The notes beneath the pieces were generated by a model, which saw only the letters and a program-made list of their open reading frames with translations, searched no databases and was not told where the DNA came from. Of a stretch of DNA of 64,000 nucleotides, positions 1 to 64,000 are shown piece by piece (the stretch's first letter is position 1; the number at the start of each line of letters is the position of its first letter). The position numbers were made by a program, and so were the translations under genes. Source of the stretch: a virus (Duplodnaviria > Caudoviricetes). Where the stretch lies: positions 72 through 64,071 of IMG/VR virus record IMGVR_UViG_2828341930_000001; one strand, given 5' to 3'.

Positions 1-1084
1 CTTCCAGGCGTTCCATGGCCCTGGCCGCCAGCCCCTTCTGCCGGGCCGCGCGGGTGTAGTGCGCCACCTGGCTTAGGGTCCTGTGCCCCGTGATGGCGGC
101 AATCTCATGCTCGCTGGCCCCCAGCTCAGCAAGGCGGGTCGCCGCCGTCTTGCGCAGGCCGTGGGCGCTGCAATGGTCAAGACCGGCTTCCCGGCACCAG
201 TCCCGAAACATGTTGCCGAAACTGGCGACGGCGAAGGGCTTGCCCCGCATCGTCACCAAATAGGCCAGGTGCCCGGTGTTGGTCTGGTCCAGGATTTCGC
301 GCAACGGCGCGACGATGGGGATTGAGACGGTCACCGGCTTATGGCGGGCGCCCTTGGCCTGGGTGATCGTCAACCAGCCGTCCTTGACGTGCTGGGGACC
401 CATTCGAACGACGTCTGATCGGCGTTGACCCGTATACAACAGCAGGGCCATGGCCAGCCGCGCCCGCGTGCCTATCGGGTGTTTAGCCTCGAATTGCGCC
501 ACCTCTTCAAGGGTCCAGGTGTGATAGCCCTCCCCCTCTTGAGGGAATTTCTGCACGTCGCGCGCCGGGTTGGTCTGCAACCACCCGGCCTTGACCGCGA
601 CGCGGAAGAGGTGTTTCAGCGCCTTCAACAGGTTGTTCGCCCCCTCGGGGGTGTCCGACCGGTCGTCGTGCAGTTTCTGCACGTGGGTGCTGGTCATCAG
701 GTGGGCTGGGTTCTTGCCATATTTTTCACACAGGGCGTCCAGCAAGTAGCGCCGCGCCTTCTGTGTGCCGGGATCAAGCTGGTTACGAAAGGCGCCTGTC
801 GCATAGTACCGTTCCACCAGGGCGCGGAATGTCCCTGGCGCGGCTGCGGTTTCCCCTGGCGCGGGTTTGCCCTTCCGGCGCGGCGCGCGCTCGGGTGCCT
901 TGCCCTCAAGGGCGGCGCGATATTGCGCCATGAATTCCGGCGTCCCGGGCGTGGCGGTCAGCAGCACCTTGAGGTGTCCGCGCCGTCGCAGGTAGATCCG
1001 GACCTTGCCGTGGCGGTCGACGTCTTCCACCAGGTATTTCAGCTTGACCGTGCCGGTACCATCCCGCAGGCGGAATTCAACCAT
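1..1084 (-). CDS. int: Tyrosine recombinase/integrase (stop lies beyond window edge; absent from ORF track)
   Basis: Manual translation MVEFRLRDGTGTVKLKYLVEDVDRHGKVRIY...LLYTGQRRSDV...SAHGLRKTAATRLAE...ITGHRTLSQVAHYTR contains the R, HxxR, H and Y catalytic residues. Confidence 0.95.
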   Translation of the reverse strand, partial: MVEFRLRDGTGTVKLKYLVEDVDRHGKVRIYLRRRGHLKVLLTATPGTPEFMAQYRAALEGKAPERAPRRKGKPAPGETAAAPGTFRALVERYYATGAFRNQLDPGTQKARRYLLDALCEKYGKNPAHLMTSTHVQKLHDDRSDTPEGANNLLKALKHLFRVAVKAGWLQTNPARDVQKFPQEGEGYHTWTLEEVAQFEAKHPIGTRARLAMALLLYTGQRRSDVVRMGPQHVKDGWLTITQAKGARHKPVTVSIPIVAPLREILDQTNTGHLAYLVTMRGKPFAVASFGNMFRDWCREAGLDHCSAHGLRKTAATRLAELGASEHEIAAITGHRTLSQVAHYTRAARQKGLAARAMERLE

Positions 1085-1092
1085 CGCGCCCT

Positions 1093-1374
1093 CTACTTTC
1101 CAGGCGCCAGCCCGCAATCCACATCCCAGGGGTTCACGTCGCCGGCCGGCGGCACCATCGCCGCCCCGGCCTCATCGGGCAACGCGGAAAAGGCGGCGTC
1201 AAGGGCCATCAGGTCCCAAACCCGGCGCCCATCGATCCGCTTCGGCCGGGGCATGGCGCCGCGCTCGATCATCTGATCGAATTTTGTGGCGCTGATCCCC
1301 ACGTACTCCGCCGCCTGTTCGCGGGACAGCCCTCGCGGTGGAAGGGATGCCGGCAAGATGCCGCGCTTGGTCAT
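1093..1374 (-). CDS. Excisionase/AlpA-like HTH protein
   Basis: PRGLSREQAAEYVGISATKFDQMIERGAMPRPKRIDGRRVWD; directly upstream of int. Confidence 0.85.
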   Translation of the reverse strand: MTKRGILPASLPPRGLSREQAAEYVGISATKFDQMIERGAMPRPKRIDGRRVWDLMALDAAFSALPDEAGAAMVPPAGDVNPWDVDCGLAPGK

Positions 1375-1703
1375 GCCGCCCGCCCTCCCCCCTGCTCAAT
1401 CGCCTGGTGAGCCTGATGGGCCTTGTACCAGGCGAAGGCTTCTTCCGGCTTGCCCAGCTCGCCCGTGACCTTGCGGCGGGCGCGCATGGCGGCGGCTTGC
1501 CTCCACGTGATGGTGATCGCCCCCGCCTTGACGGCCAGGGCGCGGCGCGACGCACTGACGTCGTAGTGGTCGCCCTGGTACCAGCGGCGAAGCATGCCGA
1601 TGCGGCTGGCCATGGCGTGCAACTCCGCCTCCGTGTCCGCGATCATGTGGCACAGGATCATGCGCCCCAGCTGCGCCCGCATGTTGTCGACATAGACGGT
1701 CAT
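1371..1703 (-). CDS. DUF4031 family phage protein
   Basis: MTVYVDNM...CHMIADTEAELHAMASRIG...WYQGDHYDV pattern. Confidence 0.8.
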   Translation of the reverse strand: MTVYVDNMRAQLGRMILCHMIADTEAELHAMASRIGMLRRWYQGDHYDVSASRRALAVKAGAITITWRQAAAMRARRKVTGELGKPEEAFAWYKAHQAHQAIEQGGGRAA

Positions 1704-1945
1704 GATGGCACCCTGGCACGAACGGCGTTCGTGGCGGCCACGTCAACGCATCGGCGGAACCGGTTCAGGGCCGCCTCCCGCTCATCAATGTTGGGGAAGG
1801 TGGTCGCCAGCACGCCGCCCACGGGGATGGCCATGACGATCACGAAATCATGGGCGTCCAAGTTATGGCGTTCGATCACGGCGCCTATGGCCTCGCTCAT
1901 ATCCGCCGCCGCGCTGGTCAGGCGTTGTTCGTTCACGGGGGTCAT
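1700..1945 (-). CDS. Hypothetical phage protein
   Basis: MTPVNEQRL... ORF overlapping both neighbours by 4 nt. Confidence 0.6.
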   Translation of the reverse strand: MTPVNEQRLTSAAADMSEAIGAVIERHNLDAHDFVIVMAIPVGGVLATTFPNIDEREAALNRFRRCVDVAATNAVRARVPS

Positions 1946-2517
1946 TCCGCCGCCCTCCCCGCCAGTTGCGCGGCGACGCTGATCGGCAAGGGCTTGCTGG
2001 TCACCGTCCAATGCTGCGTCCAGTCCGGCATGGGCGGCCGGTGCAGGATCCGGATGGCATTGGCGCGGCCCCTGCCCCGGCTGATCCAGCCCCGTTCCTC
2101 CAAGCGGCACAGGATGGCGTGGACGTTGCTGCGGGACGCAAGTTCCAGTTCATCGGCCATTTCCTGCATGCTGGGAATGGCGCCAGTGGCGTCCATGCAC
2201 TCCGTCAACAGGCGCATGACGGACAACTGGCGCTTGGTCAGCGCGGCCGGCGGCAGGACCGTTGTCATCTGTTCTGGTATGTGCGCGGACGACAGCGACA
2301 GCATGACATAGCCTGGGGTCAGATATGGACCAGAGGCGAGGATGTGGGTGACGTGGCGGGTCAGGCGGCGACCGGTGGGGATGCCGTCCCGGCATTCGTG
2401 CAACCGGAGTTGGTCACCCACCTGATAGTCGCGATCATCGCGCCGCAACTCCGCCGTTTTCCGCCCCGCCTCCACCTCCGTGTAATGCGCCTCATCGCAT
2501 TTAAGATCGTGGATCAT
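1942..2517 (-). CDS. ASCH/DUF3850 domain fused to LexA-type DNA-binding winged helix
   Basis: N-term HDLKCD...GRKTAELRRDDRDYQVGD; C-term LTKRQLSVMRLL...IPSMQEMADELELASRSNVHAILCRLEERGWI. Confidence 0.75.
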   Translation of the reverse strand: MIHDLKCDEAHYTEVEAGRKTAELRRDDRDYQVGDQLRLHECRDGIPTGRRLTRHVTHILASGPYLTPGYVMLSLSSAHIPEQMTTVLPPAALTKRQLSVMRLLTECMDATGAIPSMQEMADELELASRSNVHAILCRLEERGWISRGRGRANAIRILHRPPMPDWTQHWTVTSKPLPISVAAQLAGRAAE

Positions 2518-2753
2518 GGCGCATCCCCCTCTTGGATGATCGCTGCCAGGGCGCGGATGGCCGCCTTGGCGTCTTCGTCCAGGTCTGCGGCTATGGCCTT
2601 GAAGTCCAAGCCTATGTCATTCCCTTCCCTGGTAAGGCTGTTGATGAGGCAGGCGACGGCGAAATCGCCATCCTCGACAACAGCATGGGCAATATCGTCC
2701 GTATCCGGATAAATGGTGGCGCTGGTGGTCAAGCTGATGCTCGTGCTGGTCAT
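2514..2753 (-). CDS. Hypothetical phage protein
   Basis: Coupled ORF in leftward operon. Confidence 0.6.
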   Translation of the reverse strand: MTSTSISLTTSATIYPDTDDIAHAVVEDGDFAVACLINSLTREGNDIGLDFKAIAADLDEDAKAAIRALAAIIQEGDAP

Positions 2754-2786
2754 GGCGGAAACCTCTCAATTCAGCGGGAGTGGGGG

Positions 2787-3014
2787 CTAAGCGAGGGTGT
2801 GGCGGACCATCTCAGCCAACGCCTTGAACGGTCCCAACTGGTCAATCTCGTGCTGGCAAAGGGGGCGCTGAAACTTGATCCTGATGGCCGGGTCCAGCGC
2901 GTCCAGGAACGCGGCGACAACGGCGGCAGCAACCGCGCGGTCAGCTGGGTTCCCGGCGTTTTCCAACGCTTGGGCGCCAGCATTGACGGCCTGCCGAATG
3001 GCGAATGCGCTCAT
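2787..3014 (-). CDS. Hypothetical phage protein
   Basis: MSAFAIRQAVNAG... preceded by GAGG; fits operon. Confidence 0.5.
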   Translation of the reverse strand: MSAFAIRQAVNAGAQALENAGNPADRAVAAAVVAAFLDALDPAIRIKFQRPLCQHEIDQLGPFKALAEMVRHTLA

Positions 3015-3025
3015 GCCGTATCCTC

Positions 3026-5122
3026 TCAAATCAACAGGGGTGGGACGTCCAGGGCCGCACCGATCGCGACCGGGCGGACCCAGATGGGGGTGTGGCGGAT
3101 GGGCTGTTGTTTGCCGGCGCGGACCAGCATCAGCAGCTGAAGGAAGACGTTGCCGATGGCCTCCGCCGCCGGTTCGGGTACCGCGTTGCCGATGGCTTCG
3201 CGCCACCGGCTGTCGCTGGCGCCATCCAACTCAAACGGCTCCCCGGGGTCGACCATGCCTTGCAGGGCGGCAAGTTCCAGGGTGGTGAATGGCCGGTGCC
3301 ATGTGCCGTCCATCGCCCGGATGACGCACACAAGGCGGTCTTTCGGGTCCGGCAAGCGGCCTGCCGGCGCTTCGCCCTGGGCGTCACGCGGATCGGCAAC
3401 GGACCATGCGCCGTTGTTGTTCTTGGCGTAGGCGGGGATGGCGCGGGTCTGCCCGTTCCATTCGTTTACCCCGTAGTGGCCACCGGTGGTGTAGTGCTGG
3501 CGTCCGCCGCGGGCGAATTCCGGCATGACGTCCGCCACGGCATAGGCGCCGTGGCCGGTGGTGCTGGCACCGATCACCGTCCCAGCCGCCCCGTCGAGCG
3601 CGACCACGGCATATTTGCCGCCGCCGCCATGGCTGGTGCACGCCTTGGGGTCCGCCACGCATAGGCCGCCGCTGGCCACCTGGACGGCGCACGACACCGT
3701 CGGGGCGCTGTCGTCCGCGTCCACCACCTTGTACTTGTTGACGTGGGCGGACGGGGACCAGTTGGCGCAACGCGGGTCGGCCACCGAATGGGCGCCCTGC
3801 CCCGGGAGGCTTTGGCCTGAAACCGTGCCCGTCTGGCCGTCCCAGCGGCGGACGCCATATTGCTGGTATTCCTTGCCCTGGAAATGCGGATCGGCGACGC
3901 ATAGGCCGCCCCCGGAAGGCCGCGCGCCGGCCCCGATGGTGGGCGAGGCCTCGCCCGCCTCCACCACCCGATAGACGTTCTTGAACGGTGCCTTGCCGTC
4001 GCGCGTCCGGATATCCGCCACGGCATAGGCGCCCTTGCTGGGGCGCGCGTCGCCGCTGATGGTGCCGGACTGGCCATCCCAGGGGTTGACCCCCAGGAAG
4101 CCCGTGCCCTCGCGGCTGGTGATTACGTGAGGGTCGGCCACGTTGAAAGCGCCCGTGCAGGGTCCGGCGCTGCCCGTGATGGTGCCGCAGCTATCATTGA
4201 CGCCATGGACGCCAAGGGTTCCGTCCCTCCAAGGCCGTTCGGGCATGATGCGGAAGTCGCGCAGCATGCCGTCTTCCACCGCCAAGCGGTTCAGGCTGCG
4301 CCAGTCCTTGCCGGCCTCCACGAATGCCAGGCGTACCCAGGTGATCCATTGCAGGGCCGGAACGCGGTGCCCCAGCCCCATGGACAAGTCGCCCGGGGGC
4401 GGCAGGGGTTCCAGCACCTTGCCCACGGTCGATAGCGGGCGCATCGGCGGCTCATAGAGGAAGGCCGGCACCTTGGCGCGGTTGCGCGCCACCAGCAGGA
4501 AGCGGGGGCGCCGCTGCGCCAATCCACCCAGCCGGCCGCAGCAGTGTTTGGTTTCCGCGCTGGCATAGCCGCCCTGGTCCAGGCGCGCCATGATGCGGTC
4601 CAGCATCGAGCGGCCCCGGACGGAAATGCGAACGACGTTCTCGAACAGGATGAACTCGGGGGGATCGTCGCCCCACGCCTCTATCACCAGGCGCAGGCAG
4701 TTTTCGGCCAGGTTGTTCAGGGCCTTATACTTGGGCGTCGCCGCCTTGCTTTCAGACAGTAGGCCCGATGCGCCCTTGCAGGGGGCGGTGATGAACACGA
4801 TGTGCGGACGGCGATACCCCGCCGCGCGGCGCAAGTCTTCCGCCGTGGCCTCCCGCCATCCGGGTGGCGGCAGGCGGCCATGGAAGGCGATGTAATCCTC
4901 GCGCGGGAACAGGTCCAACACCGTACCCTGAACGCCCGTGCGGCGTGTGAAGTCCCGGATGCAGGCAGGGTCCACATCAACCCCGCCCAGGGTAACGATC
5001 CGACCGCGCGCCAAACCGACACGCTGGCGAGCCTTGGCCATGCCGCGCGCGCCAGCCCCTGAGCCGCAAGCGATGTGGAAGGAGAAGAATTCGTCGTCAT
5101 AGGGGGTTAGCAGCATGCTCAT
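3026..5122 (-). CDS. Phage C5 DNA cytosine methyltransferase with seven internal ~40 aa repeats
   Basis: FHIACGSGAG (motif I), TAPCKG (catalytic PC), LFENV, QRRPR, ELAALQG, AIGNAVP. Confidence 0.85.
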   Translation of the reverse strand: MSMLLTPYDDEFFSFHIACGSGAGARGMAKARQRVGLARGRIVTLGGVDVDPACIRDFTRRTGVQGTVLDLFPREDYIAFHGRLPPPGWREATAEDLRRAAGYRRPHIVFITAPCKGASGLLSESKAATPKYKALNNLAENCLRLVIEAWGDDPPEFILFENVVRISVRGRSMLDRIMARLDQGGYASAETKHCCGRLGGLAQRRPRFLLVARNRAKVPAFLYEPPMRPLSTVGKVLEPLPPPGDLSMGLGHRVPALQWITWVRLAFVEAGKDWRSLNRLAVEDGMLRDFRIMPERPWRDGTLGVHGVNDSCGTITGSAGPCTGAFNVADPHVITSREGTGFLGVNPWDGQSGTISGDARPSKGAYAVADIRTRDGKAPFKNVYRVVEAGEASPTIGAGARPSGGGLCVADPHFQGKEYQQYGVRRWDGQTGTVSGQSLPGQGAHSVADPRCANWSPSAHVNKYKVVDADDSAPTVSCAVQVASGGLCVADPKACTSHGGGGKYAVVALDGAAGTVIGASTTGHGAYAVADVMPEFARGGRQHYTTGGHYGVNEWNGQTRAIPAYAKNNNGAWSVADPRDAQGEAPAGRLPDPKDRLVCVIRAMDGTWHRPFTTLELAALQGMVDPGEPFELDGASDSRWREAIGNAVPEPAAEAIGNVFLQLLMLVRAGKQQPIRHTPIWVRPVAIGAALDVPPLLI

Positions 5123-5304
5123 TCGGCGGCCTCGATCTCATCCGCCACCTGCGTCAGGTCCTCCGCCAGCATGCGGGCGTGTTCGGGGAGGTAGGCTTTC
5201 GCCGTAACCTTGCCGCTCTTGTTGCGGTGGGTGAGCACCACGTATCCATTCAAGGCGTCAACGATGGTGCACCCGGGCAGGGGCTGCTGATGGTTGGCCA
5301 TCAC
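5119..5304 (-). CDS. Hypothetical phage protein
   Basis: 61 aa ORF coupled to both neighbours. Confidence 0.6.
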   Translation of the reverse strand: MMANHQQPLPGCTIVDALNGYVVLTHRNKSGKVTAKAYLPEHARMLAEDLTQVADEIEAAE

Positions 5305-7196
5305 GCACCCCCTTTCAGGACGGCGTCGGCCGCGTCGGCTTCCGCCGCCATGGCGGCGGCGATTTCGTCGTAGGTGCCAAAGCGGAATTCCGCTGGGATG
5401 GTGCGAACGTCGTTCGCGTCAACAAAGTCCGCGATGGCGGAGCGGAGCTTGCCTGCATCCCATTTTTTCAGGTCCGCAACAGCGATAGGGCTGGTGAAGC
5501 GGTGATGCCGCCCACCCTGGGTCATGCCGATGGTGACGGCCAGCCGACGCAAGCGGTGCGCGTCCAGCAAGGAAAGATAGTGGGTATCAATCTGCCATTG
5601 ATCCGCCATCCGGGGCATGTCCGCAGCCCAGGCCGCGACCGCCGCAGGGCTGTCCCCACCCGCGACGTTGCCACCGGCATAGACACGGGCCGCAACAAGG
5701 GCGGCAAACAACACCCGCAAATCGCTGTCCGGAAGGTCCAGCAGGGCGCGCACCAGGTCCGCCGCCGCATCGGACCGCGCTACGCGCCCATCCTCGGCTT
5801 CCGCCCGGACTGGGGCCATGGCGGCGGTGAGGGTTGAGCGATGGGTACGTTGGCTTTCCAGCGCTTCGGCCAACGTGGGGTGCACTGCCCTACGGCTGCC
5901 TGGGCTGCCGCTGCGCAGAAGGATGGCCGGGTCGTTGCCCATCATCCCGACGCACGCCAAGACCATTGCCATGCGCGTATGCGCGAATACGGTCATCTGC
6001 AACGCCTGGGTCTTCACCCGGTCGACATAGTCGCGGTGCTGGGGGGACATTAGCGATGGGCCCGGCAGTACCGGGGCGGCAGCCATCTGGACGTCACCGC
6101 GCTGGAAGGCTGGGGTAGTCGGTGCGGGGTCCGGCTTCGCGTATGCGTGGCGCTGGACGAGGTCTTCCCGTAGATCCCGCATCGCCTGCAGAAAGGGTGG
6201 GCGTTCCGGGGCGTTGGCGCCCAAGGTGGTCGGCTGCGGATGGCCCAGCCCCAACGCGTCCAGCAGGCCGCCGGGCTCTACCATGGGCAGCTGCGGCGCC
6301 ATGGCGGCGGCGTGTTCCGCGATGCGGTCGCGCAGGTCCACCGCCGTGGCATAGCCATCGGCGCCCATCCCGATCCGCATGGCATGATATTCCTGCTGAT
6401 CCGCCGGCAGGCGCATCAGTTCGCGGGCCATTTCCAGGTTGACGCCGTCGCCGTCCAGCCACAGGTCCTTGACGGCCTCGGTCAGGTCGCGGGCCATCTG
6501 CATCCGCAGTTCCACCCACCGGGGGGTGCGGCCCTTGAACATCCGGCCGATTTCGTCCTTGGTCCATCCGGCGGCGAGCATGTCCAGGAAGGCTTGCCCT
6601 TCCTCCAACGGGTGCATGTCCTTGCGGTCTATGTTTTCCATCGCCGCGATGGCCAGCACGTCCTTGTCCGTGGCGGGGCGGATGTCCACCTTCATGGCGT
6701 GATCGCCCGGCCAGGTACCGCGCTCCACCAGGATGGTAGCGGCGCGCAGGCGCCGTCCGCCGATGAAGACTTCAAAGTATCCGACACTGTCGGGATGCGG
6801 GCGCGCGGTCAGGTTTTGCAGCTGGCCCTGCGCGGCCATGCTGTCCGCCAGTTCCTCCAAGGCGTCCACGTCGAACACCTTGCGGGGGTTCAGGGCGCTG
6901 GGCATCAGCCGATCCAGCGGGATCATCCGCACGCCGCTGTCCGGTTCCTCCGCCCCCGCCGCCCCCGGGCTGGCAAGGTCCGCATCCCCGGTCAGGTGAC
7001 CAAGGGTGACGTCCAGCACGGGCGCCAGCTTGCGCAGGGTGTCCAGGTCCAAGCCTGGGGTGGCGCCGCGCAGGACTGCGCCGATGCTGGCGTGCGACGC
7101 GAGGCCTGCCGCGCGGGCCAGGGGCCGGATACCCAAACCCTTGGCGTCCATCGCGGCCTTGAGGCGCTGCCCCAGCTGGGAGATTTCGGCGGTCAT
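5301..7196 (-). CDS. XRE-HTH fused to ParB/RepB/Spo0J family protein
   Basis: N-term HTH (RLKAAMDAKGLGIRPLARAAG); IPLDRLMPSALNPRK...LQNL...IGGRRLRAA; AMENIDRKDMHPLEEGQAF. Confidence 0.85.
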   Translation of the reverse strand: MTAEISQLGQRLKAAMDAKGLGIRPLARAAGLASHASIGAVLRGATPGLDLDTLRKLAPVLDVTLGHLTGDADLASPGAAGAEEPDSGVRMIPLDRLMPSALNPRKVFDVDALEELADSMAAQGQLQNLTARPHPDSVGYFEVFIGGRRLRAATILVERGTWPGDHAMKVDIRPATDKDVLAIAAMENIDRKDMHPLEEGQAFLDMLAAGWTKDEIGRMFKGRTPRWVELRMQMARDLTEAVKDLWLDGDGVNLEMARELMRLPADQQEYHAMRIGMGADGYATAVDLRDRIAEHAAAMAPQLPMVEPGGLLDALGLGHPQPTTLGANAPERPPFLQAMRDLREDLVQRHAYAKPDPAPTTPAFQRGDVQMAAAPVLPGPSLMSPQHRDYVDRVKTQALQMTVFAHTRMAMVLACVGMMGNDPAILLRSGSPGSRRAVHPTLAEALESQRTHRSTLTAAMAPVRAEAEDGRVARSDAAADLVRALLDLPDSDLRVLFAALVAARVYAGGNVAGGDSPAAVAAWAADMPRMADQWQIDTHYLSLLDAHRLRRLAVTIGMTQGGRHHRFTSPIAVADLKKWDAGKLRSAIADFVDANDVRTIPAEFRFGTYDEIAAAMAAEADAADAVLKGGA

Positions 7197-8026
7197 GGGG
7201 TGCCCCCGGCGGCGCCTTCATCGGCTGGCACCCGGAAGTAGGTGGCGATCTGATCGCCTGTCAGCGCCACGCCCGATTGGATCAGCGCCAGGATGGCCGC
7301 CTGTTGTTCCTCGTTGCCGGCGCTCATGTGGCGGGCCTGGTAGGGATTGATCTTGCCTTCTTCCAGCGCCCGCTTTGCGGGATCGATCAGCCGCTCGACC
7401 ATGCGCAGCGAGTATTGCACCACCCGGGGATTGACCCCTGACGCGGCGCCGATTTCGGATGCGGTCATGCCGCCATCCGCCATGCCCCGCCACCATTCCG
7501 CCATGTTCAGCGCCGATGCCCCGGGCGCGGATGGAATTTCCGGCGGCGGGCTGGCCGTCGCCAGACCGATATCCCGCCAATAGCGCTGTGCCGCGAGCGG
7601 GCCGTGCACGCGCAGGTATGTCACGACCATCAGCCGCTTCCGATAATCCTCATCCGTCAGCACGATGCGCGGCAGGGGGCGCGCCGCTTGCCCCATCTCA
7701 TAGCGCCCGGTGCGGCGCAGGCTGGGAAGGACCTCGGCCGTCACCCACTTCTTGAAGCGCTTAGCCGCCGGCTTGCGGCTGGTCAGGATCAGGCTGTAGA
7801 GGCCGCTTTCGTTGATCACGGTCAACTGCTGAACCTGCGCCCGGGCGATACCCTCGATATTGTCGAGGGTATCCCGCTCATCAGGATCTAAACGCCGTGA
7901 AGCGTCAGACGTGTTGCCAATCTCAAGCACACGGCACACGTCGGACAGCACCCACCAGGGGGCGCCCTCGCGATCCAAAACGCGGACGTTGGCGCCTTCA
8001 AAGCTGAAGGGAATTACAGCGGTCAT
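7193..8026 (-). CDS. BRO-N domain antirepressor with C-terminal ParB-like HTH
   Basis: FSFEGANVRV...DVCRVLEI...INESGLYSLILTSRKPAAKRFKKWVTAEVLPSLRRTGRY. Confidence 0.9.
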   Translation of the reverse strand: MTAVIPFSFEGANVRVLDREGAPWWVLSDVCRVLEIGNTSDASRRLDPDERDTLDNIEGIARAQVQQLTVINESGLYSLILTSRKPAAKRFKKWVTAEVLPSLRRTGRYEMGQAARPLPRIVLTDEDYRKRLMVVTYLRVHGPLAAQRYWRDIGLATASPPPEIPSAPGASALNMAEWWRGMADGGMTASEIGAASGVNPRVVQYSLRMVERLIDPAKRALEEGKINPYQARHMSAGNEEQQAAILALIQSGVALTGDQIATYFRVPADEGAAGGTP

Positions 8027-8041
8027 TTCTGGTTCCTTGGG

Positions 8042-8311
8042 TTAGATCGCGCGGGGAGCGCCGCAGGCCACTCGTTGCGCCTTTTCAAGGGCGGCCTTTT
8101 CCAGGCCCAGCGCATTGCCGAAGCCCCGGCCCCGCGCGGCGACGCCAATGTGGTTGGCGGCGGCGGCGCGTAAGCGGGGGGTGACCGACGCGGCGCCCGC
8201 CAGCTTGTCCAGGTAGTCGAAGCCCCGGATGGCCAGGAGAAAGCTATGTTCGTGGCTCGCGAGATGGGCGTGGCGCCAATACATCATGGTCTGGATTTCA
8301 AGGCGGGACAT
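8042..8311 (-). CDS. Hypothetical, first gene of leftward early operon
   Basis: MSRLEIQTMMYWRHAHL..., GGAGG upstream. Confidence 0.5.
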   Translation of the reverse strand: MSRLEIQTMMYWRHAHLASHEHSFLLAIRGFDYLDKLAGAASVTPRLRAAAANHIGVAARGRGFGNALGLEKAALEKAQRVACGAPRAI

Positions 8312-8334
8312 GTTCAGCCCTCCGGGATCGGGAG

Positions 8335-8367
8335 AAAATCCCCCGGGGGTGGGGCTCACCCCCGGGG
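8335..8367 (-). terminator. Hairpin, probable leftward terminator (tL-like)
   Basis: CCCCGGGGGTG/CACCCCCGGGG 11 bp stem followed by ATTTTCT on minus strand. Confidence 0.5.
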
Positions 8368-8430
8368 AGTGCCCGGGAAGGCGTGCCCCGGGGCCGGTGG
8401 TGAACAGGGAGGAAACGACCGGCCTAACAG

Positions 8431-8482
8431 AAATTGCACAACGCAATTTTCTTGGCAACACAATTTGATTGCATTTCGCGAT
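8431..8482. promoter_or_regulatory. OL-like operators ATTGC-N5-GC(A/G)AT
   Basis: AAATTGC-ACAAC-GCAATTT at 8431-8449 and ATTGC-ATTTC-GCGAT at 8468-8482. Confidence 0.6.
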
Positions 8483-8600
8483 CCGCCGCAAAATTACATG
8501 GCTGCGGCAAAATTGCATGGCGTGCCTTGGCGCCCTCCTAGGTGTTTCTGCCATGGCATGCGTGGCGCGAACGGCGTTCGATTTTCATCATGGCGGCACC

Positions 8601-8954
8601 ATGCAAACACCGCCTGAAAACCGAATTCGCGAGATGCGCCAGCGTGCAGGCCAGACCCAAGAGGAGCTGGCGCACGCCCTGGGGACATCGTCTGGCCAGG
8701 TTCACAAGCTGGAAAGCGGCAAGCTGGGTCTAAGCCTGCAATGGATGGTGAGGATCGCCGACGCGCTTGGCTGCCATGCTCGCGACCTCATACCGCCGCC
8801 AAGCGGATCTGTCGAAGAACGCGCCGGGCAGCTGACCGAAAAAGCGCAGATCCTCACCAAGTTGGTGGCGGCTGGTCATTTTCGGGCGGCCTCGGCCTTG
8901 GCGAGTGATCTGGGCAAGGCGCTAGGCGCCGCGGCAGATGACTTCCCCGATTGA
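8601..8954 (+). CDS. XRE-family HTH regulator
   Basis: NRIREMRQRAGQTQEELAHALGTSSGQVHKLESGK. Confidence 0.85.
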   Translation: MQTPPENRIREMRQRAGQTQEELAHALGTSSGQVHKLESGKLGLSLQWMVRIADALGCHARDLIPPPSGSVEERAGQLTEKAQILTKLVAAGHFRAASALASDLGKALGAAADDFPD

Positions 8955-9235
8955 TTTTCTGCCGTGATGGCAGGATGACGGCTGCACCATGAATACCCAA
9001 GTAGTCAATCTTGGCGTGTATACGTGGCGTTAACGCTCCAGATGCGTGTATTTTTGTGGAAATATCCGCAATCATTGCCGTAGTGTAGGCGTTAGACCGC
9101 CACTGGCAGGGAGGTCTCGCGCTTGCCGGCGCGTTACCAGTCAGAAAACCCCCTGACCGACCATAGCCGCATGCTTTCAGTCGCCCTGCCAGGGCGGCAA
9201 TCTGATCATATTGGCTGTCCGGGTGGTTACTTAAT

Positions 9236-9619
9236 ATGAATAAAAGTATACGTGCCCTGCTGTTGCAGCTTGGCGAGACATTGGTTAACTATGTCTATAT
9301 AAATGTCGACGGAAGCGTCAAAAAAGCGTGGATCGCTGATAGTTATCCATACACCTTGATTGGCGAAGACATAGACCAAATCTTTACCGAAGATTGCCGA
9401 ACATGGCGCATCAAGGGATTTGTAGCCTTTGGCGGCACTACAACTCTAGTAACGGATAATGGCGACTTTTCCGTGCCGGCATACCTGATGCCGGACATGG
9501 GCAATCTAGTGATTATCGGAACCCTGGCTGTCCAATTCCGCAACGCGCAAGTCGGCAGCAACGCTCTCCGCAAGTCGGATAGCCCGTTGGACGTCGTTCT
9601 TGATGATGGATCGCCTTAA
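9236..9619 (+). CDS. Hypothetical lower-GC cargo protein in immunity region
   Basis: 127 aa ORF, AT-richer codons, convergent on the repressor gene. Confidence 0.55.
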   Translation: MNKSIRALLLQLGETLVNYVYINVDGSVKKAWIADSYPYTLIGEDIDQIFTEDCRTWRIKGFVAFGGTTTLVTDNGDFSVPAYLMPDMGNLVIIGTLAVQFRNAQVGSNALRKSDSPLDVVLDDGSP

Positions 9620-9928
9620 ACGGTCGCACAGATCAAGTAATCGCCGCTGTTCAGACGTTTGCCTGGGTGCCGATGCTGGGGCTTCTTCCCCCAGGTCTGG
9701 CGGCGCACCCTTCGGGCCGTCACCTCGCCCCAAAACCATCCAAGCTTCGTCTACGCCGAAAATCGCCGCATATTTGCGCTGTGTGTCCAGATCGGGGGAG
9801 CGCTGCCCGCTCTCATGCATGTGATACGTGGCGTACGGTACCCCATGGGTGTCCGTGAACTCGCGCGCGGTGCGGAAACCGGCGGCGATGCGGGCGATCT
9901 TGAGGCGTTCCGGGAAGGTGCTGTGCAT
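9506..9928 (-). CDS. CI-like repressor (XRE HTH, no obvious S24 peptidase domain)
   Basis: FPERLKIARIAAGFRTAREF...YATYHMHESGQRSPD...IFGVDEAWMVLGRG; divergent from cro-like gene. Confidence 0.8.
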   Translation of the reverse strand: MHSTFPERLKIARIAAGFRTAREFTDTHGVPYATYHMHESGQRSPDLDTQRKYAAIFGVDEAWMVLGRGDGPKGAPPDLGEEAPASAPRQTSEQRRLLDLCDRLRRSIIKNDVQRAIRLAESVAADLRVAELDSQGSDNH

Positions 9929-9973
9929 GTTGCGGATTGTAGAGGCGAAGGCCGGCATCGCAACGGCCTCAGA

Positions 9974-10016
9974 ATTGCTACAGGCCATTGACATCTGAAT
10001 TGCGTTGCGCAATACG
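9974..10016 (+). promoter_or_regulatory. OR-like operators overlapping a pR-like promoter
   Basis: ATTGC-TACAG-GCCAT 9974-9988, ATTGC-GTTGC-GCAAT 9999-10013, TTGACA at 9988-9993. Confidence 0.65.
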
Positions 10017-10022
10017 TTGGGC

Positions 10023-10256
10023 ATGGCATACGGCTCAATCATCGAGGCATGGCCCTCTCCCGAAGCCCTGGCGGAGGACGTTGGGGTCACGCGCGGGCGT
10101 ATTGCCTGTTGGAAACATCGAAAGTCCATCCCGCCGGAATATTGGCTTCCGATGGTGGAGGCGGCGGCGCGACGCGGGCTTGAAGTGACTCTTGAGGATC
10201 TGGCGTCAGCCGCCCGCGAGCGTGCCGGGTTGGCCGCGACGGAGGCCGCAGAATGA
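10023..10256 (+). CDS. Cro-like repressor
   Basis: IIEAWPSPEALAEDVGVTRGRIACWKHRKSIPPEYW. Confidence 0.8.
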   Translation: MAYGSIIEAWPSPEALAEDVGVTRGRIACWKHRKSIPPEYWLPMVEAAARRGLEVTLEDLASAARERAGLAATEAAE

Positions 10257-10373
10257 CCGGGAGCGCCCGCCATGCCCGATTTGCCCAGGTCCGCCGGCAT
10301 GCCGGGCGGACAGCAGCGTCCGGAAGCCCCAGCCACGCCGCTATGCCGGGTGCTGCGGGCGATGCCCGCCCCC

Positions 10374-10562
10374 TCAGCCCATCCCGGCATAGGGAATGCT
10401 CTCCGCCCTGTCGGCCAGGGCGAAAGCGGCCCGGCGCAGAACGTGGGCCTCGAACGGGTCGGCGGCGGTTAGGGACGCGGCGTCCAGCCTGTCGGCGGAC
10501 CGGGACAACGCCTCGGCCTGCCGGCGTAACCGCTGCATCCACCCCTGTTCACTCCACGCCAT
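10374..10562 (-). CDS. Small hypothetical protein antisense to rightward operon
   Basis: GGAGG RBS about 10 nt upstream; helical 62 aa product. Confidence 0.45.
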   Translation of the reverse strand: MAWSEQGWMQRLRRQAEALSRSADRLDAASLTAADPFEAHVLRRAAFALADRAESIPYAGMG

Positions 10563-10670
10563 TTTCGCCGCCCCTCCGATCCGGTTGAGGCGGTCAGAAC
10601 TACCACTTGAGCGCGCATTGCGCGCATCACTTCGCGCCTTTGAAAAATGATACCGGCTATGGGGGCCGTC

Positions 10671-11150
10671 ATGACCAAGCGCCGTCCGGCATTGTCATTG
10701 GAGGATACCGTCCACCTGGTGGTGGGCCAGCTGCGCATGGAAAACGTGGCGGCCCTGGTGGACCGGGACGCGGCGGTTGTCCGCCGTTGGGCCGATCCGG
10801 ACAGCCCGGACCGGCAGATACCCCTGGCCGCCGCCATCATCCTGGACCTGGCCATGGTGCGCGCGGGCCAGCCGGCGCCCTTCCTGCGGTACCATCAGAT
10901 GCGGGTGGACGCGGCGCGGGCGGACGCCCACGGGGCGCAATCGCCCGCCCTGCGCCTCATCGCCACGCTGGAACCCATCGGCGCGGTCGCCACGGAAATC
11001 CGCATGGCGACGCACCCCGACGGCGACCAGGGGGAGCATATCACCCCGGCCGAAGCCGCCAGCATCCTGGCGGCCCTGGACAGCGCGCAGGACGAAATGG
11101 ACAAGCTGCGCCGCGACGTCCTGGCCCTGTTGCCGGGGTTGCCGTCATGA
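10671..11150 (+). CDS. CII-like regulatory protein
   Basis: Position after cro; VAALVDRDAAVVRRWADPD...IPLAAAIILD. Confidence 0.6.
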   Translation: MTKRRPALSLEDTVHLVVGQLRMENVAALVDRDAAVVRRWADPDSPDRQIPLAAAIILDLAMVRAGQPAPFLRYHQMRVDAARADAHGAQSPALRLIATLEPIGAVATEIRMATHPDGDQGEHITPAEAASILAALDSAQDEMDKLRRDVLALLPGLPS

Positions 11151-11356
11151 CCGCGCCCGCCGCCCTACCCCACCTGGGTACCGCCCTGCGAACGGCGTTC
11201 GCGGGCATCCGCTGCGCCGTGATGCGCGCGACCCTGCGGGCCCTGTCACCTGTGACCTGGTGGGGCGCCTTCGCGCTCGCGGCGGGCGTCACCGCCGCCT
11301 ACGTCAGCTTTCTCCTGGTGTTCTCCATAGCGATGGGGGTGTTGCATGGCCGGTGA
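11147..11356 (+). CDS. Small membrane protein
   Basis: ATGA coupling; C-terminal hydrophobic segment. Confidence 0.55.
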   Translation: MTAPAALPHLGTALRTAFAGIRCAVMRATLRALSPVTWWGAFALAAGVTAAYVSFLLVFSIAMGVLHGR

Positions 11357-11786
11357 AATCCCATTCCGCGCCTACGCCGAACGCGACCTGGATCCCGGCA
11401 TCAACCTGTTGCTGACCGTGAGCCGGTTCGTGGCGGACCCCGCGCCCTACCGGGCGGAACTGCGCGACAGGCTGTCCACCATGGGTGTGGCTGATGGGCC
11501 CGCCGCCACGATGGCCGAATGCGCGCAGGCGGCCCTGGACGCGATGGACGATGCGGGGCGCGCGGCGGAGCGCCCGGCCCGGATGTGGGCCCTGCGCGAC
11601 GCGATGCAGGCCTACTGCGCCACCTTCCCCAAGGCGCCCGCCGCCACCGACAGCCGTCGCACCACCGGCCCGCGTCCGCCCCGCTTCGGCTCCGGCCGGG
11701 GCAAGCATGGCGGACGCCCCAGCTTCGTGGACCGGGCGCAGGCCAAGGATGGCGATGGGGACCTTGATCCGGCGCAGGATTTCTGA
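11346..11786 (+). CDS. Hypothetical phage protein
   Basis: Coupled ORF in rightward operon. Confidence 0.6.
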   Translation: MAGEIPFRAYAERDLDPGINLLLTVSRFVADPAPYRAELRDRLSTMGVADGPAATMAECAQAALDAMDDAGRAAERPARMWALRDAMQAYCATFPKAPAATDSRRTTGPRPPRFGSGRGKHGGRPSFVDRAQAKDGDGDLDPAQDF

Positions 11787-11788
11787 CC

Positions 11789-13558
11789 ATGGCCAAGGTG
11801 GACATCCGGTTGCAGGCGGCACTGAGCTATGCCGCCCGGGGGTGGCGCGTCTTCCCCCTGCGGCCCGGCACGAAAAAGCCCTACCCCTGCGCCTACACCG
11901 ATGAGGCGCCGGTGGACCAGGCGCGCAAGCTGGCCCGCCGCGATCACTGGCCTGTGGTTGTGGAGCGTGGACGCGGCGGGTGTCATCTGGCGAGCGCCGA
12001 CCCGGACACCATCACCAGCTGGTGGGAACGATGGCCAGACAGCGATATCGGCCTGGCCACCGGGCCGGATAGCGGCGTGTTTGTCCTGGACGCGGACATT
12101 GATGAGGCCAAGGGCAAGAACGGTTACCGCACCCTGCGAGGCTATGCGGAAAGCGGTCTGACGCTGCCGAAAACCGTGGGGCAGAAAACCCCCAGCGGGG
12201 GGCGTCATTGGCTGTTCCGGTTTCCCGCCGGCATCGATCTGCCCAACAGCGTGGAGCGGCTGTTGGGCGACGGGCTGGATACCCGTACCCATGGCGGCTA
12301 CATCGTCCTGCCGCCCTCACGCCACCCGGTGCACCAGGCGCTGTATCAATGGCACCCCGAACGGTCGCCCGAGAACCTGCCGCTTGCCGACGCGCCGCAA
12401 TGGCTGATCGACAAGCTGATGTCGCCCCCGGCGGACAAGCCGCCCCAGGATCGGCCGCCAGAACCCCGGGCGTACGATGTTTCGCTGATCAGCCCCAGGG
12501 CCAGGAAGGCGATAGACGACGAATGCGCCCGGGTTTCCGGCACCCCGCCCGGGGGGCAGAACCATGCGCTGAACAGTGCCGCCTACTACATCGGCCAGCT
12601 GGTGGGGGTGGGTGAAATTCCCCATGGGTACGCTGAACAGCAGTTGCTGGCGGCGGCCCTGGCCATGTCCCGGAACTATGACCCCAAGCGGGGAAAATGG
12701 ACGCTGCCCCAGCTGGAAAACCGCGTGACGGAGGGCCTAAAGGCCGGCATCGCCGACAAGCACAAGCGCAAGCCGGCGGAGCGCCGGGCGCCGGCCGATG
12801 CCCCGCCGCCGCGCCGTCCGCCTGCCGCTGATGGCCGTGTTGGGGTGGCCCCTGGCGCGATCCCGGGTGCCGCCCCTGGGGCGCCCAAAGCCGATACCGG
12901 CGGCGCGCGGCGGCAGCAAAGCCAGGATGCCGCACGGCGCACCTGGGCTCACGCCCTGCCCCTGACCGATCCGCGCGCCCCACCGGCCGTCTTGACCTAT
13001 GTCGCGGCGCTTGGCCTGGGGCCAGGCGATGTGCCCCCCACCGTCCGCGCGGCGGTCGCCCCCTACCGCCATTGGGCGGAGGGGCGGATGGTCGAATTGG
13101 GCCCATGGCCCGCGTTGGTGGCGGCGGTGGGCGCGGACAAGCGGGTGGAAGGGGTGCTGTGCACCTTCATCGCCCCCAGCGGTCGCGCCCGGCAAGAGGT
13201 GTGGGATACGGCGATCACCGGGCAGATGCTGTTTGACCGGCAGGGCCTGGGCACCGTGAAGGGCATGCCCCTACGTCTGACGCCCATGGCGGATGGGCCG
13301 TTGACGCTGTGCATCGGGGTGGAGCTGGGGCTGTATGCCCTGGCGCAGAGAGGCGCGGCACCGCTGTGGGCCGCCCGGTCCCTGCATGCCGCCGCCGAAA
13401 TGAGCCTGCCGGACACGGTCGACCGGGTGGTGCTGTGCCTGTGGAAGCAGGATGCCCCGCCCCAGGCGCTGGACCGGGCCGTGAGGCATCTGGCGAACGG
13501 CGGCAAGCGGGCCGTCAGCGTGGCCCATGTCCCCATTCCCCCGGGGGTGAAGCCATGA
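11789..13558 (+). CDS. Bifunctional primase-polymerase (AEP Prim-Pol) with C-terminal degenerate TOPRIM-like region
   Basis: WRVFPLRPGTKKP, IGLATG...VFVLDAD, TPSGGRHWLF, DTRTHGGYIVLPPS. Confidence 0.85.
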   Translation: MAKVDIRLQAALSYAARGWRVFPLRPGTKKPYPCAYTDEAPVDQARKLARRDHWPVVVERGRGGCHLASADPDTITSWWERWPDSDIGLATGPDSGVFVLDADIDEAKGKNGYRTLRGYAESGLTLPKTVGQKTPSGGRHWLFRFPAGIDLPNSVERLLGDGLDTRTHGGYIVLPPSRHPVHQALYQWHPERSPENLPLADAPQWLIDKLMSPPADKPPQDRPPEPRAYDVSLISPRARKAIDDECARVSGTPPGGQNHALNSAAYYIGQLVGVGEIPHGYAEQQLLAAALAMSRNYDPKRGKWTLPQLENRVTEGLKAGIADKHKRKPAERRAPADAPPPRRPPAADGRVGVAPGAIPGAAPGAPKADTGGARRQQSQDAARRTWAHALPLTDPRAPPAVLTYVAALGLGPGDVPPTVRAAVAPYRHWAEGRMVELGPWPALVAAVGADKRVEGVLCTFIAPSGRARQEVWDTAITGQMLFDRQGLGTVKGMPLRLTPMADGPLTLCIGVELGLYALAQRGAAPLWAARSLHAAAEMSLPDTVDRVVLCLWKQDAPPQALDRAVRHLANGGKRAVSVAHVPIPPGVKP

Positions 13559-13845
13559 CGGCCGCGCCCTTCGCCCCCCTATCGCTGGATGAGGCGCGGG
13601 TACTGGCGTTCGCCCTCATGGCGGCGGAGGACCGCGCCCTGGCCGTGCTGGACCAGCAAGTCAAGGTGGCCCTGGGCATCCGGAGCACCAAGCGCATGCG
13701 GGTGGATGTGCTGTACGGCCGCCTCGTCGCCCTGGTCGACAGCTACCCGCTGTGGCGCGCGCGGGCGCGGATGGCGAAGCGCCGCCTGGATACGGAAGCC
13801 GAAACGTTGATGCCGGCCAATGCCGGCCAGAAGGTGCGCGCGTGA
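13555..13845 (+). CDS. Hypothetical phage protein
   Basis: ATGA/GTGA coupling to both neighbours. Confidence 0.6.
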   Translation: MTAAPFAPLSLDEARVLAFALMAAEDRALAVLDQQVKVALGIRSTKRMRVDVLYGRLVALVDSYPLWRARARMAKRRLDTEAETLMPANAGQKVRA

Positions 13846-15971
13846 CTGAGGTTGCCGAAAAGCTGACACCGGAGATGGCGGGCGTGGTGGTGGCGCTTGC
13901 CAACCCCAAGGCGCGACTATCCCGCATACCGGGGGGGGGTGCCTATCGCCTGGTCATCCTTGGTTCCGCCGCCGGGCAGTCCATGGTGGAGGCGTCCGTG
14001 GGTGACGCGATCATCAAGGCGGGCCTGGCCGATGCCGTGACCGGAGCGCCCACCGAGGCGACCGCCGCCGCGCAGGATGAGGCGCGGAAGGTCATGGGAG
14101 CCGTCACGGGGGGTGGTGCGAAGACGGGCAAGCGTAAGCGGAAAGCGGACGATAGTGGCGGCGCAGGGGCCGGGGGCGATGGCCCTCCCCCATCGCCATT
14201 TGAGGCCGCCTTGGCGGAAGCCAAGGAGTACGTCCCGGCGGACGGCGATGATGGCGGCGTTGGTGGGGGCGGGCGTCGCGGCCTGCTGCCCGAGGATTGT
14301 CCGGTGACGCCCTTGGGCAACAGCGGCGGCATCCACTACTACCTCGACGCTCAACGCCAGTTCCGCGAGCTGCTGGACCGCGAGCATGGCAAGGCCTCGC
14401 TCTTGGGCCTGTTCACGCCCCGCCATGGGTGGCTGTACGCCCACTACCCCCGCTATGCGAAGGAGGGCGGCGCCGTCACCGGATGGCGGGCGGAAGCCGT
14501 GGCGGAACACCTGATGGCATCCAATGCCCAGCGCGGCCTGTGGACGCCACGCGATCATGTGCGCGGGGCCGGCGCCTGGACGGATGAGCATGGGCAGCTG
14601 ATCCTGCATCTGGGCAACCTGGTGGTGATGGGTGGCGAAGCCCAGCGCCCCGGCCTGTTGGGCGACATGGTGTATCCGTCCGCCGAACCGCTGTTCGGAC
14701 CGCGCAAGGAACCGTGGCCGGGGGACGGGAGCGCCGCGGCGGAACTACTCCGCCTGTTGAAGCAATGGAACTGGAAACGGAAGGAGGGGGACCTGGACGC
14801 CCGGCTGATGCTGGGGTGGATCGTCGCAGCCCTGCTGGGCGGCGCGTTGCGGTTCCGCCCTGTCGTGTGGCTGACGGGCGACAAGGGCACGGGCAAATCG
14901 ACCTTGCAGGACGACATCCTGGACCACGTCATGGGGCGATGGCTGTTTCGGGCGGCTGACGCGTCGGCGGCGTCCATCTACCAGACCAAGGGTCAGGCGG
15001 CCTTGGGCGTGGCCCTGGACGAGTTGGAACCCGAACCCCACAACGGACAGCGGATCCAGGCCGTCATCAAGCTGGCCCGCATCGCCGCGAGCGGCGGCAA
15101 GCTGAGGCGCGGCGGCAAGGACGGCGACCCCACGGAATACGCCATCCGAAGTTGCTTCATGTTCAGCAGCATCCTGATCCCGCCCCTGTCATCACAGGAC
15201 AGGTCGCGCCTGGCCGTTCTGGAACTGGACCAGTTGCCCCCAGGTCCCCCGCCCAAGTTCGATGCGGCGCACCTGCGGGACATCGGGGCCGGCATGCTGC
15301 GCGCGGCGGTGGAGGGATGGGGCAGGTTGCCCGACATCCTGCAAGCCTACCGGACAGCCCTGGCGGCGCAGGGGCATCGCGGGCGCGGCTGTGACGTGTT
15401 CGGCACCTTGCTGGCCTGTTCCACCCTGGTGCTGCGCGGCGGCATCCCCACGGAGCTGGATATCCGGCGGGAGGTGGCGGAGCTGTCCGCCGAACACATC
15501 GCCGCGCAAAGCGGCGACATGCCGGACCACGAACAGTGCTTCCACCATCTGGCCACGCACGTGGCCGACGTCTATCGCGGCGGCACCAAACGAACCATCG
15601 GCCAGCATATCTACACCGTCGCCTATGGCAGCAGCGCCGTGGGCGCGCACGACAAGGTGGAGGCCAAGCAAACCCTCAGCCTGTACGGCATCCGCGTCAT
15701 CCTGGACAGGGAGGACCAGCGGCCGTTCCTGGCCATCGCGAACAGCGGTAGCGGCATCGCCGCCGTCTTCGCCGACACCCATTGGCACGCGGGTGAGGCC
15801 AGCCAACCCGGTGGGTGGGTCCAGGCGCTCCGGCGCTTTCCGGACCATGAGGTGACCAAGAACGGCATCAGCATCGGCGGATCGCTCACGCGCGCCACCC
15901 TGCTGCCGCTCTCCGTCGTGCTGCCCGAAGGGCAGTTCTTCGGCGCGGGTTGGGAGGACGCGGCGGAATGA
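13842..15971 (+). CDS. Replicative P-loop helicase/ATPase
   Basis: Walker A LTGDKGTGKS, Walker B VALDE; follows primase. Confidence 0.8.
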   Translation: MTEVAEKLTPEMAGVVVALANPKARLSRIPGGGAYRLVILGSAAGQSMVEASVGDAIIKAGLADAVTGAPTEATAAAQDEARKVMGAVTGGGAKTGKRKRKADDSGGAGAGGDGPPPSPFEAALAEAKEYVPADGDDGGVGGGGRRGLLPEDCPVTPLGNSGGIHYYLDAQRQFRELLDREHGKASLLGLFTPRHGWLYAHYPRYAKEGGAVTGWRAEAVAEHLMASNAQRGLWTPRDHVRGAGAWTDEHGQLILHLGNLVVMGGEAQRPGLLGDMVYPSAEPLFGPRKEPWPGDGSAAAELLRLLKQWNWKRKEGDLDARLMLGWIVAALLGGALRFRPVVWLTGDKGTGKSTLQDDILDHVMGRWLFRAADASAASIYQTKGQAALGVALDELEPEPHNGQRIQAVIKLARIAASGGKLRRGGKDGDPTEYAIRSCFMFSSILIPPLSSQDRSRLAVLELDQLPPGPPPKFDAAHLRDIGAGMLRAAVEGWGRLPDILQAYRTALAAQGHRGRGCDVFGTLLACSTLVLRGGIPTELDIRREVAELSAEHIAAQSGDMPDHEQCFHHLATHVADVYRGGTKRTIGQHIYTVAYGSSAVGAHDKVEAKQTLSLYGIRVILDREDQRPFLAIANSGSGIAAVFADTHWHAGEASQPGGWVQALRRFPDHEVTKNGISIGGSLTRATLLPLSVVLPEGQFFGAGWEDAAE

Positions 15972-16039
15972 CCCCCATCGTCCGCCCTCGCGCTCCGGCC
16001 CACCCCGAATGGCGTTCGCGCGCCCGCGCGCAGGGCCCG

Positions 16040-16310
16040 CCTTACGCACCCGCCGGCTTGCCCTTACGCGGGCGTAAGGGCATCAAGCCGCTGATCCGTC
16101 AATGACTTTTGCTGATCCCTTACGCCCTTACGGCCCTTACACCCACCCCCATACATGTGCGCGCCCGCGCGCGCCCTTTCACACACACGCATACGTGAAG
16201 ATAACCTTATGTAAGGGTGTAAGGACTGTAAGGAATTAACACTTACCTGTTTCATATCAATTCGTTAACAGCCTTACACCGGCCTTACGGTAGGTCCCGG
16301 GGGTGTAAGG
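16040..16310. repeat. Putative replication origin with 12 CCTTAC/GTAAGG iterons
   Basis: Hexamer at 16040, 16062, 16074, 16118, 16126, 16135, 16211, 16219, 16228, 16272, 16283, 16305 flanking an AT-rich stretch. Confidence 0.7.
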
Positions 16311-16316
16311 CAACCG

Positions 16317-17150
16317 ATGATGGGGTTGCTGATGACTGAAACCGTGGTGCCCTTCACCCCTGCCGGACTGGCGATGCCCGCCGCCGACGCGTTGACGCAA
16401 GCCCGCGCCTTGGCCCTGGCGCTGTGCCGGGGTGGCCAGCTGATGTCGCTGGTCAAGACGGCCCTGATGATGGACGGCCTGCCCGGGGAAGGCGCGCGGC
16501 AGAACGTGCTGGCGGTTCAGGCGCTGCTGCGCGAACAGGCGGAGCGGTCGCCGTGCGATGCGCCCTGGATCGATCCCGTGATCGGCCGGCTACAGGGCCT
16601 GCTGGACGGGGAGCTGATGCGCCGGTCCCATGCCATCCGCGCCCGTGCCGCCCGGGTTGACCAGGCGGCGCGGCTGAAAGAGGAGCGCGTGGCCGGGCCG
16701 GGGCACCAGGACCCCCTACAGCACATGCTGGCCAAGGGCAGCCTGGGGGCGGCGGAAATCCGCAGCGCCGACGAAATCCGCGCCATCGTCGCGTCTCACA
16801 CCGCCCACGGGTGGGCCGGGCATGGTGCCATCGATCCCTCGGTCATCAAGGTCGACGGCGGCAAGGGGGGCGGGCATGTGCCGGTCGCGCCCATCAGCGG
16901 CTTGCACCCGGCGGCGGCCACGCTGGACCGGTGGCTGATGGACCCGGCGGTTACGGCGCTGTTGGGCACCCGGCCGGATGGGGTGGACATCACCGTGGCG
17001 TCCGCCTGCCTCTTGGTCATCTGCCAGGGCGTGAGCTGTTCCACCATCAACGCCGCGTTGGGGGTTCGTCGCGGCACGGTGGGGGCGGCGGTAGCGCGGG
17101 CCCTTAAGCTCTACCCGGCCCCGCCGGCCCCCGCGCCGCACACGATCTAG
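16317..17150 (+). CDS. Putative late-gene regulator (Q-position protein)
   Basis: Between replication and terminase; DPLQHMLAKGSLG..., C-terminal HTH-like STINAALGVRRGTV. Confidence 0.55.
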   Translation: MMGLLMTETVVPFTPAGLAMPAADALTQARALALALCRGGQLMSLVKTALMMDGLPGEGARQNVLAVQALLREQAERSPCDAPWIDPVIGRLQGLLDGELMRRSHAIRARAARVDQAARLKEERVAGPGHQDPLQHMLAKGSLGAAEIRSADEIRAIVASHTAHGWAGHGAIDPSVIKVDGGKGGGHVPVAPISGLHPAAATLDRWLMDPAVTALLGTRPDGVDITVASACLLVICQGVSCSTINAALGVRRGTVGAAVARALKLYPAPPAPAPHTI

Positions 17151-17166
17151 GGTCCGCGATGGCGTC

Positions 17167-17258
17167 GGGGACAACCTCTTGACGGTTGGGGACGCCTTGA
17201 GGTAGGTTTCAGGCACAGTTCGACAAGAGCGCCCGGGGGCCGAAAGGCCGTCCGGGCG
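17167..17258 (+). promoter_or_regulatory. Late-promoter-like element plus GAAA hairpin (copy A)
   Basis: TTGACG-N18-TAGGTT then GCGCCCGG-GGCCGAAAGGCC-CCGGGCG; close copy at 30559. Confidence 0.6.
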
Positions 17259-17375
17259 TCGTCGTTTCTGGCCCCAGCCCATAGGTGTCCCCATGCCCCA
17301 CCCCAGCGCCCGCGCCGGAGTGCCCCCGCATGCCCGCACCACCCCCGTGCCCGCCCCCCACCCCGCCACCCCCTG

Positions 17376-17484
17376 GGGGTCCCTGGGTTTTCAGGCGGAA
17401 TACGGGCAACTTGTGCGTTTTTGTTTTCTAGCTGGGGTGTTTCAGGGTGGTGCAACGGGCGCAACGCCTGCAACGGGCTGCAAC
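17376..17484. other. Putative cos region
   Basis: Immediately upstream of small terminase; (T)GCAAC repeats at 17451, 17461, 17469, 17479. Confidence 0.4.
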
Positions 17485-17499
17485 AGGCGCCCCTGAGCC

Positions 17500-18090
17500 A
17501 TGACAGGCGACTTGTTGAGCGCGGGACGCCGCCTCATGGGTGTCCGCGAGGCCGCCCGGGTGCTGAAGGAGGAAGGCCACCCCGTTTCCTACTCCACCCT
17601 CAGCCGCCAGCTGTCCGCGCGGAAGTACAACAACTACGGGACCGACGCCCGCCCCCTGCTTGACCTGGATGAGGTGATCGCCGTCCGCCTAAACGAGATG
17701 GACCCGCAAAAGCAGCGCGCCGCCCAGCTCGCCCGCGGTATCCCCGCCCGTGGGGATGATTTGGAGGCGGACGCCCCCGTCACGCGGGGCGGCGCGATGG
17801 GCAAGGCGCAGTTGCGCAAGGCCGAAGCGCAGGCATCGCAGGCCGAACTGGACCTGATGGAACGCGAGCGCAGTTTGGTCGCGGTGGAAGACGTCCACGA
17901 TGCCGGCTTCGAGGTGGGGCAATACCTGCGGCAGGCGCACCTGTCCCGGATACCGGAGCTTGCCTCCGCCCTGGTGGGCGTTCCGGACGTGGTGACCGCG
18001 ACGCGGATCCTGACGGAAGCGGATCACAAGGCGGAAGATGAATTCGTCAAGATAGTCCGGAAGGCGCTCGATGAGCTTGGCGCTCGCTGA
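17500..18090 (+). CDS. Terminase small subunit (Nu1-like)
   Basis: N-term HTH, coiled coil KAEAQASQAELDLMERERSLV; overlaps TerL. Confidence 0.75.
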   Translation: MTGDLLSAGRRLMGVREAARVLKEEGHPVSYSTLSRQLSARKYNNYGTDARPLLDLDEVIAVRLNEMDPQKQRAAQLARGIPARGDDLEADAPVTRGGAMGKAQLRKAEAQASQAELDLMERERSLVAVEDVHDAGFEVGQYLRQAHLSRIPELASALVGVPDVVTATRILTEADHKAEDEFVKIVRKALDELGAR

Positions 18091-20248
18091 ACGCTTCCCA
18101 CACATGGCGAGCGGCAAGGCCGTCTTCCTCGCCGGTGTCATTGAGGGGGCCCAGCCCCCGAAACTGCGCCCGGTGCCGCAGTGGGCGCAGGAAGTGCGCA
18201 TGGTGGGTGCCGAAAGCGGCAGCGTGTACGCCCGGGGCAAGGACGTGAAATGGACCAACGACCGGGCACCCCATTTGGTGGAGGTCATGGAATGCCTGTC
18301 CATGGCGGACCCCAGCACGGAAGTGACCTTCACCGGCAGCGCGCAGATCGCCAAGACGGAGGCGGGCCTAAACCTTGTCGGCCAGATCATCGATGAGGAC
18401 CCCAGCCCCATCCTGATCCTCCTGCCCAGCCTGTCTGAACAACAGAAATACGTTCAGATCAAGCTTCAGACCACCATCGACGCGACGGCCGTCCTGCGGG
18501 AGAAGGTCAGGGCGAACAAGAGCCGGGACGCGGACAGCTCCACCCAAACCACGAAGCGCTTCAAGGGCGGTTATGCCGTCATCGCGACGGCCAGCAGTTC
18601 GAAAGCGCTGCAAATGGTCAGCTATCGCATCGTCATCGGGGAGGAAATCTCCGAATGGCCGGTGGACGTCGGCGGCCGTGGCGACCCGCTGGACCAGGCT
18701 CTGGCCCGCACCGTCACGTATCAGGACACCATCGGGGCCAAGTGCTATTGGGTGGCCACGCCCGGCATCAAGGGGCGGTGCCGCGTCACCGCCAAATACG
18801 AGGCTGGGGACCAGCGCCGCCGCTACGTCGAGTGCCCGCACTGCGGCGCGTTGCAGCGGTTGGAAATGGAGAACATGCGGGCGCGCCGGTCCACTGCCCC
18901 TTACGGCGCCTACTTCATCTGCGCGTCGGGGAATGGCTGCGTTATCGAGGCGACCGACAAGGACAGCATTTTGCGCCGCGGGGTATGGCTGAAAACCTAC
19001 CCGTCCAGCCCCACGGGGGATGATCCTGCGAACGACAATGGTGAGGATATTGGCGCCCCGGGCATCGTGGTGCTGCCCGCGCAGTTGTCCGCCTATCGCG
19101 GACGCTCATCCTGCGGACGCCAGCCGTCGTTCCATATCTGGCAGGCCTACGCCCTGAACGTCAGTTGGGACTCCGTCTGGGGTCGCCGCCTGAAAGCCGA
19201 GAAGGGCGACGACAGGGAAAAGAAGGCCTATTCGCAGCAGGTGCTGGGCGTGGCCTGGGAAGAAAAGGGGGACGCGCCGGACGCTGAAAAGCTGGCGGCC
19301 CTGGTCGAAGACTACCCCTTGCGCACCCTGCCCCCGGGCGCCCTGTTCTCCACGCTGTTCTGTGACGTCCAAGGGTATGGGCTGAAATGGGATGCCTACG
19401 GCTGGGGGCGGGACTTCGAGTGCTGGCACGTCGACGGCGGCACCATTGAGGGCGACCCTACCCAGGATGCGGTATGGGCGGAGCTGGCGAACGTCGTTCG
19501 CCGCCCCCTCATGGACAGCTTCGGTCAGCATTGGCCCTTGGACGCGGCGGGCGTGGACACCGGCTACATCTCGCATCGGGTCTATCGCTTCGTGCGGGAT
19601 CAAAAGCGGGCCGGCTTCGACAAGATGTTCGCCACCGATGGCCGGGGCGGAGAGAAGAACAGCGTCATGCCGCCCCTTGGCAAGCCTAAAAAGGTCAAGA
19701 TCACCTTCCAAGGCAAGACCATGGGCAGCACCCTGCTGTGGCCCGTGGGCACTTGGGGGCAGAAATTGGAGCTTTACGGCGCCCTGAACCGCCGTTTGCG
19801 GGCCGCCAAGAGCCCCCTGGACCCCCAGGGCCAGCCCTGGAAGGGCTTGCCCCATTTCGGCACCTACTGCGACCTGTCGTTTTTCCAGGAGTTGACGGCC
19901 GAAAGCCTGATCACCCACGAAAACGGGGATCGGGAGTGGAAGAAGCACCGCACCAACGATCGCTTGGACTGCTTCGTGGGTGCCCGCGCCCTGGCTGCCC
20001 ATTTGGTCGATGAAATGAGCATGAATGAGGACAAATGGGACGCCCTGGCGGCGGCCCGCCGTCCCCGCGAGGTGCAGGGGGACCTGCTGAGCCTGCCGGT
20101 CCGCATCAAGGTGGCCGCATCACCATCCGTGCCGCCGCCAGGAGCCGACCAACCTCCCCCATCATCGTCCGCCCCACCCGCCGCCGTCTCTCAACCGACC
20201 AGGCGGCGCACAAGTCGTTCTTCCTCCTTCATGAACCGGGGGGCCTGA
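18071..20248 (+). CDS. Terminase large subunit, lambda gpA family
   Basis: GSAQIAKTE, IGEEISEW, ATPGIKG, CPHC, FCDVQ, VDTGY, NDRLDCFV. Confidence 0.95.
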   Translation: MSLALAERFPHMASGKAVFLAGVIEGAQPPKLRPVPQWAQEVRMVGAESGSVYARGKDVKWTNDRAPHLVEVMECLSMADPSTEVTFTGSAQIAKTEAGLNLVGQIIDEDPSPILILLPSLSEQQKYVQIKLQTTIDATAVLREKVRANKSRDADSSTQTTKRFKGGYAVIATASSSKALQMVSYRIVIGEEISEWPVDVGGRGDPLDQALARTVTYQDTIGAKCYWVATPGIKGRCRVTAKYEAGDQRRRYVECPHCGALQRLEMENMRARRSTAPYGAYFICASGNGCVIEATDKDSILRRGVWLKTYPSSPTGDDPANDNGEDIGAPGIVVLPAQLSAYRGRSSCGRQPSFHIWQAYALNVSWDSVWGRRLKAEKGDDREKKAYSQQVLGVAWEEKGDAPDAEKLAALVEDYPLRTLPPGALFSTLFCDVQGYGLKWDAYGWGRDFECWHVDGGTIEGDPTQDAVWAELANVVRRPLMDSFGQHWPLDAAGVDTGYISHRVYRFVRDQKRAGFDKMFATDGRGGEKNSVMPPLGKPKKVKITFQGKTMGSTLLWPVGTWGQKLELYGALNRRLRAAKSPLDPQGQPWKGLPHFGTYCDLSFFQELTAESLITHENGDREWKKHRTNDRLDCFVGARALAAHLVDEMSMNEDKWDALAAARRPREVQGDLLSLPVRIKVAASPSVPPPGADQPPPSSSAPPAAVSQPTRRRTSRSSSFMNRGA

Positions 20249-20249
20249 C

Positions 20250-20447
20250 ATGGCATTCACGAAAGACGACGCGGACGCCATCCGGCGCCTGCGCAAGGGT
20301 GGCGTCGCCCGGGTCCGGCAAGGTGATGAGGACATCCTCTATCGGTCGGACGATGAACTGCGGCGGTTGCAGAAGGAGATGGAAGCCGAGGCGGCCCCTG
20401 CCCCGGCGGCCCGCACGGTACGGATCCGTGCGCGGAGCGGCTGGTGA
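20250..20447 (+). CDS. Head-tail joining protein gpW-like
   Basis: GVARVRQGDEDILYRSDDEL; position. Confidence 0.8.
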   Translation: MAFTKDDADAIRRLRKGGVARVRQGDEDILYRSDDELRRLQKEMEAEAAPAPAARTVRIRARSGW

Positions 20448-21985
20448 TGGCGCCTCCCATGCGCCTGCGCGCCCGGGTGAAGGGGACCGACATGTATGTC
20501 GACGCCACCTATCCCCAAGCCATGGCGAACACGCCCATGGGCGGCTCCGCCTCCGCCCCCTACCAGACAGCGGGGCGCGGCCCCCGGTCGCGCGCTTGGC
20601 GCGCCCCCGGTATCGGGCCGAACGCGGCCTTGGATTATTCCGCCGGCACCCTGCGTCGTCAGACGCGGGAGCTGATGCGGCAAAACCCCACCGCCCGGAC
20701 CATCCGCGACCGCCTCACCTCAAACGTCGTCGGCACCGGCATCGTCCCGGAAATCGCGGACGAAGCGGTCAAGGTGGCGTTCAATGCATGGACCGATGAC
20801 TGCGCGCTGGATGGCACCCTGGATTTCTACGGCATCCAGGATCAGGCATTTGCCGCCGTGGTCGAGGCGGGTGAGGTGTTGGTTCGCTTCCGTCTGGTCG
20901 ACAACGCCATACCCGGAACCGTGCCGCTCCGCCTCCAGGTGTTGGAAGCGGAGTATCTGACCACCGAAAGGAATGAGGATCTGGGGGGCGGCGCCTACAT
21001 TCGCCAGGGCGTGGAGTTCAATGGCCAGGGCCAGCGGGTGGCCTACTGGCTATGGCCGACCCATCCCGAGGATTTGAGCCCCGGTACCTACAACTTTACC
21101 CCCACCCGTGTCCCCGCCTCGGAAATCATCCATCTGTTCCGCCCCGACCGGCCGGGGCAGATCCGGGGTATCACCTGGCTGGCATCGATCCTGGGGCTGT
21201 TGAAGGACATCGCCGAATACAACGATGCCGAAGTGGTGCGGAAAAAGGTGGCCGCCCTGTTCGTCGGCTTCGTCAAGCGACCCTTTCCCAAGGATGGGGT
21301 GGACAGTGACGACCTGGTCAAGATGTTCGGCGCCGCGGCCGCCGTCTCTGACGACAATGTCGGGAATGTGGAAATGGAGCCCGGCTCCCTCCAGTTCCTG
21401 GACCCCGGTGAGGAAATCGAGTTCGCCGAACCGGCGGACGTCGGCAACCAGTATGCCGAATTCCTGAAACAGCAGTGGCAGTCCATCGCCGCCGCCATGG
21501 GCATCCTCTATGAGCAGCTGCGCGGCGACTATGCCAGCGGCAATGACCGTCTGTACCGCGCCGCGATCAATGAATTCAAACGCCGCATCCGCCAGCTGCA
21601 GCACCACTTGATGGTGTTTCAGCTATGCCGCCCGGTGTGGAACCGGTGGGTGCTGGTGGCCAAGCTGGTGGGCGTCATTCCGGCCGACTACGTCGGTTCC
21701 GCCGTGCCCTGGCTGCCCGAGGAATGGCCCTACATCAACCCCTTGCAGGACGTTCAGGCGACCCTGGCGGAAATCCGGGGTGGCATCAACAGCCGCACCC
21801 GCGCCGCCGCCGCCCGGCGCAGCAGCGCTGCCGAAATCGACGCGGAAAACGCCCGGGATCAGACCCGCGCGGCGGGCATGGGGCTGGTTTATGACGCCAA
21901 TGCCCGCCAGGTCGACAACCGGGGCCAGATGCAGCCCGAGGCCGCCCCCGAGGTGGATGATCCCGAACCCGAGGACAAGCCATGA
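20444..21985 (+). CDS. Portal protein, lambda family
   Basis: RELMRQNP, GVEFNGQGQRVAYWL, RPGQIRGITWLA, YEQLRGDY, INPLQDVQA. Confidence 0.95.
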   Translation: MMAPPMRLRARVKGTDMYVDATYPQAMANTPMGGSASAPYQTAGRGPRSRAWRAPGIGPNAALDYSAGTLRRQTRELMRQNPTARTIRDRLTSNVVGTGIVPEIADEAVKVAFNAWTDDCALDGTLDFYGIQDQAFAAVVEAGEVLVRFRLVDNAIPGTVPLRLQVLEAEYLTTERNEDLGGGAYIRQGVEFNGQGQRVAYWLWPTHPEDLSPGTYNFTPTRVPASEIIHLFRPDRPGQIRGITWLASILGLLKDIAEYNDAEVVRKKVAALFVGFVKRPFPKDGVDSDDLVKMFGAAAAVSDDNVGNVEMEPGSLQFLDPGEEIEFAEPADVGNQYAEFLKQQWQSIAAAMGILYEQLRGDYASGNDRLYRAAINEFKRRIRQLQHHLMVFQLCRPVWNRWVLVAKLVGVIPADYVGSAVPWLPEEWPYINPLQDVQATLAEIRGGINSRTRAAAARRSSAAEIDAENARDQTRAAGMGLVYDANARQVDNRGQMQPEAAPEVDDPEPEDKP

Positions 21986-23538
21986 GTGCCTTGAGCTTCC
22001 GCCTTGCGGAATACATCTCCGGCCTGACCCTGTGCATGGAGCCTGGTCGCGCCCGCGCCGCGCTGCTGGTGCTGGCGCCCCGCCTGGGTATGTCCGTTCG
22101 CACCGACAGCGCCCCGGCGGAAGATGGCGCCACCCTTGCGGCGCAGGCCAGAAGCGCCCGGGAAGCGTCATTGACCCTGGCGGGGGCGGTCGAGACGGTT
22201 GAGGTGGGTGACGGGCTGGGCGAATATGCCCTGACGGAGGATGGCATGGCCATCGTCTCCATCGCCGGTACCCTCGTTTCCCGTTTCGGCTTCCTGGACG
22301 CGGCTTGCGGCCTGACCAGCTATGAGAGCCTGAACGCCACGGCGGACGCACTGGCGCAAGATCCCCGTGTCGGCGGCGTCATGCTGGACGTGAACAGCGG
22401 CGGCGGTGTCGCCAATGGCATGCTGGACACCGCAGACGCGTTCCGCGCCCTGGACGGTATAAAGCCCGTGTTTGGGTATGCGAATTCCGTCGCCGGATCG
22501 GCCGCCTACGGCTTGATCGCGTCGGGTTCCCGGGTGTTTCTGCCCCGCATGGCCCTGGTGGGCAGCATCGGGGCGATGACCGTCCATATCGACCAAAGCG
22601 CTGCGGATGCGGCGCGCGGCCTGGCCTATACCGCTTTGTTCGCCGGAGATTACAAGGTGGATGGGTGGGATCACGCGCCCCTTGCCGATGATGCGCGCGT
22701 CCGGATCATGGCGCGCATCACCTCCGTCCGCGATCAATTCGCGCAAAGCGTGGCCACCCATCGCGGACTGTCGTTGGAAGCGGTGCTGGACACCAAGGCC
22801 GGCGTGCTTCTCGACCACGACGCCGTTTCCAGCGGTCTGGCGGACGACGTCCTTGTGTTCGCGGATGCCATGGATGCCTTGCGCCAAGAGGTTCGCGCCC
22901 GCGCCACCAACCGAACCACCGTGCCGTCCGCTGGCGGCCAAGCCCCCGCGAACGCCGTTCGCCCCAGAGACAAGGAGATCATCATGGGCCTGCCGAAGAC
23001 CCGCGCGCCTGGCAAGGGCGTCCGCCCCATCAAGACGGAAACTGCTGTCGAGCCCCCGGAGGACAATCCGGCTGAGGATGAGGCCACGCCCGGTGGCGCG
23101 GACGGGGACGAAACCGAAGGCGCCGATGGCGAAGGTGAGGACGGGGATGAGGGTGCCGCCGAAAAGGTGACGGCGGCCCGTACCGAGGCCGCCGAAATTG
23201 TCGCCGCTTGCGTCCAGGCCGGTGCACCCCAGTTGGCGGCGGGCTTCATCAGCGCCGGCACGCCCTTGACCACGGTCAAGGCCAAGCTGGACACCGCGTC
23301 CAGCATCCGGGCCCTGGTGGCGGACGCCGCCAAGGCCTCGCCCAACATCAGGGCGGACGCCGCGGAGGCCCTGATCGGGGCCGGTGCCACCCTGGCGGAA
23401 GCGCGCAAGTCCATCCTGGACGCGATGCTGACGGGCCAGGCCCCCGCCATCCGCTCCGCCGCGCCGGATCCAGTCAAGAAAGTGGGCGCCGCCATCGACG
23501 TTGCGGCCATTTATGCCCGCGCCAATCGCCTGAAATAA
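21982..23538 (+). CDS. S49 head maturation protease/scaffold (gpC-like)
   Basis: LDVNSGGG, AGSAAYG, VGSIG; acidic linker and helical C-terminal scaffold. Confidence 0.92.
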   Translation: MSALSFRLAEYISGLTLCMEPGRARAALLVLAPRLGMSVRTDSAPAEDGATLAAQARSAREASLTLAGAVETVEVGDGLGEYALTEDGMAIVSIAGTLVSRFGFLDAACGLTSYESLNATADALAQDPRVGGVMLDVNSGGGVANGMLDTADAFRALDGIKPVFGYANSVAGSAAYGLIASGSRVFLPRMALVGSIGAMTVHIDQSAADAARGLAYTALFAGDYKVDGWDHAPLADDARVRIMARITSVRDQFAQSVATHRGLSLEAVLDTKAGVLLDHDAVSSGLADDVLVFADAMDALRQEVRARATNRTTVPSAGGQAPANAVRPRDKEIIMGLPKTRAPGKGVRPIKTETAVEPPEDNPAEDEATPGGADGDETEGADGEGEDGDEGAAEKVTAARTEAAEIVAACVQAGAPQLAAGFISAGTPLTTVKAKLDTASSIRALVADAAKASPNIRADAAEALIGAGATLAEARKSILDAMLTGQAPAIRSAAPDPVKKVGAAIDVAAIYARANRLK

Positions 23539-23571
23539 CCGCTTGCCACCCTAGAAACGGAGTACGCCCTT

Positions 23572-23949
23572 ATGCCCACCGTGTTCACCGAAGGCATGCA
23601 CCCCGGGGAATTCCTGGTGTCCGAAGCCAATGGCCGCCTGTCGCGCGACGTCGTGACGTTGGCGCAAACATCCATCACCTACCAGTCCGGCTCCGTACTG
23701 GCGTGGGCCACCGATATCTCGAAATGGGTGCATTACGCCGAAAGCGGCACGCACGGGACCGATACCGCCGGGGCCATCAACTATGCCCGGGTCGATGCCT
23801 CAGGCGGCGACAAACAGGCGACGGTTATCGCGCGACTGGCGGAAGTGAACGGCGCACAGCTCAGCTTCCTGCCCGGCACCACCACCAATGGCAAGGCGGC
23901 GGCGGCGGTTGACCTGATCGCCGCGCCCCATCTCATCGCCGTTCGCTAA
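23572..23949 (+). CDS. Head decoration protein (gpD-like)
   Basis: HPGEFLVSEANGRLSRD...GSVLA. Confidence 0.85.
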   Translation: MPTVFTEGMHPGEFLVSEANGRLSRDVVTLAQTSITYQSGSVLAWATDISKWVHYAESGTHGTDTAGAINYARVDASGGDKQATVIARLAEVNGAQLSFLPGTTTNGKAAAAVDLIAAPHLIAVR

Positions 23950-24008
23950 ACCTACGCGCATTCATGCCCCTCGCCGGGGCTTGGCGCCAACCCCTGAGGG
24001 AGCTTCCC

Positions 24009-25064
24009 ATGCCCGATTTGACCATGGACATCTTCAACGGTGACGCGTTTTCCAACGTGACCATGACCAACTACGTCAACACCAACGTGCCCTTTCAGCC
24101 TTCCTTCCTGGGCTCCCTGGGTATGTTCAACGCCGAAGGGGTCTACTCAACCCAGGTCGCCTTCGATGATGAGGATGGCGCCCTGACGCTGATCAGTGCC
24201 ACGGAACGTGGCGGCCCGGCCGAACAGTCGCAGAACACGAAGGGCACCCTTCGTGTGCTAAGCACGGTACGTCTGGCCCGTGAGGCGGTGATCAAAGCGG
24301 ATGAGGTGGCGGGCGTGCGCGTCCTGGGCACCGCCGGACAGCTTCAGACGGCGGAGCGCCTTGTGTACAAGCGCGTCGAAGGCCCCGTGGGGCTGCGCGC
24401 GGCGTTGGAGTACACCAAGGAATATCATCGCCTGGGTGCCATCGACGGTATCGTTTATGACGCGAACGGCACCAAGGTGTTGTGGGACTACTTCGTCCAT
24501 TACGGCGTGGCGCGTCCTGCGGCAGTCAACTTCGCTTTCAGTTCCTATACTGGCGAAGATCGCGCCTTCGGCAAGGCGTGCACCGCCCTGCGCCGCCTGG
24601 CCACGAAAGCACTGAACGGCTTCCCTCTGACGGCGGCCATGCCTATCGCGCTATGCGGCGACGGCTTCTATGACGACGCCTGGAGCAACAAGGAAACCGC
24701 AAAGGCGGCGCAGGTGGCGGCCACGGGCAATCTACAGGCCCCGGAATTGATTAGCAGGAACGAAGCCTTCGACAGTTTCAAGTACGGCGGCATTGTCTGG
24801 GTGAACTATCGCGGTAGCGATGACGGCAAGGTGGCAATTCCGACCGACGAAGCGCGCTTCTTCTATGCTGGGGTTCCTGGCCTGTTCAATGAGTACAACG
24901 CCCCGGCCGACACTTGGGATTTCGTGAATACCGAAGGCTTGCCCGTCTACATGCTTCAGCGTCCGGAAAATCAGACGTCCAGCCGCAGGACCTTTGAAGT
25001 CCAGGCCAATCCCCTGCAACTCTGCCTGCGCCCGCTGCACATGCGCCGTCTGACCAAGAGCTGA
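24009..25064 (+). CDS. Major capsid protein E
   Basis: MDIFNGDAFS...TKEYHRLGAIDG...EVQANPLQLCLRP. Confidence 0.92.
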   Translation: MPDLTMDIFNGDAFSNVTMTNYVNTNVPFQPSFLGSLGMFNAEGVYSTQVAFDDEDGALTLISATERGGPAEQSQNTKGTLRVLSTVRLAREAVIKADEVAGVRVLGTAGQLQTAERLVYKRVEGPVGLRAALEYTKEYHRLGAIDGIVYDANGTKVLWDYFVHYGVARPAAVNFAFSSYTGEDRAFGKACTALRRLATKALNGFPLTAAMPIALCGDGFYDDAWSNKETAKAAQVAATGNLQAPELISRNEAFDSFKYGGIVWVNYRGSDDGKVAIPTDEARFFYAGVPGLFNEYNAPADTWDFVNTEGLPVYMLQRPENQTSSRRTFEVQANPLQLCLRPLHMRRLTKS

Positions 25065-25090
25065 CCCCGCCCCCTGCCTTACTGCCCCCA

Positions 25091-25131
25091 CCGAAGGCCC
25101 CGAACCGCTCCCCAGCGGCCGGGGCCTTCGG
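25091..25131 (+). terminator. Stem-loop after capsid gene
   Basis: CCGAAGGCCCCG/CGGGGCCTTCGG 12 bp stem, no clear U tract. Confidence 0.5.
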
Positions 25132-25166
25132 CTATCTGCCCTTTGCTTACCATCCGGTGATCGCCC

Positions 25167-25484
25167 ATGCCCGACGTCTTCGACATTGCCCTGGGCAGCC
25201 TGTACGCGGACCCGAACCTGGGTTATGGCGGCGTCTACACCCCCGATGGCGGTGCGCCCCAGGCCGTGCGGGTGCTGTGGGCTCAGCCGGACAAGGATTA
25301 CTCGTTCCCCAACGGCGGCGGCGTCACCGCCAGGGCCACCGTCGCCCGCATCCGCGTTGCCGAGCTGGCCGCTGCCGCCAAGGGCGATGTCCTGGTGGTC
25401 GACGGCGCATCCTATCTGGTCGAAAAGCCGACCCGCCCCACCAAACGGCGGCGGGAATGGTACTTGGAACTGTCGCCGCTATGA
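25167..25484 (+). CDS. Head-tail adaptor (gpFII-like)
   Basis: Position; AKGDVLVVDGASYLV beta-barrel pattern. Confidence 0.7.
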   Translation: MPDVFDIALGSLYADPNLGYGGVYTPDGGAPQAVRVLWAQPDKDYSFPNGGGVTARATVARIRVAELAAAAKGDVLVVDGASYLVEKPTRPTKRRREWYLELSPL

Positions 25485-26002
25485 CCGATCCGTCGCCCCG
25501 CCTCACCGTCCGGGAACAGCTTATCCGCTACGTGCTGGGGCATCTGCTGCCCAGGGTGCTGCCCGAAAACATGGCGGACACCATCAAGATTTATCGCGCC
25601 CGTGCCGACACCATCCTGGAAAGCGATCTGAGTGACGGCGCGACCGGCGCGCCTGATGATGCCGCCGCCCTGAACCTGGTGGTGTTGAAGGGCCCGCCCT
25701 CCGAACAGGTGTCCGCCGCCGTCCAGCGCAATCACCTGGTGCTGTCCGTCCTGGCGACGGTCCGCCGCAAGGGAAAATCGGCTGATGCCGATGTGGACGC
25801 CGCACTGGCGGACCTGGGCCCCGCTATACAGCAGGAATTCGAGCGTGACCCCACCCTGGGTGACCTGGCCGTCGACACGGTGGAGGTGGAGGTGGACCAG
25901 GACCCGCCCATCACCGGTGCCGCCCGCGTGGCACAGGTCTTCGTGACCGTCCAAGTGGAGTATTGGACCCGGCCGGGTGACCAATACGCCCTCGCCCCCT
26001 GA
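25481..26002 (+). CDS. Tail terminator (gpU-like)
   Basis: Position; DPTLGDLAVD...VTVQVEYWT. Confidence 0.7.
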   Translation: MTDPSPRLTVREQLIRYVLGHLLPRVLPENMADTIKIYRARADTILESDLSDGATGAPDDAAALNLVVLKGPPSEQVSAAVQRNHLVLSVLATVRRKGKSADADVDAALADLGPAIQQEFERDPTLGDLAVDTVEVEVDQDPPITGAARVAQVFVTVQVEYWTRPGDQYALAP

Positions 26003-26028
26003 CCCGGCGCCCCACCGGAGCATCCCCT

Positions 26029-26247
26029 ATGACAGCCCCAGACCAGTCCCCCGCCCTTCCGGCGGGCCGGGACGCCGCGACCTATTACCTGGACGGCGAC
26101 GGCTATTCCGCCACCCCGCCGGTTGCCCCCGACCCTGGCCCCGCCATCCCCACCGCCCCGAACGCCGTTCGCGACACCACCCCGCCCCCGGATGCCCCGG
26201 CGGCCCCGCCCGCCGATGACACGGCCGGCGGCAGCACGAAGGAGTAA
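26029..26247 (+). CDS. Small Pro-rich hypothetical
   Basis: GGAG RBS, fits operon. Confidence 0.55.
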   Translation: MTAPDQSPALPAGRDAATYYLDGDGYSATPPVAPDPGPAIPTAPNAVRDTTPPPDAPAAPPADDTAGGSTKE

Positions 26248-26253
26248 CCCCCC

Positions 26254-27423
26254 ATGGCCCTTGTTATGCGTGCCCGCAATTCCGTCGTCCTGGCGAAGGT
26301 GGAAACCACCGCCGGCACCGATGCCGCCCCCGTGGCCGGCACGGATGAGGTGCTGGTGGAAAACCTGTCCATCAGCTTCAACGCCAACAACATCCAAACC
26401 CATGAGGTCACCGGCGGGCTGGACAGCCTGGACGATATCGTGGGCGGCCTGAACGGCCAGATCAGCTTTGACGTCTATCTGAAGGGCAGCGGCACTCCCG
26501 GCACCGCGCCTGAGTTCGGCAAGTTGCTCAAGGCCTGTCAGTTCAGTGAAATCGTCACCGCCGCCGCCGTGGGCGCCCCCACCGCCATCAGCGCCGGCAC
26601 CACCACCACGGCCACGCTCGCGGCGCCCTTCGCCGCGACGGCGCAGCTGTACCGCTACATGCCCCTGATGATCAGCGGCGCCCCGTCCAGCGCCCTGTCC
26701 TTCATCAGCGACTACACCGTGGGCCGTGTCGCGACCCTGACGGACACCTTGGGCGCGGCCCTGACAACGTCCGCCCTGGTCCAGGTGCCGGTCAACGTCC
26801 TCTACCTGCCGTCCAGCGGCGCGCAGACCTACCTGACGCAATACGTCTACATGGACCAGCTGCTGTGGAAATTCGTCGGCTGCTGCGGCACCGTGAAATT
26901 CGATTTCAGCAGCGGCCAGGCGGTGAAGATGTCCTTCACCTTCTCCGGCCTGTTCGTCAGCAAGACGACGGCGTCCGCCCCGGCCGCCGCCAACCTGAAC
27001 TATCAGACCACCCGTCCGGTGTCGTGGCGTGGCGGCGTGGGTGGCGCCTTCACCCTGGGGTCCAACCTCATCTCCGGCAAACAGATGACGCTGGACGTGG
27101 GCAACACCGTGGTCTTCCCCGACGATCCCAACGCGCAGGACGGCTACGGCATCCCCATCATCACTGAACGCCGCACCACCGGCCAGCTGAACGTCAACGA
27201 GGCGCTGATCGCCACCCGCGACCTGATGACCGATTTCCGGGCAGGCACCAAGCGCAGCCTGCACGCCCGCGGCGGCACGGTGGCGGGCAACCGCTGGGCC
27301 TGCACCATGGGCGCCAACCAAATCCTGAGTGATCAGCCCAGCAACGACAGCGGCAAGCTGATGGCCCAAAACCAGTTCAAAACGGCCATCGCCGATGGTG
27401 GCATGGGCCTCTGTTTCTACTGA
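26254..27423 (+). CDS. Major tail tube protein
   Basis: RNSVVLAKVETTAGTDA..., LLKAC, KMSFTFSG. Confidence 0.8.
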   Translation: MALVMRARNSVVLAKVETTAGTDAAPVAGTDEVLVENLSISFNANNIQTHEVTGGLDSLDDIVGGLNGQISFDVYLKGSGTPGTAPEFGKLLKACQFSEIVTAAAVGAPTAISAGTTTTATLAAPFAATAQLYRYMPLMISGAPSSALSFISDYTVGRVATLTDTLGAALTTSALVQVPVNVLYLPSSGAQTYLTQYVYMDQLLWKFVGCCGTVKFDFSSGQAVKMSFTFSGLFVSKTTASAPAAANLNYQTTRPVSWRGGVGGAFTLGSNLISGKQMTLDVGNTVVFPDDPNAQDGYGIPIITERRTTGQLNVNEALIATRDLMTDFRAGTKRSLHARGGTVAGNRWACTMGANQILSDQPSNDSGKLMAQNQFKTAIADGGMGLCFY

Positions 27424-27430
27424 CCCCGGC

Positions 27431-27542
27431 TCAGGGCCGCCGGAAAGACTGCCTGCCCAACTTGGGCAGGCAGTCTTTGCATCCGCGTCCGCTGCTGGCG
27501 GCCCTGACGGCGGGCGGCGTTTGATCGGGAGCGCCGCCCGCC
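27431..27542. repeat. Nested inverted repeats in tube-chaperone spacer
   Basis: Perfect 17 bp arms AAAGACTGCCTGCCCAA/TTGGGCAGGCAGTCTTT inside an 11 bp outer stem, then a second 12 bp hairpin. Confidence 0.75.
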
Positions 27543-27595
27543 CCTTTCCCATCCCGATCCCCCATCCCGATATCCCGATCAAAGGACACCCCGCC

Positions 27596-28366
27596 ATGGC
27601 CATGCGCGCCCGGGTCGACAGCCCCTTGCCCGTCACCACCGATCAACCGTTCCGCTTCTGCCCCGCCCGCGAGGAACTGGACGCCCTCCGTGCCCAGGCC
27701 GCCGCCCTGGACAAACAGGACGCGGACCCCGCGCCCGCCGATGGTCCGGACGCCCCGCCCCCAGATGCGGACGCGGTGTCGGGCCAGGCCCGCGCCCTGG
27801 CCGACAGGATCGAGGCGCTGGAGGCCAAGGTGGACACCGCCCCCGTCTATCTGATCCGCGTGGGCGGCTTCCCCGACCGCGCCAAGTGGCGGCGGTTGCT
27901 GGCGGAGCACAACGCCATGTCCCCGGCGCCGCAACAGCTGGTGGCGGCCCTGCGGGAGGTGGTGGATACCAAGATCGTGGCGGAGGACCGGCCCGCCTGG
28001 CATGAGCTGATCGCTCGCGTCACCGACATCACCCTGATCCCCAATGGCGATGACGCGGAAGGCGTCAAGCATTGGATGGAAGACCTGGCCAGCTATGCCG
28101 ACCTGCAAGAGGTGGCCAAGGAACACAGCCCCCGCTTCCTGAAGCTGTCCGCGCAAAAGCAGTTCAGCGACGAAACCGCCCCCACCCTGGCCTGTCAGAT
28201 GTTCCTGGTGGGGGTGGAAAACCGCGACGACGTGCCCTTCGCCCGCGACGGGAAAGGCCTGGTCAGCGACGCCACCTTGCGCGCCCTGGGGAGCGAAACC
28301 GTCGCCACCATCGGCGCCAAGGCCCGTGACCTGCTGTTCCTAGACAAGGCGCTGGAAAAAAACTGA
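27596..28366 (+). CDS. Tail assembly chaperone (gpG-like)
   Basis: Follows tube gene; ends on slippery A AAA AAC. Confidence 0.7.
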   Translation: MAMRARVDSPLPVTTDQPFRFCPAREELDALRAQAAALDKQDADPAPADGPDAPPPDADAVSGQARALADRIEALEAKVDTAPVYLIRVGGFPDRAKWRRLLAEHNAMSPAPQQLVAALREVVDTKIVAEDRPAWHELIARVTDITLIPNGDDAEGVKHWMEDLASYADLQEVAKEHSPRFLKLSAQKQFSDETAPTLACQMFLVGVENRDDVPFARDGKGLVSDATLRALGSETVATIGAKARDLLFLDKALEKN

Positions 28367-28689
28367 GACTGGCCGTCGCCGTGTGGATGGACCCCGCCGC
28401 CTTCGACTGTGGGGAATATCCGCCGGACGGCGGCCCGGGGTGGGAAGTGGACGGCGAATTCCACCCCACCAACCCCAAGCTGACCCTGACCCCCGCCGAT
28501 TGGGACATGCTGTCCATCTGGCAGGCCTGCCGCCCCCGGCCGGGGCGCATCGGCGGCATGGCGGCGGGCATCATCCCAGCATCCACCCACCTGCCCCAGG
28601 CCGGCGGGGTGATGGATCAAGCCGCCATCATGCTGGACGCCCTGGACGCGATGGATAGGGCCTGGTGGTCGATGCAGAAAGAGGAATAA
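28363..28689 (+). CDS. gpT-like -1 frameshift extension
   Basis: -1 frame open from slippery site: KLRLAVAVWMDP...AIMLDALDAMD. Confidence 0.7.
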   Translation: MRLAVAVWMDPAAFDCGEYPPDGGPGWEVDGEFHPTNPKLTLTPADWDMLSIWQACRPRPGRIGGMAAGIIPASTHLPQAGGVMDQAAIMLDALDAMDRAWWSMQKEE

Positions 28690-28756
28690 GATATGGATCT
28701 TGTGATCAAGAATGAACGAGGGCCGGTACTTCTGGTTCTTCCGGTAGGTTCCCGTG

Positions 28757-29086
28757 TCATTCCTCCAGGCGAATTCCCAGGCTCTCCGCCACCACCGAAA
28801 TCAGCGTGCCCCCTCTGCTCCGCATTTCTTTCAGCATTAGCGCATTCGCATCAAGCGGATCTGCAAGGTTCGCTCGGGTTCGATATGCGAAATCCGCAGC
28901 CTCGGTAATTTCCTGAGCGAGATCTCGTAGAAACCGAATTTTCTCAGATGACGGCTCATGCTCAAGTGTCTTTGCGATCAAGTGCTTTATTGCGAAATGA
29001 TGGACTTGGTTCTGAGCAATGAGCCCAATGTATTCTGCATGGAAACGTGGCGCCTCAGCATCGTTGGACACTGCTTTTTCCTCCAA
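28757..29086 (-). CDS. Hypothetical moron protein
   Basis: Lower-GC ORF opposite to late genes. Confidence 0.55.
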   Translation of the reverse strand: MEEKAVSNDAEAPRFHAEYIGLIAQNQVHHFAIKHLIAKTLEHEPSSEKIRFLRDLAQEITEAADFAYRTRANLADPLDANALMLKEMRSRGGTLISVVAESLGIRLEE

Positions 29087-29094
29087 TGCTTAAA

Positions 29095-29367
29095 TTATTC
29101 TGGGTTGTTCGGATGGTTGGGGGGATAGCTCAATTCGACATCCCATTCTTCCCCGCTGTAGAACCCGGGATGGATGGGTTCACCGAACACCGTGGTCCTG
29201 TCCTCCTCCGGTATGCTGAGCCGTAAGCGATGCCTCTGGACCGTCTTGATCGCGGCCGCCAGCTCCTTGCATTCCGCCTCGGTCCCGGACCAAAGGTGCG
29301 GGCGGTGCCCATCCGGAAAGCGAACACGCACTTGAACATAGTCGTCGTTGCTCGGGTCGAAAGCCAC
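29095..29367 (-). CDS. Hypothetical moron protein
   Basis: GGGAGAG RBS; co-oriented with previous ORF. Confidence 0.55.
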   Translation of the reverse strand: MAFDPSNDDYVQVRVRFPDGHRPHLWSGTEAECKELAAAIKTVQRHRLRLSIPEEDRTTVFGEPIHPGFYSGEEWDVELSYPPNHPNNPE

Positions 29368-29652
29368 TGCACTCTCCCTGGTTAGTGTGGGGAGCTTCCC
29401 ACCACTTCAGGTGATAGCCAAGCGGGATATATCGTGAACGCCGGCACGCGGCTCCGCCGGTGGCGCCGGATGGAGGATTGAGCGATAACATGGGAGGGTA
29501 TGGCGAACGCCGTTCGCGAAAACATACGGTGATGCCGTATATCATCGGGTTGATACCACTAGACATGATATGAGGTATGCTCATATTCATGAGTGTGGGC
29601 CGCACCCCCCATTGAGCGTCGCGGCTCAGGAACGCGTGCGGATAAGAGGTAT

Positions 29653-29874
29653 ATGATGAGCTTCTTGGCGCCGAAGATATCTTTCCCCAAGAGTGGGGAA
29701 AAGAACATGAACAAGCTGAAGGCCGCCTTCAATGTCCGCAGTGATGAAGAGGTCATTCAGCGCGCGTTGGAATTGGCCCTGATCGCCGTCAACCACAAGG
29801 GGGAGAGCGATATCGTCCTGATCGCCGACGCCAACGGGACGCGCGGCGAACGGGTGAAAATGTCCGCCGACTGA
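29653..29874 (+). CDS. Ribbon-helix-helix-like small regulator
   Basis: KISFPKSGEKNMNKLKAAFNVRSDEEVIQRALELA strand-helix-helix pattern; GAGGT RBS. Confidence 0.5.
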   Translation: MMSFLAPKISFPKSGEKNMNKLKAAFNVRSDEEVIQRALELALIAVNHKGESDIVLIADANGTRGERVKMSAD

Positions 29875-29878
29875 CGGC

Positions 29879-30304
29879 ATGGACCTCTCCGATCTCTCCC
29901 CCCCGTCTACGCCAGTCACCACCCTTGGCGTCGCGCCCCCGTCGATAGCGATCCGATTGGGTCAGGACCGGGGGCTTTTCCCTAAGATCACCACCGAAGG
30001 CGTCGAGCTGTCGTTGCGCGTCGTCGCGACGCTGGTGATGCTGGGCCTTTTCACCTTGGCGAATTGGGCGGTGATCGATCTGATCAAAAGCTTGGCGGCG
30101 GTTGACCGCGAACTGCTGGACGCCGGCAAGATCCAGGCGGCGGACAGGCTTATCGACAATAAGGTCATTATAACGCTGATAGCCGGCACGGTGACCCAGG
30201 TGGCCACCTTCCTGGTCAGTATCACCCGGTATCTCTTCCCTACCCCCGATAGGCCGGCCAAGCCCAAGGCCGGACGCAGCGGGGCGGCTGCGGAAACCGC
30301 TTGA
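29879..30304 (+). CDS. Two-TM membrane protein
   Basis: VVATLVMLGLFTLANWAVI and VIITLIAGTVTQVATFLVSI. Confidence 0.65.
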   Translation: MDLSDLSPPSTPVTTLGVAPPSIAIRLGQDRGLFPKITTEGVELSLRVVATLVMLGLFTLANWAVIDLIKSLAAVDRELLDAGKIQAADRLIDNKVIITLIAGTVTQVATFLVSITRYLFPTPDRPAKPKAGRSGAAAETA

Positions 30305-30307
30305 AGG

Positions 30308-30340
30308 ATGCGCCCGGGGCCGAAAGGCCGCCGGGCGCAT
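30308..30340 (+). repeat. GAAA-tetraloop hairpin (copy C)
   Basis: ATGCGCCCGG-GGCCGAAAGGCC-G-CCGGGCGCAT. Confidence 0.7.
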
Positions 30341-30374
30341 CGCATTTGTGGGCACCCATTACGGCATGCGGACC

Positions 30375-30524
30375 ATGGCGAAGAAAACACCGAAAACCGA
30401 CGTGACGGATGAACTGATCGCCTCGCTGCAAGAGGCGGTAGGGATCATGGATGGAACGCTTGCCCCTGGCCGAGCCTATCAGGTCGAGGTGCCGGACTTG
30501 GATGTGAAGGCGGCGGGGGAATGA
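30375..30524 (+). pseudogene. Truncated HigA-like antitoxin N-terminus
   Basis: DELIASLQEAVGIMDG...VPDLDVKA then stop where the HTH would begin. Confidence 0.45.
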
Positions 30525-30558
30525 GGCGCTACCACATTTAGCGGTGCGGTATGTTAAC

Positions 30559-30650
30559 GGGGACACCCTCTTGACCCTCGGGGGCACCTTGAGGTATGTT
30601 TCAGGCAAGATTTGATGAGTGCGCCCGGGGCCGAAAGGCTGCCGGGCATT
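30559..30650 (+). promoter_or_regulatory. Late-promoter-like element plus GAAA hairpin (copy B)
   Basis: TTGACC-N18-TATGTT; aligns with 17167-17258. Confidence 0.6.
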
Positions 30651-30662
30651 TTCATGCGTGGT

Positions 30663-31064
30663 TCAATCCTTCGGCTTTTTCGGCCGACCCCAGATCGTCC
30701 GCCCCATCACGGTTTTCTCGCCGTAGGGCGGGTTGCTGGCGACCAAGTCGCCGTCCTTCATCTCAGCAGTCTCTTTCGCGAACCGCTTCGCCATCTCAAG
30801 GCCTGTGGCGCCCTCGCCCGCGAACGGGTCCAATGCCGGATGCTTCCGCAACCGCACGCCCGGTCCTTCGCCATTTTCCTGGATGAAGATGACACCGGCG
30901 GCCTCTAGGGCCGATTGCAGCACTGTGAGCGTCGCATTCCTTGGGGATGCTTTCTCGCCCTCGAATTGTCGAACGGTCACGGTTCCAACCTTGGCCCGTT
31001 GGGCCAACGTATCTTGGTTCCAGTTCAGTAGTGCGCGGGCCGCGCGGCATTGGGCAGGTGTCAT
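30663..31064 (-). CDS. XRE-family regulator
   Basis: MTPAQCRAARALLNWNQDTLA...ALEAAGVIFI..NGEGPGVRLRK. Confidence 0.9.
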   Translation of the reverse strand: MTPAQCRAARALLNWNQDTLAQRAKVGTVTVRQFEGEKASPRNATLTVLQSALEAAGVIFIQENGEGPGVRLRKHPALDPFAGEGATGLEMAKRFAKETAEMKDGDLVASNPPYGEKTVMGRTIWGRPKKPKD

Positions 31065-31176
31065 GGGCGCGACATTACACGTTTAGCCGTTTATGGTCAA
31101 AACTGTCGTTTTTCGATTGATCAAACTAAATGTGTCGCATATCGTCGTTTCTGTCGTTTTTAGACAGAGGTGCGCC

Positions 31177-31614
31177 ATGACAGCCTTATCTCGCCGCTCC
31201 ATTCTCTCCGCTGGTGCCGCCTCGCTGGCGGTGGTGTCGGCATCCGCCCCGGTCGCCGCCGGCCCAACGGCGGAAGCATCGGATGCTGACATGTGGGCCT
31301 TGCTGGCCCGCTGGCAGGCCTTGCAGCTGGCGATGGAGCATGCGCCCCGCAACGACGCGGAGGAAGCCGAATACGACCGCCGCTTCGCGGAAGCGGACAG
31401 CGTGCTGCTGACCATCTTCCGCATGCCGCCCCGCACGGCCATGGGCTGGGGCGTCAAGGCCTACCTGCTGCTGCACACCCAGTTCGGCCAGGGCCGGCAC
31501 GACGCCTTGCGCCCCGGCCTGCAATTCCTGACCGACGGCATAGAAGATCAGCTGAACCTGCTGTTGCTGGCGGACGTCGAGCGCCTGTTTGGCGACATCC
31601 CCCGCGCGGCCTGA
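31177..31614 (+). CDS. Hypothetical with twin-arginine-like N-terminus
   Basis: MTALSRRSILSAGAASLAV. Confidence 0.65.
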   Translation: MTALSRRSILSAGAASLAVVSASAPVAAGPTAEASDADMWALLARWQALQLAMEHAPRNDAEEAEYDRRFAEADSVLLTIFRMPPRTAMGWGVKAYLLLHTQFGQGRHDALRPGLQFLTDGIEDQLNLLLLADVERLFGDIPRAA

Positions 31615-31755
31615 CCCGCCGCGCCATCCCCGAGTTTCGGCCTGCAAGCCGAATGAGCGCGCCCACGGATTTCCCCGCTTCTTGGGGGCCGGTGGGTCGC
31701 GAGAGTGACCACCCGAACGCGCCGGGCTTGCAGCTCCGGCCCCCAAGGAGACCTG

Positions 31756-32043
31756 ATGATGAACGCAGCAAGTCCCATCCCCTTCGACGGCGTAAGCCTT
31801 CATATCCCGCTGCATGGCGGTGAGGTTTGGTCCGTGCAAGGCCGTGACCTTCTAAACGTCGCAGCGGTTCACACTGCCCACGCCGTTTTCGGCGAAGCTG
31901 GCGCCACTAGCCTGTGGGGCGATCTCGGCCTGCGCATTCTGCCCGACGAAGAATTGCGCCATCTGCTCGGTATGCTGAACCGGGACGTTCCTGATGATAC
32001 CTGGGACGATATCCTCGGCTCGTCTTCGGAAACGGAGGACTGA
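31756..32043 (+). CDS. Hypothetical protein
   Basis: AGGAG RBS. Confidence 0.55.
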   Translation: MMNAASPIPFDGVSLHIPLHGGEVWSVQGRDLLNVAAVHTAHAVFGEAGATSLWGDLGLRILPDEELRHLLGMLNRDVPDDTWDDILGSSSETED

Positions 32044-32044
32044 G

Positions 32045-32851
32045 ATGACCACGATGCTGACGGCTGTCCCGTTCCGGGATGACACACTCTTGGCCACCCG
32101 CACAGACAGTGGCGATGTGCTGGTGGCGGTCAAGCCGGTATGCGTTGCGTTGGGTTTGGATTGGAAGTCCCAGCAACTTCGGCTCCGTCGCGATGCGGTG
32201 CTGTCGGAAGGTAGGGTCATCATGACCCTACCTTCCGCCGGCGGCCTACAAGAGGCAATTTGCCTCCCCCTTCGCCTGATGAATGGTTGGCTTTTTGGCA
32301 TTGATGAAAACCGAGTTCGTCCAGAAATCCGCGACAAGGTCATTGCCTACAAGCGCGAATGCTATGACGTGCTGTGGCAGCACTTCCAACCGCCGGTTCC
32401 CACGTCGGTTCCAACAACTCAGCCTCTGTCGGATGCTTCAGGGGGTGACGAAATCCTGGAACTGACGGATGAACTGTCCGGCCTGCCCTACCAGGCCATG
32501 CGTGCCTGGATGGACATGATCCGCCTCGCGGGGCGGCTAAAGGGCCGGAACGCCGCCCTGGCGATGTGGGAACGGTCGCCGCTTCCCCAACTCCCCGGCG
32601 CGACCGTGACGCCCTCCGCCGTCGAGGTTGAGGACAGCCATACCGCCCATTTCGCGGCAGAAATGCTGACGACAGCGGAAGGCCAGTCCGTGCCCTTCGC
32701 CGCCGTCTATCAGGCCTATGAGCGTTGGTGCCGCCAGCAGCGTGAGATTGCCGCCAGCCGCATGGCGTTCAGCCGCCAAATGCGCGCCCTGGGCTTCGTC
32801 GCCACGCTCCGGCCGGCACCCATCCGGTTCCTGAACGTCGCCTTGGTTTGA
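32045..32851 (+). CDS. Phage antirepressor (P22 Ant N-terminal-like) with C-terminal winged helix
   Basis: VAVKPVCVALGLDWKSQ...CLPLRLMNGWLFGI...IAYKRECYDVLWQHF. Confidence 0.85.
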   Translation: MTTMLTAVPFRDDTLLATRTDSGDVLVAVKPVCVALGLDWKSQQLRLRRDAVLSEGRVIMTLPSAGGLQEAICLPLRLMNGWLFGIDENRVRPEIRDKVIAYKRECYDVLWQHFQPPVPTSVPTTQPLSDASGGDEILELTDELSGLPYQAMRAWMDMIRLAGRLKGRNAALAMWERSPLPQLPGATVTPSAVEVEDSHTAHFAAEMLTTAEGQSVPFAAVYQAYERWCRQQREIAASRMAFSRQMRALGFVATLRPAPIRFLNVALV

Positions 32852-32875
32852 CTTGGTGATATCCTCACGTTTTTG

Positions 32876-33334
32876 CTATTGGTTAAACTGATGCTGGCAA
32901 AAGCGGCAAATCCTAGCTTCATTTAGAATGGCCTCAGCACACCGAGGACATTTTTTGTAATTCGCGCGGATAGCGGTTGCTTGGGACGCCCCCGCCAAGG
33001 CCCAGAATAGAGAAATGATCCATCCCAGCAGGGTCCATCCAAGGAACAAGTTGAGGAACAACACAGCCGATCTGTTTCCGGCCCGTGAATGGAAAGCGAT
33101 TATGCTGGGGATAAAATAGATAAATCCCACCAGTAGCAGGACGACTACAAGTGTAAATGTCACGCTGCCTCCCTGAATGATAGTCGATGAAACCATTTGG
33201 CTCGGTCCGGCATGTGGATTAATCATGACCAGTGCGGCGTAGGCGGCAATTCCCACTGTCGCAATGGCAACGAGTATAAGCGCCAGACTGTTTGTGACGC
33301 CAATCAGCATCTTTGAGATTATACGGCTCACCAC
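32876..33334 (-). CDS. Superinfection immunity (T4 Imm-like) membrane protein with zinc ribbon
   Basis: YFIPSIIAF...LNLFLGWTLLGW...WA; CPRC...CRFC. Confidence 0.85.
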   Translation of the reverse strand: MVSRIISKMLIGVTNSLALILVAIATVGIAAYAALVMINPHAGPSQMVSSTIIQGGSVTFTLVVVLLLVGFIYFIPSIIAFHSRAGNRSAVLFLNLFLGWTLLGWIISLFWALAGASQATAIRANYKKCPRCAEAILNEARICRFCQHQFNQ

Positions 33335-33433
33335 AATGTACCCTTCAGGATGTAGTCCTCAAGCCTGGGATCGCATTCATAGCCAATAGAGTTGACCTTG
33401 CGGCGACCCATTTTGTTGCAGAAGTGAAGCTTC

Positions 33434-33757
33434 TCAGGTTTGTGGGATTTCGCTAGGCTTCTGTTCCTTCCATCCGCGCTTCAGATAGGCCTTCGGGATT
33501 TCGTCGCCAAAGCAGTAGGGCGTTATTGCCCACCAAAAAACGAACGTGGCAGCGCCTCCGCCGATTTTATCTGTCGCGCCTATAATATAGAGCGATAGGA
33601 GAGCTACTCCGGCTGTTGTCGCAGCGGCCAAAAGGCCGGCTCCCCAAGCTCTTTTGTAACAAAGATACATCGCTCCAAAGAGAAGTATTAGGACAGCGTC
33701 TTTCTTATCGACCGTCTCGGTATAGCCATTTCCGGATGGATGTTCGAACGTCCGCAT
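33434..33757 (-). CDS. Small membrane moron protein
   Basis: Hydrophobic segments; lower GC. Confidence 0.6.
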   Translation of the reverse strand: MRTFEHPSGNGYTETVDKKDAVLILLFGAMYLCYKRAWGAGLLAAATTAGVALLSLYIIGATDKIGGGAATFVFWWAITPYCFGDEIPKAYLKRGWKEQKPSEIPQT

Positions 33758-33817
33758 ATCGCTCCCCTATCGCAGCAGTCGATGCAACTTAGCAATTTGT
33801 GCGTGCAAAGAGTCAAC

Positions 33818-33845
33818 AGGGCTGCCGTTCGGGCGGCCCTTTTTG
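33818..33845 (+). terminator. Intrinsic terminator just upstream of tape-measure block
   Basis: AGGGCTGCC-GTTCG-GGCGGCCCT-TTTT. Confidence 0.65.
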
Positions 33846-33865
33846 TTGCAAAAATGGAGGGCCGC

Positions 33866-34516
33866 ATGGGTATCCAATGGGTGGACAAGACCTTCGAACA
33901 GGCCATGGATGACCTGGTGAAGGACATGGGCGCGGGTGTGCGAACGGCCGTTCGCAGCGCCGCCACCAGCCTGCATGACGAGTTGCGGCGGCAGGTGGAC
34001 GCGGCGGGCCTGGGCGATGGGTTGGCGGCGGCATGGCAGGTATACCTCTATGGCGTCCATACAAGCCTGAACCCCGCCGCGTTGATCTATTCCAAAGCGA
34101 CGCTGCTGCACGATGCCTTCAATACCTCTGTCACCATCACGGCACGAAACGCGCGGTGGTTGGTGATCCCGCTGCCCGCCGCCACGGCCCTGGGCTTCCA
34201 ACTACGGCCCCAGGGTAGGCGCGGGCGCCAACTGTCACCGCCGCTACCTGCGAAGTGGTCCAACGTGGATGCCGCGCAAGCCAAATGGGGCGCGTTGGAA
34301 TTCAGGCCGTTGCACGGTGGCAATAAGGCGCTGCTTGTGGCGCCAGCTTCCCAAGCCGGTGGCCGCTCCCCGGGTAGCGCGGCCCGCAAGGGTGTTCCCG
34401 TCTTCCTCCTGTTGCGCAATGTGAAGTTGGGAAAGCGCCTGGATGTTGAAGGCGCGCTCGCCCATGCGCGGGAGCAGCTTTATAGCGCCGTCATGGCGTC
34501 CCTGCCGAGCGCCTGA
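33866..34516 (+). CDS. Minor tail/virion morphogenesis protein (DUF6441-like)
   Basis: ELRRQVDAAGLG..LAAAWQ...ITARNARWLVIP. Confidence 0.65.
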   Translation: MGIQWVDKTFEQAMDDLVKDMGAGVRTAVRSAATSLHDELRRQVDAAGLGDGLAAAWQVYLYGVHTSLNPAALIYSKATLLHDAFNTSVTITARNARWLVIPLPAATALGFQLRPQGRRGRQLSPPLPAKWSNVDAAQAKWGALEFRPLHGGNKALLVAPASQAGGRSPGSAARKGVPVFLLLRNVKLGKRLDVEGALAHAREQLYSAVMASLPSA

Positions 34517-34518
34517 TC

Positions 34519-37500
34519 ATGGCGGACCGTACCCTCGCCATCCGGCTGTCACTTGATGGCATGACCGATTTCCGCGACCAGATGAAAGCTGCTGGACTGG
34601 AGGGGACTAGCGCCTTCAACACGATCAATGCGGCAATCGACGGTACTGGCCGAGGTGTCGAGCGCCTTGTGGTCCGGCTGGACCCGACAATTCGCGCCAC
34701 AACAAGCCTATCGGATGCCGCCGGCAAGCTGGCGTCGGCGCAGGCCTATCTGTCCACGGAAATGGCCAAGGGGGGCGACGCGGCCGAACGGACGGCCGCC
34801 AGCCTGAAGGTGGTGCAGTCCGCATCCGCCCAGGTCGCGGAAATTCAGGCCGCGTTGGCGGCCAAGACGATTTCCGCGACCGAGGCGACGCAGCAGCTGC
34901 GCCAAGTCATGAGTGGCACGGCGAATGACAGCGCGAAGGCGGCTGCGTCATTCAATGCCCTGAAGGCTAGCCTGGACCCCGCCTACGCCGCGACGCAAAA
35001 GCTGACGGAGGGCAGGAAGACACTGGATGCGGCCTTGGCGTCCGGCCTGACCACCGAAGCCGAGCATGCCGCCCTGTTGCAGAAGATGGGGGACGGCGCG
35101 CGGTTCGGCGCGACGCAGACGGCCATCCTGCAATCCGGCGTCATCAATACCTTTCAGTCCATCGCCTCCGGCCTGCCGGTGGGGCAGACGCTGCTGACGC
35201 AAACGGTGCAGACGGCCCCCGCCCTGGCGGGGATGGGCGTGGCGGCCCTGGCGGCGGCCGCGCCGTTCATCGTGTTGGGGGCCGCCGTGGCCGCGATGGT
35301 GGTCGCCCACGTCCAGGCCAATGCGGAGCTTAAGGAAACCAATCGCGTCCTGGCCCTGGCGGGCGGTGCCGCCGGGGTGACGTCGTCGCAGTTCTATGAA
35401 CTGGCGGATCAGGCCGCGCAGTCTGGTCAAATCACGCGGGCGTCCGCCCTGGCCTTGCAGCAGACCTATGCGGCGACCGGCAAGATCGGCGGCGACATGC
35501 TGTCCAAACTGGCGGCGGAAACCAAGGCCTGGGCAACCCTGACGGCGCAGTCGACGGAGGATGCGTCCAAGCAACTGGCGGGATATTTCAGCGACCCCAG
35601 CTCTGCCGCGACACAGTTGGCGAAGTCCTTGAACCTGTTGAGCCTGCAACAGGTTCAGACCATCCAAAGCATGGACAGGACGGGCAACAGCGCGGGGGCG
35701 CAGGCGGCCCTGTTCGCGGCCATCAAGGACAGGGCGGACCAGGCCAAGGAAAGCCTGGGCTACTTCGGCCAGGCCCTGAACAACATCGCCGACAATTGGG
35801 AGCGGATTAAGCATTGGGGTGCGCCGGACGCCCTGCCCCCTGTGCAGCGCCTGGCCGACGTGACGGCGCAGTATGACGCGGTGCTGAAAGAGCTGCGCGA
35901 AGACCAGGCCAAGGCCGCGACCGACGACGACTATGTCGGCGCCGTGGTGGCGGATCAGCAGAAACTGGCGGCCCTGGTGCGCCAAGCCGAAGACTTGCGC
36001 CGCAGCATCGCCAGCCAGACGCGGCAGGCGTCTGCCGGTGCCGACCAAACGGCGGCGAATGACCTGGGTGCCAAGGTCATGCCCATCGTCAACGCGCTGC
36101 CCGATGCGCAAATCAAGGGGCTGAATGCCGACATCCTGGCCCTGTCGCGGGCCTTCCTGACGATTGATCCCGCGACGGGCAAGAGCGTCATCTCCGCCAC
36201 CCAATATGCGCAAGCCGTGCAAGCGGCTCGGGCTCAAATTGAAGGCTTGCAGCAGCCCTATCAGAAGTGGCTGGACCAGCAGCGTATCGAACAGCAGGTA
36301 CTGGCGGCGGACCCGGCCTTGCGGGACCAGTTGCGCGCCCGGTTGCAGGCGGAATATGCGGCCCGGACGGTCAATGCCTCCGCCATCGAAAAGGGTGCGA
36401 TGGCCGCGGGCGCGGAGGCGTCTGTGGTCCGCGCCCGCGATGACGCCTATCTGCGAAGCGCGGCGGCGGCCAGTGCGTCCACCGCCGCCACCCTGACCGT
36501 GGCGGATGCCTACGGCGTGTCCGCCGAAGCGGGGTTGCGGGCCGCCGAAGCGGCCAAGGTGCAGGACCAGGCGCGAACCGATCTGACGGTGCGAACCCAT
36601 CAGCAAGAGGTGGTGGAGCGGAACCTGGCGGCGGCCTCCGCCGCGTCCTACGCCGCGCTGGCGCAGCAGGTGCAGCAGCTGGACGTGGCGACGCAACAGC
36701 AAGACGCCCTGGCGGCGGCTTCGGCGAAGGGCGCCCAGGCCCTGGCGGACCAGACCATCGCCAACCAAGCGGCGGTGATGGTGCAAAAGGCCATCAACGA
36801 CGCCAAGGCGGCAGGCATCACCCTGACGCAGCAGGAAATCGAGGTGAAGCGCCAGGAAATCGAGGTGGACCTTAAGCGGCAGGCCTTGGATCAGCAGCGT
36901 ATCGCCGCCGACAACGAATTGCGCTCCGCCAACGACAACATCACCTACCTGCAAGCCGAAATCGACACGCTGGGCATGGATAGCCAAGCCCGCGCCGTCC
37001 TGCTGGCTCAGATGAAGGCTGAGCAGCAGCTGCGAGCGAACAATCTGGCGCTCTATTCGTCGGAGGACGCGGCCGATAAGGAAAAGGTGCGCAGCCTCAT
37101 CGACGCCGCCGGCAAGACGGCGGCCCTGACGGCGGAAAACGAGCGGCTTACCGCTGCCTATCAGACGTTCAGCGACTTGGGGACCAGCACGTTTGACGCG
37201 ATGATCCAAAAGGTGGTGTCCGCTTCCGATGCCACGGCCACATGGAAGGACATGTTCCGAGGCCTGGTGGCGGAGATCGAAACGGCGGGCATCAAGCTGG
37301 CCGTGTTGAACCCGCTGAAGAACTGGCTGTCGGGTGACAACAAACTGCCCACTCTCAGTGACCTGACCAAGGTTGCCGGGAATGCGCAGGGTGCAGCCGG
37401 AAGCGGTTCGTCCAGCGGCGCGGCGAACGATAACCCGCTGGCCATCAACACCGGAACCGGCCTGTTGAAATACCTGGACATCGGCGGTTCGTCCAGCGGT

Positions 37501-40500
37501 GGGACTGGGGCCGCCGCCGGCTCCGCCGCGCAGTCGGGGGGCTGGCTGTCCGGACTTGGGTCCGTCAATTGGGCGGGAACGCTGGGCATCGCGGGTGCGT
37601 CCGCCGCGGTCGCCAGCACGCTGGGCAACTTGTTCGGCCAGTCGGATATCCAGCAGCGCAACAGCAGCATCTTCGGCGCCTTCCTGGGCGGCATCCCCGG
37701 CGCAATCCTGGGATCGATCTTCGGGCCCAGCAAAAGTGTCGGGCCGGTGGGCCAAATCGGGATCACACAGGGCGGCTTGGGTGCCGGCCAGGTGGTGGGC
37801 CTGGGGCCGGTGGGCGTGGACAACGGCCAAAGCCGAAGCGATGCGACGGCCTATGGCAAGAGCGCCATTTCCGCCATCAATAGCGCGGCGCAGACGGCGG
37901 GCGTTTCAAATCTGGTGTTGTCCCAGAACAGCGGATTTTTAAACGGCAACTATATAGAAACGATCAATGGGACGATCAATACGTTCGTAAACGGCGTGAA
38001 GAAGTCGTTCACGGACGGTGACGCGGCCATCGCCGACTTCGCGAAGCGCCTCTTGCAGGATGACCATTCGGGCGCGCTGAGCGCCGATGTGAAAACGGCC
38101 CTGGCCAACACCAAGGCGACCACGTCGGCGGAGCTGAACAGCGATATCGCCTTCGCCAAGAGCTTTCGCGACACGCTGTCCAGCTATTCCCAGGGCTTGG
38201 CGGCGGCGGACGATGTGCAGTTGCAGGCCAAGGCCAGCATCGTCAGCACGATCCAAAGCCTACAGGATTTCAAGAAGACCACGGCCGATCTCGGGCTGGA
38301 CACCGCCGCCGCCAACACCGCAGCCAGCGATTACCTGAAAAGCCTGCTGGGCATCACCCCCGCCGCCGCCACGCTGGACGCCACGCAACAGGCCGTCGCG
38401 AAGATAGACGGCGCGGTCCAGGGCGCCATCCCCTATCTGGCCGAATTCGGCATCAGCATCGATGACGTGACGGCGGCGGCCAAGAACGCCAAGGCCACGC
38501 TGTTGAGCGACTACATGGCCAAGCTGAACGATGCCTTCCTGCAAGCGGGCGACGCGGCGGAACAGGCGGCCTACGCGGAACAGCAGCTGGTGGCCCAACG
38601 CGCCACGGCCATCACCGACATCAAGGCCCTGGGCGGCTCAGAGGCCGATGTGGCCACGGCCAACACGGTCTATGCCCGGCTGATGCAGAACGTGGTGGAC
38701 CAGGCGCAGCTGTCGGGCGACGCGTTCAATGAGTTGCTGTCGCTGATGCCCGACCTGACGGGCCAAATCCACGCCTACAGCGCGGCGGTCGCCGACGCCA
38801 CGGACACGACAGCCGCCGCCACGGCGGCGGCCAACCTGGCGGCGGCCAACCGGGCGGCGGCGCAGGCCAAGGGCCAGGTCACCTATCTCAACGCCACCGG
38901 CGGCACGGTCACCGGGGCGCAGGACCTGACGGCCAGCCTGTCGGGGGCAACCGACCTGTCGGCCATCATCGCCACCATCGGCACGGACCTGGACAACATC
39001 ACCGCCCTGGGCAAGGCGGGGGTGGACAGCACCGACGCCTATCGCGGTGCCTTCGACAGGCTCAACGCCGCGCTCACCGCCGGTACCATCGCGCCGGCCG
39101 ACTACACCACCGCCTTGGGGGTACTGACTAGCCGGTTCCAGACGGCGCAGCAGTCGGTGTCCAGCCTGGCCGCGACGGCGTCGCAACTGACATCCGCCGG
39201 GGCCAGTGTCCAGGCCTATATCGACAAGGCCAAGTCGGGGGGTGTCACCAGCTATCTCAGCCCAACGGATCAGCTGTCCAACGCCCGGGACGCCTTTAAT
39301 CGCCAGCTGGCGCTTGCCCAGGCCAACGACAGCACGGCCCTGGGGGGCATCACTCAATACGCGGATACCTATCTCAGCGCCCTGACCAAAACGCAGGGGT
39401 CAGGCACCGACACCACGGCCACCATAAACGCGGTGCTGGCGCAATTGTCGGCCCTGCCGGCCACGCAGTCCTTCAACGATAAAAACCTGGCCCTGTTGGG
39501 CCAAATCGCGGCCAACACCAACAACGCCGCGGCGTCCCTGGCGCGCGCGGACGCCAACGGCGACAAGGTGATAACCTGGGCGGAATTCCAGAGTTGGGGC
39601 ACCGGCAATACGGCGTCGCTGAAGGCGATCGGCGCCCTGCTGAACCTGCCCGGCGGCGGCGATCTGGCCAGCATTTTCGCGGCCATCGACACCAATGGCG
39701 ATGGCACCATCAGCCAGCTGGAAAGCACCCGCGTCAGCCTGCTGTCCGCCCTGACGGGCCTGCCCAGCCCCACCGCCCTACAGGTGGGTGGTGCCCTGGC
39801 GCCCTATTTCGGCGCCCTGACATCGAGTACCAATGGCCGCCTGGACCTGGCCACATTTACCGCCGTCATGTCCGGCAAGGCCGACAACGGCACCCTGCAA
39901 TATTGGTTCGGGCAGCTGGACAGCAACGGCGATGGCGCCATCAGCCAGCTGGAGGTCACCCGGGCGCAGCTGCTGGACGGCCTGTCCGGCATCGCCACGC
40001 CCACCGCCCTACAGGTGGGCGGCGCCCTGGCGCCTTATTTCCAGCAGCTGGCGGCCATCGGCAACGGCCGCCTTGATCTGCCCACGTTTACCGCCGTCAT
40101 GGCCGGCAAGGCCGACAACGGCACCCTGTCCTACTGGTTTGCGCAGCTGGACAATAATGGCGACGGCGCCATCAGCCAGCTGGAGGTCACCCGGGCGCAG
40201 TTGCTGTCCGGCCTGTCCGGCATCGCCAGCCCGACGGCGCAACAGGTAGGCGGCGCCCTCAAGCCTTATTTCGATGATTTAACAGCCAGCACGAATGGCC
40301 TGCTCAGCCAGGCGACGTTCAAAAGCGTGCTGTCGGGCAAAGCCGACGACAGCACGTTGACCACGTGGTTCAAGCAGCTGGACGCAAATGGCGATGGCCA
40401 GCTGTCAAAATTGGAGACATTGAATTCCAGTACGGGCGACGTCACGAGCGCGGTCGGCGACCTCGCGGGGAGCGGTGCCAACGGCACGTTGGCAGACATC

Positions 40501-41046
40501 GCCGTGATCATCGCCACCGGCTTCAAGATCGTGAAAGACACGATCGATGCGACCAACATCCTGATCTACAACGCGGATGTGTGGCAGCGGGCGAAATGGG
40601 GCGATGAGTGGCCACGGCTGGACGGTTTGCGCGACGTCCTGGACGCCATCAACGTCTATTCCGGGAAGGTCACCTGGAATACAGCGCAGACGGCCGCAAA
40701 ATTGGGCGGCACACCCGCCTATGCCACCGGCACGGACTATCACCCCGGCGGCCTGGCCATCGTGGGCGAGCGTGGGCCGGAGGTGGCATGGCTGCCCACC
40801 GGCACCAGGGTGTGGCCCAACGGTTCGGCCCCCTCGTTCGGCGGCGGCTCGGTCAATACCGCAGGCGTCGAGGCGCGGTTGGATACGATCATCCGTCAGA
40901 ACAACCAGTTACTGGCGCAAATCCGCGCGGGCGGCTTGGCCAGTGTCGGCGGCTTGGGGAGGGTGGAAACGGCGATCAAGTCCACCGCGAACGCCGTTCG
41001 CGGTCCAGTTGGCGGCCTCACCACCATACAGCGGCGGGCGGGCTGA
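34519..41046 (+). CDS. Tape measure protein with C-terminal EF-hand repeats
   Basis: 2175 aa Ala-rich helical protein; C-terminal YATG...VGERGPE motif. Confidence 0.9.
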   Translation: MADRTLAIRLSLDGMTDFRDQMKAAGLEGTSAFNTINAAIDGTGRGVERLVVRLDPTIRATTSLSDAAGKLASAQAYLSTEMAKGGDAAERTAASLKVVQSASAQVAEIQAALAAKTISATEATQQLRQVMSGTANDSAKAAASFNALKASLDPAYAATQKLTEGRKTLDAALASGLTTEAEHAALLQKMGDGARFGATQTAILQSGVINTFQSIASGLPVGQTLLTQTVQTAPALAGMGVAALAAAAPFIVLGAAVAAMVVAHVQANAELKETNRVLALAGGAAGVTSSQFYELADQAAQSGQITRASALALQQTYAATGKIGGDMLSKLAAETKAWATLTAQSTEDASKQLAGYFSDPSSAATQLAKSLNLLSLQQVQTIQSMDRTGNSAGAQAALFAAIKDRADQAKESLGYFGQALNNIADNWERIKHWGAPDALPPVQRLADVTAQYDAVLKELREDQAKAATDDDYVGAVVADQQKLAALVRQAEDLRRSIASQTRQASAGADQTAANDLGAKVMPIVNALPDAQIKGLNADILALSRAFLTIDPATGKSVISATQYAQAVQAARAQIEGLQQPYQKWLDQQRIEQQVLAADPALRDQLRARLQAEYAARTVNASAIEKGAMAAGAEASVVRARDDAYLRSAAAASASTAATLTVADAYGVSAEAGLRAAEAAKVQDQARTDLTVRTHQQEVVERNLAAASAASYAALAQQVQQLDVATQQQDALAAASAKGAQALADQTIANQAAVMVQKAINDAKAAGITLTQQEIEVKRQEIEVDLKRQALDQQRIAADNELRSANDNITYLQAEIDTLGMDSQARAVLLAQMKAEQQLRANNLALYSSEDAADKEKVRSLIDAAGKTAALTAENERLTAAYQTFSDLGTSTFDAMIQKVVSASDATATWKDMFRGLVAEIETAGIKLAVLNPLKNWLSGDNKLPTLSDLTKVAGNAQGAAGSGSSSGAANDNPLAINTGTGLLKYLDIGGSSSGGTGAAAGSAAQSGGWLSGLGSVNWAGTLGIAGASAAVASTLGNLFGQSDIQQRNSSIFGAFLGGIPGAILGSIFGPSKSVGPVGQIGITQGGLGAGQVVGLGPVGVDNGQSRSDATAYGKSAISAINSAAQTAGVSNLVLSQNSGFLNGNYIETINGTINTFVNGVKKSFTDGDAAIADFAKRLLQDDHSGALSADVKTALANTKATTSAELNSDIAFAKSFRDTLSSYSQGLAAADDVQLQAKASIVSTIQSLQDFKKTTADLGLDTAAANTAASDYLKSLLGITPAAATLDATQQAVAKIDGAVQGAIPYLAEFGISIDDVTAAAKNAKATLLSDYMAKLNDAFLQAGDAAEQAAYAEQQLVAQRATAITDIKALGGSEADVATANTVYARLMQNVVDQAQLSGDAFNELLSLMPDLTGQIHAYSAAVADATDTTAAATAAANLAAANRAAAQAKGQVTYLNATGGTVTGAQDLTASLSGATDLSAIIATIGTDLDNITALGKAGVDSTDAYRGAFDRLNAALTAGTIAPADYTTALGVLTSRFQTAQQSVSSLAATASQLTSAGASVQAYIDKAKSGGVTSYLSPTDQLSNARDAFNRQLALAQANDSTALGGITQYADTYLSALTKTQGSGTDTTATINAVLAQLSALPATQSFNDKNLALLGQIAANTNNAAASLARADANGDKVITWAEFQSWGTGNTASLKAIGALLNLPGGGDLASIFAAIDTNGDGTISQLESTRVSLLSALTGLPSPTALQVGGALAPYFGALTSSTNGRLDLATFTAVMSGKADNGTLQYWFGQLDSNGDGAISQLEVTRAQLLDGLSGIATPTALQVGGALAPYFQQLAAIGNGRLDLPTFTAVMAGKADNGTLSYWFAQLDNNGDGAISQLEVTRAQLLSGLSGIASPTAQQVGGALKPYFDDLTASTNGLLSQATFKSVLSGKADDSTLTTWFKQLDANGDGQLSKLETLNSSTGDVTSAVGDLAGSGANGTLADIAVIIATGFKIVKDTIDATNILIYNADVWQRAKWGDEWPRLDGLRDVLDAINVYSGKVTWNTAQTAAKLGGTPAYATGTDYHPGGLAIVGERGPEVAWLPTGTRVWPNGSAPSFGGGSVNTAGVEARLDTIIRQNNQLLAQIRAGGLASVGGLGRVETAIKSTANAVRGPVGGLTTIQRRAG
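39688..40420 (+). repeat. 231 bp (77 aa) tandem repeat in TMP
   Basis: DxNGDG starts at 39688, 39919, 40150, 40381. Confidence 0.9.
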
Positions 41047-42575
41047 TGCCGTACCTGGCGGATTTCTACCCCTACCGGGTGTCGGCGGGGGCTGAGGTGC
41101 TGTTGCCGTTCAGTGACGTGGGTTTCGTGACGGGGCCCGGCGACAGCCCGCCTAACACCCTGTATGAGCGCGCCATTGATGTGCCTCTAACGGAAACCCG
41201 GTCACTGACCAGCGGCGACACGGTCGGGGGCTATTCCTCCCCCTCCGGCGGCACCATCACCATCACCAACATGGATGGATCCCGTAACGCCATCGTGGGG
41301 CCGGACTACCGCTGGTCCGGCCGGCGCTTCGTCCTGTACTACACCGACAAGGACAGCCCCACGCTGGCGGATTTCCAGGTGGCGCGGACAGGGGTGGTTG
41401 ATCAGGTCATCGGCGGCACCACCATCACCATCCGCATCCTCGACCGCAGCGCGCGGTTTGACGTGCCCGCCACCACCGGCACCTTCGCCGGCACGGGCGG
41501 TATCGAGGGCACGGCGGAAATGGCGGGGCGCGGCCTACCGTGGGCCTACGGGGATGTGGTGCAGGTGTCTCCGGTGTCCCTGGGCGCCCTGCTGATCTAC
41601 ATGGTTGATAAGCGCGGGTTCACCGCCCTGGTGTGGGTCAAGGATGGCGGCAAGGTTCTGCCCAGCGCCGGGCCCGACGTCGCCACCTACGCCGCTTTGG
41701 CGGCACTCAGCATGTCCGGATATGACTACGCCACCTGCAAGGCGTTGGGGCTGATCCGGCTCGCGACCGATACAGCCTCGACGCTTATCGTCCGCGTCCA
41801 GGGCATCACCGTCAGTGGCACCTATGTGACGTCGTTCCCGGATATCGTCCGTCACATCGTCACCACCATGGGCGACATGACCTCCGGCGACATCAACGCC
41901 GCCTCCCTCGCCGCATTCGCGGCGCTGCCGGGTGGGTCCGCCGCGCTGGCGTACTACCATGACGGGGCGTCCGATGTGACCATCCGCCAAGTGGTGGATG
42001 AGCTGGCGTCCGACGTCGGCGCCTGCTGGGGCTTCGACCTGCTGGACCAACTGTACATGGTGCGTTTCGACGCGCCGGCCGATACCCCGGACTACACGGT
42101 GACCGACCGCGACTATACGGAGCTGGTGCCGCAGGAGGTGCCGCGGCGCCTGCGCAATTGCACCCTGGGCTATGAATGGCATTACACGGTGCTGGACGAC
42201 AGCAGCATCCTGCCCGGCGCCGGCACCGTGCCGGAGGCCGACAAGCCCGGTTTGAAAGCCCAATGCCTGTGGGCGCCCACCGCGACCAATGCCGACGTGG
42301 CGGCGCACGAACTGCTGTACAGCGACGTGAGGGTTCAAACCCATTTCGTGAATTCCGCCGATACGGAGTTCGAGGCCAACCGCCGGGCCGTGGTGTACGG
42401 CGACTGGTCTGCCGCCTACTCCCTCACTATGCCGCTGATCCCTGGCCTGTTGCCCGGCTGCACCGTCGCTATCGTCGACCCCGTGTGGGTGCCGGGCGGA
42501 TCGCACAGCATCGTGGTCACCAGCGTACAGCCGGCGGGAAGTTCCAATCTCATGACCGTGACGGGGCGGGGCTGA
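41046..42575 (+). CDS. Tail tip/hub protein
   Basis: Follows TMP with TGATG coupling. Confidence 0.7.
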   Translation: MPYLADFYPYRVSAGAEVLLPFSDVGFVTGPGDSPPNTLYERAIDVPLTETRSLTSGDTVGGYSSPSGGTITITNMDGSRNAIVGPDYRWSGRRFVLYYTDKDSPTLADFQVARTGVVDQVIGGTTITIRILDRSARFDVPATTGTFAGTGGIEGTAEMAGRGLPWAYGDVVQVSPVSLGALLIYMVDKRGFTALVWVKDGGKVLPSAGPDVATYAALAALSMSGYDYATCKALGLIRLATDTASTLIVRVQGITVSGTYVTSFPDIVRHIVTTMGDMTSGDINAASLAAFAALPGGSAALAYYHDGASDVTIRQVVDELASDVGACWGFDLLDQLYMVRFDAPADTPDYTVTDRDYTELVPQEVPRRLRNCTLGYEWHYTVLDDSSILPGAGTVPEADKPGLKAQCLWAPTATNADVAAHELLYSDVRVQTHFVNSADTEFEANRRAVVYGDWSAAYSLTMPLIPGLLPGCTVAIVDPVWVPGGSHSIVVTSVQPAGSSNLMTVTGRG

Positions 42576-43438
42576 TGGGTAACGTCGCCATTCTGTGGAA
42601 GCATGTATCCGACATAGGCGCCCTTACCGATGGCGGGGTCGCCGGTTGGGTGGAAAGTGGCGGGCTGAGCCTGCAAAACCTGCGGCTTCAGGACATCAAG
42701 AAGCCCGCCCGTTTCCTGAACATCGCCAGCCATGCCGCCCGGATGCAGGTGGACATGGGTAGCCTGCAGGCGGTGTCCAGCGTCGTGCTTGTCGCGCACA
42801 ACGCATCCGCCGCCGCCACCCTGACCCTAACGCTGTCGAATACGCCAGATTTCAGCGCCCCGGTGGCGACCGCGACGGGCCCCATGTGGCTGCCCACGGC
42901 CGTGCCGGGCACCCTGCCGTGGGGCGTTTGGCCGTGGAGCGGCGTTGACCGGGCCGCATACCCCACCACCTACACGGCTTATCTGCTGCTGTCGCAAACC
43001 TATTTCGCCCGCTACCTGCGGGTGGAGGTGACGGACCCCGCCAACCCGGATGGATATTTCCAGGCCGGGCGCCTGCTGGCGGGCGTCGCGTACCAGCCGC
43101 CGCGCAATTACAGCTATGGCCTGCACGTTAAGCCTGTGGACCCATCACAGACTTATGAAACCCCCGGCGGCGCCTTCGGCGCGGCATCCCGGCCCATGCG
43201 GCGGGAATTCGGGCTTCCTTTCGACTATCAGTCCAGGGAATTCGCCTGGGGCGTCCATCACGACATGTGCATGCGGCTGGGCATCCGACGGGAGTTGTTC
43301 ATCATCCTGAACCCGGATGAGGACGCGCCGTATCTGGCGCGGCAGATGTTCTATTGCCGGATGACTGACATGTCCGAGGTCACCAACACCCATCACAATT
43401 TGTGGGGCTTTTCCCCCACCTTTGCGGAGCTGATCTGA
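42575..43438 (+). CDS. Distal tail protein
   Basis: ARYLRVEVTDPANPDGYFQAGRL..., NYSYG. Confidence 0.7.
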   Translation: MGNVAILWKHVSDIGALTDGGVAGWVESGGLSLQNLRLQDIKKPARFLNIASHAARMQVDMGSLQAVSSVVLVAHNASAAATLTLTLSNTPDFSAPVATATGPMWLPTAVPGTLPWGVWPWSGVDRAAYPTTYTAYLLLSQTYFARYLRVEVTDPANPDGYFQAGRLLAGVAYQPPRNYSYGLHVKPVDPSQTYETPGGAFGAASRPMRREFGLPFDYQSREFAWGVHHDMCMRLGIRRELFIILNPDEDAPYLARQMFYCRMTDMSEVTNTHHNLWGFSPTFAELI

Positions 43439-46371
43439 TGTCTACCAGCTGGGTATTAAACGGCACCACCTATTCCGAGGATGATTTCTCGCTGGAGAAT
43501 GTCGGTTACTACAAAATCTGGGCGCGGTTCTGGAGAGACGCGCTGGCAGAAATCGGCAACTCCAGCCCAAACCTCGTGATGCAGTCGGTCACCGCGCTGG
43601 TGGCCATCGTCCAGGGCTATGCGGCGCAGGCGGCGGCGGCGCGGGATGGGGCGGTGGCCGTGTCGGGCCTGGGCGACCTGGGCGCATTCTCGGGGCAGGT
43701 CCAGGCCGGCGCACCCGCCGCAGTGTTCTTTTACGATACGACGCGGGACGGGGACGGCGGCGCGTGGCGTCTACGCTGCGCCGGAAAGACCTGGGCGACG
43801 CAGGTGCTGAATACCAGCACTCGGGGCAAGCGCGCGGATTTCCCGGGCCGGGTGATGTTCGTAGCCGATGCCACGGCCCGAACCGTCACGGCCTATGACT
43901 GCGACCAGTCCACGCCCGTGATGTGGGCGGTGATCGGCGGCCCCGGCAAGAATGTCGACCTAGGGGCGGGCGTGCCGCAGATGCTGGCCCGCAACGGCTG
44001 CCTGTACATCGCGAGCAACTCGACAGGGTTGTTCGAGATCAATTTCCTGGGCGCCGAGATCGTGACCCGCGTCACGGCGGGCGGCACCTACATCCGGGGA
44101 GAGCCGGGGGTGGTCAATGCCAACAACGCGCTGTCGGAAAGTGTTTACCTCCCGGCCCGGGCGCTGGTGACCAACGGCGCGGCGGGCGTGGACGTCACCG
44201 TCCTGCCGGGCGCGCCGATTGACCGGGCCACCGGGCTGCCCCGCCCCACCATCGCCGTGGCGACGCCCGGCGGGGTCAGTGTCATCCACCCATCGGGCCA
44301 GGTCGCCACCATCACCGACGCGAGCGGCGCCGCCGCCGTCTGGTTCACGTCCGATGGGCGCTTGGGCTACATCTCCGGCGGCGGCATCATCAGCCTTGGC
44401 CCCGTCCCCTATTCCACTGTCGCGGCGACCGCTTGGCGCCAGTACATTTACGGCGACGCCGCCACATCCGGGGCGATCAACCGGCCGGGGACGGTGGCGG
44501 TCACCAAGGCCATCGTGGGGGGGTGGTTCGGCGGCGGCGCCGGCCTCTGTCTGCTGGCGGAAGACGCCGTCAATCCCACCGCCGGCATGCAGGCGGTGGT
44601 CACATCGGCGGGAAATACAGCCTATGGCGGCGGGGCGTTCAACAGCGGGTGGATGCCAGGCGATATCCGCCTGGCATTGAGTTCCACCGCCACCGGCAGC
44701 GTCACGACCAGCGGGGAGCTGGTCGCCAACGGCACCTTCGCCAGCAGCCTGACGGGCTGGACGGCGGGCGCCGGATGGGCGCAATCCAGCGGTGCCGCCG
44801 CCAAGACGGCGGGTTCCGCCGGAAACCTGTCGCAGACCATCGCCACGGTGGCGGGCCAGACTTATCTGTTCGCGGCCGACGCCACCCGCAGCGCCGGCAC
44901 CCTGACGGTGCAGGTGGCGGGTGCGACGGTCGCGACCGTCACGGCCAACGGCACCATGCTCGTCCAGTTCACGGCGACGGCGTCGAGCACGGCGATTTCA
45001 TTCGCCGGCGATGCCAGCTTCGCCGGCACGGTGGATAACGTTTCGGTGATGGGGGCGGAGCCCGACCGCTGCGTCAGGGCCATCGGCATGCGGGTGATGG
45101 GCAGCCTCACCAGGGCGGCGGTATCCGCCATCGCCCCCACCGATCTATCGGCCTGGGGTGGTTTCAGCACCAGCAACTACCTGCTGCAACCGCCATCCGC
45201 CGCGTTGGATTTCGGCACCGGGGATTTCAGCCTGTCCGTGTGGCTACGCGCGGGGGCCGTCAACCAGTTCGTGGTCGCGCGCCAGCCGGGGACGGGTGCC
45301 GGCTATGGGACAACGCCAAATTGGGAGCTGTTCACCAACGGCTCGGGCAACTATCAGTTCAACATCAGCGATGGCACGAACGGCGCCTTCGTGGCGGATG
45401 CCGGCACCCATACCGCCGGCACCAGTTATGACCATGTGGTGGCCGTCAAGCGTGGCAGCACCCTGGAAATCTGGGTCAATGGATGGCGTGCCGCGACCGC
45501 CAGCGCGGGGGCCGTGGGGTCCCTGACCAATACCGCCGCATCACTGTTGGTCGGGTGCGGATATTCCGGTGGGGCGTTGACCGGCGCATGGTCGGCCGGC
45601 GCCGTCGCGCTGCTGCGGATCAGCGCGACGGCGCCCACCCCGGAACAGATCACCCGCATCTTCGCGGATGAGGCGCCGCTGTTCCGGGCTGGCGCCCGCT
45701 GCGTGTTGGGGGGCGCCTCCGCCGCCGTCCAGGCCCTGGCCCATGATCCCGACACGGGCGCGCTCTATGCCGCCAAGGGGGACGGGACCTCGGTATTCCA
45801 GGGGCTGATCCGCACGGCGCACCTCGCCGGGTTGGCCGCGACCAACAACAGCGACAACCATACGGGGGTGGCGGCGCGACAGGGCGGCTATGTCATCGCG
45901 ACCGGCAACCAGGCCGTCGCCGGCCAACCACCCATCTTCCTGCGGGACCGCATCCTGTCTGACAGGGTGCCGGTGGCGCCCATCGATGGCGTCCATGTCG
46001 CCTTCCCGGTGGGGCGGACCACGGACGCCACGGCCACGGTGGTGGCCCGCTTCCCGGTGGCGGAAGGCGACCACGGCCAGGTGGTCTTCAACGTCACGGC
46101 GGCGGAATGGGGGGCGGCGCCAACGGAAATCGACGGCTATCAGGTGCGCGCCCGTTTTTACCGGCTGCCCAACGGCAATGTGACGATAACGGGCGTCCAG
46201 CACCTGGGCACGGACACGGAGAGCAACACGACCGCGATGGATGCCACCCTCGTGGCCTTGAACGATGCCGCCCCCGGGGTTGGGCTTCAAGTCCAGGGGG
46301 TGGCGGGCAAAACCATCGGCTGGGCGTCCGCGGCCGAAATCACCCGCTTCGGCGGCGCCCGTTACAGCTGA
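43438..46371 (+). CDS. Tail fibre/receptor-binding protein with CBM-like and LamG/concanavalin-like domains
   Basis: ELVANGTFASSLTGW...SQTIATVAGQTY; DFGTGDFSLSVW...DHVVAVKRGSTLEIWVNG. Confidence 0.8.
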   Translation: MSTSWVLNGTTYSEDDFSLENVGYYKIWARFWRDALAEIGNSSPNLVMQSVTALVAIVQGYAAQAAAARDGAVAVSGLGDLGAFSGQVQAGAPAAVFFYDTTRDGDGGAWRLRCAGKTWATQVLNTSTRGKRADFPGRVMFVADATARTVTAYDCDQSTPVMWAVIGGPGKNVDLGAGVPQMLARNGCLYIASNSTGLFEINFLGAEIVTRVTAGGTYIRGEPGVVNANNALSESVYLPARALVTNGAAGVDVTVLPGAPIDRATGLPRPTIAVATPGGVSVIHPSGQVATITDASGAAAVWFTSDGRLGYISGGGIISLGPVPYSTVAATAWRQYIYGDAATSGAINRPGTVAVTKAIVGGWFGGGAGLCLLAEDAVNPTAGMQAVVTSAGNTAYGGGAFNSGWMPGDIRLALSSTATGSVTTSGELVANGTFASSLTGWTAGAGWAQSSGAAAKTAGSAGNLSQTIATVAGQTYLFAADATRSAGTLTVQVAGATVATVTANGTMLVQFTATASSTAISFAGDASFAGTVDNVSVMGAEPDRCVRAIGMRVMGSLTRAAVSAIAPTDLSAWGGFSTSNYLLQPPSAALDFGTGDFSLSVWLRAGAVNQFVVARQPGTGAGYGTTPNWELFTNGSGNYQFNISDGTNGAFVADAGTHTAGTSYDHVVAVKRGSTLEIWVNGWRAATASAGAVGSLTNTAASLLVGCGYSGGALTGAWSAGAVALLRISATAPTPEQITRIFADEAPLFRAGARCVLGGASAAVQALAHDPDTGALYAAKGDGTSVFQGLIRTAHLAGLAATNNSDNHTGVAARQGGYVIATGNQAVAGQPPIFLRDRILSDRVPVAPIDGVHVAFPVGRTTDATATVVARFPVAEGDHGQVVFNVTAAEWGAAPTEIDGYQVRARFYRLPNGNVTITGVQHLGTDTESNTTAMDATLVALNDAAPGVGLQVQGVAGKTIGWASAAEITRFGGARYS

Positions 46372-46384
46372 TCCAAGGGGGAGC

Positions 46385-47173
46385 ATGATGCGCGCAATCG
46401 ATATGGCCGACAGCTATCGCGCCGGCCGGTATGTCAACGTTTGGACCCTGGTCGGCGGCTGGCCCCGCTGCCACGGCGGCCCGATGGATGTGACCACGGT
46501 GGATCAACCCGTCATCGCCAGACAGCTGGCAATTAATGCCGCTGTGCGCGCCCTGGCGGCCGCCGCCGACGCCTATGAGGCGGCGGCGCACCTGACGGCC
46601 CGTCCCTGCCCACCCGTGACGCTGGGGGCAGGCCCCGATGGTGCGGCCGTACCGAACCCCGCTTTCCAGGCATGGACGGACGCCCTGGCCCTGGTGTCCG
46701 GCGCCGGTAGGGACCTGCTGTGCCTGGTCGCGACGCGAGGGGCCGATTACCCCCGTGGCGATGACGGCCAGCCCATCGCTGCCTATGTGATGGATCTGCC
46801 GCCCCCCCCAACCTTGACGCCCGGCGCCGAAACCGCCGATTGGGACGGCACTGCCTGGACCGTCCGGCCGGTGACGGCGGATGAGGCGGTCGCATGGCGC
46901 GCCCTGATGGCTGTGCGCTACCCCCGGCGGATGAGTGCGTCCGACCTGGTGGTGCGCCTGCTGACCGGCGCCGAATGGTTGGCCATCGTGGCCGATGCCC
47001 ACCCGTCAGAAGGTGGGGCTTCCCTGGCGGCCCTGCTGCTGGGGGCGGGCACGCAATACGTTGATTTGGATGCCGAGCGCACGGCGGCCCAGCTGCGGGC
47101 GTGGGTGGACAGGGGCCTGATCACGCCCGACCGGATGGCCTGGATCCTGACCGGCCAGCCGCCCGCCGAATGA
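46385..47173 (+). CDS. Tail-associated/fibre assembly-like protein
   Basis: Follows fibre; WDGTAWTV motif. Confidence 0.55.
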   Translation: MMRAIDMADSYRAGRYVNVWTLVGGWPRCHGGPMDVTTVDQPVIARQLAINAAVRALAAAADAYEAAAHLTARPCPPVTLGAGPDGAAVPNPAFQAWTDALALVSGAGRDLLCLVATRGADYPRGDDGQPIAAYVMDLPPPPTLTPGAETADWDGTAWTVRPVTADEAVAWRALMAVRYPRRMSASDLVVRLLTGAEWLAIVADAHPSEGGASLAALLLGAGTQYVDLDAERTAAQLRAWVDRGLITPDRMAWILTGQPPAE

Positions 47174-47201
47174 GCGCGAACGCCGTTCGCTTGAGTGCCG
47201 C

Positions 47202-47228
47202 GCCCGCCCTTTCCGGCGGGCTTTTTAT
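47202..47228 (+). terminator. Intrinsic terminator before lysis genes
   Basis: GCCCGCC/GGCGGGC-TTTTT. Confidence 0.65.
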
Positions 47229-47250
47229 TGCCTGCCCGGTGGGGCGAAAG

Positions 47251-47727
47251 ATGGGGGTGTTGATGGAAATTGAGGCTGCGGCGTCCGCCGCACAGGCGGG
47301 GCCTTGGACGGCGATCACCGCCGCACTATCGGTGCTGGCCGTGGCTGTATCCGGCCTGGCCTACCGTGTGCGCCGACGGTCATCGGATGACGATGGGGAC
47401 GATGGCCTATCCTCCCGTATCGCCGTGCTGGCTAGCAGCATCGCTGTGCTGACGGCGCGGCTGGATCGGGCTGAGCGTGACATCGCCAATGATAAACAGG
47501 GCCGCCAGGCCTTCGCCGATGCCTTTTCGGAAATCAAGGTGATGGCCGCGACACAGTCCGCGATGGCCAGGGCCATAGAGGCGCAGGAAGCGGCCATGGC
47601 GAAGGCCATAGAGGGTTTCACCGCAACCCAGGTCCGGCAGTCCGCCAACTTGGACCGGGTCCACACCCGCATTGACGATTTGCACCATGCCATCGTGGCG
47701 CAGCAACACCCGCGGCTAACCGCATGA
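47251..47727 (+). CDS. Single-TM coiled-coil protein (holin/antiholin-like)
   Basis: N-terminal TM then coiled coil; first gene of lysis cassette. Confidence 0.5.
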   Translation: MGVLMEIEAAASAAQAGPWTAITAALSVLAVAVSGLAYRVRRRSSDDDGDDGLSSRIAVLASSIAVLTARLDRAERDIANDKQGRQAFADAFSEIKVMAATQSAMARAIEAQEAAMAKAIEGFTATQVRQSANLDRVHTRIDDLHHAIVAQQHPRLTA

Positions 47728-47954
47728 CAGCCCCCATCACCCACACCACCACCGACGCCGCAGGCATCCGCCGCGTGGTCGAGGGGACGCTGTGCAGCCT
47801 GGAATGGGTCCGCCTGGTCAATGCCGACCGGGTGGAGCTGTGGGCCGGCGGCAAGCCCCTGCTGATCCTGACCGTCTCCGGCGCCTGCGAGGCCCATGCC
47901 GCGCTGGGGCGGGTCCTATCCCAACCCCATCACCAACCCCATGAGAGGTATTGA
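47724..47954 (+). CDS. Hypothetical protein
   Basis: Coupled ORF before endolysin. Confidence 0.45.
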   Translation: MTAPITHTTTDAAGIRRVVEGTLCSLEWVRLVNADRVELWAGGKPLLILTVSGACEAHAALGRVLSQPHHQPHERY

Positions 47955-48424
47955 TCATGATCCGCCGTATCAATTCCGCCGGCCTGGCGCTGCTGCGAGC
48001 CTTCGAAAGCTGCGAGCTGGAGGCTTACCGCGACGTCGCTGGGATCTGGACTATCGGTTGGGGGCACACCGGCCGCGATGTGGTGCCGGGCCTGGAAATC
48101 AATCAGCAGCGGGCGGACGCCCTGTTGCTGGGCGACCTGGACCCGGTGGAGCGGCGCCTGTCCACCCTTCGGGCACCGCTGAACGACAACCAGTTCGGCG
48201 CCTTCGCCGTTTTTCTGTTCAACGTGGGCCTGGGCGCCCTGAACGGTGAGGGCATGTCCGCCGCCCTATCCTCCCCAGATTGGGAGGTGGCGGTTCCGGT
48301 GCAAATGCTGCGCTGGAACAAGGCGACAGTGAAGGGGCAGAAAGTGGTTGTTCCCGGTCTGGCCCGCCGCCGCGAGGCTGAAGTGGCGATGTGGCAGACG
48401 CCCTGTGTTCCGGCCGCCGCCTGA
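47951..48424 (+). CDS. GH24 lysozyme endolysin
   Basis: FESCELEAYRDVAGIWTIGWGHT, FNVG, RWNKA...GLARRREAE. Confidence 0.92.
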   Translation: MIMIRRINSAGLALLRAFESCELEAYRDVAGIWTIGWGHTGRDVVPGLEINQQRADALLLGDLDPVERRLSTLRAPLNDNQFGAFAVFLFNVGLGALNGEGMSAALSSPDWEVAVPVQMLRWNKATVKGQKVVVPGLARRREAEVAMWQTPCVPAAA

Positions 48425-48485
48425 AACGCAAACCAAACAGACCGCAATCCGGGGCGCCTTGGGCGCCCTTTTTCATGGGGGTACC

Positions 48486-48941
48486 ATGGGCATCCTGCAA
48501 GAACTGCTGTCGCCAGCCTCGGGTGTCATCACGCCCGTGGTCAATAAATTGCTCGATTTCATCCCTGACCCCACGGCCAAGGCCCAAGCCGAAGCCGCCG
48601 CCTATAAGGAGGCGGCCGACCGGGCGCAACAGCTGAACCTGGCACAGCTGGACGTGAACAAGGCTGAGGCGCAGTCCGGCTCCGTCTTCGTCGCCGGGTG
48701 GCGTCCTGGGGCCGGCTGGGTTTGTGTCGGGGCCTTGGCCCTGTGCTACTGGCCCAAGGCCGTCGCCCTCACGTGGGTGTGGGTCTATCAGTCCTACATC
48801 ATGTTGGCGGCGAACCCCATGGCGGCCCCGCCCACCTTCCCTGACCTGGGCATCACCGACCTTCTGGGATTGCTGGCCAGCATGCTGGGCATGGGCGGCC
48901 TGCGCACCTTTGAAAAGCTCAAGGGCGTCCAGACGAAATGA
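48486..48941 (+). CDS. 3TM holin family protein
   Basis: LAQLDVNKAEAQSGSVFVAGWRPGAGW...MLGMGGLRTFEK. Confidence 0.85.
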   Translation: MGILQELLSPASGVITPVVNKLLDFIPDPTAKAQAEAAAYKEAADRAQQLNLAQLDVNKAEAQSGSVFVAGWRPGAGWVCVGALALCYWPKAVALTWVWVYQSYIMLAANPMAAPPTFPDLGITDLLGLLASMLGMGGLRTFEKLKGVQTK

Positions 48942-49405
48942 CCGACGCCCACTCTGGCCCCCGCGGCCTCATCACCGCTGTCCTGGGCATCCTGCCGTGG
49001 ATGGCCAGCGGCTTCATCGTTCTCCACCACCGTCTCACGAAAGGTAAAGCCATGATCGATCCCAATCCCCAACCTGCTGTTAGCGCCCCCGCCCCCATCC
49101 CCCTGGTGGGGGAAGCCGGCCCGGAGCTGGTCAGCATTCCCGCCGGCACCGTTGGCGCTCCGCCGTCCGTCCCGCCCTCTCCCGGTATCGGTGACCTGGC
49201 GGCACAGCTGGCGGCTGCTCGGGATGAGTACCGCGACGCCGTGAGCGCCGATGCCCAGGCGCGCCTTGCGGCCACAGCGGCGGCGCAAGGCAAGGCGGAT
49301 GCCTACGCCACTCTGACGGCGGCCAAGGACACCTTTGACAAGGCGGCGACCGACCTGATGGGGACCGCGACGGACGCCCTGGGTCTGGGTGTCGCGCCAA
49401 GCTGA
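48938..49405 (+). CDS. Possible spanin-like protein
   Basis: N-term TM, Pro-rich linker, helical C-terminus at end of lysis cassette. Confidence 0.4.
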   Translation: MTDAHSGPRGLITAVLGILPWMASGFIVLHHRLTKGKAMIDPNPQPAVSAPAPIPLVGEAGPELVSIPAGTVGAPPSVPPSPGIGDLAAQLAAARDEYRDAVSADAQARLAATAAAQGKADAYATLTAAKDTFDKAATDLMGTATDALGLGVAPS

Positions 49406-49429
49406 TCCCTATCCACAACGGCGCACCTC

Positions 49430-49467
49430 AAAGGGGGCGGCTCCGTCCGGGCGCCGCCCCTTTTTTT
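49430..49467 (+). terminator. Late operon terminator
   Basis: GGGGCGG.../CCGCCCC-TTTTTTT. Confidence 0.7.
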
Positions 49468-49477
49468 GCGGGGTCGT

Positions 49478-49672
49478 TCACCTCGTGGTCGCGGGGTTAC
49501 AAGTCGGGCAAGGCTGTCGGCCGCGCTCCGTCGACGTCAGATCGTCAACCCACCCGTGGTCATGGCCACAACGGTCACAAACCAACCTCACACGCCGACC
49601 GGCCATGGCCAACACCCGCAGCATGACGGTCAGCGGGCGGGCACGGTTCCGAAGGTGGGACGGAAAAGTCAT
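49478..49672 (-). CDS. Small Zn-finger-like ORF
   Basis: CDRC...CPTC. Confidence 0.35.
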   Translation of the reverse strand: MTFPSHLRNRARPLTVMLRVLAMAGRRVRLVCDRCGHDHGWVDDLTSTERGRQPCPTCNPATTR

Positions 49673-49911
49673 CGGTTCACCTTGTGGTCTAGATGCTCTA
49701 CCGATGATCAAGATCGATGCCGGCTGCTTCAAGTCCCGCTTTTACCCCTTCAAGGAAGGGTGTTGAGCCTAGCGACGTAAGTGGCGCCAGCGGCACCAAC
49801 TTGATAGGCAGCGACTACCATGTCATCCTGGATATGGGCCAGGGCGAGTGTAGTAGTGTCCTCGATGGTACTCCACCCATGAGGCTGCGTCTTAGTAGAT
49901 GGATGGGCTCA

Positions 49912-50328
49912 TCACTTAGATGATCCTGGGGGATCTTCTGATTGATGGATTATGGCCTCGCCACGATCATAAGCATTAATCACATGGTTCAACGTATATG
50001 TTGGATCATATAGAAATCGTCCTATTTGATTTCTAAGAAGTGACCATGCCCTTCTGTACCGAATTCCTCTTTCCTTTGGCTTTATGAAGCCGATAAATGA
50101 TGTAATTACAACGACAGCCCATGAAAAAAATGGAACGGTCTTTTCATCTATACCAATTTTTGCGCCAACAGCTGCGGTTGATGAACATATAATCAACATT
50201 GACCCAAGAAAATAGTGCAATGCAAACCATTGTTTGAAATATCTTAACCAGGCAGCCAGGGTATCTTCATACTGCTTCACGGCTTCTTTTCGGCCATTAT
50301 GGTCTATGTCACTGGCTCCCATAGTCAA
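49912..50328 (-). CDS. SLATT/DUF4231-like two-TM protein
   Basis: W..LHYFLG...two TMs...FIKPKERGIRYRRAW..LR; AT-rich. Confidence 0.65.
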   Translation of the reverse strand: MTMGASDIDHNGRKEAVKQYEDTLAAWLRYFKQWFALHYFLGSMLIICSSTAAVGAKIGIDEKTVPFFSWAVVVITSFIGFIKPKERGIRYRRAWSLLRNQIGRFLYDPTYTLNHVINAYDRGEAIIHQSEDPPGSSK

Positions 50329-50618
50329 CCTCCCGCATGTGTTGTTGCTTCACCCTATGATCAAAAACGCCCTGCCGGTCCAAAGGTTGATAACGATCGT
50401 ATACAACTATAGCGAGTGACAAGCGGGGCAAATGGTGAACGTGTGCCGCATCACTTCCTCGCCTTCGGGTACGGCGGATTGGTGAGGATCACCGTGCGTT
50501 CAAAGCTGGGGGCGGGCTTGGAGCGCTCGCGATGGCAACGCCCGCGCCCGGCCGTACGCGGTCGTTGGCGAAATAGGCCTCTCGCTCCCTGGTCCGGGGC
50601 TGCGGCTCTGCCAAAAGG

Positions 50619-50674
50619 GTTGGACACAAATAGCGAAATTCGCTGGAAACGCACGTGAATACTCGGTGTCCAAC
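50619..50674. repeat. Inverted 9-mers, putative integrase arm sites
   Basis: GTTGGACAC 50619-50627 and GTGTCCAAC 50666-50674. Confidence 0.55.
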
Positions 50675-50712
50675 GTCGCCGCATCGTATTGAAATAAAAC
50701 GCTTTCTATCGC

Positions 50713-50728
50713 CCTGCCGGGGTCGCCA
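50713..50728 (+). other. attR core: duplicated tRNA 3' end (tRNA-Arg-like)
   Basis: CCTGCCGGGGTCGCCA has the form T-stem 3' strand + acceptor 3' strand + CCA. Confidence 0.7.
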
Positions 50729-50758
50729 TCTCGCCCTGACGCGTCTTGTGGGAGGCAG

Positions 50759-50812
50759 CATAGTTTGGCCTTTTTCGGCCATAGTCTGCCTCGAAATGCA
50801 CCACAGTTTGGC
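50759..50812 (+). repeat. Three 11 bp direct repeats (arm-type sites)
   Basis: CATAGTTTGGC 50759, CATAGTCTGCC 50780, CACAGTTTGGC 50802. Confidence 0.6.
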
Positions 50813-50824
50813 GTCTGTCTTGTG

Positions 50825-50861
50825 AAAAAGCCCGCCACGGATAATCCGCGGCGGGCTTTTT
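50825..50861. terminator. Bidirectional intrinsic terminator
   Basis: AAAAAGCCCGCC...GGCGGGCTTTTT. Confidence 0.8.
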
Positions 50862-51005
50862 GCGTTCTAATTCCATGAGAATATTGAATTTTTCAGTCCG
50901 CAGGCCGTGGCGGCGACCACCTCCCCAGGTGGCGTAACCCCTTGCCACCTCCCCCGCCTCGCCTACCTCTTTTCCGTCACCATCGGGAGCCAGGTCACCC
51001 CCATC

Positions 51006-51783
51006 ATGAGCGCGACGGCGGCCACCACCACGGACAGTGCGGCGCGGCAGGCGGCGGAGGCCGAACTCGACCGCCAGCTCCAGCACGGCGCCCACCAGAT
51101 CGTCATGGACGCCACACGGCATCCGGTGGACCGGTCCAGCTTCCCCGTGGGCAGGCTGCCCACCGGCGTCAGCCTGGTGCAGTTCTGGCGCCTGGACGCC
51201 CCCAAGCTGCAGTTCCTGGAGTTCGAGTTCGACGCGCCCGCCGGCCGCCGGCCGCCGGGTGGACTACGGGGACGCCGTCAGCCAGCAGCTCATGACGGAG
51301 ATGCTGTCCGTCCGCCGCCTGGACGCAGGCAGCCTGTCGGCGCTCCTGTCCCGCATCCGCTCCCGCCTGCTGGCTGCCTACGGCCCCGGTAAGGGCGGCT
51401 TCATGGCGGCGATGCTCATGGCGCGGGTGAACCAAGCGGTGGAGCGGCCGGAGGATTTCCCCGCCCTGCTGAGCGACGCCGAGCTGCTCGCGGCCTACGG
51501 CATCTCCGAGAAGATGGCCAAGTCCTTCGGCCGGGGCGGCTTCGTGTTCGCTGGTGCCACCGGCGGGCCGCCTGTTGCACGTGAGGTCGCCCAGCGCATG
51601 ACCTGGTCCCTGCCGCGGTGGCTGGAGAACGTGGGCAAGGCCATGTCCAGCGAAGCCATCTTGCCTGTGGCGATGGGTATCGGCACGATCTCGTGGATCA
51701 TCTCGTCCGGGCACGACCATTTCGCCGACCGCAAGCAGACGTACAAGGAAGAGATGATCCGCCGCAACATGGCCATCCCATGA
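51006..51783 (+). pseudogene. Toxin-like protein A, frameshifted by a 7 bp tandem duplication
   Basis: 5' part in frame of ORF 50907, 3' part in frame of ORF 51037; joined product aligns end to end with 52334-53062. Confidence 0.75.
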
Positions 51784-52040
51784 CCGCCGTCGCCAAGACC
51801 TCGCCCCGCAATGCCGCCATCGCGCTCCTTTGGGTGATAGGGTTCGCCGCCTACCTGGTGGCGTTCGCCATGTTCCCCATGGACGCGGATCGCGCCTTCA
51901 GGTCGTGGAAGAACCTGTGCTTCCCGGCCGGCATCATCCTGGCGGCGGCGACCCGCCGGCGGCCCTTCGTCTCTGCGCTGTGCTGGGCGGGCTTCGGCGT
52001 TCTGGCCGTGGTCTTGGCCATGCTGACGCCGGTTCGCTGA
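51780..52040 (+). CDS. Small 3-TM protein (immunity-like 1)
   Basis: ATGA coupling; LW.IG...CFPAGII...RRPFVS motif shared with paralogs. Confidence 0.8.
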   Translation: MTAVAKTSPRNAAIALLWVIGFAAYLVAFAMFPMDADRAFRSWKNLCFPAGIILAAATRRRPFVSALCWAGFGVLAVVLAMLTPVR

Positions 52041-52051
52041 TGGTCGCGGTC

Positions 52052-52106
52052 GACCTGGAATGAACCGCAAATCCGTGAATCCCAGTTCGATTCCCGGGTC
52101 AGGTCT
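52052..52106 (+). pseudogene. Decayed tRNA-Cys(GCA) relic
   Basis: GCAAATCCGTG...CCCAGTTCGATTCCCGGGTCAGGTC; GACCTG/CAGGTC can pair; no D arm, T-stem mismatched. Confidence 0.5.
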
Positions 52107-52333
52107 TTTGCTCCAGCTGGCTTGTTGTGTTAAGCGGCCCAAAGGTTGCGCAAAACGGCGCATAATCCTGCGCGATTCGGCGCATAGGCCTGCCGTACTC
52201 GGACCTCCCGCCCCCCGGCCGCCCCCTCCCCCGTCAATTCTCGCCCACCTCCCCAGGTGGCATATCCCCTTGCCACACCCACCCTTGGTCCTACCTCCCT
52301 CTCATCACCACCGGGAGCCGGACCCGCCCCATC

Positions 52334-53062
52334 ATGGCCGCCGCCAACCCTTCCATCACCTCCGACCCCGCCGTCCAGCAGGCTGAAGCCGACCTCGATC
52401 GCCAGCTCGCCCAGGGCGCCCACCAGATCGTCATCGATGCGACGGGCCGCCGCGTCGACCGTGCCTCGTTCCCCGTCGGCCGCGTCCCTGCCGGCATGAC
52501 CCTCGTCCAGTTTTGGCGGCTGGATTTCCCCATTGCCGGCCAGTCCCTCAACTACGACGACCCGGCCGTCCAGCACCTCCTGCAGGACATGCTGTCCATC
52601 CGCCGCCTGGATGCCGGTGGGCTCACAGCCCTCCTATCTCGGATCCGTCGCACGCTGCTCGACGCCTACGGCACAGCCAAGGGCGGGTTGATGGCGGCGG
52701 CGCTCATGGCGCGGTGTCAGCAGGCCATTGAGCGGCCCGAGGACTTCCCGCCACTGCTCAGCGACGACGAGCTGCGCACCGGCTACACCGCGACCGGCCG
52801 GATCGCCAAGGGCTTCCACTACGGTGCCTGGGTCAACAACGCCGCCGCCGCGGAAAGCAACCGCGCCCGCGTCGTCGGCAGCACCTGGCTGCCAGCCTGG
52901 CTGCGGGAAACCTGCCAGGCGCTCTCTCGCGGCCCAGCAACCCCGATCAACCTGATGTTCATCTACATCGGCAAGATCCTGGGCACCGGCGAGGACTACA
53001 ACAACGCACGGCACCTGGCGTATCGTGACGAGATGAACCGCCGCCGGATGGCCATCCCATGA
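52334..53062 (+). CDS. Toxin-like protein B (paralog of A)
   Basis: 242 aa; conserved N-terminus, divergent partly hydrophobic C-terminus ending EMNRRRMAIP. Confidence 0.8.
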   Translation: MAAANPSITSDPAVQQAEADLDRQLAQGAHQIVIDATGRRVDRASFPVGRVPAGMTLVQFWRLDFPIAGQSLNYDDPAVQHLLQDMLSIRRLDAGGLTALLSRIRRTLLDAYGTAKGGLMAAALMARCQQAIERPEDFPPLLSDDELRTGYTATGRIAKGFHYGAWVNNAAAAESNRARVVGSTWLPAWLRETCQALSRGPATPINLMFIYIGKILGTGEDYNNARHLAYRDEMNRRRMAIP

Positions 53063-53331
53063 CCACGACGACCACCGAAGAGCGCCCACCGCTCCATCCC
53101 CGGACGCGGCGCGCCTACTTGGCCCTCTGGGTGCTGGGCGTTCTCGCCTTCGTGGGCGCCGCCTTCACGGACAGCCACCCGCCCACAGCCGGCCTGCGGT
53201 TCCTGGCTGATTCCCTATTCCCGGCCGGCCTACTCTTGGGCGGCATCACCTGGAAGCGGCCGTATCTCAGCGGAGCGCTGTGGCTGGCCTGCGGGCTGGC
53301 GGCGCTGGGTGTTGCCCTGGCGTTTCGGTGA
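53059..53331 (+). CDS. Small 3-TM protein (immunity-like 2)
   Basis: ATGA coupling; LFPAGLL...KRPYLS. Confidence 0.8.
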   Translation: MTTTTTEERPPLHPRTRRAYLALWVLGVLAFVGAAFTDSHPPTAGLRFLADSLFPAGLLLGGITWKRPYLSGALWLACGLAALGVALAFR

Positions 53332-53356
53332 GGGCGCGGGGCCTGGCGATACCGCG

Positions 53357-53608
53357 ATGACGGCCGAAGGCAAGCTCTCCCGGATCAGCCCGACCCTCAT
53401 CCTCTGGATCGCGGGCCTGGCCGCCTACGTCATGTCCACCGCCAGGTTCCCGGAGCACCTGGGGACCTGGGAGCAGCAGGTCTTCTACCTCCTGTTCCCA
53501 GCCGGGCTGATCTCGTCCTTCGCGGCGCGGAAGCGGCCCTGGCTGTCGGTGGGGCTGTGGTTGGTGTTCGGCTTGGTTGCCCTGGGAATGGCGTATTACG
53601 GGCGGTGA
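53357..53608 (+). CDS. Small 3-TM protein (immunity-like 3, orphan)
   Basis: LFPAGLI...KRPWLS. Confidence 0.8.
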   Translation: MTAEGKLSRISPTLILWIAGLAAYVMSTARFPEHLGTWEQQVFYLLFPAGLISSFAARKRPWLSVGLWLVFGLVALGMAYYGR

Positions 53609-53626
53609 CGTAGGTTTATTGACGCG

Positions 53627-53860
53627 ATGGCCACCGAAAAGCGCCCTCCGCTCCACCCCCAGATCGCGCGCCTGTGCGCTTTTGGGCGCCACTTTTATGA
53701 ACAGCCACCCGCCGACGGCGGGACTGCGGTTTCTGGCCAACTCCCTATTCGAGGGTTTCCTGCTCATGGGTGGCAGCACCTGGGAGCGGCGTATCTCAGC
53801 GGAGCGCTGTGGCTGGCGTGCGGGCTGGCAGCGCTGGGGTTCGCCTTAGCGTTAGGTAGG
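53627..53860 (+). pseudogene. Frameshifted copy of immunity-like 2
   Basis: RPPLHP, SHPPTAGLRFLANSLF and YLSGALWLACGLAALG spread over different frames. Confidence 0.75.
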
Positions 53861-54190
53861 TTGGAACACTCGACCGACTCCACCAATATTGCCCGCTGTG
53901 ACTGCTTGCCAGGGGTGTAGGCAATAAGGGATGTCCTCCTTTACATGTGTGTGCCCTAAATTCGACAGTGCAGTTGCTGTGGTTTGCATTTGTCCGCTTT
54001 GTGCCTCATGGTGGTCGTTGGGTAGATCAACATAGATCACCGATAGCGGACCTTGGCGATATCGCGGAAGGTCACTGGAAGCCTTCCACCAGCGATTTTT
54101 CGATCCCCCGATTGGGTTGTGGTTTGCTGGCCGCAAAAAGATAGCTTATTATTTGACATTTTAGCGCCACCAAATCTTTTCAGGTCAAAA

Positions 54191-55522
54191 ATGGCACAAC
54201 GTCCAAAAGCTCCCGCCAGAAAAACCAAACCAACTACGGACGCTGAGAGAAGAATAGACTTTAGGAGGGGCGTCCCAGAACTCCTCTACAGGCAAGCAGG
54301 TGGGCGGTGCTCTGTCCCTCGGTGCAAAAACCCTACAATGGGGCCATTTTACGAACGAGACGGCGCCGTAAACATGGGTGTTGCGTGCCATATATATAGT
54401 GCGGCTGAAGACGGGCCTCGGGGGAGGGGCGGAAAAGATGCTGATTTTATTAGCAGCGAAAAGAACGGAATATGGTGCTGCGAATACCATTCCCCACTGA
54501 TAGACAAAGCAAGAGGCTGCGACTATCCAGCAGAGGTTCTTTTTGCTTGGAAAGCCCTTATTGAAGCTCGCGTATTAAAAGAGATGAACGACTTCCCCTC
54601 TCCGCTAGGATGGGTGGATTCCATTGAATTTAGCGAATTCCCAGGATTGAAGCCTCTTCCAAAAATAACACTTTCCCGACGAACACTTATGACGGGACGA
54701 AACTGCAGCGGCAAGTCATCCCTTATGGAGGCCGCCGCATCTATTTCTCACTCAAGATATATGGACCGCTTCAGCGGAACGCGTATAAAAAATAAAGAAG
54801 GTGACTCGGAGCCGGCCACTTTCCGCGCCAAAGTGACGTACTCAACAGTTGATAGCTTAAGCAAGGAAATTGACCTAGAAATTAGGGGCATTGAACTTTC
54901 CAGACGAAACGGCACGATTCCGTATCTGTTGCCTCCAGGTGACATTGAGATCATCTACTGTTCTGAGTCCGACACGAGAAAGCTCGATCACGAAGACGAT
55001 ATTGATTTTTTGATGCGAACTCTGAATGTTGATAAGAGTGCCCTTTTTGCTCTTGCGAAAATTGGGGCCGGGCCGCTCTTTCCTGGTGACATTGCCTTTG
55101 TACATGCGACGGAATCAGACGACGACACCGAAGAAGAACGCCCAAAATTCAAAACAGACGGCTCTCCATATTTCGAACTAATGTTCAAGAGACGTGGATC
55201 ACAATGGCCTCCGCGCCCGTTTGACAACCTTTCAGGTAGCGAGAGAGGTAGCCTAATACTTGACCTCATTATACTCAAGGCCCGTGAGGTCAGCAAAGAA
55301 CGATTAACTCTCCTTCTTATTGAAAGCTTATCTGTGACTTTTGATCGAGGAAATTTTGAGGCACTGCTGAGGGCGCTTTCATCTGAGGACTTTCAGGTTA
55401 TCGTGCTCTTACCACCAGCAAGAGAGAATGATATTCTAGAGATGGGCGCGACAAAGCCTGTACTTCGCAAGCTAGATTATTTGGATTCTTGGCAACTTTC
55501 CGTAATAGGGGCGGAGGACTGA
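54191..55522 (+). CDS. HNH endonuclease fused to ABC-type ATPase-like domain
   Basis: CSVPRC...ACHIYSA..GPRG...NGIWCCEYH..ID; GRNCSGKS; LSGSE. Confidence 0.8.
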   Translation: MAQRPKAPARKTKPTTDAERRIDFRRGVPELLYRQAGGRCSVPRCKNPTMGPFYERDGAVNMGVACHIYSAAEDGPRGRGGKDADFISSEKNGIWCCEYHSPLIDKARGCDYPAEVLFAWKALIEARVLKEMNDFPSPLGWVDSIEFSEFPGLKPLPKITLSRRTLMTGRNCSGKSSLMEAAASISHSRYMDRFSGTRIKNKEGDSEPATFRAKVTYSTVDSLSKEIDLEIRGIELSRRNGTIPYLLPPGDIEIIYCSESDTRKLDHEDDIDFLMRTLNVDKSALFALAKIGAGPLFPGDIAFVHATESDDDTEEERPKFKTDGSPYFELMFKRRGSQWPPRPFDNLSGSERGSLILDLIILKAREVSKERLTLLLIESLSVTFDRGNFEALLRALSSEDFQVIVLLPPARENDILEMGATKPVLRKLDYLDSWQLSVIGAED

Positions 55523-55689
55523 GAACGCCTTCCTTTGGACAATTGCAGCTCAGGCGGAGAGGGCTTGGACAGAAGCTCCCTTCTACCGAACGAAGGCCAC
55601 CGCAAGATCGACAGCTATTGCGTGGACTCCGCCGCCTCGCAGCCCTGAGTCGTCGGTTGGGGTGCTGGTTCGGGATACGGGGGATACGG

Positions 55690-56210
55690 TGTCACTGGAT
55701 GTCAGGGCGCAGGATCTGCTGGCCGACACCGTCATCGTCAGCGACTACGCTGGACAGTTCCACGTCGGGCGCCATGCCTTGTGCTGGGTCCATGCCGAGC
55801 GCCTGGTCCACAAGCTCGACACCTTCACCGATCATCATCGCGCCGCCCAGCAGCGCATCCGCAGCCTGATCTGGTGGTTCTACGCCGACCTCAAGGCCTA
55901 TCGCCACGATCCGACGCCGGCGCGAAAGGCCGCCTTGCGTGCCCGCTTCGACCGCATCTTCAAACGCAAGACCGGCTTCGCCACCCTCGACAGGCTGCTC
56001 GCCCGCCTCCACGCCAACAAGCCGGAATTGCTGATGGTCCTCGACCAGCCCGATATCCCGCTTCACACCAACGGCTCGGAAAACGACATCCGCTGCCAGG
56101 TCACCAAGCGCAAGATCAGCGGCGGCACCCGCAGCGACACAGGCCGCCAATGCCGCGACGCCTTCCTCGGCCTGGCCAAGACATGCGCAAAACTCGGGCT
56201 CTCCTTCTGA
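55690..56210 (+). pseudogene. tnpC: IS66 transposase C-terminal fragment
   Basis: VSDYAGQF...HALCWVHAER...TNGSENDIR...KRKISGGTRS. Confidence 0.85.
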
Positions 56211-56224
56211 GACTATCTCGGCAA

Positions 56225-56573
56225 CAACCAGATGCACCGGCACAAAGGACGCCGCCTCAGGGGAGAGTTCGCCGCTCCGGATCTGCCGGCGCCATCGGTA
56301 GATCAGGCTGCTGCACACCCCATGGCGCCGTGCCACCGCCGCCACGGCCCCGCGACCACCACGCGCCTCGCCCACCAGGCGAATCTTCTCCTCCGCCGAA
56401 TAGGCGCGCCGCCCACCGGCCCCGGTGATGACCTCGATACGTTGGACTGCCACGGTGCAAACCACAACTGCTTGCCATGATGCCAAGCCGGCCACACACC
56501 CACGCGCCGCCGACACATAGCTTTCAGCACAACAGCCCCCGATCCAACAAGGCAGCCCACAGACGACGCTTAC
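56225..56573 (-). mobile_element. tnpA: IS66 left end with truncated tnpA
   Basis: GTAAGCGTC terminus at 56573; RIEVITG..RRAYSAEEK...VARRHGVCSSLIYRWRR. Confidence 0.8.
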
Positions 56574-57050
56574 GGTAAGTCCAGTCTGCTGGCCGATCCG
56601 AGCCTCGCCCTGCCACCACACTTCTACCGGCGTTCCCGGCGGGAACTGGCTCCCGATGCCCGCCAGGCGGGTTGGGAAGTTTTTTCGGCAATGTCTTCGG
56701 ACTTCTGACCGCGATGGCGCGGGCAGCCGAGAGCTTAAGATAGCCCAGTGCACGCAGTTCGCGGCCAAGGGTGAAGCACCTCATCGAGACGCCGAATTCG
56801 TCCCCCGGCAACTGGACCAGATCGAAAGACCGCCAGCGCACGACGCCGTGCACGGTTGGGATCGGCCCAACCTCGCCGGCTGCGGCCTGGCGCGCGCGGT
56901 GAATATCGTTCCGCAGCGATGCCTTGCTGGACGCCTTGCACGCCGCCAGGCGTCCGGGCCATTCGCATAACGATCCACGCGCCCGCCTTCGGTCTGGTGG
57001 CGTTCACCGCGAGGACTGTGTAGCACGCGCCTTGGCCATCTTGTTACTCC
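56574..57050 (-). pseudogene. IS630-family transposase remnant
   Basis: LGRELRALGY.KLSAR and VEVWWQGEARIGQQ (degenerate DEAR-GQ) in shifted frames. Confidence 0.65.
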
Positions 57051-57182
57051 CAACTCGGTGGCTGTCGGACGTGCCGATGGCGGGAGCGCTGCCGGCGGCC
57101 CAGGGGGGAATGGCCTGTCTCGTCCCCGCACTTGTGGATAGGGGGACAGCCAGACTGTTCCGGTTTCCCAGAAGGCTATCAA

Positions 57183-57884
57183 ATGGCGAACAACGGCCAC
57201 ACAACGCTTCCGGCTGGCACCGACAGCGACCTATTCCAGGTTGCGAAAACTGCAGCGGCCGAGGGTCGTCCCGAGGACATGTTGCAGGCACTGAGCGCCA
57301 GTATGTTTTTGGATGGCCTTGTGCGGATGCATCGGAAACGGTGGGGCCAGAAACTGCCGGCCTCGGAGATTGAAGACTGCATCGCCTCGAGCGTGGACGC
57401 AGCATATGACGGCATCCGGGCAGGAAAGCCCGTGCACGACCTTGGGGCCTGGCTTTGGAAGGTAGCGGATAAGGTCGCGCAAGACCGCTGGACCAATGAC
57501 TACCGGCACCGGCGGGGCGAGGCCAACGATCTGGCTGAAACTCCCGACCAAATCCTTGATGACGGGGAAAGGGCTGAGGCTGAAGCCTTAGCGGACCACA
57601 GGAAGTCGGAAGCTGTACGCTTTGCGCGCCGACTCCTGCCCCGCCTCGGCCAAGGACAGATCGCCGACGTTATGGCTCTGCTCATCGACGCCGTCGAGCA
57701 AGGCTTGCCCGACCTGCCCGCCAACTTGGTCGCTGACACGCTTAGCATCAGCGCTGGATCCGCACGCAAGCTCATGTCTAGGGGACTGGCGCGGCTGCAG
57801 CGTGAGGCAGCCAAGGAAGGCATCGAATTCCCAGACACCTTCGACGACAACACCGATAACAATCAACCCGAGGACGACCAATGA
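57183..57884 (+). CDS. ECF sigma-70-like protein
   Basis: Region 2 EIEDC...AWLWKVADKVAQDRW; region 4 VADTLSISAGSARKLMSRGLARL. Confidence 0.75.
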   Translation: MANNGHTTLPAGTDSDLFQVAKTAAAEGRPEDMLQALSASMFLDGLVRMHRKRWGQKLPASEIEDCIASSVDAAYDGIRAGKPVHDLGAWLWKVADKVAQDRWTNDYRHRRGEANDLAETPDQILDDGERAEAEALADHRKSEAVRFARRLLPRLGQGQIADVMALLIDAVEQGLPDLPANLVADTLSISAGSARKLMSRGLARLQREAAKEGIEFPDTFDDNTDNNQPEDDQ

Positions 57885-59410
57885 CCACGCCTCAGAACGA
57901 TTTTTCAACTGAGTTCCGCCAATTGATCGCGGACGCTCGGGCCCTTTCGTCCGACATCGGCGGAGTGGTGGAAGAGATCCTGCGATCCGGCTTGAACGAG
58001 CCGCTGTCAGACGAAGAGGCGCGCTCGCTACTGACCAGGGTTGCGCAGGTTATGCGGTCCAATGCTCAAGTCCGAGGTGACACCTCCACGATGGCGGCGC
58101 TCGACACCGGGATAGCCGAATTAGTTGATCGGGTCATGTCCGTTCACGATTTGCTCGGCAGCCGTTTCTTATCCACCACCATCACCAACCAGATACGGCC
58201 TATCGAACACGACGGTATCAAACCGCGTCCGGTTTTGCCCACGCCGGTTTTCCATGAGCGGCCTGTGCAGGTGGTAGAAGGGTTCGTCCGCACGCGAGAT
58301 ATCCAGCTCTGGGATGAAAACCAGCGCCTGGATATCCATCTCAACCAGTTTCAACAGGCCCATGGCCGGAAGCCTGATGCTGATGAGTTGCTGGAGATTA
58401 TGACGGGCGAGATGACCCTTCCGGGTCTCACCAAGGATGATCAGTTCGAAATCAAAAACTTGGCGCGAAGCATTGCGGTCAATGGAGTTCGTAAGCCGCC
58501 GATCATCGACATCGACGGCAAACTGCTTGACGGTAACCGCCGAACGGCGGCCTGCTACTTCATCCTCAACAGCCCTGATTTCGATGCTGATTCCAAGCGG
58601 CGAGTCGAATGGATGCTCGTTTGGCAGCTTACAGAGCATGCAACCGAGGCCGACCGGAATGCAGTGATAGTGTCCCTGAACTTCGAGCCAGACTTCAAGC
58701 AAGACTGGCCAGAATACGTGAAGGCACGGACCGTCTATGAACGTTGGCAGGGGTTGGTAGCGCTTGAACCACGCGGCAACCCCACGCTCTCCCGGCAGCG
58801 GGCGCTCAAGCGCGACATTGCGCGCACCTTCGCGATTTCGGCGGATGACGTCAGCCGCTATATTAGCATGGTCGAATTAACGGAAGATTTCGAGGATTAC
58901 CATGTCACCGAACGCAATCAAGATCAGTACGCAGTCAAGCATCGCAGCGAGCGATATTTCCAATACTTCGACGAACTAGGAAAGGGAAAAGGCGCTGGTG
59001 GCGTCTATTGGTCTCTCAACCAGGACGATAGCTTTAAGCACTTAGTCTACGACTTACTCTACGATGGAAAATTCCAAAATTGGAATAAAATTCGCGACCT
59101 CAAATACGTCTATTCGAATGAAGACGCAATGGCCTACTTGCGGCGGGCTCGTGACGAAAATGACCCAGAAGCCGGACAAGAGCTTGTCAACGACGCGTGC
59201 GGCTTCGCGCGGGCGTCCCGTGCTGAGACCCGTCAGGTCGGAGCGAACACGCGCGTCCATGTCTTCGTCGAGTGGTTCAAAGACCTTCCCGTGAAGACGT
59301 TCAAGCCTGGTGAGCCCGGGTCTATCAGCCAGGAGAATCTCCAGGGGCTGCGGACGGTTTTGGACATAGTGGAGAAGCACTTGCCAACCGCTGGCCGTGA
59401 GGAGAACTGA
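57881..59410 (+). CDS. ParB/Srx-like N-terminal-domain protein with HTH
   Basis: LARSIAVNGVRKPPII...LLDGNRR; DIARTFAISADDVSRY. Confidence 0.75.
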   Translation: MTTPQNDFSTEFRQLIADARALSSDIGGVVEEILRSGLNEPLSDEEARSLLTRVAQVMRSNAQVRGDTSTMAALDTGIAELVDRVMSVHDLLGSRFLSTTITNQIRPIEHDGIKPRPVLPTPVFHERPVQVVEGFVRTRDIQLWDENQRLDIHLNQFQQAHGRKPDADELLEIMTGEMTLPGLTKDDQFEIKNLARSIAVNGVRKPPIIDIDGKLLDGNRRTAACYFILNSPDFDADSKRRVEWMLVWQLTEHATEADRNAVIVSLNFEPDFKQDWPEYVKARTVYERWQGLVALEPRGNPTLSRQRALKRDIARTFAISADDVSRYISMVELTEDFEDYHVTERNQDQYAVKHRSERYFQYFDELGKGKGAGGVYWSLNQDDSFKHLVYDLLYDGKFQNWNKIRDLKYVYSNEDAMAYLRRARDENDPEAGQELVNDACGFARASRAETRQVGANTRVHVFVEWFKDLPVKTFKPGEPGSISQENLQGLRTVLDIVEKHLPTAGREEN

Positions 59411-59411
59411 C

Positions 59412-61187
59412 GTGGATCGCACTACGATGACCTACGTGACGGCCGATGTGCGGTTATCCGAAACGCTGGATGCCCTCTATGTAGTCCCTCAGGATCCTGC
59501 AGATGCTCTGACTATCCTGCGGCGACTTTCCGCCTCCATGCCGACGGCGGGACTCCGACGTGGTGCGGGGGGGATCCGTGTCGGGCGTGAAAACGCCACA
59601 TACCTGAAAATAGGCACCCCCGGCCTTAACTTGGTATGGGCCTCCGAAGCCCGACAGTTTGTCGCCAACCGGGAACGTGTGGCGGCCGCCTACCCTGCAG
59701 TGCGGGCCTCCATCGAAGGAATAAAAGCTGGCGGCCCCGACGCAGCCCGCTTGTTCATCAAGGACAGCGACGGGTTGAATGTCCTCGACAGGCACCAAGT
59801 CACCAACGTGGCTGCCATGACCGTACCGGAGGGATTTGGGTTGTGCGTCTTCGACGAACAGGGCGCCGGCAAGACGGTCACCATGATTTATGCGTTCGAT
59901 TTGATGGTTGCCCGGGACGAAGTCGACTTGCTCGTTATCGTAGCGCCTAAGAGCATGGTGGCCGAGTGGCCGAAGGACTTCGCGACGTTCCGCGGGGACT
60001 TATACCGGGTGGCTATCTTGACCGGAACCAGTGTGCAAAAGCGATCGACCCTGCGTTCAGGTGCCGATGTCCTTGTCATGAACTTCGAAACGGCCGTAGC
60101 GTTGGAGGCGGAGTTGAAGTCCTTGCTACGAAACAAAGACGGGCGCGCGGTTCTGGCGATCGACGAATCGTTTTTCATCAAATCGTTGGATGCCAAACGA
60201 ACTCGGGCGCTTCGGCGTCTCCGCGAGTGGTGCGGGCGGGCCTATGTGCTTTGTGGCACGCCAGCACCCAATGCACCGCAGGATCTGGTCCAGCAATTCA
60301 GCCTTGTAGATTTTGGGTTGGCGTTCGAGGGGCTGGAACTGCCCAAGGACCGAGAGACGGCTATGCCGTTGGTACAAGAGGTGGTCGACACTCGTGGCCT
60401 CTACATTCGGCACCTCAAAACCGACGTCCTGCCCGACTTACCACAAAAGCAGTTCCAACGGATTTACGTGCCGATGGAACCGCGTCAACGACGCCTCTAT
60501 GAAGGCGCTCTAAATAGGTTGGTGGATGACGCTGAAGCCGCGTCTGACCGAGACTTCCAGAAGACCTATGCCAACTTCCTCGCTCGGCGAGCCGCCCTGC
60601 TACAGGTTTGTTCCAACCCACAGGGCATCGACCCCTCGTATAAAGAGACCCCGTCAAAGCTCGCCACGATGGACAACATTCTCCACGAACTGGTCGAGCA
60701 ACGGGGAGAGAAGGTGGTGGTCTGGTCGTTCTACACCGCTTCAGTGACGGCGCTGGTCGAGCGCTACGCACGGTATGGAACGCTACGTTATGACGGTCAA
60801 GTTAGCAACATCACCGAACGGCGGGAAGCAGTGAGGCGCTTCCAGCAGGATGCAGACGCCAAAATCCTTGTCGCCAACCCCGCAGCCGCGGGTGCAGGAC
60901 TCACGCTGCATAGTGCCCGGATTGCAATTTATGAATCCCTTTCGAACCAGGCAGCGCACTACCTGCAAAGTCTCGACAGAATCCACCGGCGCGGCCAGAC
61001 TAGGGATGTTGAATACTTGGTGCTGCTTTGTGACGGAACGATCGAGGTTCAGGAGTATGATCGGCTTATCCGCAAGGAGCGCGCCGCCCAAGATCTCCTG
61101 GGAGACCAGGTGAGCGCCCCAGTGACACGAGAATCCTTCTTAGCGGATGCTCGCGCCGCTGTGGAATTCCTGAGCCGATCCCAATAA
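59412..61187 (+). CDS. SNF2-family helicase/translocase
   Basis: DEQGAGKT, VAPKS, IDESF, CGTP, AAGAGLTL, QSLDRIHRRGQ; GGAG RBS before GTG at 59412. Confidence 0.9.
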   Translation: MDRTTMTYVTADVRLSETLDALYVVPQDPADALTILRRLSASMPTAGLRRGAGGIRVGRENATYLKIGTPGLNLVWASEARQFVANRERVAAAYPAVRASIEGIKAGGPDAARLFIKDSDGLNVLDRHQVTNVAAMTVPEGFGLCVFDEQGAGKTVTMIYAFDLMVARDEVDLLVIVAPKSMVAEWPKDFATFRGDLYRVAILTGTSVQKRSTLRSGADVLVMNFETAVALEAELKSLLRNKDGRAVLAIDESFFIKSLDAKRTRALRRLREWCGRAYVLCGTPAPNAPQDLVQQFSLVDFGLAFEGLELPKDRETAMPLVQEVVDTRGLYIRHLKTDVLPDLPQKQFQRIYVPMEPRQRRLYEGALNRLVDDAEAASDRDFQKTYANFLARRAALLQVCSNPQGIDPSYKETPSKLATMDNILHELVEQRGEKVVVWSFYTASVTALVERYARYGTLRYDGQVSNITERREAVRRFQQDADAKILVANPAAAGAGLTLHSARIAIYESLSNQAAHYLQSLDRIHRRGQTRDVEYLVLLCDGTIEVQEYDRLIRKERAAQDLLGDQVSAPVTRESFLADARAAVEFLSRSQ

Positions 61188-61202
61188 ACAACCAAACATC
61201 AC

Positions 61203-62615
61203 TTATTCCGCTGCGAGCATGAGTTCGTCTTTTACATCAATAATTTCATCTGCCGCCGGGTGTAATCTCTTTCGACCACCAACCGAGATCAGGTGCTTTA
61301 ACTCATTGAGCCGTTCAGGCGGCACATATTCAAAGGCATCAGCGCGCATCCGTGAGCCCTCCTGATGCCAATCCGAGATCGTACTCCCTTTGGTGTCGTT
61401 CCTCATGTGGGGAGGATTAACGATCGTCCGAGGGCGCCGCAGCATCTTCGCCAAGAGGTCGAGATTCCAACACTCGACGCGTCCATAGCTGCGTCCGGTT
61501 CCTTCTTGCGCCTGCGCTGCTATAAGGGCTTGGCCTATTGCTTTGCCGAGGCCCACTGGCACCGCATTGCCGACCTGCTCGTACTTTTGCCTAACCGACC
61601 CGGCAAAGGTCCAATCTTCCGGGAATTGCTGGATCCGAGCATATTCGCGGATGGAAAGCGGGCGCAACTCGGTGGGGTGGCAGAGGCTTGTGGCTTTGCT
61701 ATCTGGCCTCGTCGTGAGCGCTGGACTTGGTCGGTCGAAGCTCAGGCGGCGAAAGAAACCAGACCGTCCTCCCCACGAAACAAATGCCCGGCCTAGCGCT
61801 TCCGACTGCAACTCTTCGGGCAAGGCTCGCCAGTTCCCACCTTCGGGAACCATGGCGAGGTATTTAGCCTTGCTTGGGCAAAGCTTCGTGAATTCGGGAG
61901 CAGGGTCTTCCAGCCCCTCAAGCGCGGATCGAAGTATTTGCCACTTGGGAAGTCCATTGTCGCCATTCCGATCGTGGGTCGCAGCCGGCATAGCGATCCG
62001 TTCGTGATACCGCGTCCCCAAGAACACTAGACGCTCTCTGGCCTGCGGGACGCCAAAGTCCGCCGCATTCAGGATGTCGAAGATGGTGTAATATCCAAGC
62101 TCGCGCAAAGTGGAGGCGACAGTTTTCAAGGCCGAACCCAACTCCTCGTCGGGCTCCAGTGTGGGATAGCCAGGACCTCGTTCTTTCAGGGATCGATGCT
62201 TCACCGCAGCCGAAAGTAAGCCGCGAACATTTTCCATGACAAAGAAATGCGGCTGGGCTTCCCGCACGACCCGAGCGAAATGCTGAAAGAGCGTGCCGCG
62301 TGGGTCGCTGAGAGAACTGCGCGCGCCTGCAGTGCTGAAAGCCTGACAGGAGGGACCGCCAGCCACTGCGAAGGCCTCTCCCGGTTTGAGCCCTGCCGCT
62401 TCTAAAATTTCTGTCGTGGTGACGTCTTCGATTTTTCGGTCGATGACCGGCAGGCCGGGCCGGTTGGCGCGGATGGTGGCAACGGCCACGGGGTTGCATT
62501 CAACAGCTACCGCAACGTGCAGGCCTGCGGCTTCAAGGCCGAGATCAAGGCCCATTGCTCCTGAAAAAAGAGAAATTACGGGCAGGTCGGGGCGACTATC
62601 GCTTCGGCCTATCAT
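61203..62615 (-). CDS. C5 DNA cytosine methyltransferase
   Basis: LFSGAMG, GGPSCQ, MENV, QARER, REYARIQ, VGNAVP. Confidence 0.95.
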   Translation of the reverse strand: MIGRSDSRPDLPVISLFSGAMGLDLGLEAAGLHVAVAVECNPVAVATIRANRPGLPVIDRKIEDVTTTEILEAAGLKPGEAFAVAGGPSCQAFSTAGARSSLSDPRGTLFQHFARVVREAQPHFFVMENVRGLLSAAVKHRSLKERGPGYPTLEPDEELGSALKTVASTLRELGYYTIFDILNAADFGVPQARERLVFLGTRYHERIAMPAATHDRNGDNGLPKWQILRSALEGLEDPAPEFTKLCPSKAKYLAMVPEGGNWRALPEELQSEALGRAFVSWGGRSGFFRRLSFDRPSPALTTRPDSKATSLCHPTELRPLSIREYARIQQFPEDWTFAGSVRQKYEQVGNAVPVGLGKAIGQALIAAQAQEGTGRSYGRVECWNLDLLAKMLRRPRTIVNPPHMRNDTKGSTISDWHQEGSRMRADAFEYVPPERLNELKHLISVGGRKRLHPAADEIIDVKDELMLAAE

Positions 62616-62790
62616 CTGTCTCTAACCCCAATACAAGCTGGCCAGTACTGGCCTGATCAAGCAACCGCGTGAGGGCGAGTTCGACGACATAACGCTTTGG
62701 AAGCCGCGGTTGACGGCGGACAGTGACGTCCAAAAGCCGCTCATAAAGCCGCCGATCAATCACCACCGTAAAGCGCATTTCGTCGGCCAT
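62596..62790 (-). CDS. Ribbon-helix-helix regulator overlapping MTase start
   Basis: RFTVVIDRRLYERL...KRYVVELALTRLL. Confidence 0.7.
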   Translation of the reverse strand: MADEMRFTVVIDRRLYERLLDVTVRRQPRLPKRYVVELALTRLLDQASTGQLVLGLETDDRPKR

Positions 62791-63047
62791 GCAGGCGCCT
62801 CGAATCATAAATATCCGTTATGGATTCTAGCTTTTTGTAGATCAAAGTAAACATCAAATTGCATAGAAGCACACCAAAATATGATATTCTGCACATCGTG
62901 TCTGAGCCCCACCCCTGGAGGCGGCCATAGACCCACCGCCTACCGTCCACCCGCGACCGCCGCGATCCGGGGCGGTCGCGGTGAACTAGGCCTCATCGAA
63001 GGGGGCGAAGCGCAGGGGCACCATCAAGCCGGCTGCCAGAGCCACCA

Positions 63048-63338
63048 CTACACCCCACCCCGCTTCCTCTCCGGAAGCTCGGGCCCAGGCCCATCCCCCT
63101 CGCCCCCACCGGTCCGGTCAATCTCCAGCCCGACCAGCAGGTCCGACGCTTCGATCCCCAACCCCCGGGCGAGATCCACGATTACCGCAAGGCTGGGATT
63201 CCATTTTCCCCGTTCCAGGTCCGACAGATAGGGCACGGCCATACCAGCGCGGCCGGCAAGCTCCTCTTGCGTCAGGCTTTTCGCCTTCCTTTGCTGCCGC
63301 AGTAGCTTCCCAAACTGGATCCGGATGTCTTCAACCAT
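63048..63338 (-). CDS. XRE HTH regulator (controller-protein-like)
   Basis: FGKLLRQQRKAKSLTQEELA...YLSDLERGKWNPSL. Confidence 0.85.
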   Translation of the reverse strand: MVEDIRIQFGKLLRQQRKAKSLTQEELAGRAGMAVPYLSDLERGKWNPSLAVIVDLARGLGIEASDLLVGLEIDRTGGGEGDGPGPELPERKRGGV

Positions 63339-63595
63339 CCGGGCAAAACACGCGGTTGCAAAAGCCAAGGCCATAATATATATCTTAAGTCGCCTTTCAG
63401 ACGGTGCTGACGCGCCTTTTCACAGGCGTCTTCGGTCGCCGGGCGCCACCGTCCTCCGTTGCCGTATTTCCTAGGGTTTCCCAATGCCCCTTTCCCCCCG
63501 CCCCGTCGCCCGCCGCCTCGGCCGGGCCACCCTCCGCATATTGCCCGTTTCCCCGCTGGCGGCACCCTCCGCCCACGCGTCGGCGGAGGCCTGAG

Positions 63596-64000
63596 ATGAA
63601 GAAGGTCTCGGGTCAACTGTCGCTGTTGGGCGACTCCATCATCAACGCCAAGCAGTGCAACTACAGCCTTATCAAGATTGGCGGCCAAATCCTTCCAAAG
63701 GTGGTCGTGCCGATCGGCCTGAATAACTTTCTCGATGTCGACGCCGATGGCGTAACCACGCTCCATTACGTCAAGTTATTCTATACTAGCCCCCTGATCA
63801 TCGGCATCGAAACACCTTCAGGCGAGCGCTATTACGCGAAGACCAATGCCTTCACATCGCTCATAATCCTGATCTGTTCCATTATTCTCATCCCTTTCTT
63901 GGGGCTCGGGCTTTTGTTCCTGCCCGCCGCCTTCGCCGTCATCGCGACGGACATCGCCGGCGGCCAGCTGCAGGACCAGGGCTTTACACCCGTCAAGTAA
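63596..64000 (+). CDS. Hypothetical membrane protein
   Basis: MKKVSGQL...C-terminal TM hairpin. Confidence 0.6.
   Translation: MKKVSGQLSLLGDSIINAKQCNYSLIKIGGQILPKVVVPIGLNNFLDVDADGVTTLHYVKLFYTSPLIIGIETPSGERYYAKTNAFTSLIILICSIILIPFLGLGLLFLPAAFAVIATDIAGGQLQDQGFTPVK

Follow-up and report, generated by a model that had tools for sequence, protein, structure and literature searches.

Genomic setting of a giant tape measure gene

The window, by which we mean the whole 64,000-nt stretch of viral DNA analyzed here, carries genes in the order terminase, portal, protease, capsid, tube, DUF6441, tape measure protein (TMP), tip ORFs and holin. No sheath gene was seen in the window, so the tail is of the siphovirus type, and the element that hosts the TMP gene is a lambda-like siphovirus prophage. 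The TMP gene is the largest of the tail module, with tube and putative chaperone genes on one side and tail-tip genes on the other, a layout that is syntenic with two related loci, L001 (the Halomonas elongata prophage) and L002. The main features are as follows.

26254–27423, plus strand: tail tube protein (Pfam Phage_tube_2, E 6e-12)
33740–34516, plus strand: DUF6441 gene abutting the TMP start (Pfam DUF6441, E 3e-19)
34519–41046, plus strand: TMP gene, a single uninterrupted ORF of 2175 aa (Pfam TMP_2, phrog_24)
35083–35667, plus strand: TMP_2 domain, aa 189–383, including a hydrophobic segment at aa ~233–270 (Pfam; hydropathy scan)
37519–37818, plus strand: Gly-rich, almost uncharged segment, aa ~1001–1100 (composition and hydropathy scan)
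39094–39546, plus strand: helical "pre-module", aa 1526–1676, found ahead of the repeat slot throughout the family (phmmer; AlphaFold2)
40417–41043, plus strand: C-terminal region, aa 1967–2175 (AlphaFold2 secondary structure, low confidence)
41046–46371, plus strand: three tail-tip ORFs downstream of the TMP (phrog_8917; phrog_8610; a 989-aa protein with Laminin_G_3)

The 2175-aa ORF matches TMP_2 (PF06791) at E 7e-24 over aa 189–383 (85 bits, cut-off 30.2) and phrog_24, "tail length tape measure protein", at E 1.9e-24 over aa 8–988. It contains no cysteine residues. Judged by position only, the DUF6441 gene is probably the tail assembly chaperone; it also lies directly upstream of the TMP gene in L002 and in a further locus, L003. 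The order of the tail-tip ORFs is likewise the same as in L002.

Several segments of the TMP have counterparts elsewhere. The Gly-rich segment, with 26 Gly and 3 charged residues per 100, resembles the Gly-rich or hydrophobic stretches of lambda gpH and T5 pb2 (PMC12617516; 10.1101/2022.09.20.507954). The pre-module is predicted by AlphaFold2 with a pLDDT of ~90 for aa ~1580–1650, matches 323 cluster representatives at E<=1e-3 (phmmer) and has a dN/dS of 0.32 against the N. bahiense orthologue. In the C-terminal region, a "GERGPE" beta-hairpin motif near aa 2078–2092 and a long terminal helix are predicted with low confidence (AlphaFold2). The motif recurs in TMPs from phages of C. difficile, Bradyrhizobium and Microcystis, and the last 186 aa used as a query returned two weak relatives only.

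EF-hand pairs in the distal part of the protein

A preliminary description of this DNA had reported five EF-hand loops with degenerate partners and an exact 231-bp period for the last four. We recovered each of these features, all in frame within 34519–41046: five canonical 12-residue loops and three degenerate ones, arranged in four lobes.

39502–39753, plus strand: EF lobe A, two canonical loops, aa 1678–1689 (nt 39550–39585) and aa 1724–1735 (nt 39688–39723)
39793–39984, plus strand: EF lobe B, degenerate loop aa 1768–1779 (nt 39820–39855) and canonical loop aa 1801–1812 (nt 39919–39954)
40024–40215, plus strand: EF lobe C, degenerate loop aa 1845–1856 (nt 40051–40086) and canonical loop aa 1878–1889 (nt 40150–40185)
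40255–40446, plus strand: EF lobe D, degenerate loop aa 1922–1933 (nt 40282–40317) and canonical loop aa 1955–1966 (nt 40381–40416)

In each canonical loop, positions 1, 3, 5 and 12 are ligands, position 6 is Gly and position 8 is hydrophobic. The last four are spaced by exactly 77 aa (231 bp), and Tandem Repeats Finder reports the same 231-bp period across 39688–40398 with 77–82% matches; the DNA of lobe C is 80% identical to the preceding copy. In lobes B, C and D the degenerate loop precedes its canonical partner by exactly 33 aa; these three of the eight loops have lost D1, D3 and E12.

A relaxed EF-loop pattern finds five matches in the TMP, compared with 0.065 expected per shuffled protein and a maximum of three in 20,000 shuffles, and none outside aa 1660–1990. 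The strict PROSITE pattern PS00018 is satisfied by three of the five canonical loops, the other two failing only at the residue after Glu12. Four Pfam EF-hand models (PF13499, PF13202, PF13405 and PF00036) exceed their gathering scores, with E values from 3e-20 to 1.5e-12: EF-hand_5 (71.2 bits, cut-off 25.9), EF-hand_6 (54.0, cut-off 25), EF-hand_7 (54.6, cut-off 30) and EF-hand_1 (46.5, cut-off 25.4); EF-hand_8 scores under its cut-off.

Two other types of calcium-binding repeat were considered and set aside. Dockerin type I (PF00404) has no Pfam match at E<=1 in the TMP, and the loops here are 33 aa apart with full entering and exiting helices, rather than forming duplicated 22-residue segments. 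RTX or beta-roll repeats (PF00353, GGxGxDxUx) also have no Pfam match at E<=1, and the predicted structure is helical.

AlphaFold2 models the array with a pLDDT of 85.2 and a pTM of 0.73, as 17 helices forming eight helix-loop-helix hands with a short beta-bridge in each of the eight loops. In this model the hands pair into four EF-hand lobes. Every one of the best 50 PDB matches listed by Foldseek is either an EF-hand or Ca2+-binding protein or a chain from a complex that includes one, most with a probability of 0.97–1.00. Lobe B (model residues 100–163) aligns with polcalcin at Z 9.0 and an rmsd of 2.5 Å over 65 residues, and with calmodulin and troponin C lobes at Z 7.3–7.9 and ~2.4 Å (VIA). 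The viral structure library BFVD gave no match at E<=1e-3.

The array very probably binds Ca2+. Five working sites are predicted, two in lobe A and one in each of lobes B, C and D, where the second loop is the intact one.

A recurrent module in a fixed slot

EF arrays also occur in the syntenic TMP genes of Halomonas elongata and N. bahiense prophages, and in a Methylorubrum prophage. At least two EF loops are present in 56 of 151 family representatives, nearly all downstream of the conserved pre-module. About 40% of this large giant-TMP family carries the array. Its slot is fixed, following the pre-module and lying 137–434 aa before the C-terminus. In IMG/VR, 35 contigs encode it, in ORFs of 1316–2810 aa where the contig end does not cut them and with the last loop 164–434 aa from the C-terminus. 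The number of loops per protein ranges from 1 to 14, and EF presence or absence changes up to ~16 times on the pre-module tree.

The second loop of the pair was compared in 178 units drawn from 74 members of the family, some as little as ~25% identical. It is strongly conserved at D1 (99%), N3 (89%), D5 (91%), G6 (93%), I/L/V8 (97%) and E12 (98%), with positions 2, 7, 10 and 11 varying. The last loop of lobe D, of the type D.NGDGQLSKLE, is the most conserved across the family. Against the N. bahiense orthologue the array has a dN/dS of 0.35, on a par with the most strongly conserved regions of the TMP. Judging from these comparisons, the EF array is a selectively maintained, recurrent module of TMPs.

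The same slot is filled differently in other relatives. No EF-hand is present in 85 of the 151 representatives, and 15 of these 85 instead carry an unrelated array of 26-aa repeats ("GR.LT..ER" units) there; homology of these repeats to the EF unit has no support (hhalign probability 0.7%). In four EF-negative relatives the slot contains no known Pfam domain. EF-negative proteins keep an equal C-terminal remainder after the pre-module (median 382 versus 379 aa). Because so many representatives lack EF-hands and some carry other repeats, the family can do without Ca2+ binding, and because relatives hold other tandem repeats in the slot, its role may partly be one of length or spacing.

A search of genome contigs with a 6-row alignment, representing one narrow pattern, yielded chiefly small EF-hand proteins of cellular origin, along with one giant ORF (Methylorubrum salsuginis). 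The small proteins that share the loop type occur in Alphaproteobacteria and mostly have signal peptides, so the loop type may lean towards extracytoplasmic use. Among 50,697 cultured-phage records searched by tblastn with the whole protein, none has the EF array; C. difficile phages match through the "GE.GPE" region near the C-terminus, and their TMPs are without EF loops. Several giant ORFs of the family are annotated merely as "EF-hand domain-containing protein". Literature searches combining tape measure, tail or prophage with EF-hand or calcium found no published description of an EF-hand array in a TMP, in agreement with the preliminary description, whose placement of paired EF-hands in a TMP is borne out by the Pfam and phrog_24 matches and by the calmodulin-type lobes of the model.

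Possible roles and relation to known systems

By sequence and predicted fold, aa ~1662–1976 comprise four genuine EF-hand pair domains; the reading as a whole, in which the array stabilizes or anchors the distal TMP on Ca2+ loading, we consider an even call. A Ca2+-dependent folding or stabilizing role outside the Ca2+-poor cytoplasm is plausible; stabilization or anchoring taken by itself is put forward tentatively. The array expanded by tandem duplication of the 77-aa (231-bp) unit, in a slot ~210 aa from the C-terminus, the end that would sit at the tail tip and come out of the tail first. During tail assembly in the Ca2+-poor cytoplasm, the array would be largely Ca2+-free; in Ca2+-rich surroundings, whether those of the released virion or of the host periplasm, it would become loaded and rigid. 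The folded lobes might there stabilize the distal segment of the TMP, which is ejected first, or anchor it, and external calcium would thereby be tied to how stable the virion is or to when DNA delivery starts.

TMPs are metastable in the tail lumen, where their C-terminus lies at the tip; they are the first to be expelled and form a channel across the envelope (10.1101/2022.09.20.507954; PMC12617516). T5 pb2 and lambda gpH* are protease-accessible even in intact tails, whose lumens admit solutes (10.1101/2022.09.20.507954; PMC12617516). Because solutes can enter, Ca2+ loading would be expected when the virion leaves the cytoplasm rather than at ejection, and since Ca2+ probably reaches the lumen before ejection, a switch timed to ejection is unlikely. 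The Ca2+ folding switch suggested in the preliminary description accordingly stands as regards EF-hand pairs in a TMP, and is weakened as a trigger or drive for ejection, both by lumen access and by the swapping of arrays in the slot.

A more elaborate possibility, which we think improbable, is that the array exploits the calcium gradient, remaining extended and Ca2+-free when measuring the tail and compacting in millimolar Ca2+ after lysis. Compaction would shorten or tension the TMP; this could free space for the DNA end or load the metastable state that powers expulsion, and Ca2+ might be released again in the cytoplasm of the next host, reporting that the envelope has been crossed. Lambda gpH* moves down the tube, making room for the DNA end. 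If true, this reading would explain in molecular terms why infection by these phages needs calcium.

The array may instead be mainly a length or spacer module, which we rate as possible though doubtful. The slot would then be a repeat-expansion region that tunes the length of the TMP, and hence of the tail, or spaces the C-terminal tip-binding part. By the same doubtful account, EF-hand pairs would be one of several swappable helical repeats, with Ca2+ at most keeping the fold and carrying no signal. The equal remainders filled with other tandem repeats, the variable loop count and the repeated switching of EF presence all fit a spacer, as does the recency of the copies, seen in their DNA identity here and in identical 65-aa copies in one family protein (P0003); tandem unit duplication in TMPs is also established, as the citing article presents it (Belcaid et al. 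2011, cited in PMC7296036). A spacer would have no need, however, of near-invariant Ca2+ ligands in such divergent proteins, or of one intact site kept in every pair while its partner decays repeatedly.

A further role would be that of an adaptor of the calmodulin, centrin or dockerin kind, in which Ca2+ loading exposes a hydrophobic pocket where an amphipathic helix is clamped. Many of the structural matches fit it, being lobes of calmodulin, centrin and troponin C with Ca2+ and a peptide bound. The helix might come from a second TMP chain, from a chaperone or tail-tip protein, or from an envelope protein of the host; we regard both the clamp and any such partner as unlikely. Conserved aromatic or hydrophobic positions do flank the loops (F8, F24, L28, L40/F41 and L44 of the unit), but such residues also belong to the normal EF-hand core, and the missing Dockerin_1 match speaks against the dockerin variant. 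Least probable by far is that the array is a passenger in decay, derived from a fragment of a host EF-hand gene that was captured, and serves no function today. The degenerate loops and the small alphaproteobacterial proteins of the same loop type would suit such an origin, whereas the low dN/dS and the conservation of position and ligands across Alpha- and Gammaproteobacterial prophages and the viral contigs argue against it.

Many tailed phages need calcium for DNA delivery, and to our knowledge the phage parts that sense or use it there are mostly unknown. The EF array offers a concrete mutable target, in its five Glu12 residues or whole 77-aa units, through which one can probe how calcium is coupled to the assembly of the tail, the stability of the virion or the delivery of the genome. 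Furthermore, a defined TMP slot that accepts different repeat arrays bears on the evolution of tail length and tip functions and, together with the EF array, on the annotation of such giant ORFs.

Like calmodulin, troponin C and polcalcin, the array has 12-residue loops with D1, N/D3, D5, G6, I/L8 and E12, and its predicted lobes superpose on theirs at 2.3–2.6 Å over 60–65 residues, with a beta-bridge between loops. In contrast to these proteins, the lobes lie within a 2175-aa virion protein, three of the four have only one intact site, and the loops, 33 aa apart, are joined by a family-specific linker ("GKA.D..L..WF..L"). RTX repeats undergoing type I secretion reportedly fold under the action of Ca2+, a result attributed to Bumba et al. 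in 2016. The likeness to RTX proteins is in possible mechanism only, that of a segment that is Ca2+-free in the cell and folds on meeting extracellular calcium; the array is an alpha-helical EF-hand rather than a beta-roll, without GGxGxD nonapeptides or a HemolysinCabind match.

The TMP units of Belcaid, Bergeron and Poisson (2011), so far as the citing article describes them, are similarly gained and lost in tandem, with copy numbers that differ between relatives. Theirs are short helical periodicities (11–13 or ~29 residues) of large side chains, whereas the unit here is a whole 65–77-aa predicted Ca2+-binding domain. The phage lysin LysGH15, another phage-encoded protein that acts at the envelope, has an EF-hand-like Ca2+ site in its CHAP domain (PMC4022735); that is a single site in an enzyme, in contrast to an array of EF-hand pairs in a structural tail protein. 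Finally, T5 pb2 has a C-terminal metallopeptidase, and several TMPs have peptidoglycan hydrolase motifs (10.1101/2022.09.20.507954; PMC12617516). Unlike these, the insert described here is a non-enzymatic metal-binding repeat array of variable copy number with no known cleavage site. It nevertheless shares their placement as an extra domain towards the distal, C-terminal end of the TMP, past the hydrophobic or Gly-rich stretch, from where it would reach the envelope on TMP expulsion.

Gene order and identity of the tape measure protein

The window is bacterial, of high GC content (~66%) and prophage-bearing. Because profile matches and gene position agree, we assign its giant ORF product, P0001, as the tape measure protein (TMP): it is hit by Pfam TMP_2 at aa 189-383 (E 7e-24) and also by phrog_24, 'tail length tape measure protein'. 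We saw no sheath gene in the window, so the tail is of siphovirus type. The features are as follows.

Ahead of the large terminase: early genes (methylase-like, ParB-like, BRO-N, Prim-Pol)
3026-5122 (-): second, divergent methylase-like gene, 698 aa (in addition to the C5 cytosine methylase at the right end)
18071-20248: large terminase
After the large terminase, in order: portal, S49-type protease, major capsid protein
26254-27423: tail tube gene (Phage_tube_2)
33740-34516 (+): DUF6441 gene, directly upstream of the TMP gene
34519-41046 (+): giant ORF, TMP (2175 aa, P0001)
39550, 39688, 39919, 40150, 40381 (+): starts of canonical EF-hand loops in the TMP
Downstream of the TMP gene: three tail-tip ORFs, then a GTA-type holin
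55692-56768 (-): transposase-like HTH gene, right end of the window
59397-61187 (+): SNF2-family helicase, right end
61203-62615 (-): C5 cytosine methylase, right end

GC content is lower at the right end (54000-62615, 0.52-0.59) and between the tail tube and TMP genes (28000-34000, 0.57-0.63 vs ~0.66). The latter stretch holds a P22-type anti-repressor gene (31994-32851, +; P22_AR_N, phrog_524) that looks like a moron inserted into the tail module. The DUF6441 gene also lies directly 5′ of the TMP gene in Nitrospirillum bahiense (locus L002, 9354-10001); both genes occupy the usual place of tail assembly chaperones and, judged by position, may encode one. A 989-aa tail-tip protein (43402-46371, +), which has no PHROG match, carries a Laminin_G_3 (concanavalin-like lectin) domain at aa 592-750 and is likely a host-recognition protein. 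The TMP lacks cysteine throughout, and a 960-aa antisense open frame within its gene (34948-37830, -) is probably a stop-poor frame in GC-rich DNA rather than a gene.

EF-hand loops and their predicted pairing

The EF-hand array is a real feature of this TMP. The preliminary description had reported canonical loops, an exact 231-bp period in the last four and degenerate partners, all of which we recover: five canonical loops start at aa 1678, 1724, 1801, 1878 and 1955, the last four spaced by 77 aa (Tandem Repeats Finder agrees on a 231-bp period), and each of the last three preceded, at a distance of exactly 33 aa, by a degenerate loop (1768, 1845, 1922). EF loops are confined to aa 1660-1990, and shuffled versions of the protein gave a mean of 0.065 loops and a maximum of 3 (20,000 trials), compared with five observed. 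Four Pfam models for EF-hands score above the curated cut-offs, and the EF-hand and TMP identities both hold on every count testable here.

An AlphaFold2 model of aa 1660-1990, built from an alignment of 15 relatives, contains 17 helices (pLDDT 85.2, pTM 0.73). Eight loops each have a two-residue beta-bridge, which is the hallmark of EF-hands that pair. As the preliminary description had supposed, helix-loop-helix EF-hand pairs are predicted, and they match known lobes. The top 50 listed Foldseek PDB matches are all EF-hand/Ca2+-binding proteins or chains of complexes containing such proteins (e.g. troponin C, calmodulin, centrin, calcyphosine, secretagogin), with probability 0.97-1.00 for most of those listed; global TM-scores are low, as expected of a multi-lobe chain. 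Model residues 100-163 (aa 1759-1822) superpose on polcalcin Phl p 7 (Z 9.0, 2.5 A, 65 residues) and on calmodulin and troponin C lobes (Z 7.3-7.9, ~2.4 A). From these single-lobe superpositions it follows that a first loop and the loop 33 aa later form one lobe, and hence that the array comprises four lobes:

Lobe A: loops 1678 and 1724, both canonical
Lobe B: degenerate first loop 1768, canonical second loop 1801
Lobe C: degenerate first loop 1845, canonical second loop 1878
Lobe D: degenerate first loop 1922, canonical second loop 1955

The eight hands are thus predicted to hold five Ca2+ sites. A second model (aa 1526-2175) places a confident helical module directly ahead of the array and, on its C-terminal side, long helices at low confidence, together with a small beta-hairpin motif and a terminal helix.

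Distribution of the array and alternative repeats

Searching with the array identified TMPs of the same layout. The N. bahiense relative (68% identity, 2097 aa) has TMP_2 and EF-hands, its gene being syntenic with the window, upstream DUF6441 gene included, and several metagenomic TMPs carry TMP_2 or TMP_3. Relatives from Halomonas, Vreelandella and Salinicola (1800-2400 aa) are annotated only 'EF-hand domain-containing protein'. In Halomonas elongata the gene occupies the TMP position of a lambda-like prophage, flanked upstream by a Phage_tube_2 gene plus several small ORFs and downstream by tail-tip genes. The array occurs once in the window's own 7.1-Mb genome; in a same-class sample of 400 other genomes, one gave a match at E<=1e-10, in a 2182-aa frame. 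In IMG/VR, 35 viral contigs carry it, every time in the C-terminal part of a giant ORF (1316-2810 aa where the contig end does not cut it); none of the cultured-phage records of the phage collection does.

The common unit runs from a first loop through the linker 'F..M.GKA.D..L..WF..L' to a second loop of type D.NGDG.IS.LE. Several lineages have degenerate first loops that arose separately (e.g. 'KWTRNQQLTADQ' in Halomonas), and the second loop is intact in every array relative compared. Conservation was scored in 178 units (74 proteins), which had been gathered with an HMM favouring these very loop positions; in the second loop it is D1 99%, N3 89%, D5 91%, G6 93%, I/L/V8 97% and E12 98%, and in the first loop D1 72% and E12 70%. 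Against the N. bahiense orthologue, dN/dS is 0.35 for the array, 0.26 for the N-terminal 1000 aa, 0.32 for the pre-module, the conserved helical module preceding the array, 0.67 for the middle and 0.51 for the C-terminus, at a dS (~0.85) near saturation.

We surveyed the family with the pre-module (aa 1526-1676) as query, so that the survey carries no EF-hand bias. Among 1.84 billion cluster representatives, 323 matched at E<=1e-3; in the best 150 of these plus three known members, at least two canonical loops occur in 56, one in 10 and none in 85. In EF-positive members judged to be near full length, 2-109 aa separate the pre-module from the start of the first loop and 137-364 aa separate the last loop from the C-terminus, with only 5 loops upstream of the pre-module in the whole surveyed set. 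EF-negative relatives are TMPs as well, with an equally long remainder after the pre-module (median 382 vs 379 aa in EF-positive members), and fill this slot with other tandem repeats. A 26-aa unit, 'V.R.IEQ..GR.LT..ER..L', is found in 15/85 EF-negative representatives and never alongside EF loops, and comparison with the EF unit detected no homology; P0076 (aa ~1500-1690), P0083 and P0104 hold 7-11 tandem copies. Another EF-negative TMP, P0087, has a different distal accessory domain, DUF4214 (aa 2071-2120), near its C-terminus. On a quick pre-module tree (123 rows), EF presence takes 16 changes, an upper bound owing to the short alignment, vs 41.7 with shuffled labels; the trait is inherited but repeatedly swapped. 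Because members have anywhere between 1 and 14 loops and alternative repeats occur, the slot behaves as a repeat-expansion region with several kinds of filling, most often EF-hand pairs.

Possible function and relation to known systems

The array likely binds calcium. Free Ca2+ is sub-micromolar in the bacterial cytoplasm and far higher in soil water, sea water and the periplasm; given this difference, the array would for the most part lack Ca2+ while the tail is assembled and carry it outside the cell. Lying ~210-510 aa from the C-terminus, it should be among the first parts of the TMP to exit the tail. TMPs are metastable in the tail lumen with their C-termini in the tip (T5: 10.1101/2022.09.20.507954; lambda: PMC12617516), and they leave the tail first, their hydrophobic segments entering the membrane, and build a trans-periplasm channel (10.1101/2022.09.20.507954; PMC12617516). 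Since proteases reach T5 pb2 and lambda gpH* within intact tails (10.1101/2022.09.20.507954; PMC12617516), calcium should reach the array upon virion release. For this reason, the functional role we infer is that of a calcium-dependent module that would stabilise or anchor the distal TMP, in preference to a switch fired by ejection. The main rival, a pure spacer, accounts for the variation in copy number and for the other repeats found in the slot, but it explains neither why the ligand residues are near-invariant nor why, as a rule, every lobe retains one intact site.

Small cellular proteins with the same loop type have signal peptides in most cases, which would loosely fit use outside the cytoplasm. 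Such proteins from Pleomorphomonas, Bryobacterales, Verrucomicrobia and other bacteria (loci L045, L047 and L053, the last with its match at 6001-6360; also L042 and L049-L052) are 146-300 aa long, with four EF-hand loops and signal peptides; the 'LDANGDGQL' loop type is common to them, and they are possible cellular sources of the phage module.

In line with the preliminary description, a full-text literature search found no prior account of an EF-hand pair array in a TMP; databases already contain array-bearing proteins, under generic names. EF-hand-like sites are known in phage lysins (PMC4022735), and tandem unit duplication has been described in TMPs (Belcaid et al. 2011, as cited in PMC7296036). 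TMPs with embedded enzymatic domains are also known, including T5 pb2C and those with peptidoglycan hydrolase motifs (PMC12617516). Like these, P0001 is a TMP that has an accessory module built into it, here an EF-hand pair array.

What the first reader, a model, noticed from the sequence alone, without database searches (positions are those of the whole stretch)
54191..55522. Single-chain HNH nuclease plus degenerate ABC-ATPase: candidate one-gene defence system
Seen: Zn-binding HNH of the type found in CBASS HNH-SAVED effectors, followed by an ABC-like domain with intact Walker A (GRNCSGKS) and signature (LSGSE) but Walker B LLLIES instead of hhhhDE and no switch histidine; AT-rich. Known: Septu and PARIS use ABC ATPase sensors with separate nucleases. 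Inference: a fused sensor-effector in which nucleotide binding, not hydrolysis, gates the nuclease.
Basis: partly seen in the sequence, partly recalled or inferred. Interest (0 to 1): 0.7.

Follow-up and report, generated by a model that had tools for sequence, protein, structure and literature searches.

The report
Solo HNH nuclease–ATP-binding head fusion
One horizontally acquired gene next to a prophage joins an immune-type DNA-cutting domain to an ATP-binding "head" that has lost its ATP-splitting residues. It is probably an untested single-gene anti-phage protein from a rare, unnamed family.

Summary
Window 54191-55522 (+) is an intact 443-aa gene. Residues ~21-135 are a Cap5/SPARHA-type zinc HNH nuclease. 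Residues ~139-443 are a compact SMC/Rad50/RecF-like ABC ATPase head with no coiled coil.

Across 220 relatives, Walker A, the Walker B acid, the LSxSE signature and a D-loop Asp are conserved. The catalytic Glu, the Q-loop Gln and the switch His are missing family-wide.

The gene stands alone: 29 loci share no neighbour. It is low-GC, about 4.4 kb past a prophage lysis cassette, and was not found in nine same-genus genomes. Elsewhere its immediate neighbours include Hachiman, restriction-modification, HerA and MADS genes.

PADLOC, Pfam and NCBIfam have no full-length model, and I found no paper describing it.

Best reading: a one-gene abortive-infection or anti-MGE nuclease in which ATP-glued head pairing, not hydrolysis, assembles the HNH domains into an active oligomer. 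The trigger and the substrate are unknown, and nothing has been tested experimentally.

It is a new variant of the known ABC-ATPase-plus-nuclease theme (OLD, GajA, Septu, PARIS). This scan has noted similar fusions before on other DNA.

The parts
54191..55522 (+). Whole gene, 443 aa plus stop; single copy in the 7.09 Mb genome
   Evidence: Relatives are 425-445 aa long, which supports the ATG at 54191 over the upstream in-frame TTG at 54053.
54251..54595 (+). Cap5/SPARHA-type HNH nuclease module (residues 21-135), including the N-terminal helix (28-35) and the C-terminal helix (114-133) that joins it to the sensor domain
   Evidence: PADLOC 2.3e-16 and 4e-15; PDB profile hits to Cap5 7rwk at 2e-9 and SPARHA 9om4 at 5e-8; VIA-align Z 12.5, rmsd 2.7 A.
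54377..54508 (+). HNH beta-beta-alpha core: H67, GPRG (75-78), N92, C97, H100, D105. With C40 and C45 (54305-54325, RCSVPRC) these are the likely zinc and catalytic-metal ligands.
   Evidence: H67, N92, C97 and D105 are in 220/220 relatives, H100 in 99%, C40 and C45 in 91-92% (the rest are gaps in truncated rows). Which ligand binds which metal was not resolved here.
54605..55519 (+). SMC/Rad50/RecF-like ABC ATPase head without a coiled coil (residues 139-443)
   Evidence: Foldseek E 1e-10. VIA-align: Z 15.9 SMC, 15.7 Rad50, 15.1 RecF, 14.0 LmuB, 13.3 PtuA. Pfam SMC_N, AAA_29 and AAA_21 all score below their cut-offs.
54695..54718 (+). Walker A, GRNCSGKS (residues 169-176)
   Evidence: G174 in 99% and K175 in 96% of 220 relatives; residue 176 is always S or T apart from one row.
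55229..55243 (+). ABC signature, LSGSE (residues 347-351)
   Evidence: L347 in 86% and E351 in 85% of the family; the consensus is LSx[SG]E.
55307..55327 (+). Walker B, TLLLIES (residues 373-379). The acid is kept (E378), but the catalytic-Glu position is Ser.
   Evidence: Position 378 is D or E in 118/118 close and 98/102 distant relatives. Position 379 is E in only 5/118 close relatives and is G/S/A/L/D in the distant clade.
55334..55348 (+). D-loop-like VTFDR (D385)
   Evidence: D385 is present in 113/118 close and 65/102 distant relatives.
55391..55417 (+). FQVIVLLPP: invariant Q402 opens the last core strand, and Pro-Pro sits where related ATPases carry the switch His
   Evidence: Q402 is in 219 of 220 aligned relatives (the one exception is a gap). 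No column of the ATPase module has His in 30% or more of sequences. That this is the usual position of the switch His rests on my own knowledge of the AAA_21/RecF C-terminal motif.

Best explanation
This is a stand-alone, horizontally acquired immune nuclease carried as cargo just past the lysis genes of a prophage.

The N-terminal Cap5-type HNH domain is the killing part, most likely a DNase. The C-terminal SMC/RecF-like ABC head replaces the SAVED sensor of Cap5 at the same junction helix, and acts as a nucleotide-dependent pairing switch.

Proposed steps:
1. ATP and Mg bind through Walker A and the Walker B acid.
2. Two heads sandwich the ATP with the LSxSE signature and the D-loop.
3. Because the catalytic Glu, Q-loop Gln and switch His are missing, the engaged state is long-lived rather than cycling.
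4. Head pairing, together with HNH-HNH pairing through the N-terminal helix, brings the HNH domains into the higher-order oligomer that Cap5 and SPARHA nucleases need for activity. Nucleic acid is then cut and infection is aborted.

Shown here: the domain identities, the motif pattern, the solo gene context, the mobile setting and purifying selection.

Inferred: the defence role, ATP as the ligand, oligomerisation as the activating step, and DNA as the substrate.

Unknown: what keeps the heads apart in uninfected cells, and what the trigger is (a phage protein, DNA ends or structures, or a shift in nucleotide pools).

Rough odds: immune or anti-MGE nuclease about 0.7; gating by nucleotide binding without real turnover about 0.45.
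For: Domains:
- HNH.
- ABC head.
- One confident rigid model, pLDDT 89 and pTM 0.85.

Motifs over 220 relatives:
- The HNH catalytic residues are invariant.
- Walker A Lys is in 96%, and the Walker B acid is almost universal.
- The signature and D-loop are kept.
- The catalytic-Glu position is variable, and the ATPase module has no conserved Gln or His apart from Q402.
- E125 and W141 at the domain junction are conserved in 98-99%.

Solo gene:
- 29 loci from Proteobacteria, Acidobacteriota, Verrucomicrobiota, Actinomycetota and Chloroflexota share only this gene. This was tested within 6 kb for ORFs of 80 aa or more, and within 900 bp for ORFs of 28 aa or more.
- No longer fusions turned up. 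The 16 short hits are mostly from very short contigs; at least two lie on long contigs, where they look like miscalled or decayed copies.

Mobility:
- Gene GC is below flank GC in 25 of 28 loci.
- No match in nine same-genus genomes.
- One relative keeps the upstream module but has a different low-GC ORF at the same spot.
- None of 400 other sampled genomes of the phylum has a full-length copy.

Defence context:
- The window holds a prophage with a tape measure gene, a P22 Ant-like gene and a holin.
- Immediate neighbours of homologues include HamA/HamB, a type I restriction enzyme, a type IIG restriction-modification enzyme, HerA, MADS mad2/3/8 and methyltransferases.
- Other contexts show pPIWI-RE, ParDE, TacAT and transposases.

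Selection: dN/dS is 0.38 against the 87%-identical homologue. Against the 70% homologue, synonymous sites are saturated while pN is 0.18.

Precedent: Cap5 and SPARHA HNH domains are activated by tetramerisation (PMC12738770; PMC12141522 abstract).
Against: - There is no experimental evidence of defence, ATP binding or nuclease activity for any member.
- I found no full-length model in PADLOC v2, Pfam or NCBIfam, and no description in the papers held. I had no background control for the neighbour counts, so defence-island enrichment is qualitative.
- At millimolar cellular ATP, a head that binds but cannot hydrolyse would be engaged all the time. An extra, unidentified lock or trigger is therefore needed.
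- Position 379 is Asp in 49 of 118 close relatives. Asp could support slow hydrolysis, so 'no hydrolysis' is not proven.
- Nine of 220 members lack the Walker A Lys.
- In retron-Eco7, the HNH partner of an ABC ATPase leads to tRNA-Tyr degradation (PMC12673091 abstract), so DNA is not a certain substrate.
- The simple promoter and terminator scan found nothing near the gene. That scan is weak for this kind of genome.
Confidence: 0.55

Rival explanations
1. It is the same immune nuclease, but the head is a working DNA clamp of the Rad50/RecF kind. ATP-engaged heads bind DNA ends, gaps or replication intermediates of the invader, slow non-canonical hydrolysis resets the clamp, and the HNH cuts the clamped DNA directly. 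This would make it a single-chain SbcCD- or Lamassu-like sensor rather than a pure binding switch.
For: The best structural matches are Rad50, SMC and RecF heads (Z 15-16), with the Lamassu LmuB head at 14.0. An acidic residue follows the Walker B acid in about 45% of close relatives. [quoted passage not shown]
Against: The catalytic Glu, Q-loop Gln and switch His are all unconserved in 220 relatives. There is no coiled coil, no partner subunit and no recognisable DNA-binding insert. The residue after the Walker B acid varies freely (D/G/S/N/E), which argues against selection for catalysis.
Confidence: 0.2
2. It is not host immunity. It could be a selfish or phage-serving nuclease (degrading host or competitor DNA, homing-type mobility, or an addiction module), or an accessory DNA-repair factor of the RecF/RecN/SbcC type.
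For: The gene lies beside prophage late genes. HNH nucleases are common selfish elements in phages (PMC10448857 abstract). The head resembles repair ATPases.
Against: No full-length copy was found in 50,697 phage records; five records matched over the N-terminal third only (24-31% of the query). Most homologues sit in chromosomal islands that are not prophages. The HNH belongs to the immune Cap5/SPARHA clade. The distribution is too sparse for a repair function. No small conserved antitoxin-like ORF is present.
Confidence: 0.12
3. It is one part of a multi-gene system with its window neighbours. These are either the upstream duplicated 250-aa and small-membrane-protein array (50.9-53.9 kb), or the downstream three-gene SNF2 operon with the C5 methyltransferase (57.1-62.6 kb).
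For: All three blocks lie in one low-GC mosaic region. ABC ATPase plus nuclease systems often have further subunits.
Against: None of these neighbours recurs next to any of 28 other family members. A relative keeps the upstream module without this gene. A transposase remnant separates the gene from the SNF2 block.
Confidence: 0.05

Closest known systems
Cap5, the CBASS HNH-SAVED effector (PDB 7RWK, 8FMF)
   Same: Same HNH clade: 29% identity, Z 12.5, rmsd 2.7 A, with the shared CxxxxC...AHI..A..GPRG...N..C..H..ID pattern. The same long helix links the nuclease to a C-terminal ligand-binding sensor domain, and the overall size (~380-440 aa) is similar.
   Different: The sensor is an ABC ATPase head, not SAVED. 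No CD-NTase or any other partner gene is present. The ligand would be ATP or another common nucleotide, not a dedicated second messenger.
SPARHA HNH-APAZ effector (PDB 9OM4; PMC12738770)
   Same: Related HNH domain (profile E 5e-8). That HNH is activated by oligomerisation or filament formation, with an N-terminal helix mediating HNH dimerisation.
   Different: The C-terminal domain there is APAZ bound to a short Argonaute, and activation is guide- and target-dependent. Here there is no pAgo and no APAZ.
Septu (PtuA ABC ATPase + PtuB HNH) and retron-Eco7/Ec78
   Same: An ABC-type ATPase paired with an HNH nuclease in anti-phage defence. The PtuA head is a structural match at Z 13.3 (PMC12819146 and PMC12673091 abstracts).
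   Different: Septu has two genes and a multi-subunit complex. Here PtuA models match only the P-loop (E 0.005-0.04; NCBIfam PtuA scores 10 bits against a 500-bit cut-off), and no PtuB model appears among the 25 PADLOC rows shown, of 27 matched. This HNH is Cap5-type and N-terminal in one chain. I did not check whether PtuA keeps the hydrolytic residues.
OLD-family nucleases (P2 Old, GajA) and the PARIS AriA/AriB pair
   Same: An ABC ATPase sensor coupled to a nuclease effector, in Old and GajA on a single chain, often carried as prophage cargo (PMC10568477 and bioRxiv 10.64898/2026.07.10.737580 abstracts).
   Different: The effector there is TOPRIM and C-terminal. GajA and AriA are weaker structural matches (Z 12.0 and 12.3). 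No TOPRIM is present here.
Lamassu / ABC-3C systems with HNH effectors (PADLOC candidate PDC-M68)
   Same: The PDC-M68A model matches the HNH at 1.4e-13. [quoted passage not shown] The LmuB head matches at Z 14.0.
   Different: In those systems the effector, the coiled-coil SMC-like ATPase and the middle component are separate genes. Here the nuclease is fused directly to a head without a coiled coil, and no partner is present.

Membership tests
Cap5 (CBASS HNH-SAVED effector) | Cap5-type zinc HNH nuclease domain at the N-terminus | tested here: met
   PADLOC PDLC00739 at 2.3e-16 and PDLC01997 at 4e-15; 7rwk at 2e-9; Z 12.5, rmsd 2.7 A.
Cap5 (CBASS HNH-SAVED effector) | C-terminal SAVED domain that binds a cyclic oligonucleotide | tested here: not met
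   PADLOC matches stop at profile position ~111 of 368-378. Residues 139-443 fold as an SMC/Rad50/RecF head.
Cap5 (CBASS HNH-SAVED effector) | Operon with a CD-NTase | tested here: not met
   Ten window neighbours gave no CBASS hit in PADLOC. No conserved neighbour in 29 loci.
Septu (PtuAB) | PtuA-family ABC ATPase | tested here: not met
   PADLOC PtuA models score E 0.005-0.04 over the P-loop only. NCBIfam NF041760 PtuA scores 10.2 bits against a 500-bit cut-off. The fold is still similar (Z 13.3).
Septu (PtuAB) | Separate PtuB HNH gene next to PtuA | tested here: not met
   The HNH is fused and of the Cap5 type. No PtuB model appears among the 25 PADLOC rows shown, of 27 matched, and no partner gene is conserved.
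OLD family / GajA | N-terminal ABC ATPase with a C-terminal TOPRIM nuclease | tested here: not met
   No TOPRIM hit in Pfam or PADLOC. GajA matches the P-loop only (E 0.006). The domain order is the reverse.
Lamassu / ABC-3C (incl. PDC-M68) | Three components: an effector with a C-terminal adaptor region, an SMC-like ATPase with a coiled coil, and a middle component | tested here: not met
   PDC-M68A matches only its first ~113 of 253 positions. The model has no coiled coil. No conserved neighbours.
ABC ATPase superfamily, SMC/Rad50/RecF-like heads (fold level) | ABC head fold with Walker A, the Walker B acid, the signature motif and the D-loop | tested here: met
   Z 15-16 to SMC, Rad50 and RecF. 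The motifs are conserved in 220 relatives.
ABC ATPase superfamily, SMC/Rad50/RecF-like heads (fold level) | Hydrolytic set: catalytic Glu after Walker B, Q-loop Gln, switch His | tested here: not met
   Position 379 is E in 5 of 118 close relatives. The ATPase module has no conserved Gln or His apart from Q402. So this is a degenerate member.
Named anti-phage systems in PADLOC-DB v2.0.0 | Full-length match to any system protein model | tested here: not met
   Only domain-level matches were found, both for this protein and for ten distant relatives. DefenseFinder and databases later than 2023 could not be run.

The most novel reading that the evidence does not exclude
The family may be a natural 'hydrolysis-dead' ABC switch. 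Each protomer would have two self-pairing surfaces: an ATP-glued head-to-head contact and an HNH-to-HNH contact. Once an unknown lock is released, the protein would polymerise into filaments that build Cap5-like HNH tetramers. The head could also read the nucleotide pool itself (the ATP/ADP balance, or phage-altered dNTPs, as in PrrC) instead of a dedicated second messenger. That would be a cyclase-free counterpart of CBASS in a single gene.
Probability: 0.2. Interest if true: 0.75.

Novelty: new variant of a known kind. Interest (0 to 1): 0.55.

Why it matters
ABC ATPase plus nuclease is a recurring design in bacterial immunity (OLD, Gabija, PARIS, Septu, Lamassu). In the characterised cases the ATPase is thought to cycle. 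This family fuses the Cap5/SPARHA 'suicide' HNH directly to a minimal SMC-like head that has kept every ATP-binding and dimer-forming motif but lost all three hydrolytic elements across at least five phyla.

If it defends, it would be one of the smallest sensor-effector immune proteins known. It would also be a clean test of whether nucleotide-dependent head pairing alone can license a nuclease. And it would show that the Cap5 nuclease module can be driven by sensors other than SAVED or Argonaute.

Practically, it is an unannotated 'hypothetical protein' that defence-finding tools currently miss.

Tried and rejected
- Krishnan et al. 2020 (NAR, the ABC ATPase classification) may already list this fusion. 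It is not held, so I could not check it.
- Literature searches for PDC-M68, Cap5-like HNH plus ATPase, and fused HNH/ABC defence proteins found no description of this architecture.
- 9OM4 turned out to be the SPARHA HNH-APAZ protein, not an HNH-ATPase.
- The P2-EC46 Z-region ORF2 and the 'lysogenic conversion protein' of Yersinia phage vB_YenM_31.17 share only the HNH. Their C-terminal parts have no Walker A, so they do not place this family at the P2 cargo site.
- The search for longer fused forms found none, and the tool itself rates that as weak evidence. The 16 short hits are mostly contig-end fragments; a few on long contigs look like miscalled or decayed copies.
- The sigma-70 promoter and terminator scan found nothing around the gene. 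I do not treat this as evidence either way.
- No attachment-site repeats bracketing the gene or the prophage were found in the window, so it is unresolved whether the gene lies inside the prophage borders.
- Pfam gave nothing for the ORFs that occupy the equivalent position in a related genome.
- A same-sequence look-up in earlier scan notes found nothing.
Full report
**1. What is there**

The ORF runs from the ATG at 54191 to the stop at 55520-55522 and encodes 443 aa. An in-frame TTG at 54053 would add 46 residues. Relatives are 425-445 aa long and their conserved sequence begins at R21, so 54191 is the likely start.

The gene is 48.5% GC in a window that is mostly 62-72% GC.

**2. Domains**

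PADLOC matches residues 25-130 to the CBASS HNH effector models: 2.3e-16 for the 'Effector Endonuclease' model, 4e-15 for SAVED_HNH, and 1.4e-13 for the candidate PDC-M68A. The matches always cover only the first ~110 positions of those profiles.

A profile of 30 relatives finds three PDB entries through the same ~100 residues:
- Cap5 7rwk, at 2e-9.
- The SPARHA HNH-APAZ protein 9om4, at 5e-8.
- 8ysq (a SAVED-domain protein), at 1.5e-7.

The rest of the protein gives only sub-threshold P-loop hits to AAA_29, SMC_N, AAA_21, RecF and PtuA.

An AlphaFold2 model built on the family alignment is confident, with pLDDT 89 and pTM 0.85. Structure searches split it cleanly into two parts:
- Residues 139-443 align with SMC, Rad50 and RecF heads. 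Foldseek gives E 1e-10 to 1e-7. VIA-align gives Z 15.9, 15.7 and 15.1, followed by LmuB 14.0, PtuA 13.3, AriA 12.3 and GajA 12.0.
- Residues 23-134 align with Cap5 at Z 12.5, rmsd 2.7 A and 29% identity.

The model has no coiled coil. Short helices and beta-hairpins (about residues 259-345) fill the place where SMC and Rad50 insert theirs.

The helix at 114-133 that joins the two domains also aligns with Cap5. So the ABC head sits where Cap5 carries SAVED.

**3. The family and its motifs**

More than 150 full-length proteins at 46-87% identity exist in public data. All are unnamed or generically annotated, with no functional or system name. They come from Methylomonas, Photobacterium, Komagataeibacter, Burkholderia, Ralstonia, Pseudomonas, Vibrio, Aeromonas, Pectobacterium and others.

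An exhaustive HMMER search finds 71 cluster representatives at E<=1e-30. It also reveals a more distant full-length clade at 27-36% identity and ~380-410 aa. Genome contigs place that clade in Acidobacteriota, Verrucomicrobiota, Actinomycetota, Chloroflexota and Bradyrhizobium. A Priestia plasmid carries a 25%-identical copy that covers 90% of the query.

The ESM Atlas lists a 658-member cluster without common Pfam families. It also lists a 125-member, mainly actinobacterial, cluster with the same predicted fold (TM 0.68/0.77).

I aligned 220 members and scored the motif columns. In the HNH domain:
- H67, N92, C97 and D105 are invariant.
- H100 is in 99% of sequences.
- C40 and C45 are in all non-truncated sequences.
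- The GPRG loop is invariant.

In the ATPase module:
- Walker A has G174 in 99% and K175 in 96%.
- The Walker B acid is D or E in 216 of 220.
- The signature is LSx[SG]E.
- The D-loop Asp is in 113/118 close relatives and 65/102 distant ones.
- Q402 is present in all 219 sequences that have a residue at that column.

By contrast, the residue after the Walker B acid is Glu in only 5 of 118 close relatives. Elsewhere it is D, G, S, N, A or L. No Gln is conserved between Walker A and the signature, and no His is conserved anywhere in the module.

The pattern keeps everything needed to bind ATP-Mg and form the ATP sandwich dimer. It lacks the three elements that normally carry out hydrolysis. This interpretation rests on general ABC ATPase enzymology, not on an experiment here.

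**4. A stand-alone gene**

I compared all ORFs of 80 aa or more within 6 kb across 29 loci: the window, 14 close-clade loci and 14 distant-clade loci. The only cluster shared beyond near-identical strains is the gene itself. ORFs of 28 aa or more within 900 bp gave no conserved small partner.

Precomputed annotations of four contexts agree. The gene has intergenic gaps on both sides, and the neighbours differ every time.

No longer fused forms were found (weak evidence). The 16 short hits are mostly from contigs under 2 kb; at least two lie on long contigs, where they look like miscalled or decayed copies.

**5. Mobility and context**

Gene GC is below flank GC in 25 of 28 loci.

The window carries a prophage late region with these genes:
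- A P22 Ant-like gene at 31994-32851.
- A 2175-aa tape measure protein at 34519-41046.
- A lectin-fold tail protein at 43402-46371.
- A holin at 48348-48941.

The gene lies about 4.4 kb past the last ORFs of the apparent lysis cluster (~49.8 kb; only the holin has a database match), in a mosaic low-GC stretch that also holds a transposase remnant (55692-56768).

The gene is single-copy in its 7.09 Mb genome. No DNA match to window ~54020-55900 was found in nine same-genus genomes.

One of those relatives keeps the module just upstream (window 52064-54019, 72-81% identity). Homology then breaks off, and the relative carries a different 194-aa ORF of about 40-51% GC in the same position. This looks like a cargo hotspot.

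In an even sample of 400 other genomes of the phylum, none has a full-length copy; two have HNH-only matches. The family is therefore rare and patchy.

Of 139 immediate neighbours (three per side in 26 loci), PADLOC at E<=1e-10 recognises the following:
- Hachiman HamA and HamB.
- A type I restriction enzyme.
- A type IIG restriction-modification enzyme.
- HerA.
- MADS mad2, mad3 and mad8.
- An AriA-like ATPase.
- Several methyltransferases.

Other contexts show pPIWI-RE, ParDE, TacAT and transposases. I had no background control, so this is qualitative support for a defence-island habitat.

**6. Selection**

Against the 87%-identical homologue, dN/dS is 0.38 overall, 0.22 for the HNH and 0.44 for the head. 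Against the 70% homologue, synonymous sites are saturated (pS 0.79) while pN is 0.18. The gene is maintained by selection.

**7. Mechanism**

Cap5 and SPARHA HNH domains are inactive as dimers. They cut DNA once a sensor domain drives tetramer or filament formation, with an N-terminal helix forming the basic HNH dimer (PMC12738770; PMC12141522 abstract).

In this family that helix, the catalytic core and the junction helix are all conserved, and the sensor is an ABC head. ABC heads pair when two ATP molecules are sandwiched between Walker A of one head and the signature of the other.

The best-supported reading is therefore that nucleotide-dependent head pairing is the licensing step for HNH oligomerisation. 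The missing hydrolytic residues would make the engaged state persistent.

What keeps the heads apart before infection is not known, and neither is the trigger. The substrate is most likely DNA by homology. [quoted passage not shown]

The main rival keeps the immune role but treats the head as a Rad50/RecF-type DNA clamp with slow hydrolysis.

**8. Comparison with what is known**

The protein fails the membership tests for five families:
- Cap5: there is no SAVED domain and no CD-NTase.
- Septu: no PtuA or PtuB family match, and the protein is one chain.
- OLD/GajA: there is no TOPRIM domain.
- Lamassu/ABC-3C: there is no coiled coil and no partner genes.
- PADLOC v2: no model matches over the full length.

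It works like the ABC-ATPase-plus-nuclease class as a whole, and its nuclease is a true relative of Cap5 and SPARHA.

The SPARHA paper notes that this HNH clade is linked to STAND ATPases, PPR domains, ABC-3C effectors and MTAN. It does not mention a direct fusion to an ABC head.

The one paper most likely to have catalogued such a fusion, Krishnan et al. 2020, is not held.

Earlier notes of this scan report similar solo HNH-ABC fusions on other DNA, with the same reading: e1-277865, e1-491566 and e1-3816377. They are AI notes and not independent evidence. No sequence overlap with this gene was found.

**9. Verdict**

I class it as a new variant of a known kind: an unnamed, rare, single-gene HNH-ABC candidate defence protein with a family-wide non-hydrolytic head. 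Interest is moderate, because the architecture fits a familiar theme and nothing has been tested experimentally.

The host is probably an Azospirillum-like alphaproteobacterium. This rests only on a 7.1 Mb, ~67% GC genome and a transposase 81% identical to those on Azospirillum sp. B510 plasmids, so it is tentative.

Noticed in passing
window 34519-41046 (+), repeats at 39600-40292: The prophage tape measure protein (2175 aa, TMP_2 domain near the N-terminus) carries multiple EF-hand calcium-binding motifs in its C-terminal quarter. They lie partly in three tandem 231-nt repeats.
   Followed up: partly
window 50914-53920 (+): A tandem duplicated module sits just upstream of the gene. Two paralogous ~245-aa ORFs (51037-51783 and 52334-53062, 72-75% nt identity) are followed by paralogous ~90-aa hydrophobic ORFs (53059-53331; 53577/53627-53920). 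None has a Pfam, PADLOC or PHROG match. Copies exist in several same-genus genomes.
   Followed up: partly
window 57132-62615: A three-gene plus-strand operon (250 aa, 509 aa, and a 596-aa SNF2 helicase resembling ZorD/DpdE/DrmD helicase regions) converges on a C5 cytosine methyltransferase (61203-62615, minus strand). GC is 56-58%. It is a possible separate methylation-linked defence module and is not linked to the HNH-ABC gene in other genomes.
   Followed up: partly
window 55692-56768 (-): An ORF with a transposase HTH_Tnp_1 domain lies immediately downstream of the gene. A 350-nt stretch (about 56225-56575) is 81-98% identical to IS copies in same-genus genomes and to transposase genes on Azospirillum sp. 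B510 plasmids.
   Followed up: partly
L067:4924-5508 (relative G003, contig 9): In a same-genus genome, the spot equivalent to the HNH-ABC gene holds a different low-GC (40-51%) 194-aa ORF with no Pfam match. At a second copy of the upstream module (L068) it is followed by a 540-aa plus 643-aa gene pair, also without Pfam hits. This may be a cargo hotspot worth mining.
   Followed up: partly
L009:488-1594 (phage P2-EC46 Z region) and L069:~2486-3628 (Yersinia phage vB_YenM_31.17): P2-like phages carry, at a lysogenic-conversion locus, a ~370-380-aa protein with the same Cap5-type HNH fused to a different, unnamed C-terminal domain without a Walker A. In P2-EC46 it sits next to a Peptidase_U49 (Lit-like) gene. 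In the Yersinia phage record the annotated start appears to cut off the HNH domain.
   Followed up: partly
proteins P0027 and P0059: Two family members are ~570 aa long. They carry about 130 extra residues and a precomputed PF00684 hit (to my knowledge the DnaJ cysteine-rich domain). They could be an extended form or a gene-calling artefact.
   Followed up: no
plasmid hits H16-H22: About 60 Salmonella, Escherichia, Klebsiella and Citrobacter plasmids, those listed being about 106-111 kb, encode a 'hypothetical protein' that shares only the Cap5-type HNH (37-45% identity over ~105-125 aa).
   Followed up: no

Follow-up and report, generated by a model that had tools for sequence, protein, structure and literature searches.

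A sigma-like, ParB-like and SNF2 operon with its own C5 methyltransferase: a nuclease-less locus resembling the AbiR defence system

Class 1 DISARM systems have the SNF2 protein DrmD, and those of class 2 the C5 methylase DrmMII. Another defence system, AbiR, was named in 2000 and has been little studied. It was described as a phage-defence system of the Lactococcus lactis plasmid pKR223 (Twomey 2000, Yang 2006, per PMC13064643), and its parts are the sigma70-like AbiRa, the ParB-like AbiRb, whose best match in the PDB is 5K5D, and the nuclease-SNF2 protein AbiRc (PMC13064643). AbiR requires the LlaKR2I methylase (M.LlaKR2I), is toxic otherwise, and lowers phage DNA replication; a review reported a confident predicted complex of the three AbiR proteins (PMC13064643).

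In the 64,000-nucleotide stretch of DNA analysed here (hereafter called the window), ORF calls and domain searches delineated a 5.8-kb module at 57114-62897, composed of two convergent units (Table 1). The first comprises the translationally coupled genes for a sigma-like protein, a ParB-like protein and an SNF2 ATPase, and the second those for a small RHH-like protein and a C5 cytosine DNA methyltransferase (MTase). The start of the ParB-like gene overlaps the end of the sigma-like gene by 4 nt (ATGA), and the ParB-like and SNF2 genes are separated by 1 nt provided that the latter starts at 59412, as called in L025, a 91%-identical relative; given that start, the ORF calls agree with the tight coupling of three genes described in an earlier note on this DNA. 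For the sigma-like protein, the ATG start was favoured over TTG 57132 because a conserved upstream element overlaps the latter. The RHH-like coding region and the MTase start overlap by 20 nt. All five genes are full length in the window copy, with intact motifs. The module sits between a prophage and a Tn7-like element, amid IS and transposon debris. As the same note had remarked, no classical restriction endonuclease adjoins the cassette, the nearest nuclease-like ORF (54053-55522) being outside the 5.8-kb module.

Table 1. Features of the module, with positions in the window.
Feature	Position	Strand	Remarks
Conserved cis element	57114..57145	+	40-70 nt 5' of the sigma-like start; candidate promoter/operator of the operon
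Sigma-like protein, 233 aa	57183..57884	+	ECF-type region 2 and region 4 folds
ParB/Srx-fold protein, 509 aa	57881..59410	+	DGNRR; Foldseek of AF2 model
SNF2-family ATPase, ~591-596 aa	59412 (or GTG 59397)..61187	+	Pfam
C5 cytosine DNA methyltransferase, 470 aa	61203..62615	-	Pfam PF00145
Small RHH-like protein	62596..62790 (or 62808)	-	Sequence pattern; probable methylase-operon controller
Control region of the RHH-methylase operon	62809..62897	-	Sigma70-like promoter and TGYRCA palindromes

The ParB-like protein has no Pfam match, ParB_N included, and weak PHROG ParB matches cover its residues 190-227. Four helices extend its N-terminus; a ParB-N core containing the DGNRR motif and a helical C-terminal domain follow. 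The top Foldseek matches of its AF2 model (pLDDT 75) are 5k5d (pNOB8 ParB), Noc, ParB-CTP and KorB, with probabilities of 0.97-1.0, and the PadC N-domain was also matched. G218, N219, R220 and R221 are invariant among relatives. Both the ParB-N fold and the arginine-rich motif of the ParB/Srx superfamily are thus present, as judged by Foldseek and the DGNRR alignment, and the initial description of a ParB/Srx protein with DGNRR, length included, was correct. The protein has the central-domain fold of the CTP-dependent clamps ParB, Noc and KorB, with an arginine patch at the nucleotide-binding position that reads GNRR instead of GERR. Unlike those proteins, it is extended by helices at the N-terminus, carries a large C-terminal domain that is likewise helical, and lacks a ParA partner.

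Pfam identifies the third protein of the operon as an SNF2 ATPase (SNF2-rel_dom, 2.9e-21; Helicase_C, 5.4e-10). Its motifs DEQGAGKT, DESF, GTPAPN and QSLDRIHRRGQ are invariant in the intact copies (22-23 of the 24 related loci described below), so that the unusual motif II pointed out earlier, DESF, is a feature of the family. The N-terminal ~140 residues are poorly conserved and harbour no nuclease motif.

The MTase matches the Pfam DNA_methylase domain (PF00145) over residues 13-365 (4.4e-57), and PADLOC MTase_II at 1.9e-91. The PCQ, ENV, QxRxR and GNAVP motifs are present, the nearest solved structures are M.HaeIII and M.HhaI, and identity ranges between 50 and 69% across the 24 loci. Approximately 100 residues extend beyond the Pfam domain, matching the C-terminal extension reported initially for this convergent gene. 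The RHH-like protein, 48-59% identical in 10 relatives, has no significant match in Pfam or the PDB and displays a strand-helix-helix pattern. In the 120 nt 5' of its gene, TG[CT][GA]CA was observed 17 times in 12 loci for 0.9 expected, often 10 nt apart. This pattern and these conserved operator-like repeats are the basis for calling the protein RHH-like; it is the probable controller of its operon with the methylase. A promoter scan located a sigma70-like promoter, TTTACT-16-TAGAAT, at 62851-62824, a single site that does not by itself rise above chance. The segment common to the window and L025 has its right end at 62897.

The sigma-like, ParB-like, SNF2 and C5 MTase genes occur together in 24/24 loci examined, an association far beyond chance. 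These loci span about eight phyla, with representatives in the Alpha-, Beta- and Gammaproteobacteria, Thermodesulfobacteriota, Binatia, Acidobacteriota, Chloroflexota and Verrucomicrobiota. No further gene is conserved in their flanks, which harbour recombinases, transposases and scattered defence genes, a defence-island signal obtained without a control set. With the MTase present in every locus, the trio was not found to be common without it, and the proposal that trio and MTase constitute one conserved unit stands. The cassette is on an integrative mobilisable element in L025; in L026 it neighbours a terminase gene on a phage contig. It is rare, and horizontally mobile between very different, mostly environmental bacteria. 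Pairwise dN/dS values against the closest relatives are 0.04 for the ParB-like protein, 0.06 for SNF2 and 0.08 for the MTase, values that place the trio and the methylase under strong purifying selection. Signs of decay were found elsewhere, with truncated SNF2 and MTase in L015, a nuclease remnant and a split ParB-like gene in L022, and a frameshifted sigma-like gene in L025.

A gene for a small PD-(D/E)xK-type nuclease directly follows the SNF2 gene, in the same operon, in 16 of the 24 loci; this assignment is based on motifs (H..E..PDV..G[DE]AK) and a weak match to SdaI (E 0.29). An HNH_2 protein was found in L001 and L025. Most relatives also have a T:G-repair gene, coding for an HhH-GPD glycosylase adjoining or fused to the MTase, or for Vsr. 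The window copy is devoid of both nuclease and T:G-repair genes, and its complete own genome (7.09 Mb) contains no homologue of the PD-(D/E)xK family or of the HNH_2 protein. In the window, 15 bp lie between the SNF2 and MTase stops, as noted from the outset, versus 0.4-1.9 kb with one or two intervening genes in relatives. The pairwise dN/dS values give no date for the loss of the nuclease and repair genes. Nuclease-less copies are those of the window, L003 and L011. L003 and the 82%-identical module of L025 independently show the same layout, the part common to the window and L025 containing no nuclease. The notion that the trio alone forms the effector is probably wrong, since most relatives add a PD-(D/E)xK or HNH nuclease, lost from the window copy.

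On balance, we lean towards viewing the window locus as a reduced, nuclease-less copy of a rare, mobile, methylation-linked defence cassette of AbiR design. In such a cassette, the methylase would label the host's own DNA at a specific cytosine motif. Its operon would be expressed from an ordinary promoter, with RHH autoregulation via TGCGCA-type operators. An NTP-driven complex of the sigma-like, ParB-like and SNF2 proteins would engage unmethylated DNA, with the ParB-like protein as a nucleotide-gated DNA clamp or loader and SNF2 as the translocase. The sigma-like protein may be the DNA-reading subunit, or else a dedicated factor that switches the operon on via its private upstream element. 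Cleavage would be performed by the accessory nuclease. Because the nuclease and repair genes are gone from the window, this copy may either no longer restrict, in which case the methylase would be left with a cutter-less surveillance complex, or interfere with foreign DNA without cutting it; the reduced form is probably non-cutting. The existence of nuclease-less copies together with strong purifying selection suggests that the trio may have a nuclease-independent function, which fits poorly with a restriction-modification (R-M) reading.

The same deletion lends itself to another explanation, which we consider rather unlikely, namely that the locus is a decaying remnant in which the methylase matters alone, as an orphan, the trio having simply had too little time since the loss to decay. 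The collapse of the SNF2-MTase interval, the decay seen in L015, L022 and L025 and the IS and transposon debris around the window copy are in line with this scenario, but five full-length genes with intact motifs, and the independent recurrence of the nuclease-less layout in L003 and the L025 module, argue against it. It also seems improbable to us that the module serves the mobile element, with the methylase shielding the DNA of phages or islands against restriction by the host, the ParB-like and SNF2 proteins loading or driving the methylase along incoming DNA, and a nuclease being unneeded. Eukaryotic cytosine methylases do have SNF2 partners that help them along DNA. The carriage of close relatives on a phage contig and an integrative mobilisable element, the position of the window copy between a prophage and a Tn7-like element, and the existence of nuclease-less copies with low dN/dS for trio and methylase are consistent with such a role, as is the exclusion of nucleases from the module shared with L025. 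However, the nuclease gene is part of the SNF2 operon in two thirds of the loci (16/24), and separately controlled convergent units are typical of R-M logic. Moreover, AbiR blocks phage and turns toxic once its methylase is missing, a behaviour of restriction rather than of a methylation helper (PMC13064643).

Within the preferred reading of a reduced AbiR-like cassette, the sigma-like protein can be construed in more than one way. It has no Pfam match and scores 22 bits with the NCBIfam SigE-fam entry, for a cut-off of 141. In comparisons with the PDB, its family profile (A2) matched the ECF sigmas SigW (E 1.7e-4) and SigH (E 2.1e-4), the latter match spanning regions 2-4, and the top Foldseek matches of its AF2 model (pLDDT 84) are nearly all sigma factors, with probabilities of 0.9-1.0. 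The protein stays below the Pfam and NCBIfam thresholds, and these profile and fold matches are compatible with the ECF-sigma-like character first noted for it. The upstream element reads ~CCTGTnnCGC-N5-GACT..., with TGT..CG.......AC invariant. A PWM built from 13 instances recovered it in held-out loci and in the window, always on the + strand and just 5' of the sigma-like gene. It is present in every main-clade locus, 40-100 nt upstream, strand-specific and at times in tandem, and a PWM scan showed it to be unique in its own 7.09 Mb genome (score of 34.1, next best 19.7). It also forms the left border of the 82%-identical segment common to the window and L025. A conserved, cassette-private element in front of the sigma-like gene would fit a regulatory role at least as well as DNA reading or melting.

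It is a tenable, if tentative, alternative that the protein is a working ECF-type sigma factor, binding host RNA polymerase and transcribing the ParB-SNF2(-nuclease) operon from the private element; this differs from the preferred reading solely in the role of the sigma-like protein. It would provide a host-independent delayed switch, such that restriction functions only after the methylase protects the genome, and C-proteins in type II R-M systems delay restriction in a comparable manner. The domains for contacts with core polymerase and with promoter DNA are both present, the gene is the first of its operon, as for autoregulated ECF sigmas, and the strand-specific element precedes it in every main-clade locus and is found nowhere else in the genome. 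In addition, the promoter scan found no sigma70-like promoter before the trio operon and one before the RHH-methylase operon. Nevertheless, only ~7 nt separate the best-conserved blocks of the element, TGT..CG and GAC, which is unlike -35 and -10 boxes spaced by 16-17 nt, and conservation of the putative -10 is poor. The protein also scores below the sigma thresholds of Pfam and NCBIfam, and the predicted three-protein complex of AbiR points to a structural subunit (PMC13064643). Conversely, the sigma-fold protein might be a methylation-sensitive DNA reader of a ParB-clamp/SNF2 machine and not a transcription factor, with the base-flipping pocket of region 2 probing cytosines, and nuclease-less copies silencing or stalling unmethylated foreign DNA uncut. 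We regard this as a long shot; if true, it would represent a new mode of self/non-self discrimination and would explain the working of AbiR as well.

We compared the cassette with described systems by scanning its five genes, along with three neighbours, against PADLOC. None of the models fits the cassette, the sigma-like protein or the ParB-like protein. The SNF2 protein matches the ZorD, DpdE and DrmD models in part only. Membership in Zorya or Dpd was discarded, as the matches cover just the SNF2 core of the much longer ZorD and DpdE models and there are no ZorA/B or DpdA/B partners. The absence of DISARM and BREX core genes, claimed in the earlier note, was borne out by PADLOC and Pfam scans of the locus genes, which yielded no DrmA/B/C, PglZ or BrxC, and a weak BrxH match to the C-terminal half of SNF2 only; DrmA, DrmB (DUF1998) and DrmC (PLD) are lacking in all 24 related loci too. 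The likeness to DISARM consists of a methylase, an SNF2-type ATPase and a nuclease acting on unmethylated DNA, with partial matches of SNF2 to DrmD (4.2e-19) and of the MTase to DrmMII (1e-86), but sigma-like and ParB-like components are foreign to DISARM. On its methylase side, the cassette resembles type II C5 R-M systems with a controller and Vsr or Mig (Dcm-Vsr; M.MthTI-Mig): a C5 methylase is combined with a small DNA-binding controller that has palindromic operators and, in relatives, with a T:G-repair gene. In contrast with the single endonuclease of type II systems, restriction would be the task of an NTPase machine made of several proteins (sigma-like, ParB-like, SNF2 and small nuclease).

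The closest likeness is to AbiR, which has no model in the 2023 PADLOC set. The gene set had initially been held to match no named system, but it does have a named analogue: in AbiR too, sigma-like, ParB-like and SNF2 genes follow one another in this order and a methylase is required (PMC13064643). On the AbiR side, this correspondence of folds and gene order is taken from the literature description. Both ParB-like proteins have 5K5D as their best structural match, and both systems are carried by mobile DNA and paired with a methylase, the pairing being, for the cassette, a genomic correlate (MTase in 24/24 loci). The link with AbiR is drawn from that description and from a Firmicute plasmid family, to which no source gives the name AbiR. 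On these plasmids, pairs of DGNRR ParB-like and SNF2 genes lie beside dcm and Vsr, dcm and a Sau3AI-type nuclease, type III Mod and Res, or a large sigma-like gene. The window and Firmicute plasmid ParB-like families are distantly homologous, their profiles aligning over 163 columns (hhalign probability 83%, E 9e-6). SNF2 motif II is DESF in the cassette and DEVH in the plasmid proteins, and the 233-aa sigma-like protein of the cassette showed no profile similarity to the ~870-aa Firmicute one.

The AbiR-like three-fold design plus methylase exists as a compact, highly conserved cassette in about eight phyla, which would make a sigma-factor fold and a nucleotide switch of the ParB type parts of R-M-like immunity. 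Having its parts as single genes (short ECF-like sigma, ParB-like, SNF2, small nuclease) makes for a simpler, dissectable system, whose natural nuclease-less variants can probe the need for cutting. Compared with AbiR, the sigma-like protein is ~233 residues long and ECF-like rather than ~820-870 residues, and the nuclease, fused to the SNF2 N-terminus in AbiRc, has a small PD-(D/E)xK gene to itself in relatives and is missing from the window. The host range also differs, with Gram-negative and environmental phyla for the cassette and Lactococcus lactis for AbiR. Finally, AbiR borrows the methylase of a neighbouring R-M system, whereas the cassette has its own RHH-controlled C5 methylase, private DNA elements and, in relatives, a T:G-repair gene.

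The five genes described in the earlier note, an operon for sigma-like, ParB-like and SNF2 proteins (hereafter called the trio) that converges on genes for a small RHH-like protein and a C5 methylase, were confirmed by ORF listing and translation. For SNF2, the table lists the start annotated in L025, the closest relative (91% identical); an open GTG at 59397 is an alternative. Only 15 bp separate the SNF2 end from the methylase stop on the opposite strand. The window and L025 align as one colinear segment (57115-62897, 82% nucleotide identity), which defines the module's borders; the Vsr and HNH_2 genes of L025 fall outside. Comparison of the window with its closest relatives gives dN/dS values of 0.04 for the ParB-like protein, 0.06 for SNF2 and 0.08 for the methylase. 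Two ORFs examined as hidden nucleases, at 63272-63766 (-) and 62881-63231 (+), look like non-coding frames.

Coordinates of the cassette genes and of neighbouring or related features (window positions unless a locus or contig is named)
Feature	Coordinates	Strand	Remarks
Sigma-like gene	57183-57884	+	First gene of operon; ORF listing, translation
ParB-like gene	57881-59410	+	ATGA overlap with sigma-like gene
SNF2 gene	59412-61187	+	Start 1 base past ParB-like stop
Methylase gene	61203-62615	-	ORF listing, translation
Small RHH-like gene	62596-62790/62808	-	Ahead of methylase, overlapping methylase start
Effector-endonuclease-like ORF	54053-55522	+	489 aa, GC 0.52 (AT-rich); outside cassette borders
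ORF with IS66-type TnpA accessory HTH	55692-56768	-	NCBIfam 6.3e-18
Genes of L027 (own contig, just past window end)	2623-4752, 4946-5950, 5953-8256, 8280-9254
HNH_2 protein	L001:11418-12410, L025:9436-10428	-	330 aa, uncharacterised N-terminal domain

We found at least 587 homologues of the ParB-like protein at 55-91% identity, all unnamed. An exhaustive profile search yielded 294 clusters (50% identity) among 1.84 billion representatives, indicating that the family is rare. Scanning species-representative genomes gave 23 loci, distributed in Alpha-, Beta- and Gammaproteobacteria, Thermodesulfobacteriota, Binatia, Acidobacteriota, Chloroflexota and Verrucomicrobiota. The order sigma-like, ParB-like, SNF2 is kept in all 23, and each also encodes the same C5 methylase, at 50-69% identity and no more than 5 kb away, mostly convergent and downstream, or upstream and on the same strand (five loci). 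The methylase thus accompanies the trio in every scanned locus, as expected if they form the conserved unit proposed earlier; we looked for trios devoid of the methylase and found none among these loci. All-against-all clustering of every ORF of these loci revealed no other conserved neighbours, and the cassette is a self-contained unit. The best plasmid match to SNF2, from Bradyrhizobium, was rejected because its context is unrelated.

Searches of PADLOC, Pfam, NCBIfam and PHROGs with the five genes returned generic matches only, for SNF2 and the methylase. The former corresponds to Pfam SNF2-rel_dom (2.9e-21) and Helicase_C (5.4e-10). No variation was seen in Walker A, motif II (DESF), motif III or motif VI among the intact copies from 24 related loci; SNF2 therefore looks, by sequence, like an active ATPase, with DESF as a family hallmark. 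The methylase matches PF00145 (4.4e-57, residues 13-365), with visible PCQ, ENV, QxRxR and GNAVP motifs. Approximately 100 residues follow this domain, and conservation among relatives reaches about residue 445.

The sigma-like and ParB-like proteins belong to no family in Pfam, NCBIfam or PADLOC. A profile of 19 sigma-like relatives matches the ECF sigma factors SigW and SigH (E about 2e-4), the SigH match spanning regions 2 to 4, and the AlphaFold model (pLDDT 84) retrieves sigma factors almost exclusively. In L025 a frameshift interrupts the sigma-like gene (L025:3229-3934) within the linker that joins region 2 to region 4, which may reflect real decay or an assembly error in this Logan contig. 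The model of the ParB-like protein (pLDDT 75) retrieves pNOB8 ParB (5k5d), Noc, CTP-bound ParB and KorB with probabilities of 0.97-1.0, and its DGNRR motif, invariant in the family, sits where ParB proteins have the GERR arginine patch. We considered whether the four-helix N-terminal extension of this protein might be an anti-sigma domain; that part is modelled with low confidence (pLDDT about 60), and in locus L023 the N-terminus is short in the presence of a sigma-like gene. Ten relatives share the strand-helix-helix pattern of the small RHH-like protein, for which neither the PDB nor the other databases searched gave a significant match.

In most loci, 0.4-1.9 kb separate SNF2 from the methylase stop. 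Directly 3' of SNF2, 16 of the 24 loci encode a protein of ~150 residues with invariant H, PDV and K, and the arrangement H-E...PDV...G[D/E]AK is, at the sequence level, a PD-(D/E)xK nuclease signature. This protein has no Pfam family and no significant PDB match; a weak match to the SdaI endonuclease was obtained (E 0.29). 5mC methylases are usually accompanied by T:G repair genes. Relatives of the cassette harbour an HhH-GPD/endonuclease III-type glycosylase encoded after the methylase or fused onto it. Single fused ORFs of 655-735 aa are found in five loci (L014, L016, L018, L019 and L020), placing methylation and T:G repair on one polypeptide. L025 has Vsr and a 330-aa HNH_2 protein in place of the glycosylase. 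The two HNH_2-bearing loci, L001 and L025, both lack the PD-(D/E)xK gene, and the replacement of one by the other may represent nuclease swapping. The window has no PD-(D/E)xK-type gene, HNH_2, Vsr or glycosylase of this kind, and the complete 7.09 Mb genome gave no match to the nuclease profile or the HNH_2 protein. Similarly reduced cassettes are present in L003 and L011, whereas two cultured isolates, Aquibium sp. A9E412 (L005) and Roseateles asaccharophilus BE316 (L021), carry the full set.

Every main-clade locus carries, 40-100 nt ahead of the sigma-like gene, a 32-nt element with the invariant pattern TGT..CG.......AC, in one or two tandem copies and on the coding strand only. A matrix built from 13 instances recovers it in held-out loci and at 57114-57145 in the window. 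No second copy was detected in the window's genome (score of 34.1 vs 19.7 for the next-best site), which speaks against a wider regulon. The spacing between its conserved blocks is shorter than in a standard -35/-10 pair, and we therefore regard the element as a candidate promoter or operator rather than as an established sigma-dependent promoter. The RHH gene is preceded by a sigma70-like promoter, a single site that on its own is not above chance. TGCGCA-type palindromes are enriched in the same region (17 vs 0.9 expected in 12 loci), often 10 nt apart, and are likely RHH operators.

The window's cassette is located after a prophage. It is preceded by an HNH-ABC gene and an IS66 TnpA-like fragment, the latter being insertion-sequence debris immediately upstream, and followed by an XRE gene, an FtsH-like gene and a Tn7-like TnsA/TnsB/TniB set. 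The N-terminal part of the effector-endonuclease-like ORF matches CBASS-type 'Effector endonuclease' and SAVED-HNH models (2.8e-16), followed by weak P-loop/SMC_N matches; this ORF may represent a single-gene defence candidate of its own. Contig L027 encodes an FtsH-like AAA+/M41 protease and then the Tn7-like set (TnsA-like, Mu-type transposase, TniB), and the cassette may be cargo or a neighbour of a Tn7-like transposon. One relative lies on an integrative mobilisable element with integrase, relaxase and MobC, and another on a phage contig that also encodes a terminase. Across 22 genome loci, the commonest flanking genes code for serine or tyrosine recombinases, transposases and conjugation functions, with scattered defence genes (Olokun, type IIG and type IV restriction, AbiEii, Mokosh); these flanks, from an uncontrolled survey, are only suggestive of a defence-island setting.

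We slightly favour a restriction-modification-like reading of the cassette. The methylase would mark self DNA, the trio would form an NTP-driven complex on unmethylated DNA, and an accessory nuclease would do the cutting. What was seen directly are the genes present, their folds and intact motifs, their joint inheritance and the control elements; that the proteins form a complex, what it recognises, what each protein does and the resulting phenotype are inferred. Since the nuclease is missing in the window copy, the latter would consist of a methylase and a surveillance complex devoid of a cutter, or would act without cutting, an option that stays in play because purifying selection is strong and copies lacking the nuclease recur. 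The sigma-like protein could be a dedicated transcription switch on its private element, or a DNA-reading subunit.

DISARM and BREX, already set aside in the earlier note, are excluded, their defining genes being absent or different, and Zorya, Dpd, ARMADA, BREX-related systems and Dnd/CxC systems with cytosine methylases were rejected on the same grounds. Full-text searching of the literature found no description of the gene set. PADLOC likewise returned nothing for an Enterococcus operon that is clearly of AbiR type, and its lack of a match is therefore poor evidence of novelty. AbiR is a phage-defence system of the Lactococcus lactis plasmid pKR223, for which a 2026 review of lactococcal Abi systems (PMC13064643) reports that AbiRa resembles a sigma70 factor, that AbiRb resembles ParB with 5K5D as best match, and that AbiRc joins an N-terminal restriction-endonuclease-like domain to an Snf2 ATPase. 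The three proteins are confidently predicted to form a complex, the LlaKR2I methylase is required, its absence causing toxicity, and phage DNA replication is impaired (PMC13064643).

DGNRR ParB-like and SNF2 pairs also occur on Firmicute plasmids beside several partner types: a large sigma-like gene in Enterococcus, dcm and Vsr in L. plantarum, dcm and a Sau3AI-family nuclease in Priestia, and type III Mod and Res in L. lactis and L. paracasei. On two plasmids of lactic acid bacteria (L030:3002-11016 and L033:157-8297), Mod-Res genes are followed by the pair in one operon, which suggests that the pair can join a classical type III R-M system. The window's own ParB-like family includes a shorter variant comprising an MTase-HTH fusion, an uncharacterised 315-aa protein, ParB-like, SNF2 and a further gene; such a cassette at L038:2452-9236 has no sigma-like gene, a short ParB-like protein and, on the opposite strand, an SRA-domain (5mC-reading) gene. 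Profile-profile comparison links the Firmicute and window ParB-like families (probability 83%, E 9e-6, 163 columns). Given this link and the shared ParB-SNF2-methylase design, the cassette belongs, as one branch, to a broader group of ParB-SNF2 systems tied to a methylase; among these, AbiR alone has been named and tested. Compared with AbiR by its published description, the cassette has a short, ECF-like sigma, a nuclease that is separate or absent, DESF in place of the DEVH seen in the Firmicute plasmid SNF2 proteins, and a methylase of its own, under RHH control and paired with a repair gene. The observation in the earlier note is upheld and its interpretation is supported in part: the cassette is a variant of the known AbiR type, and the window holds a reduced copy of it.
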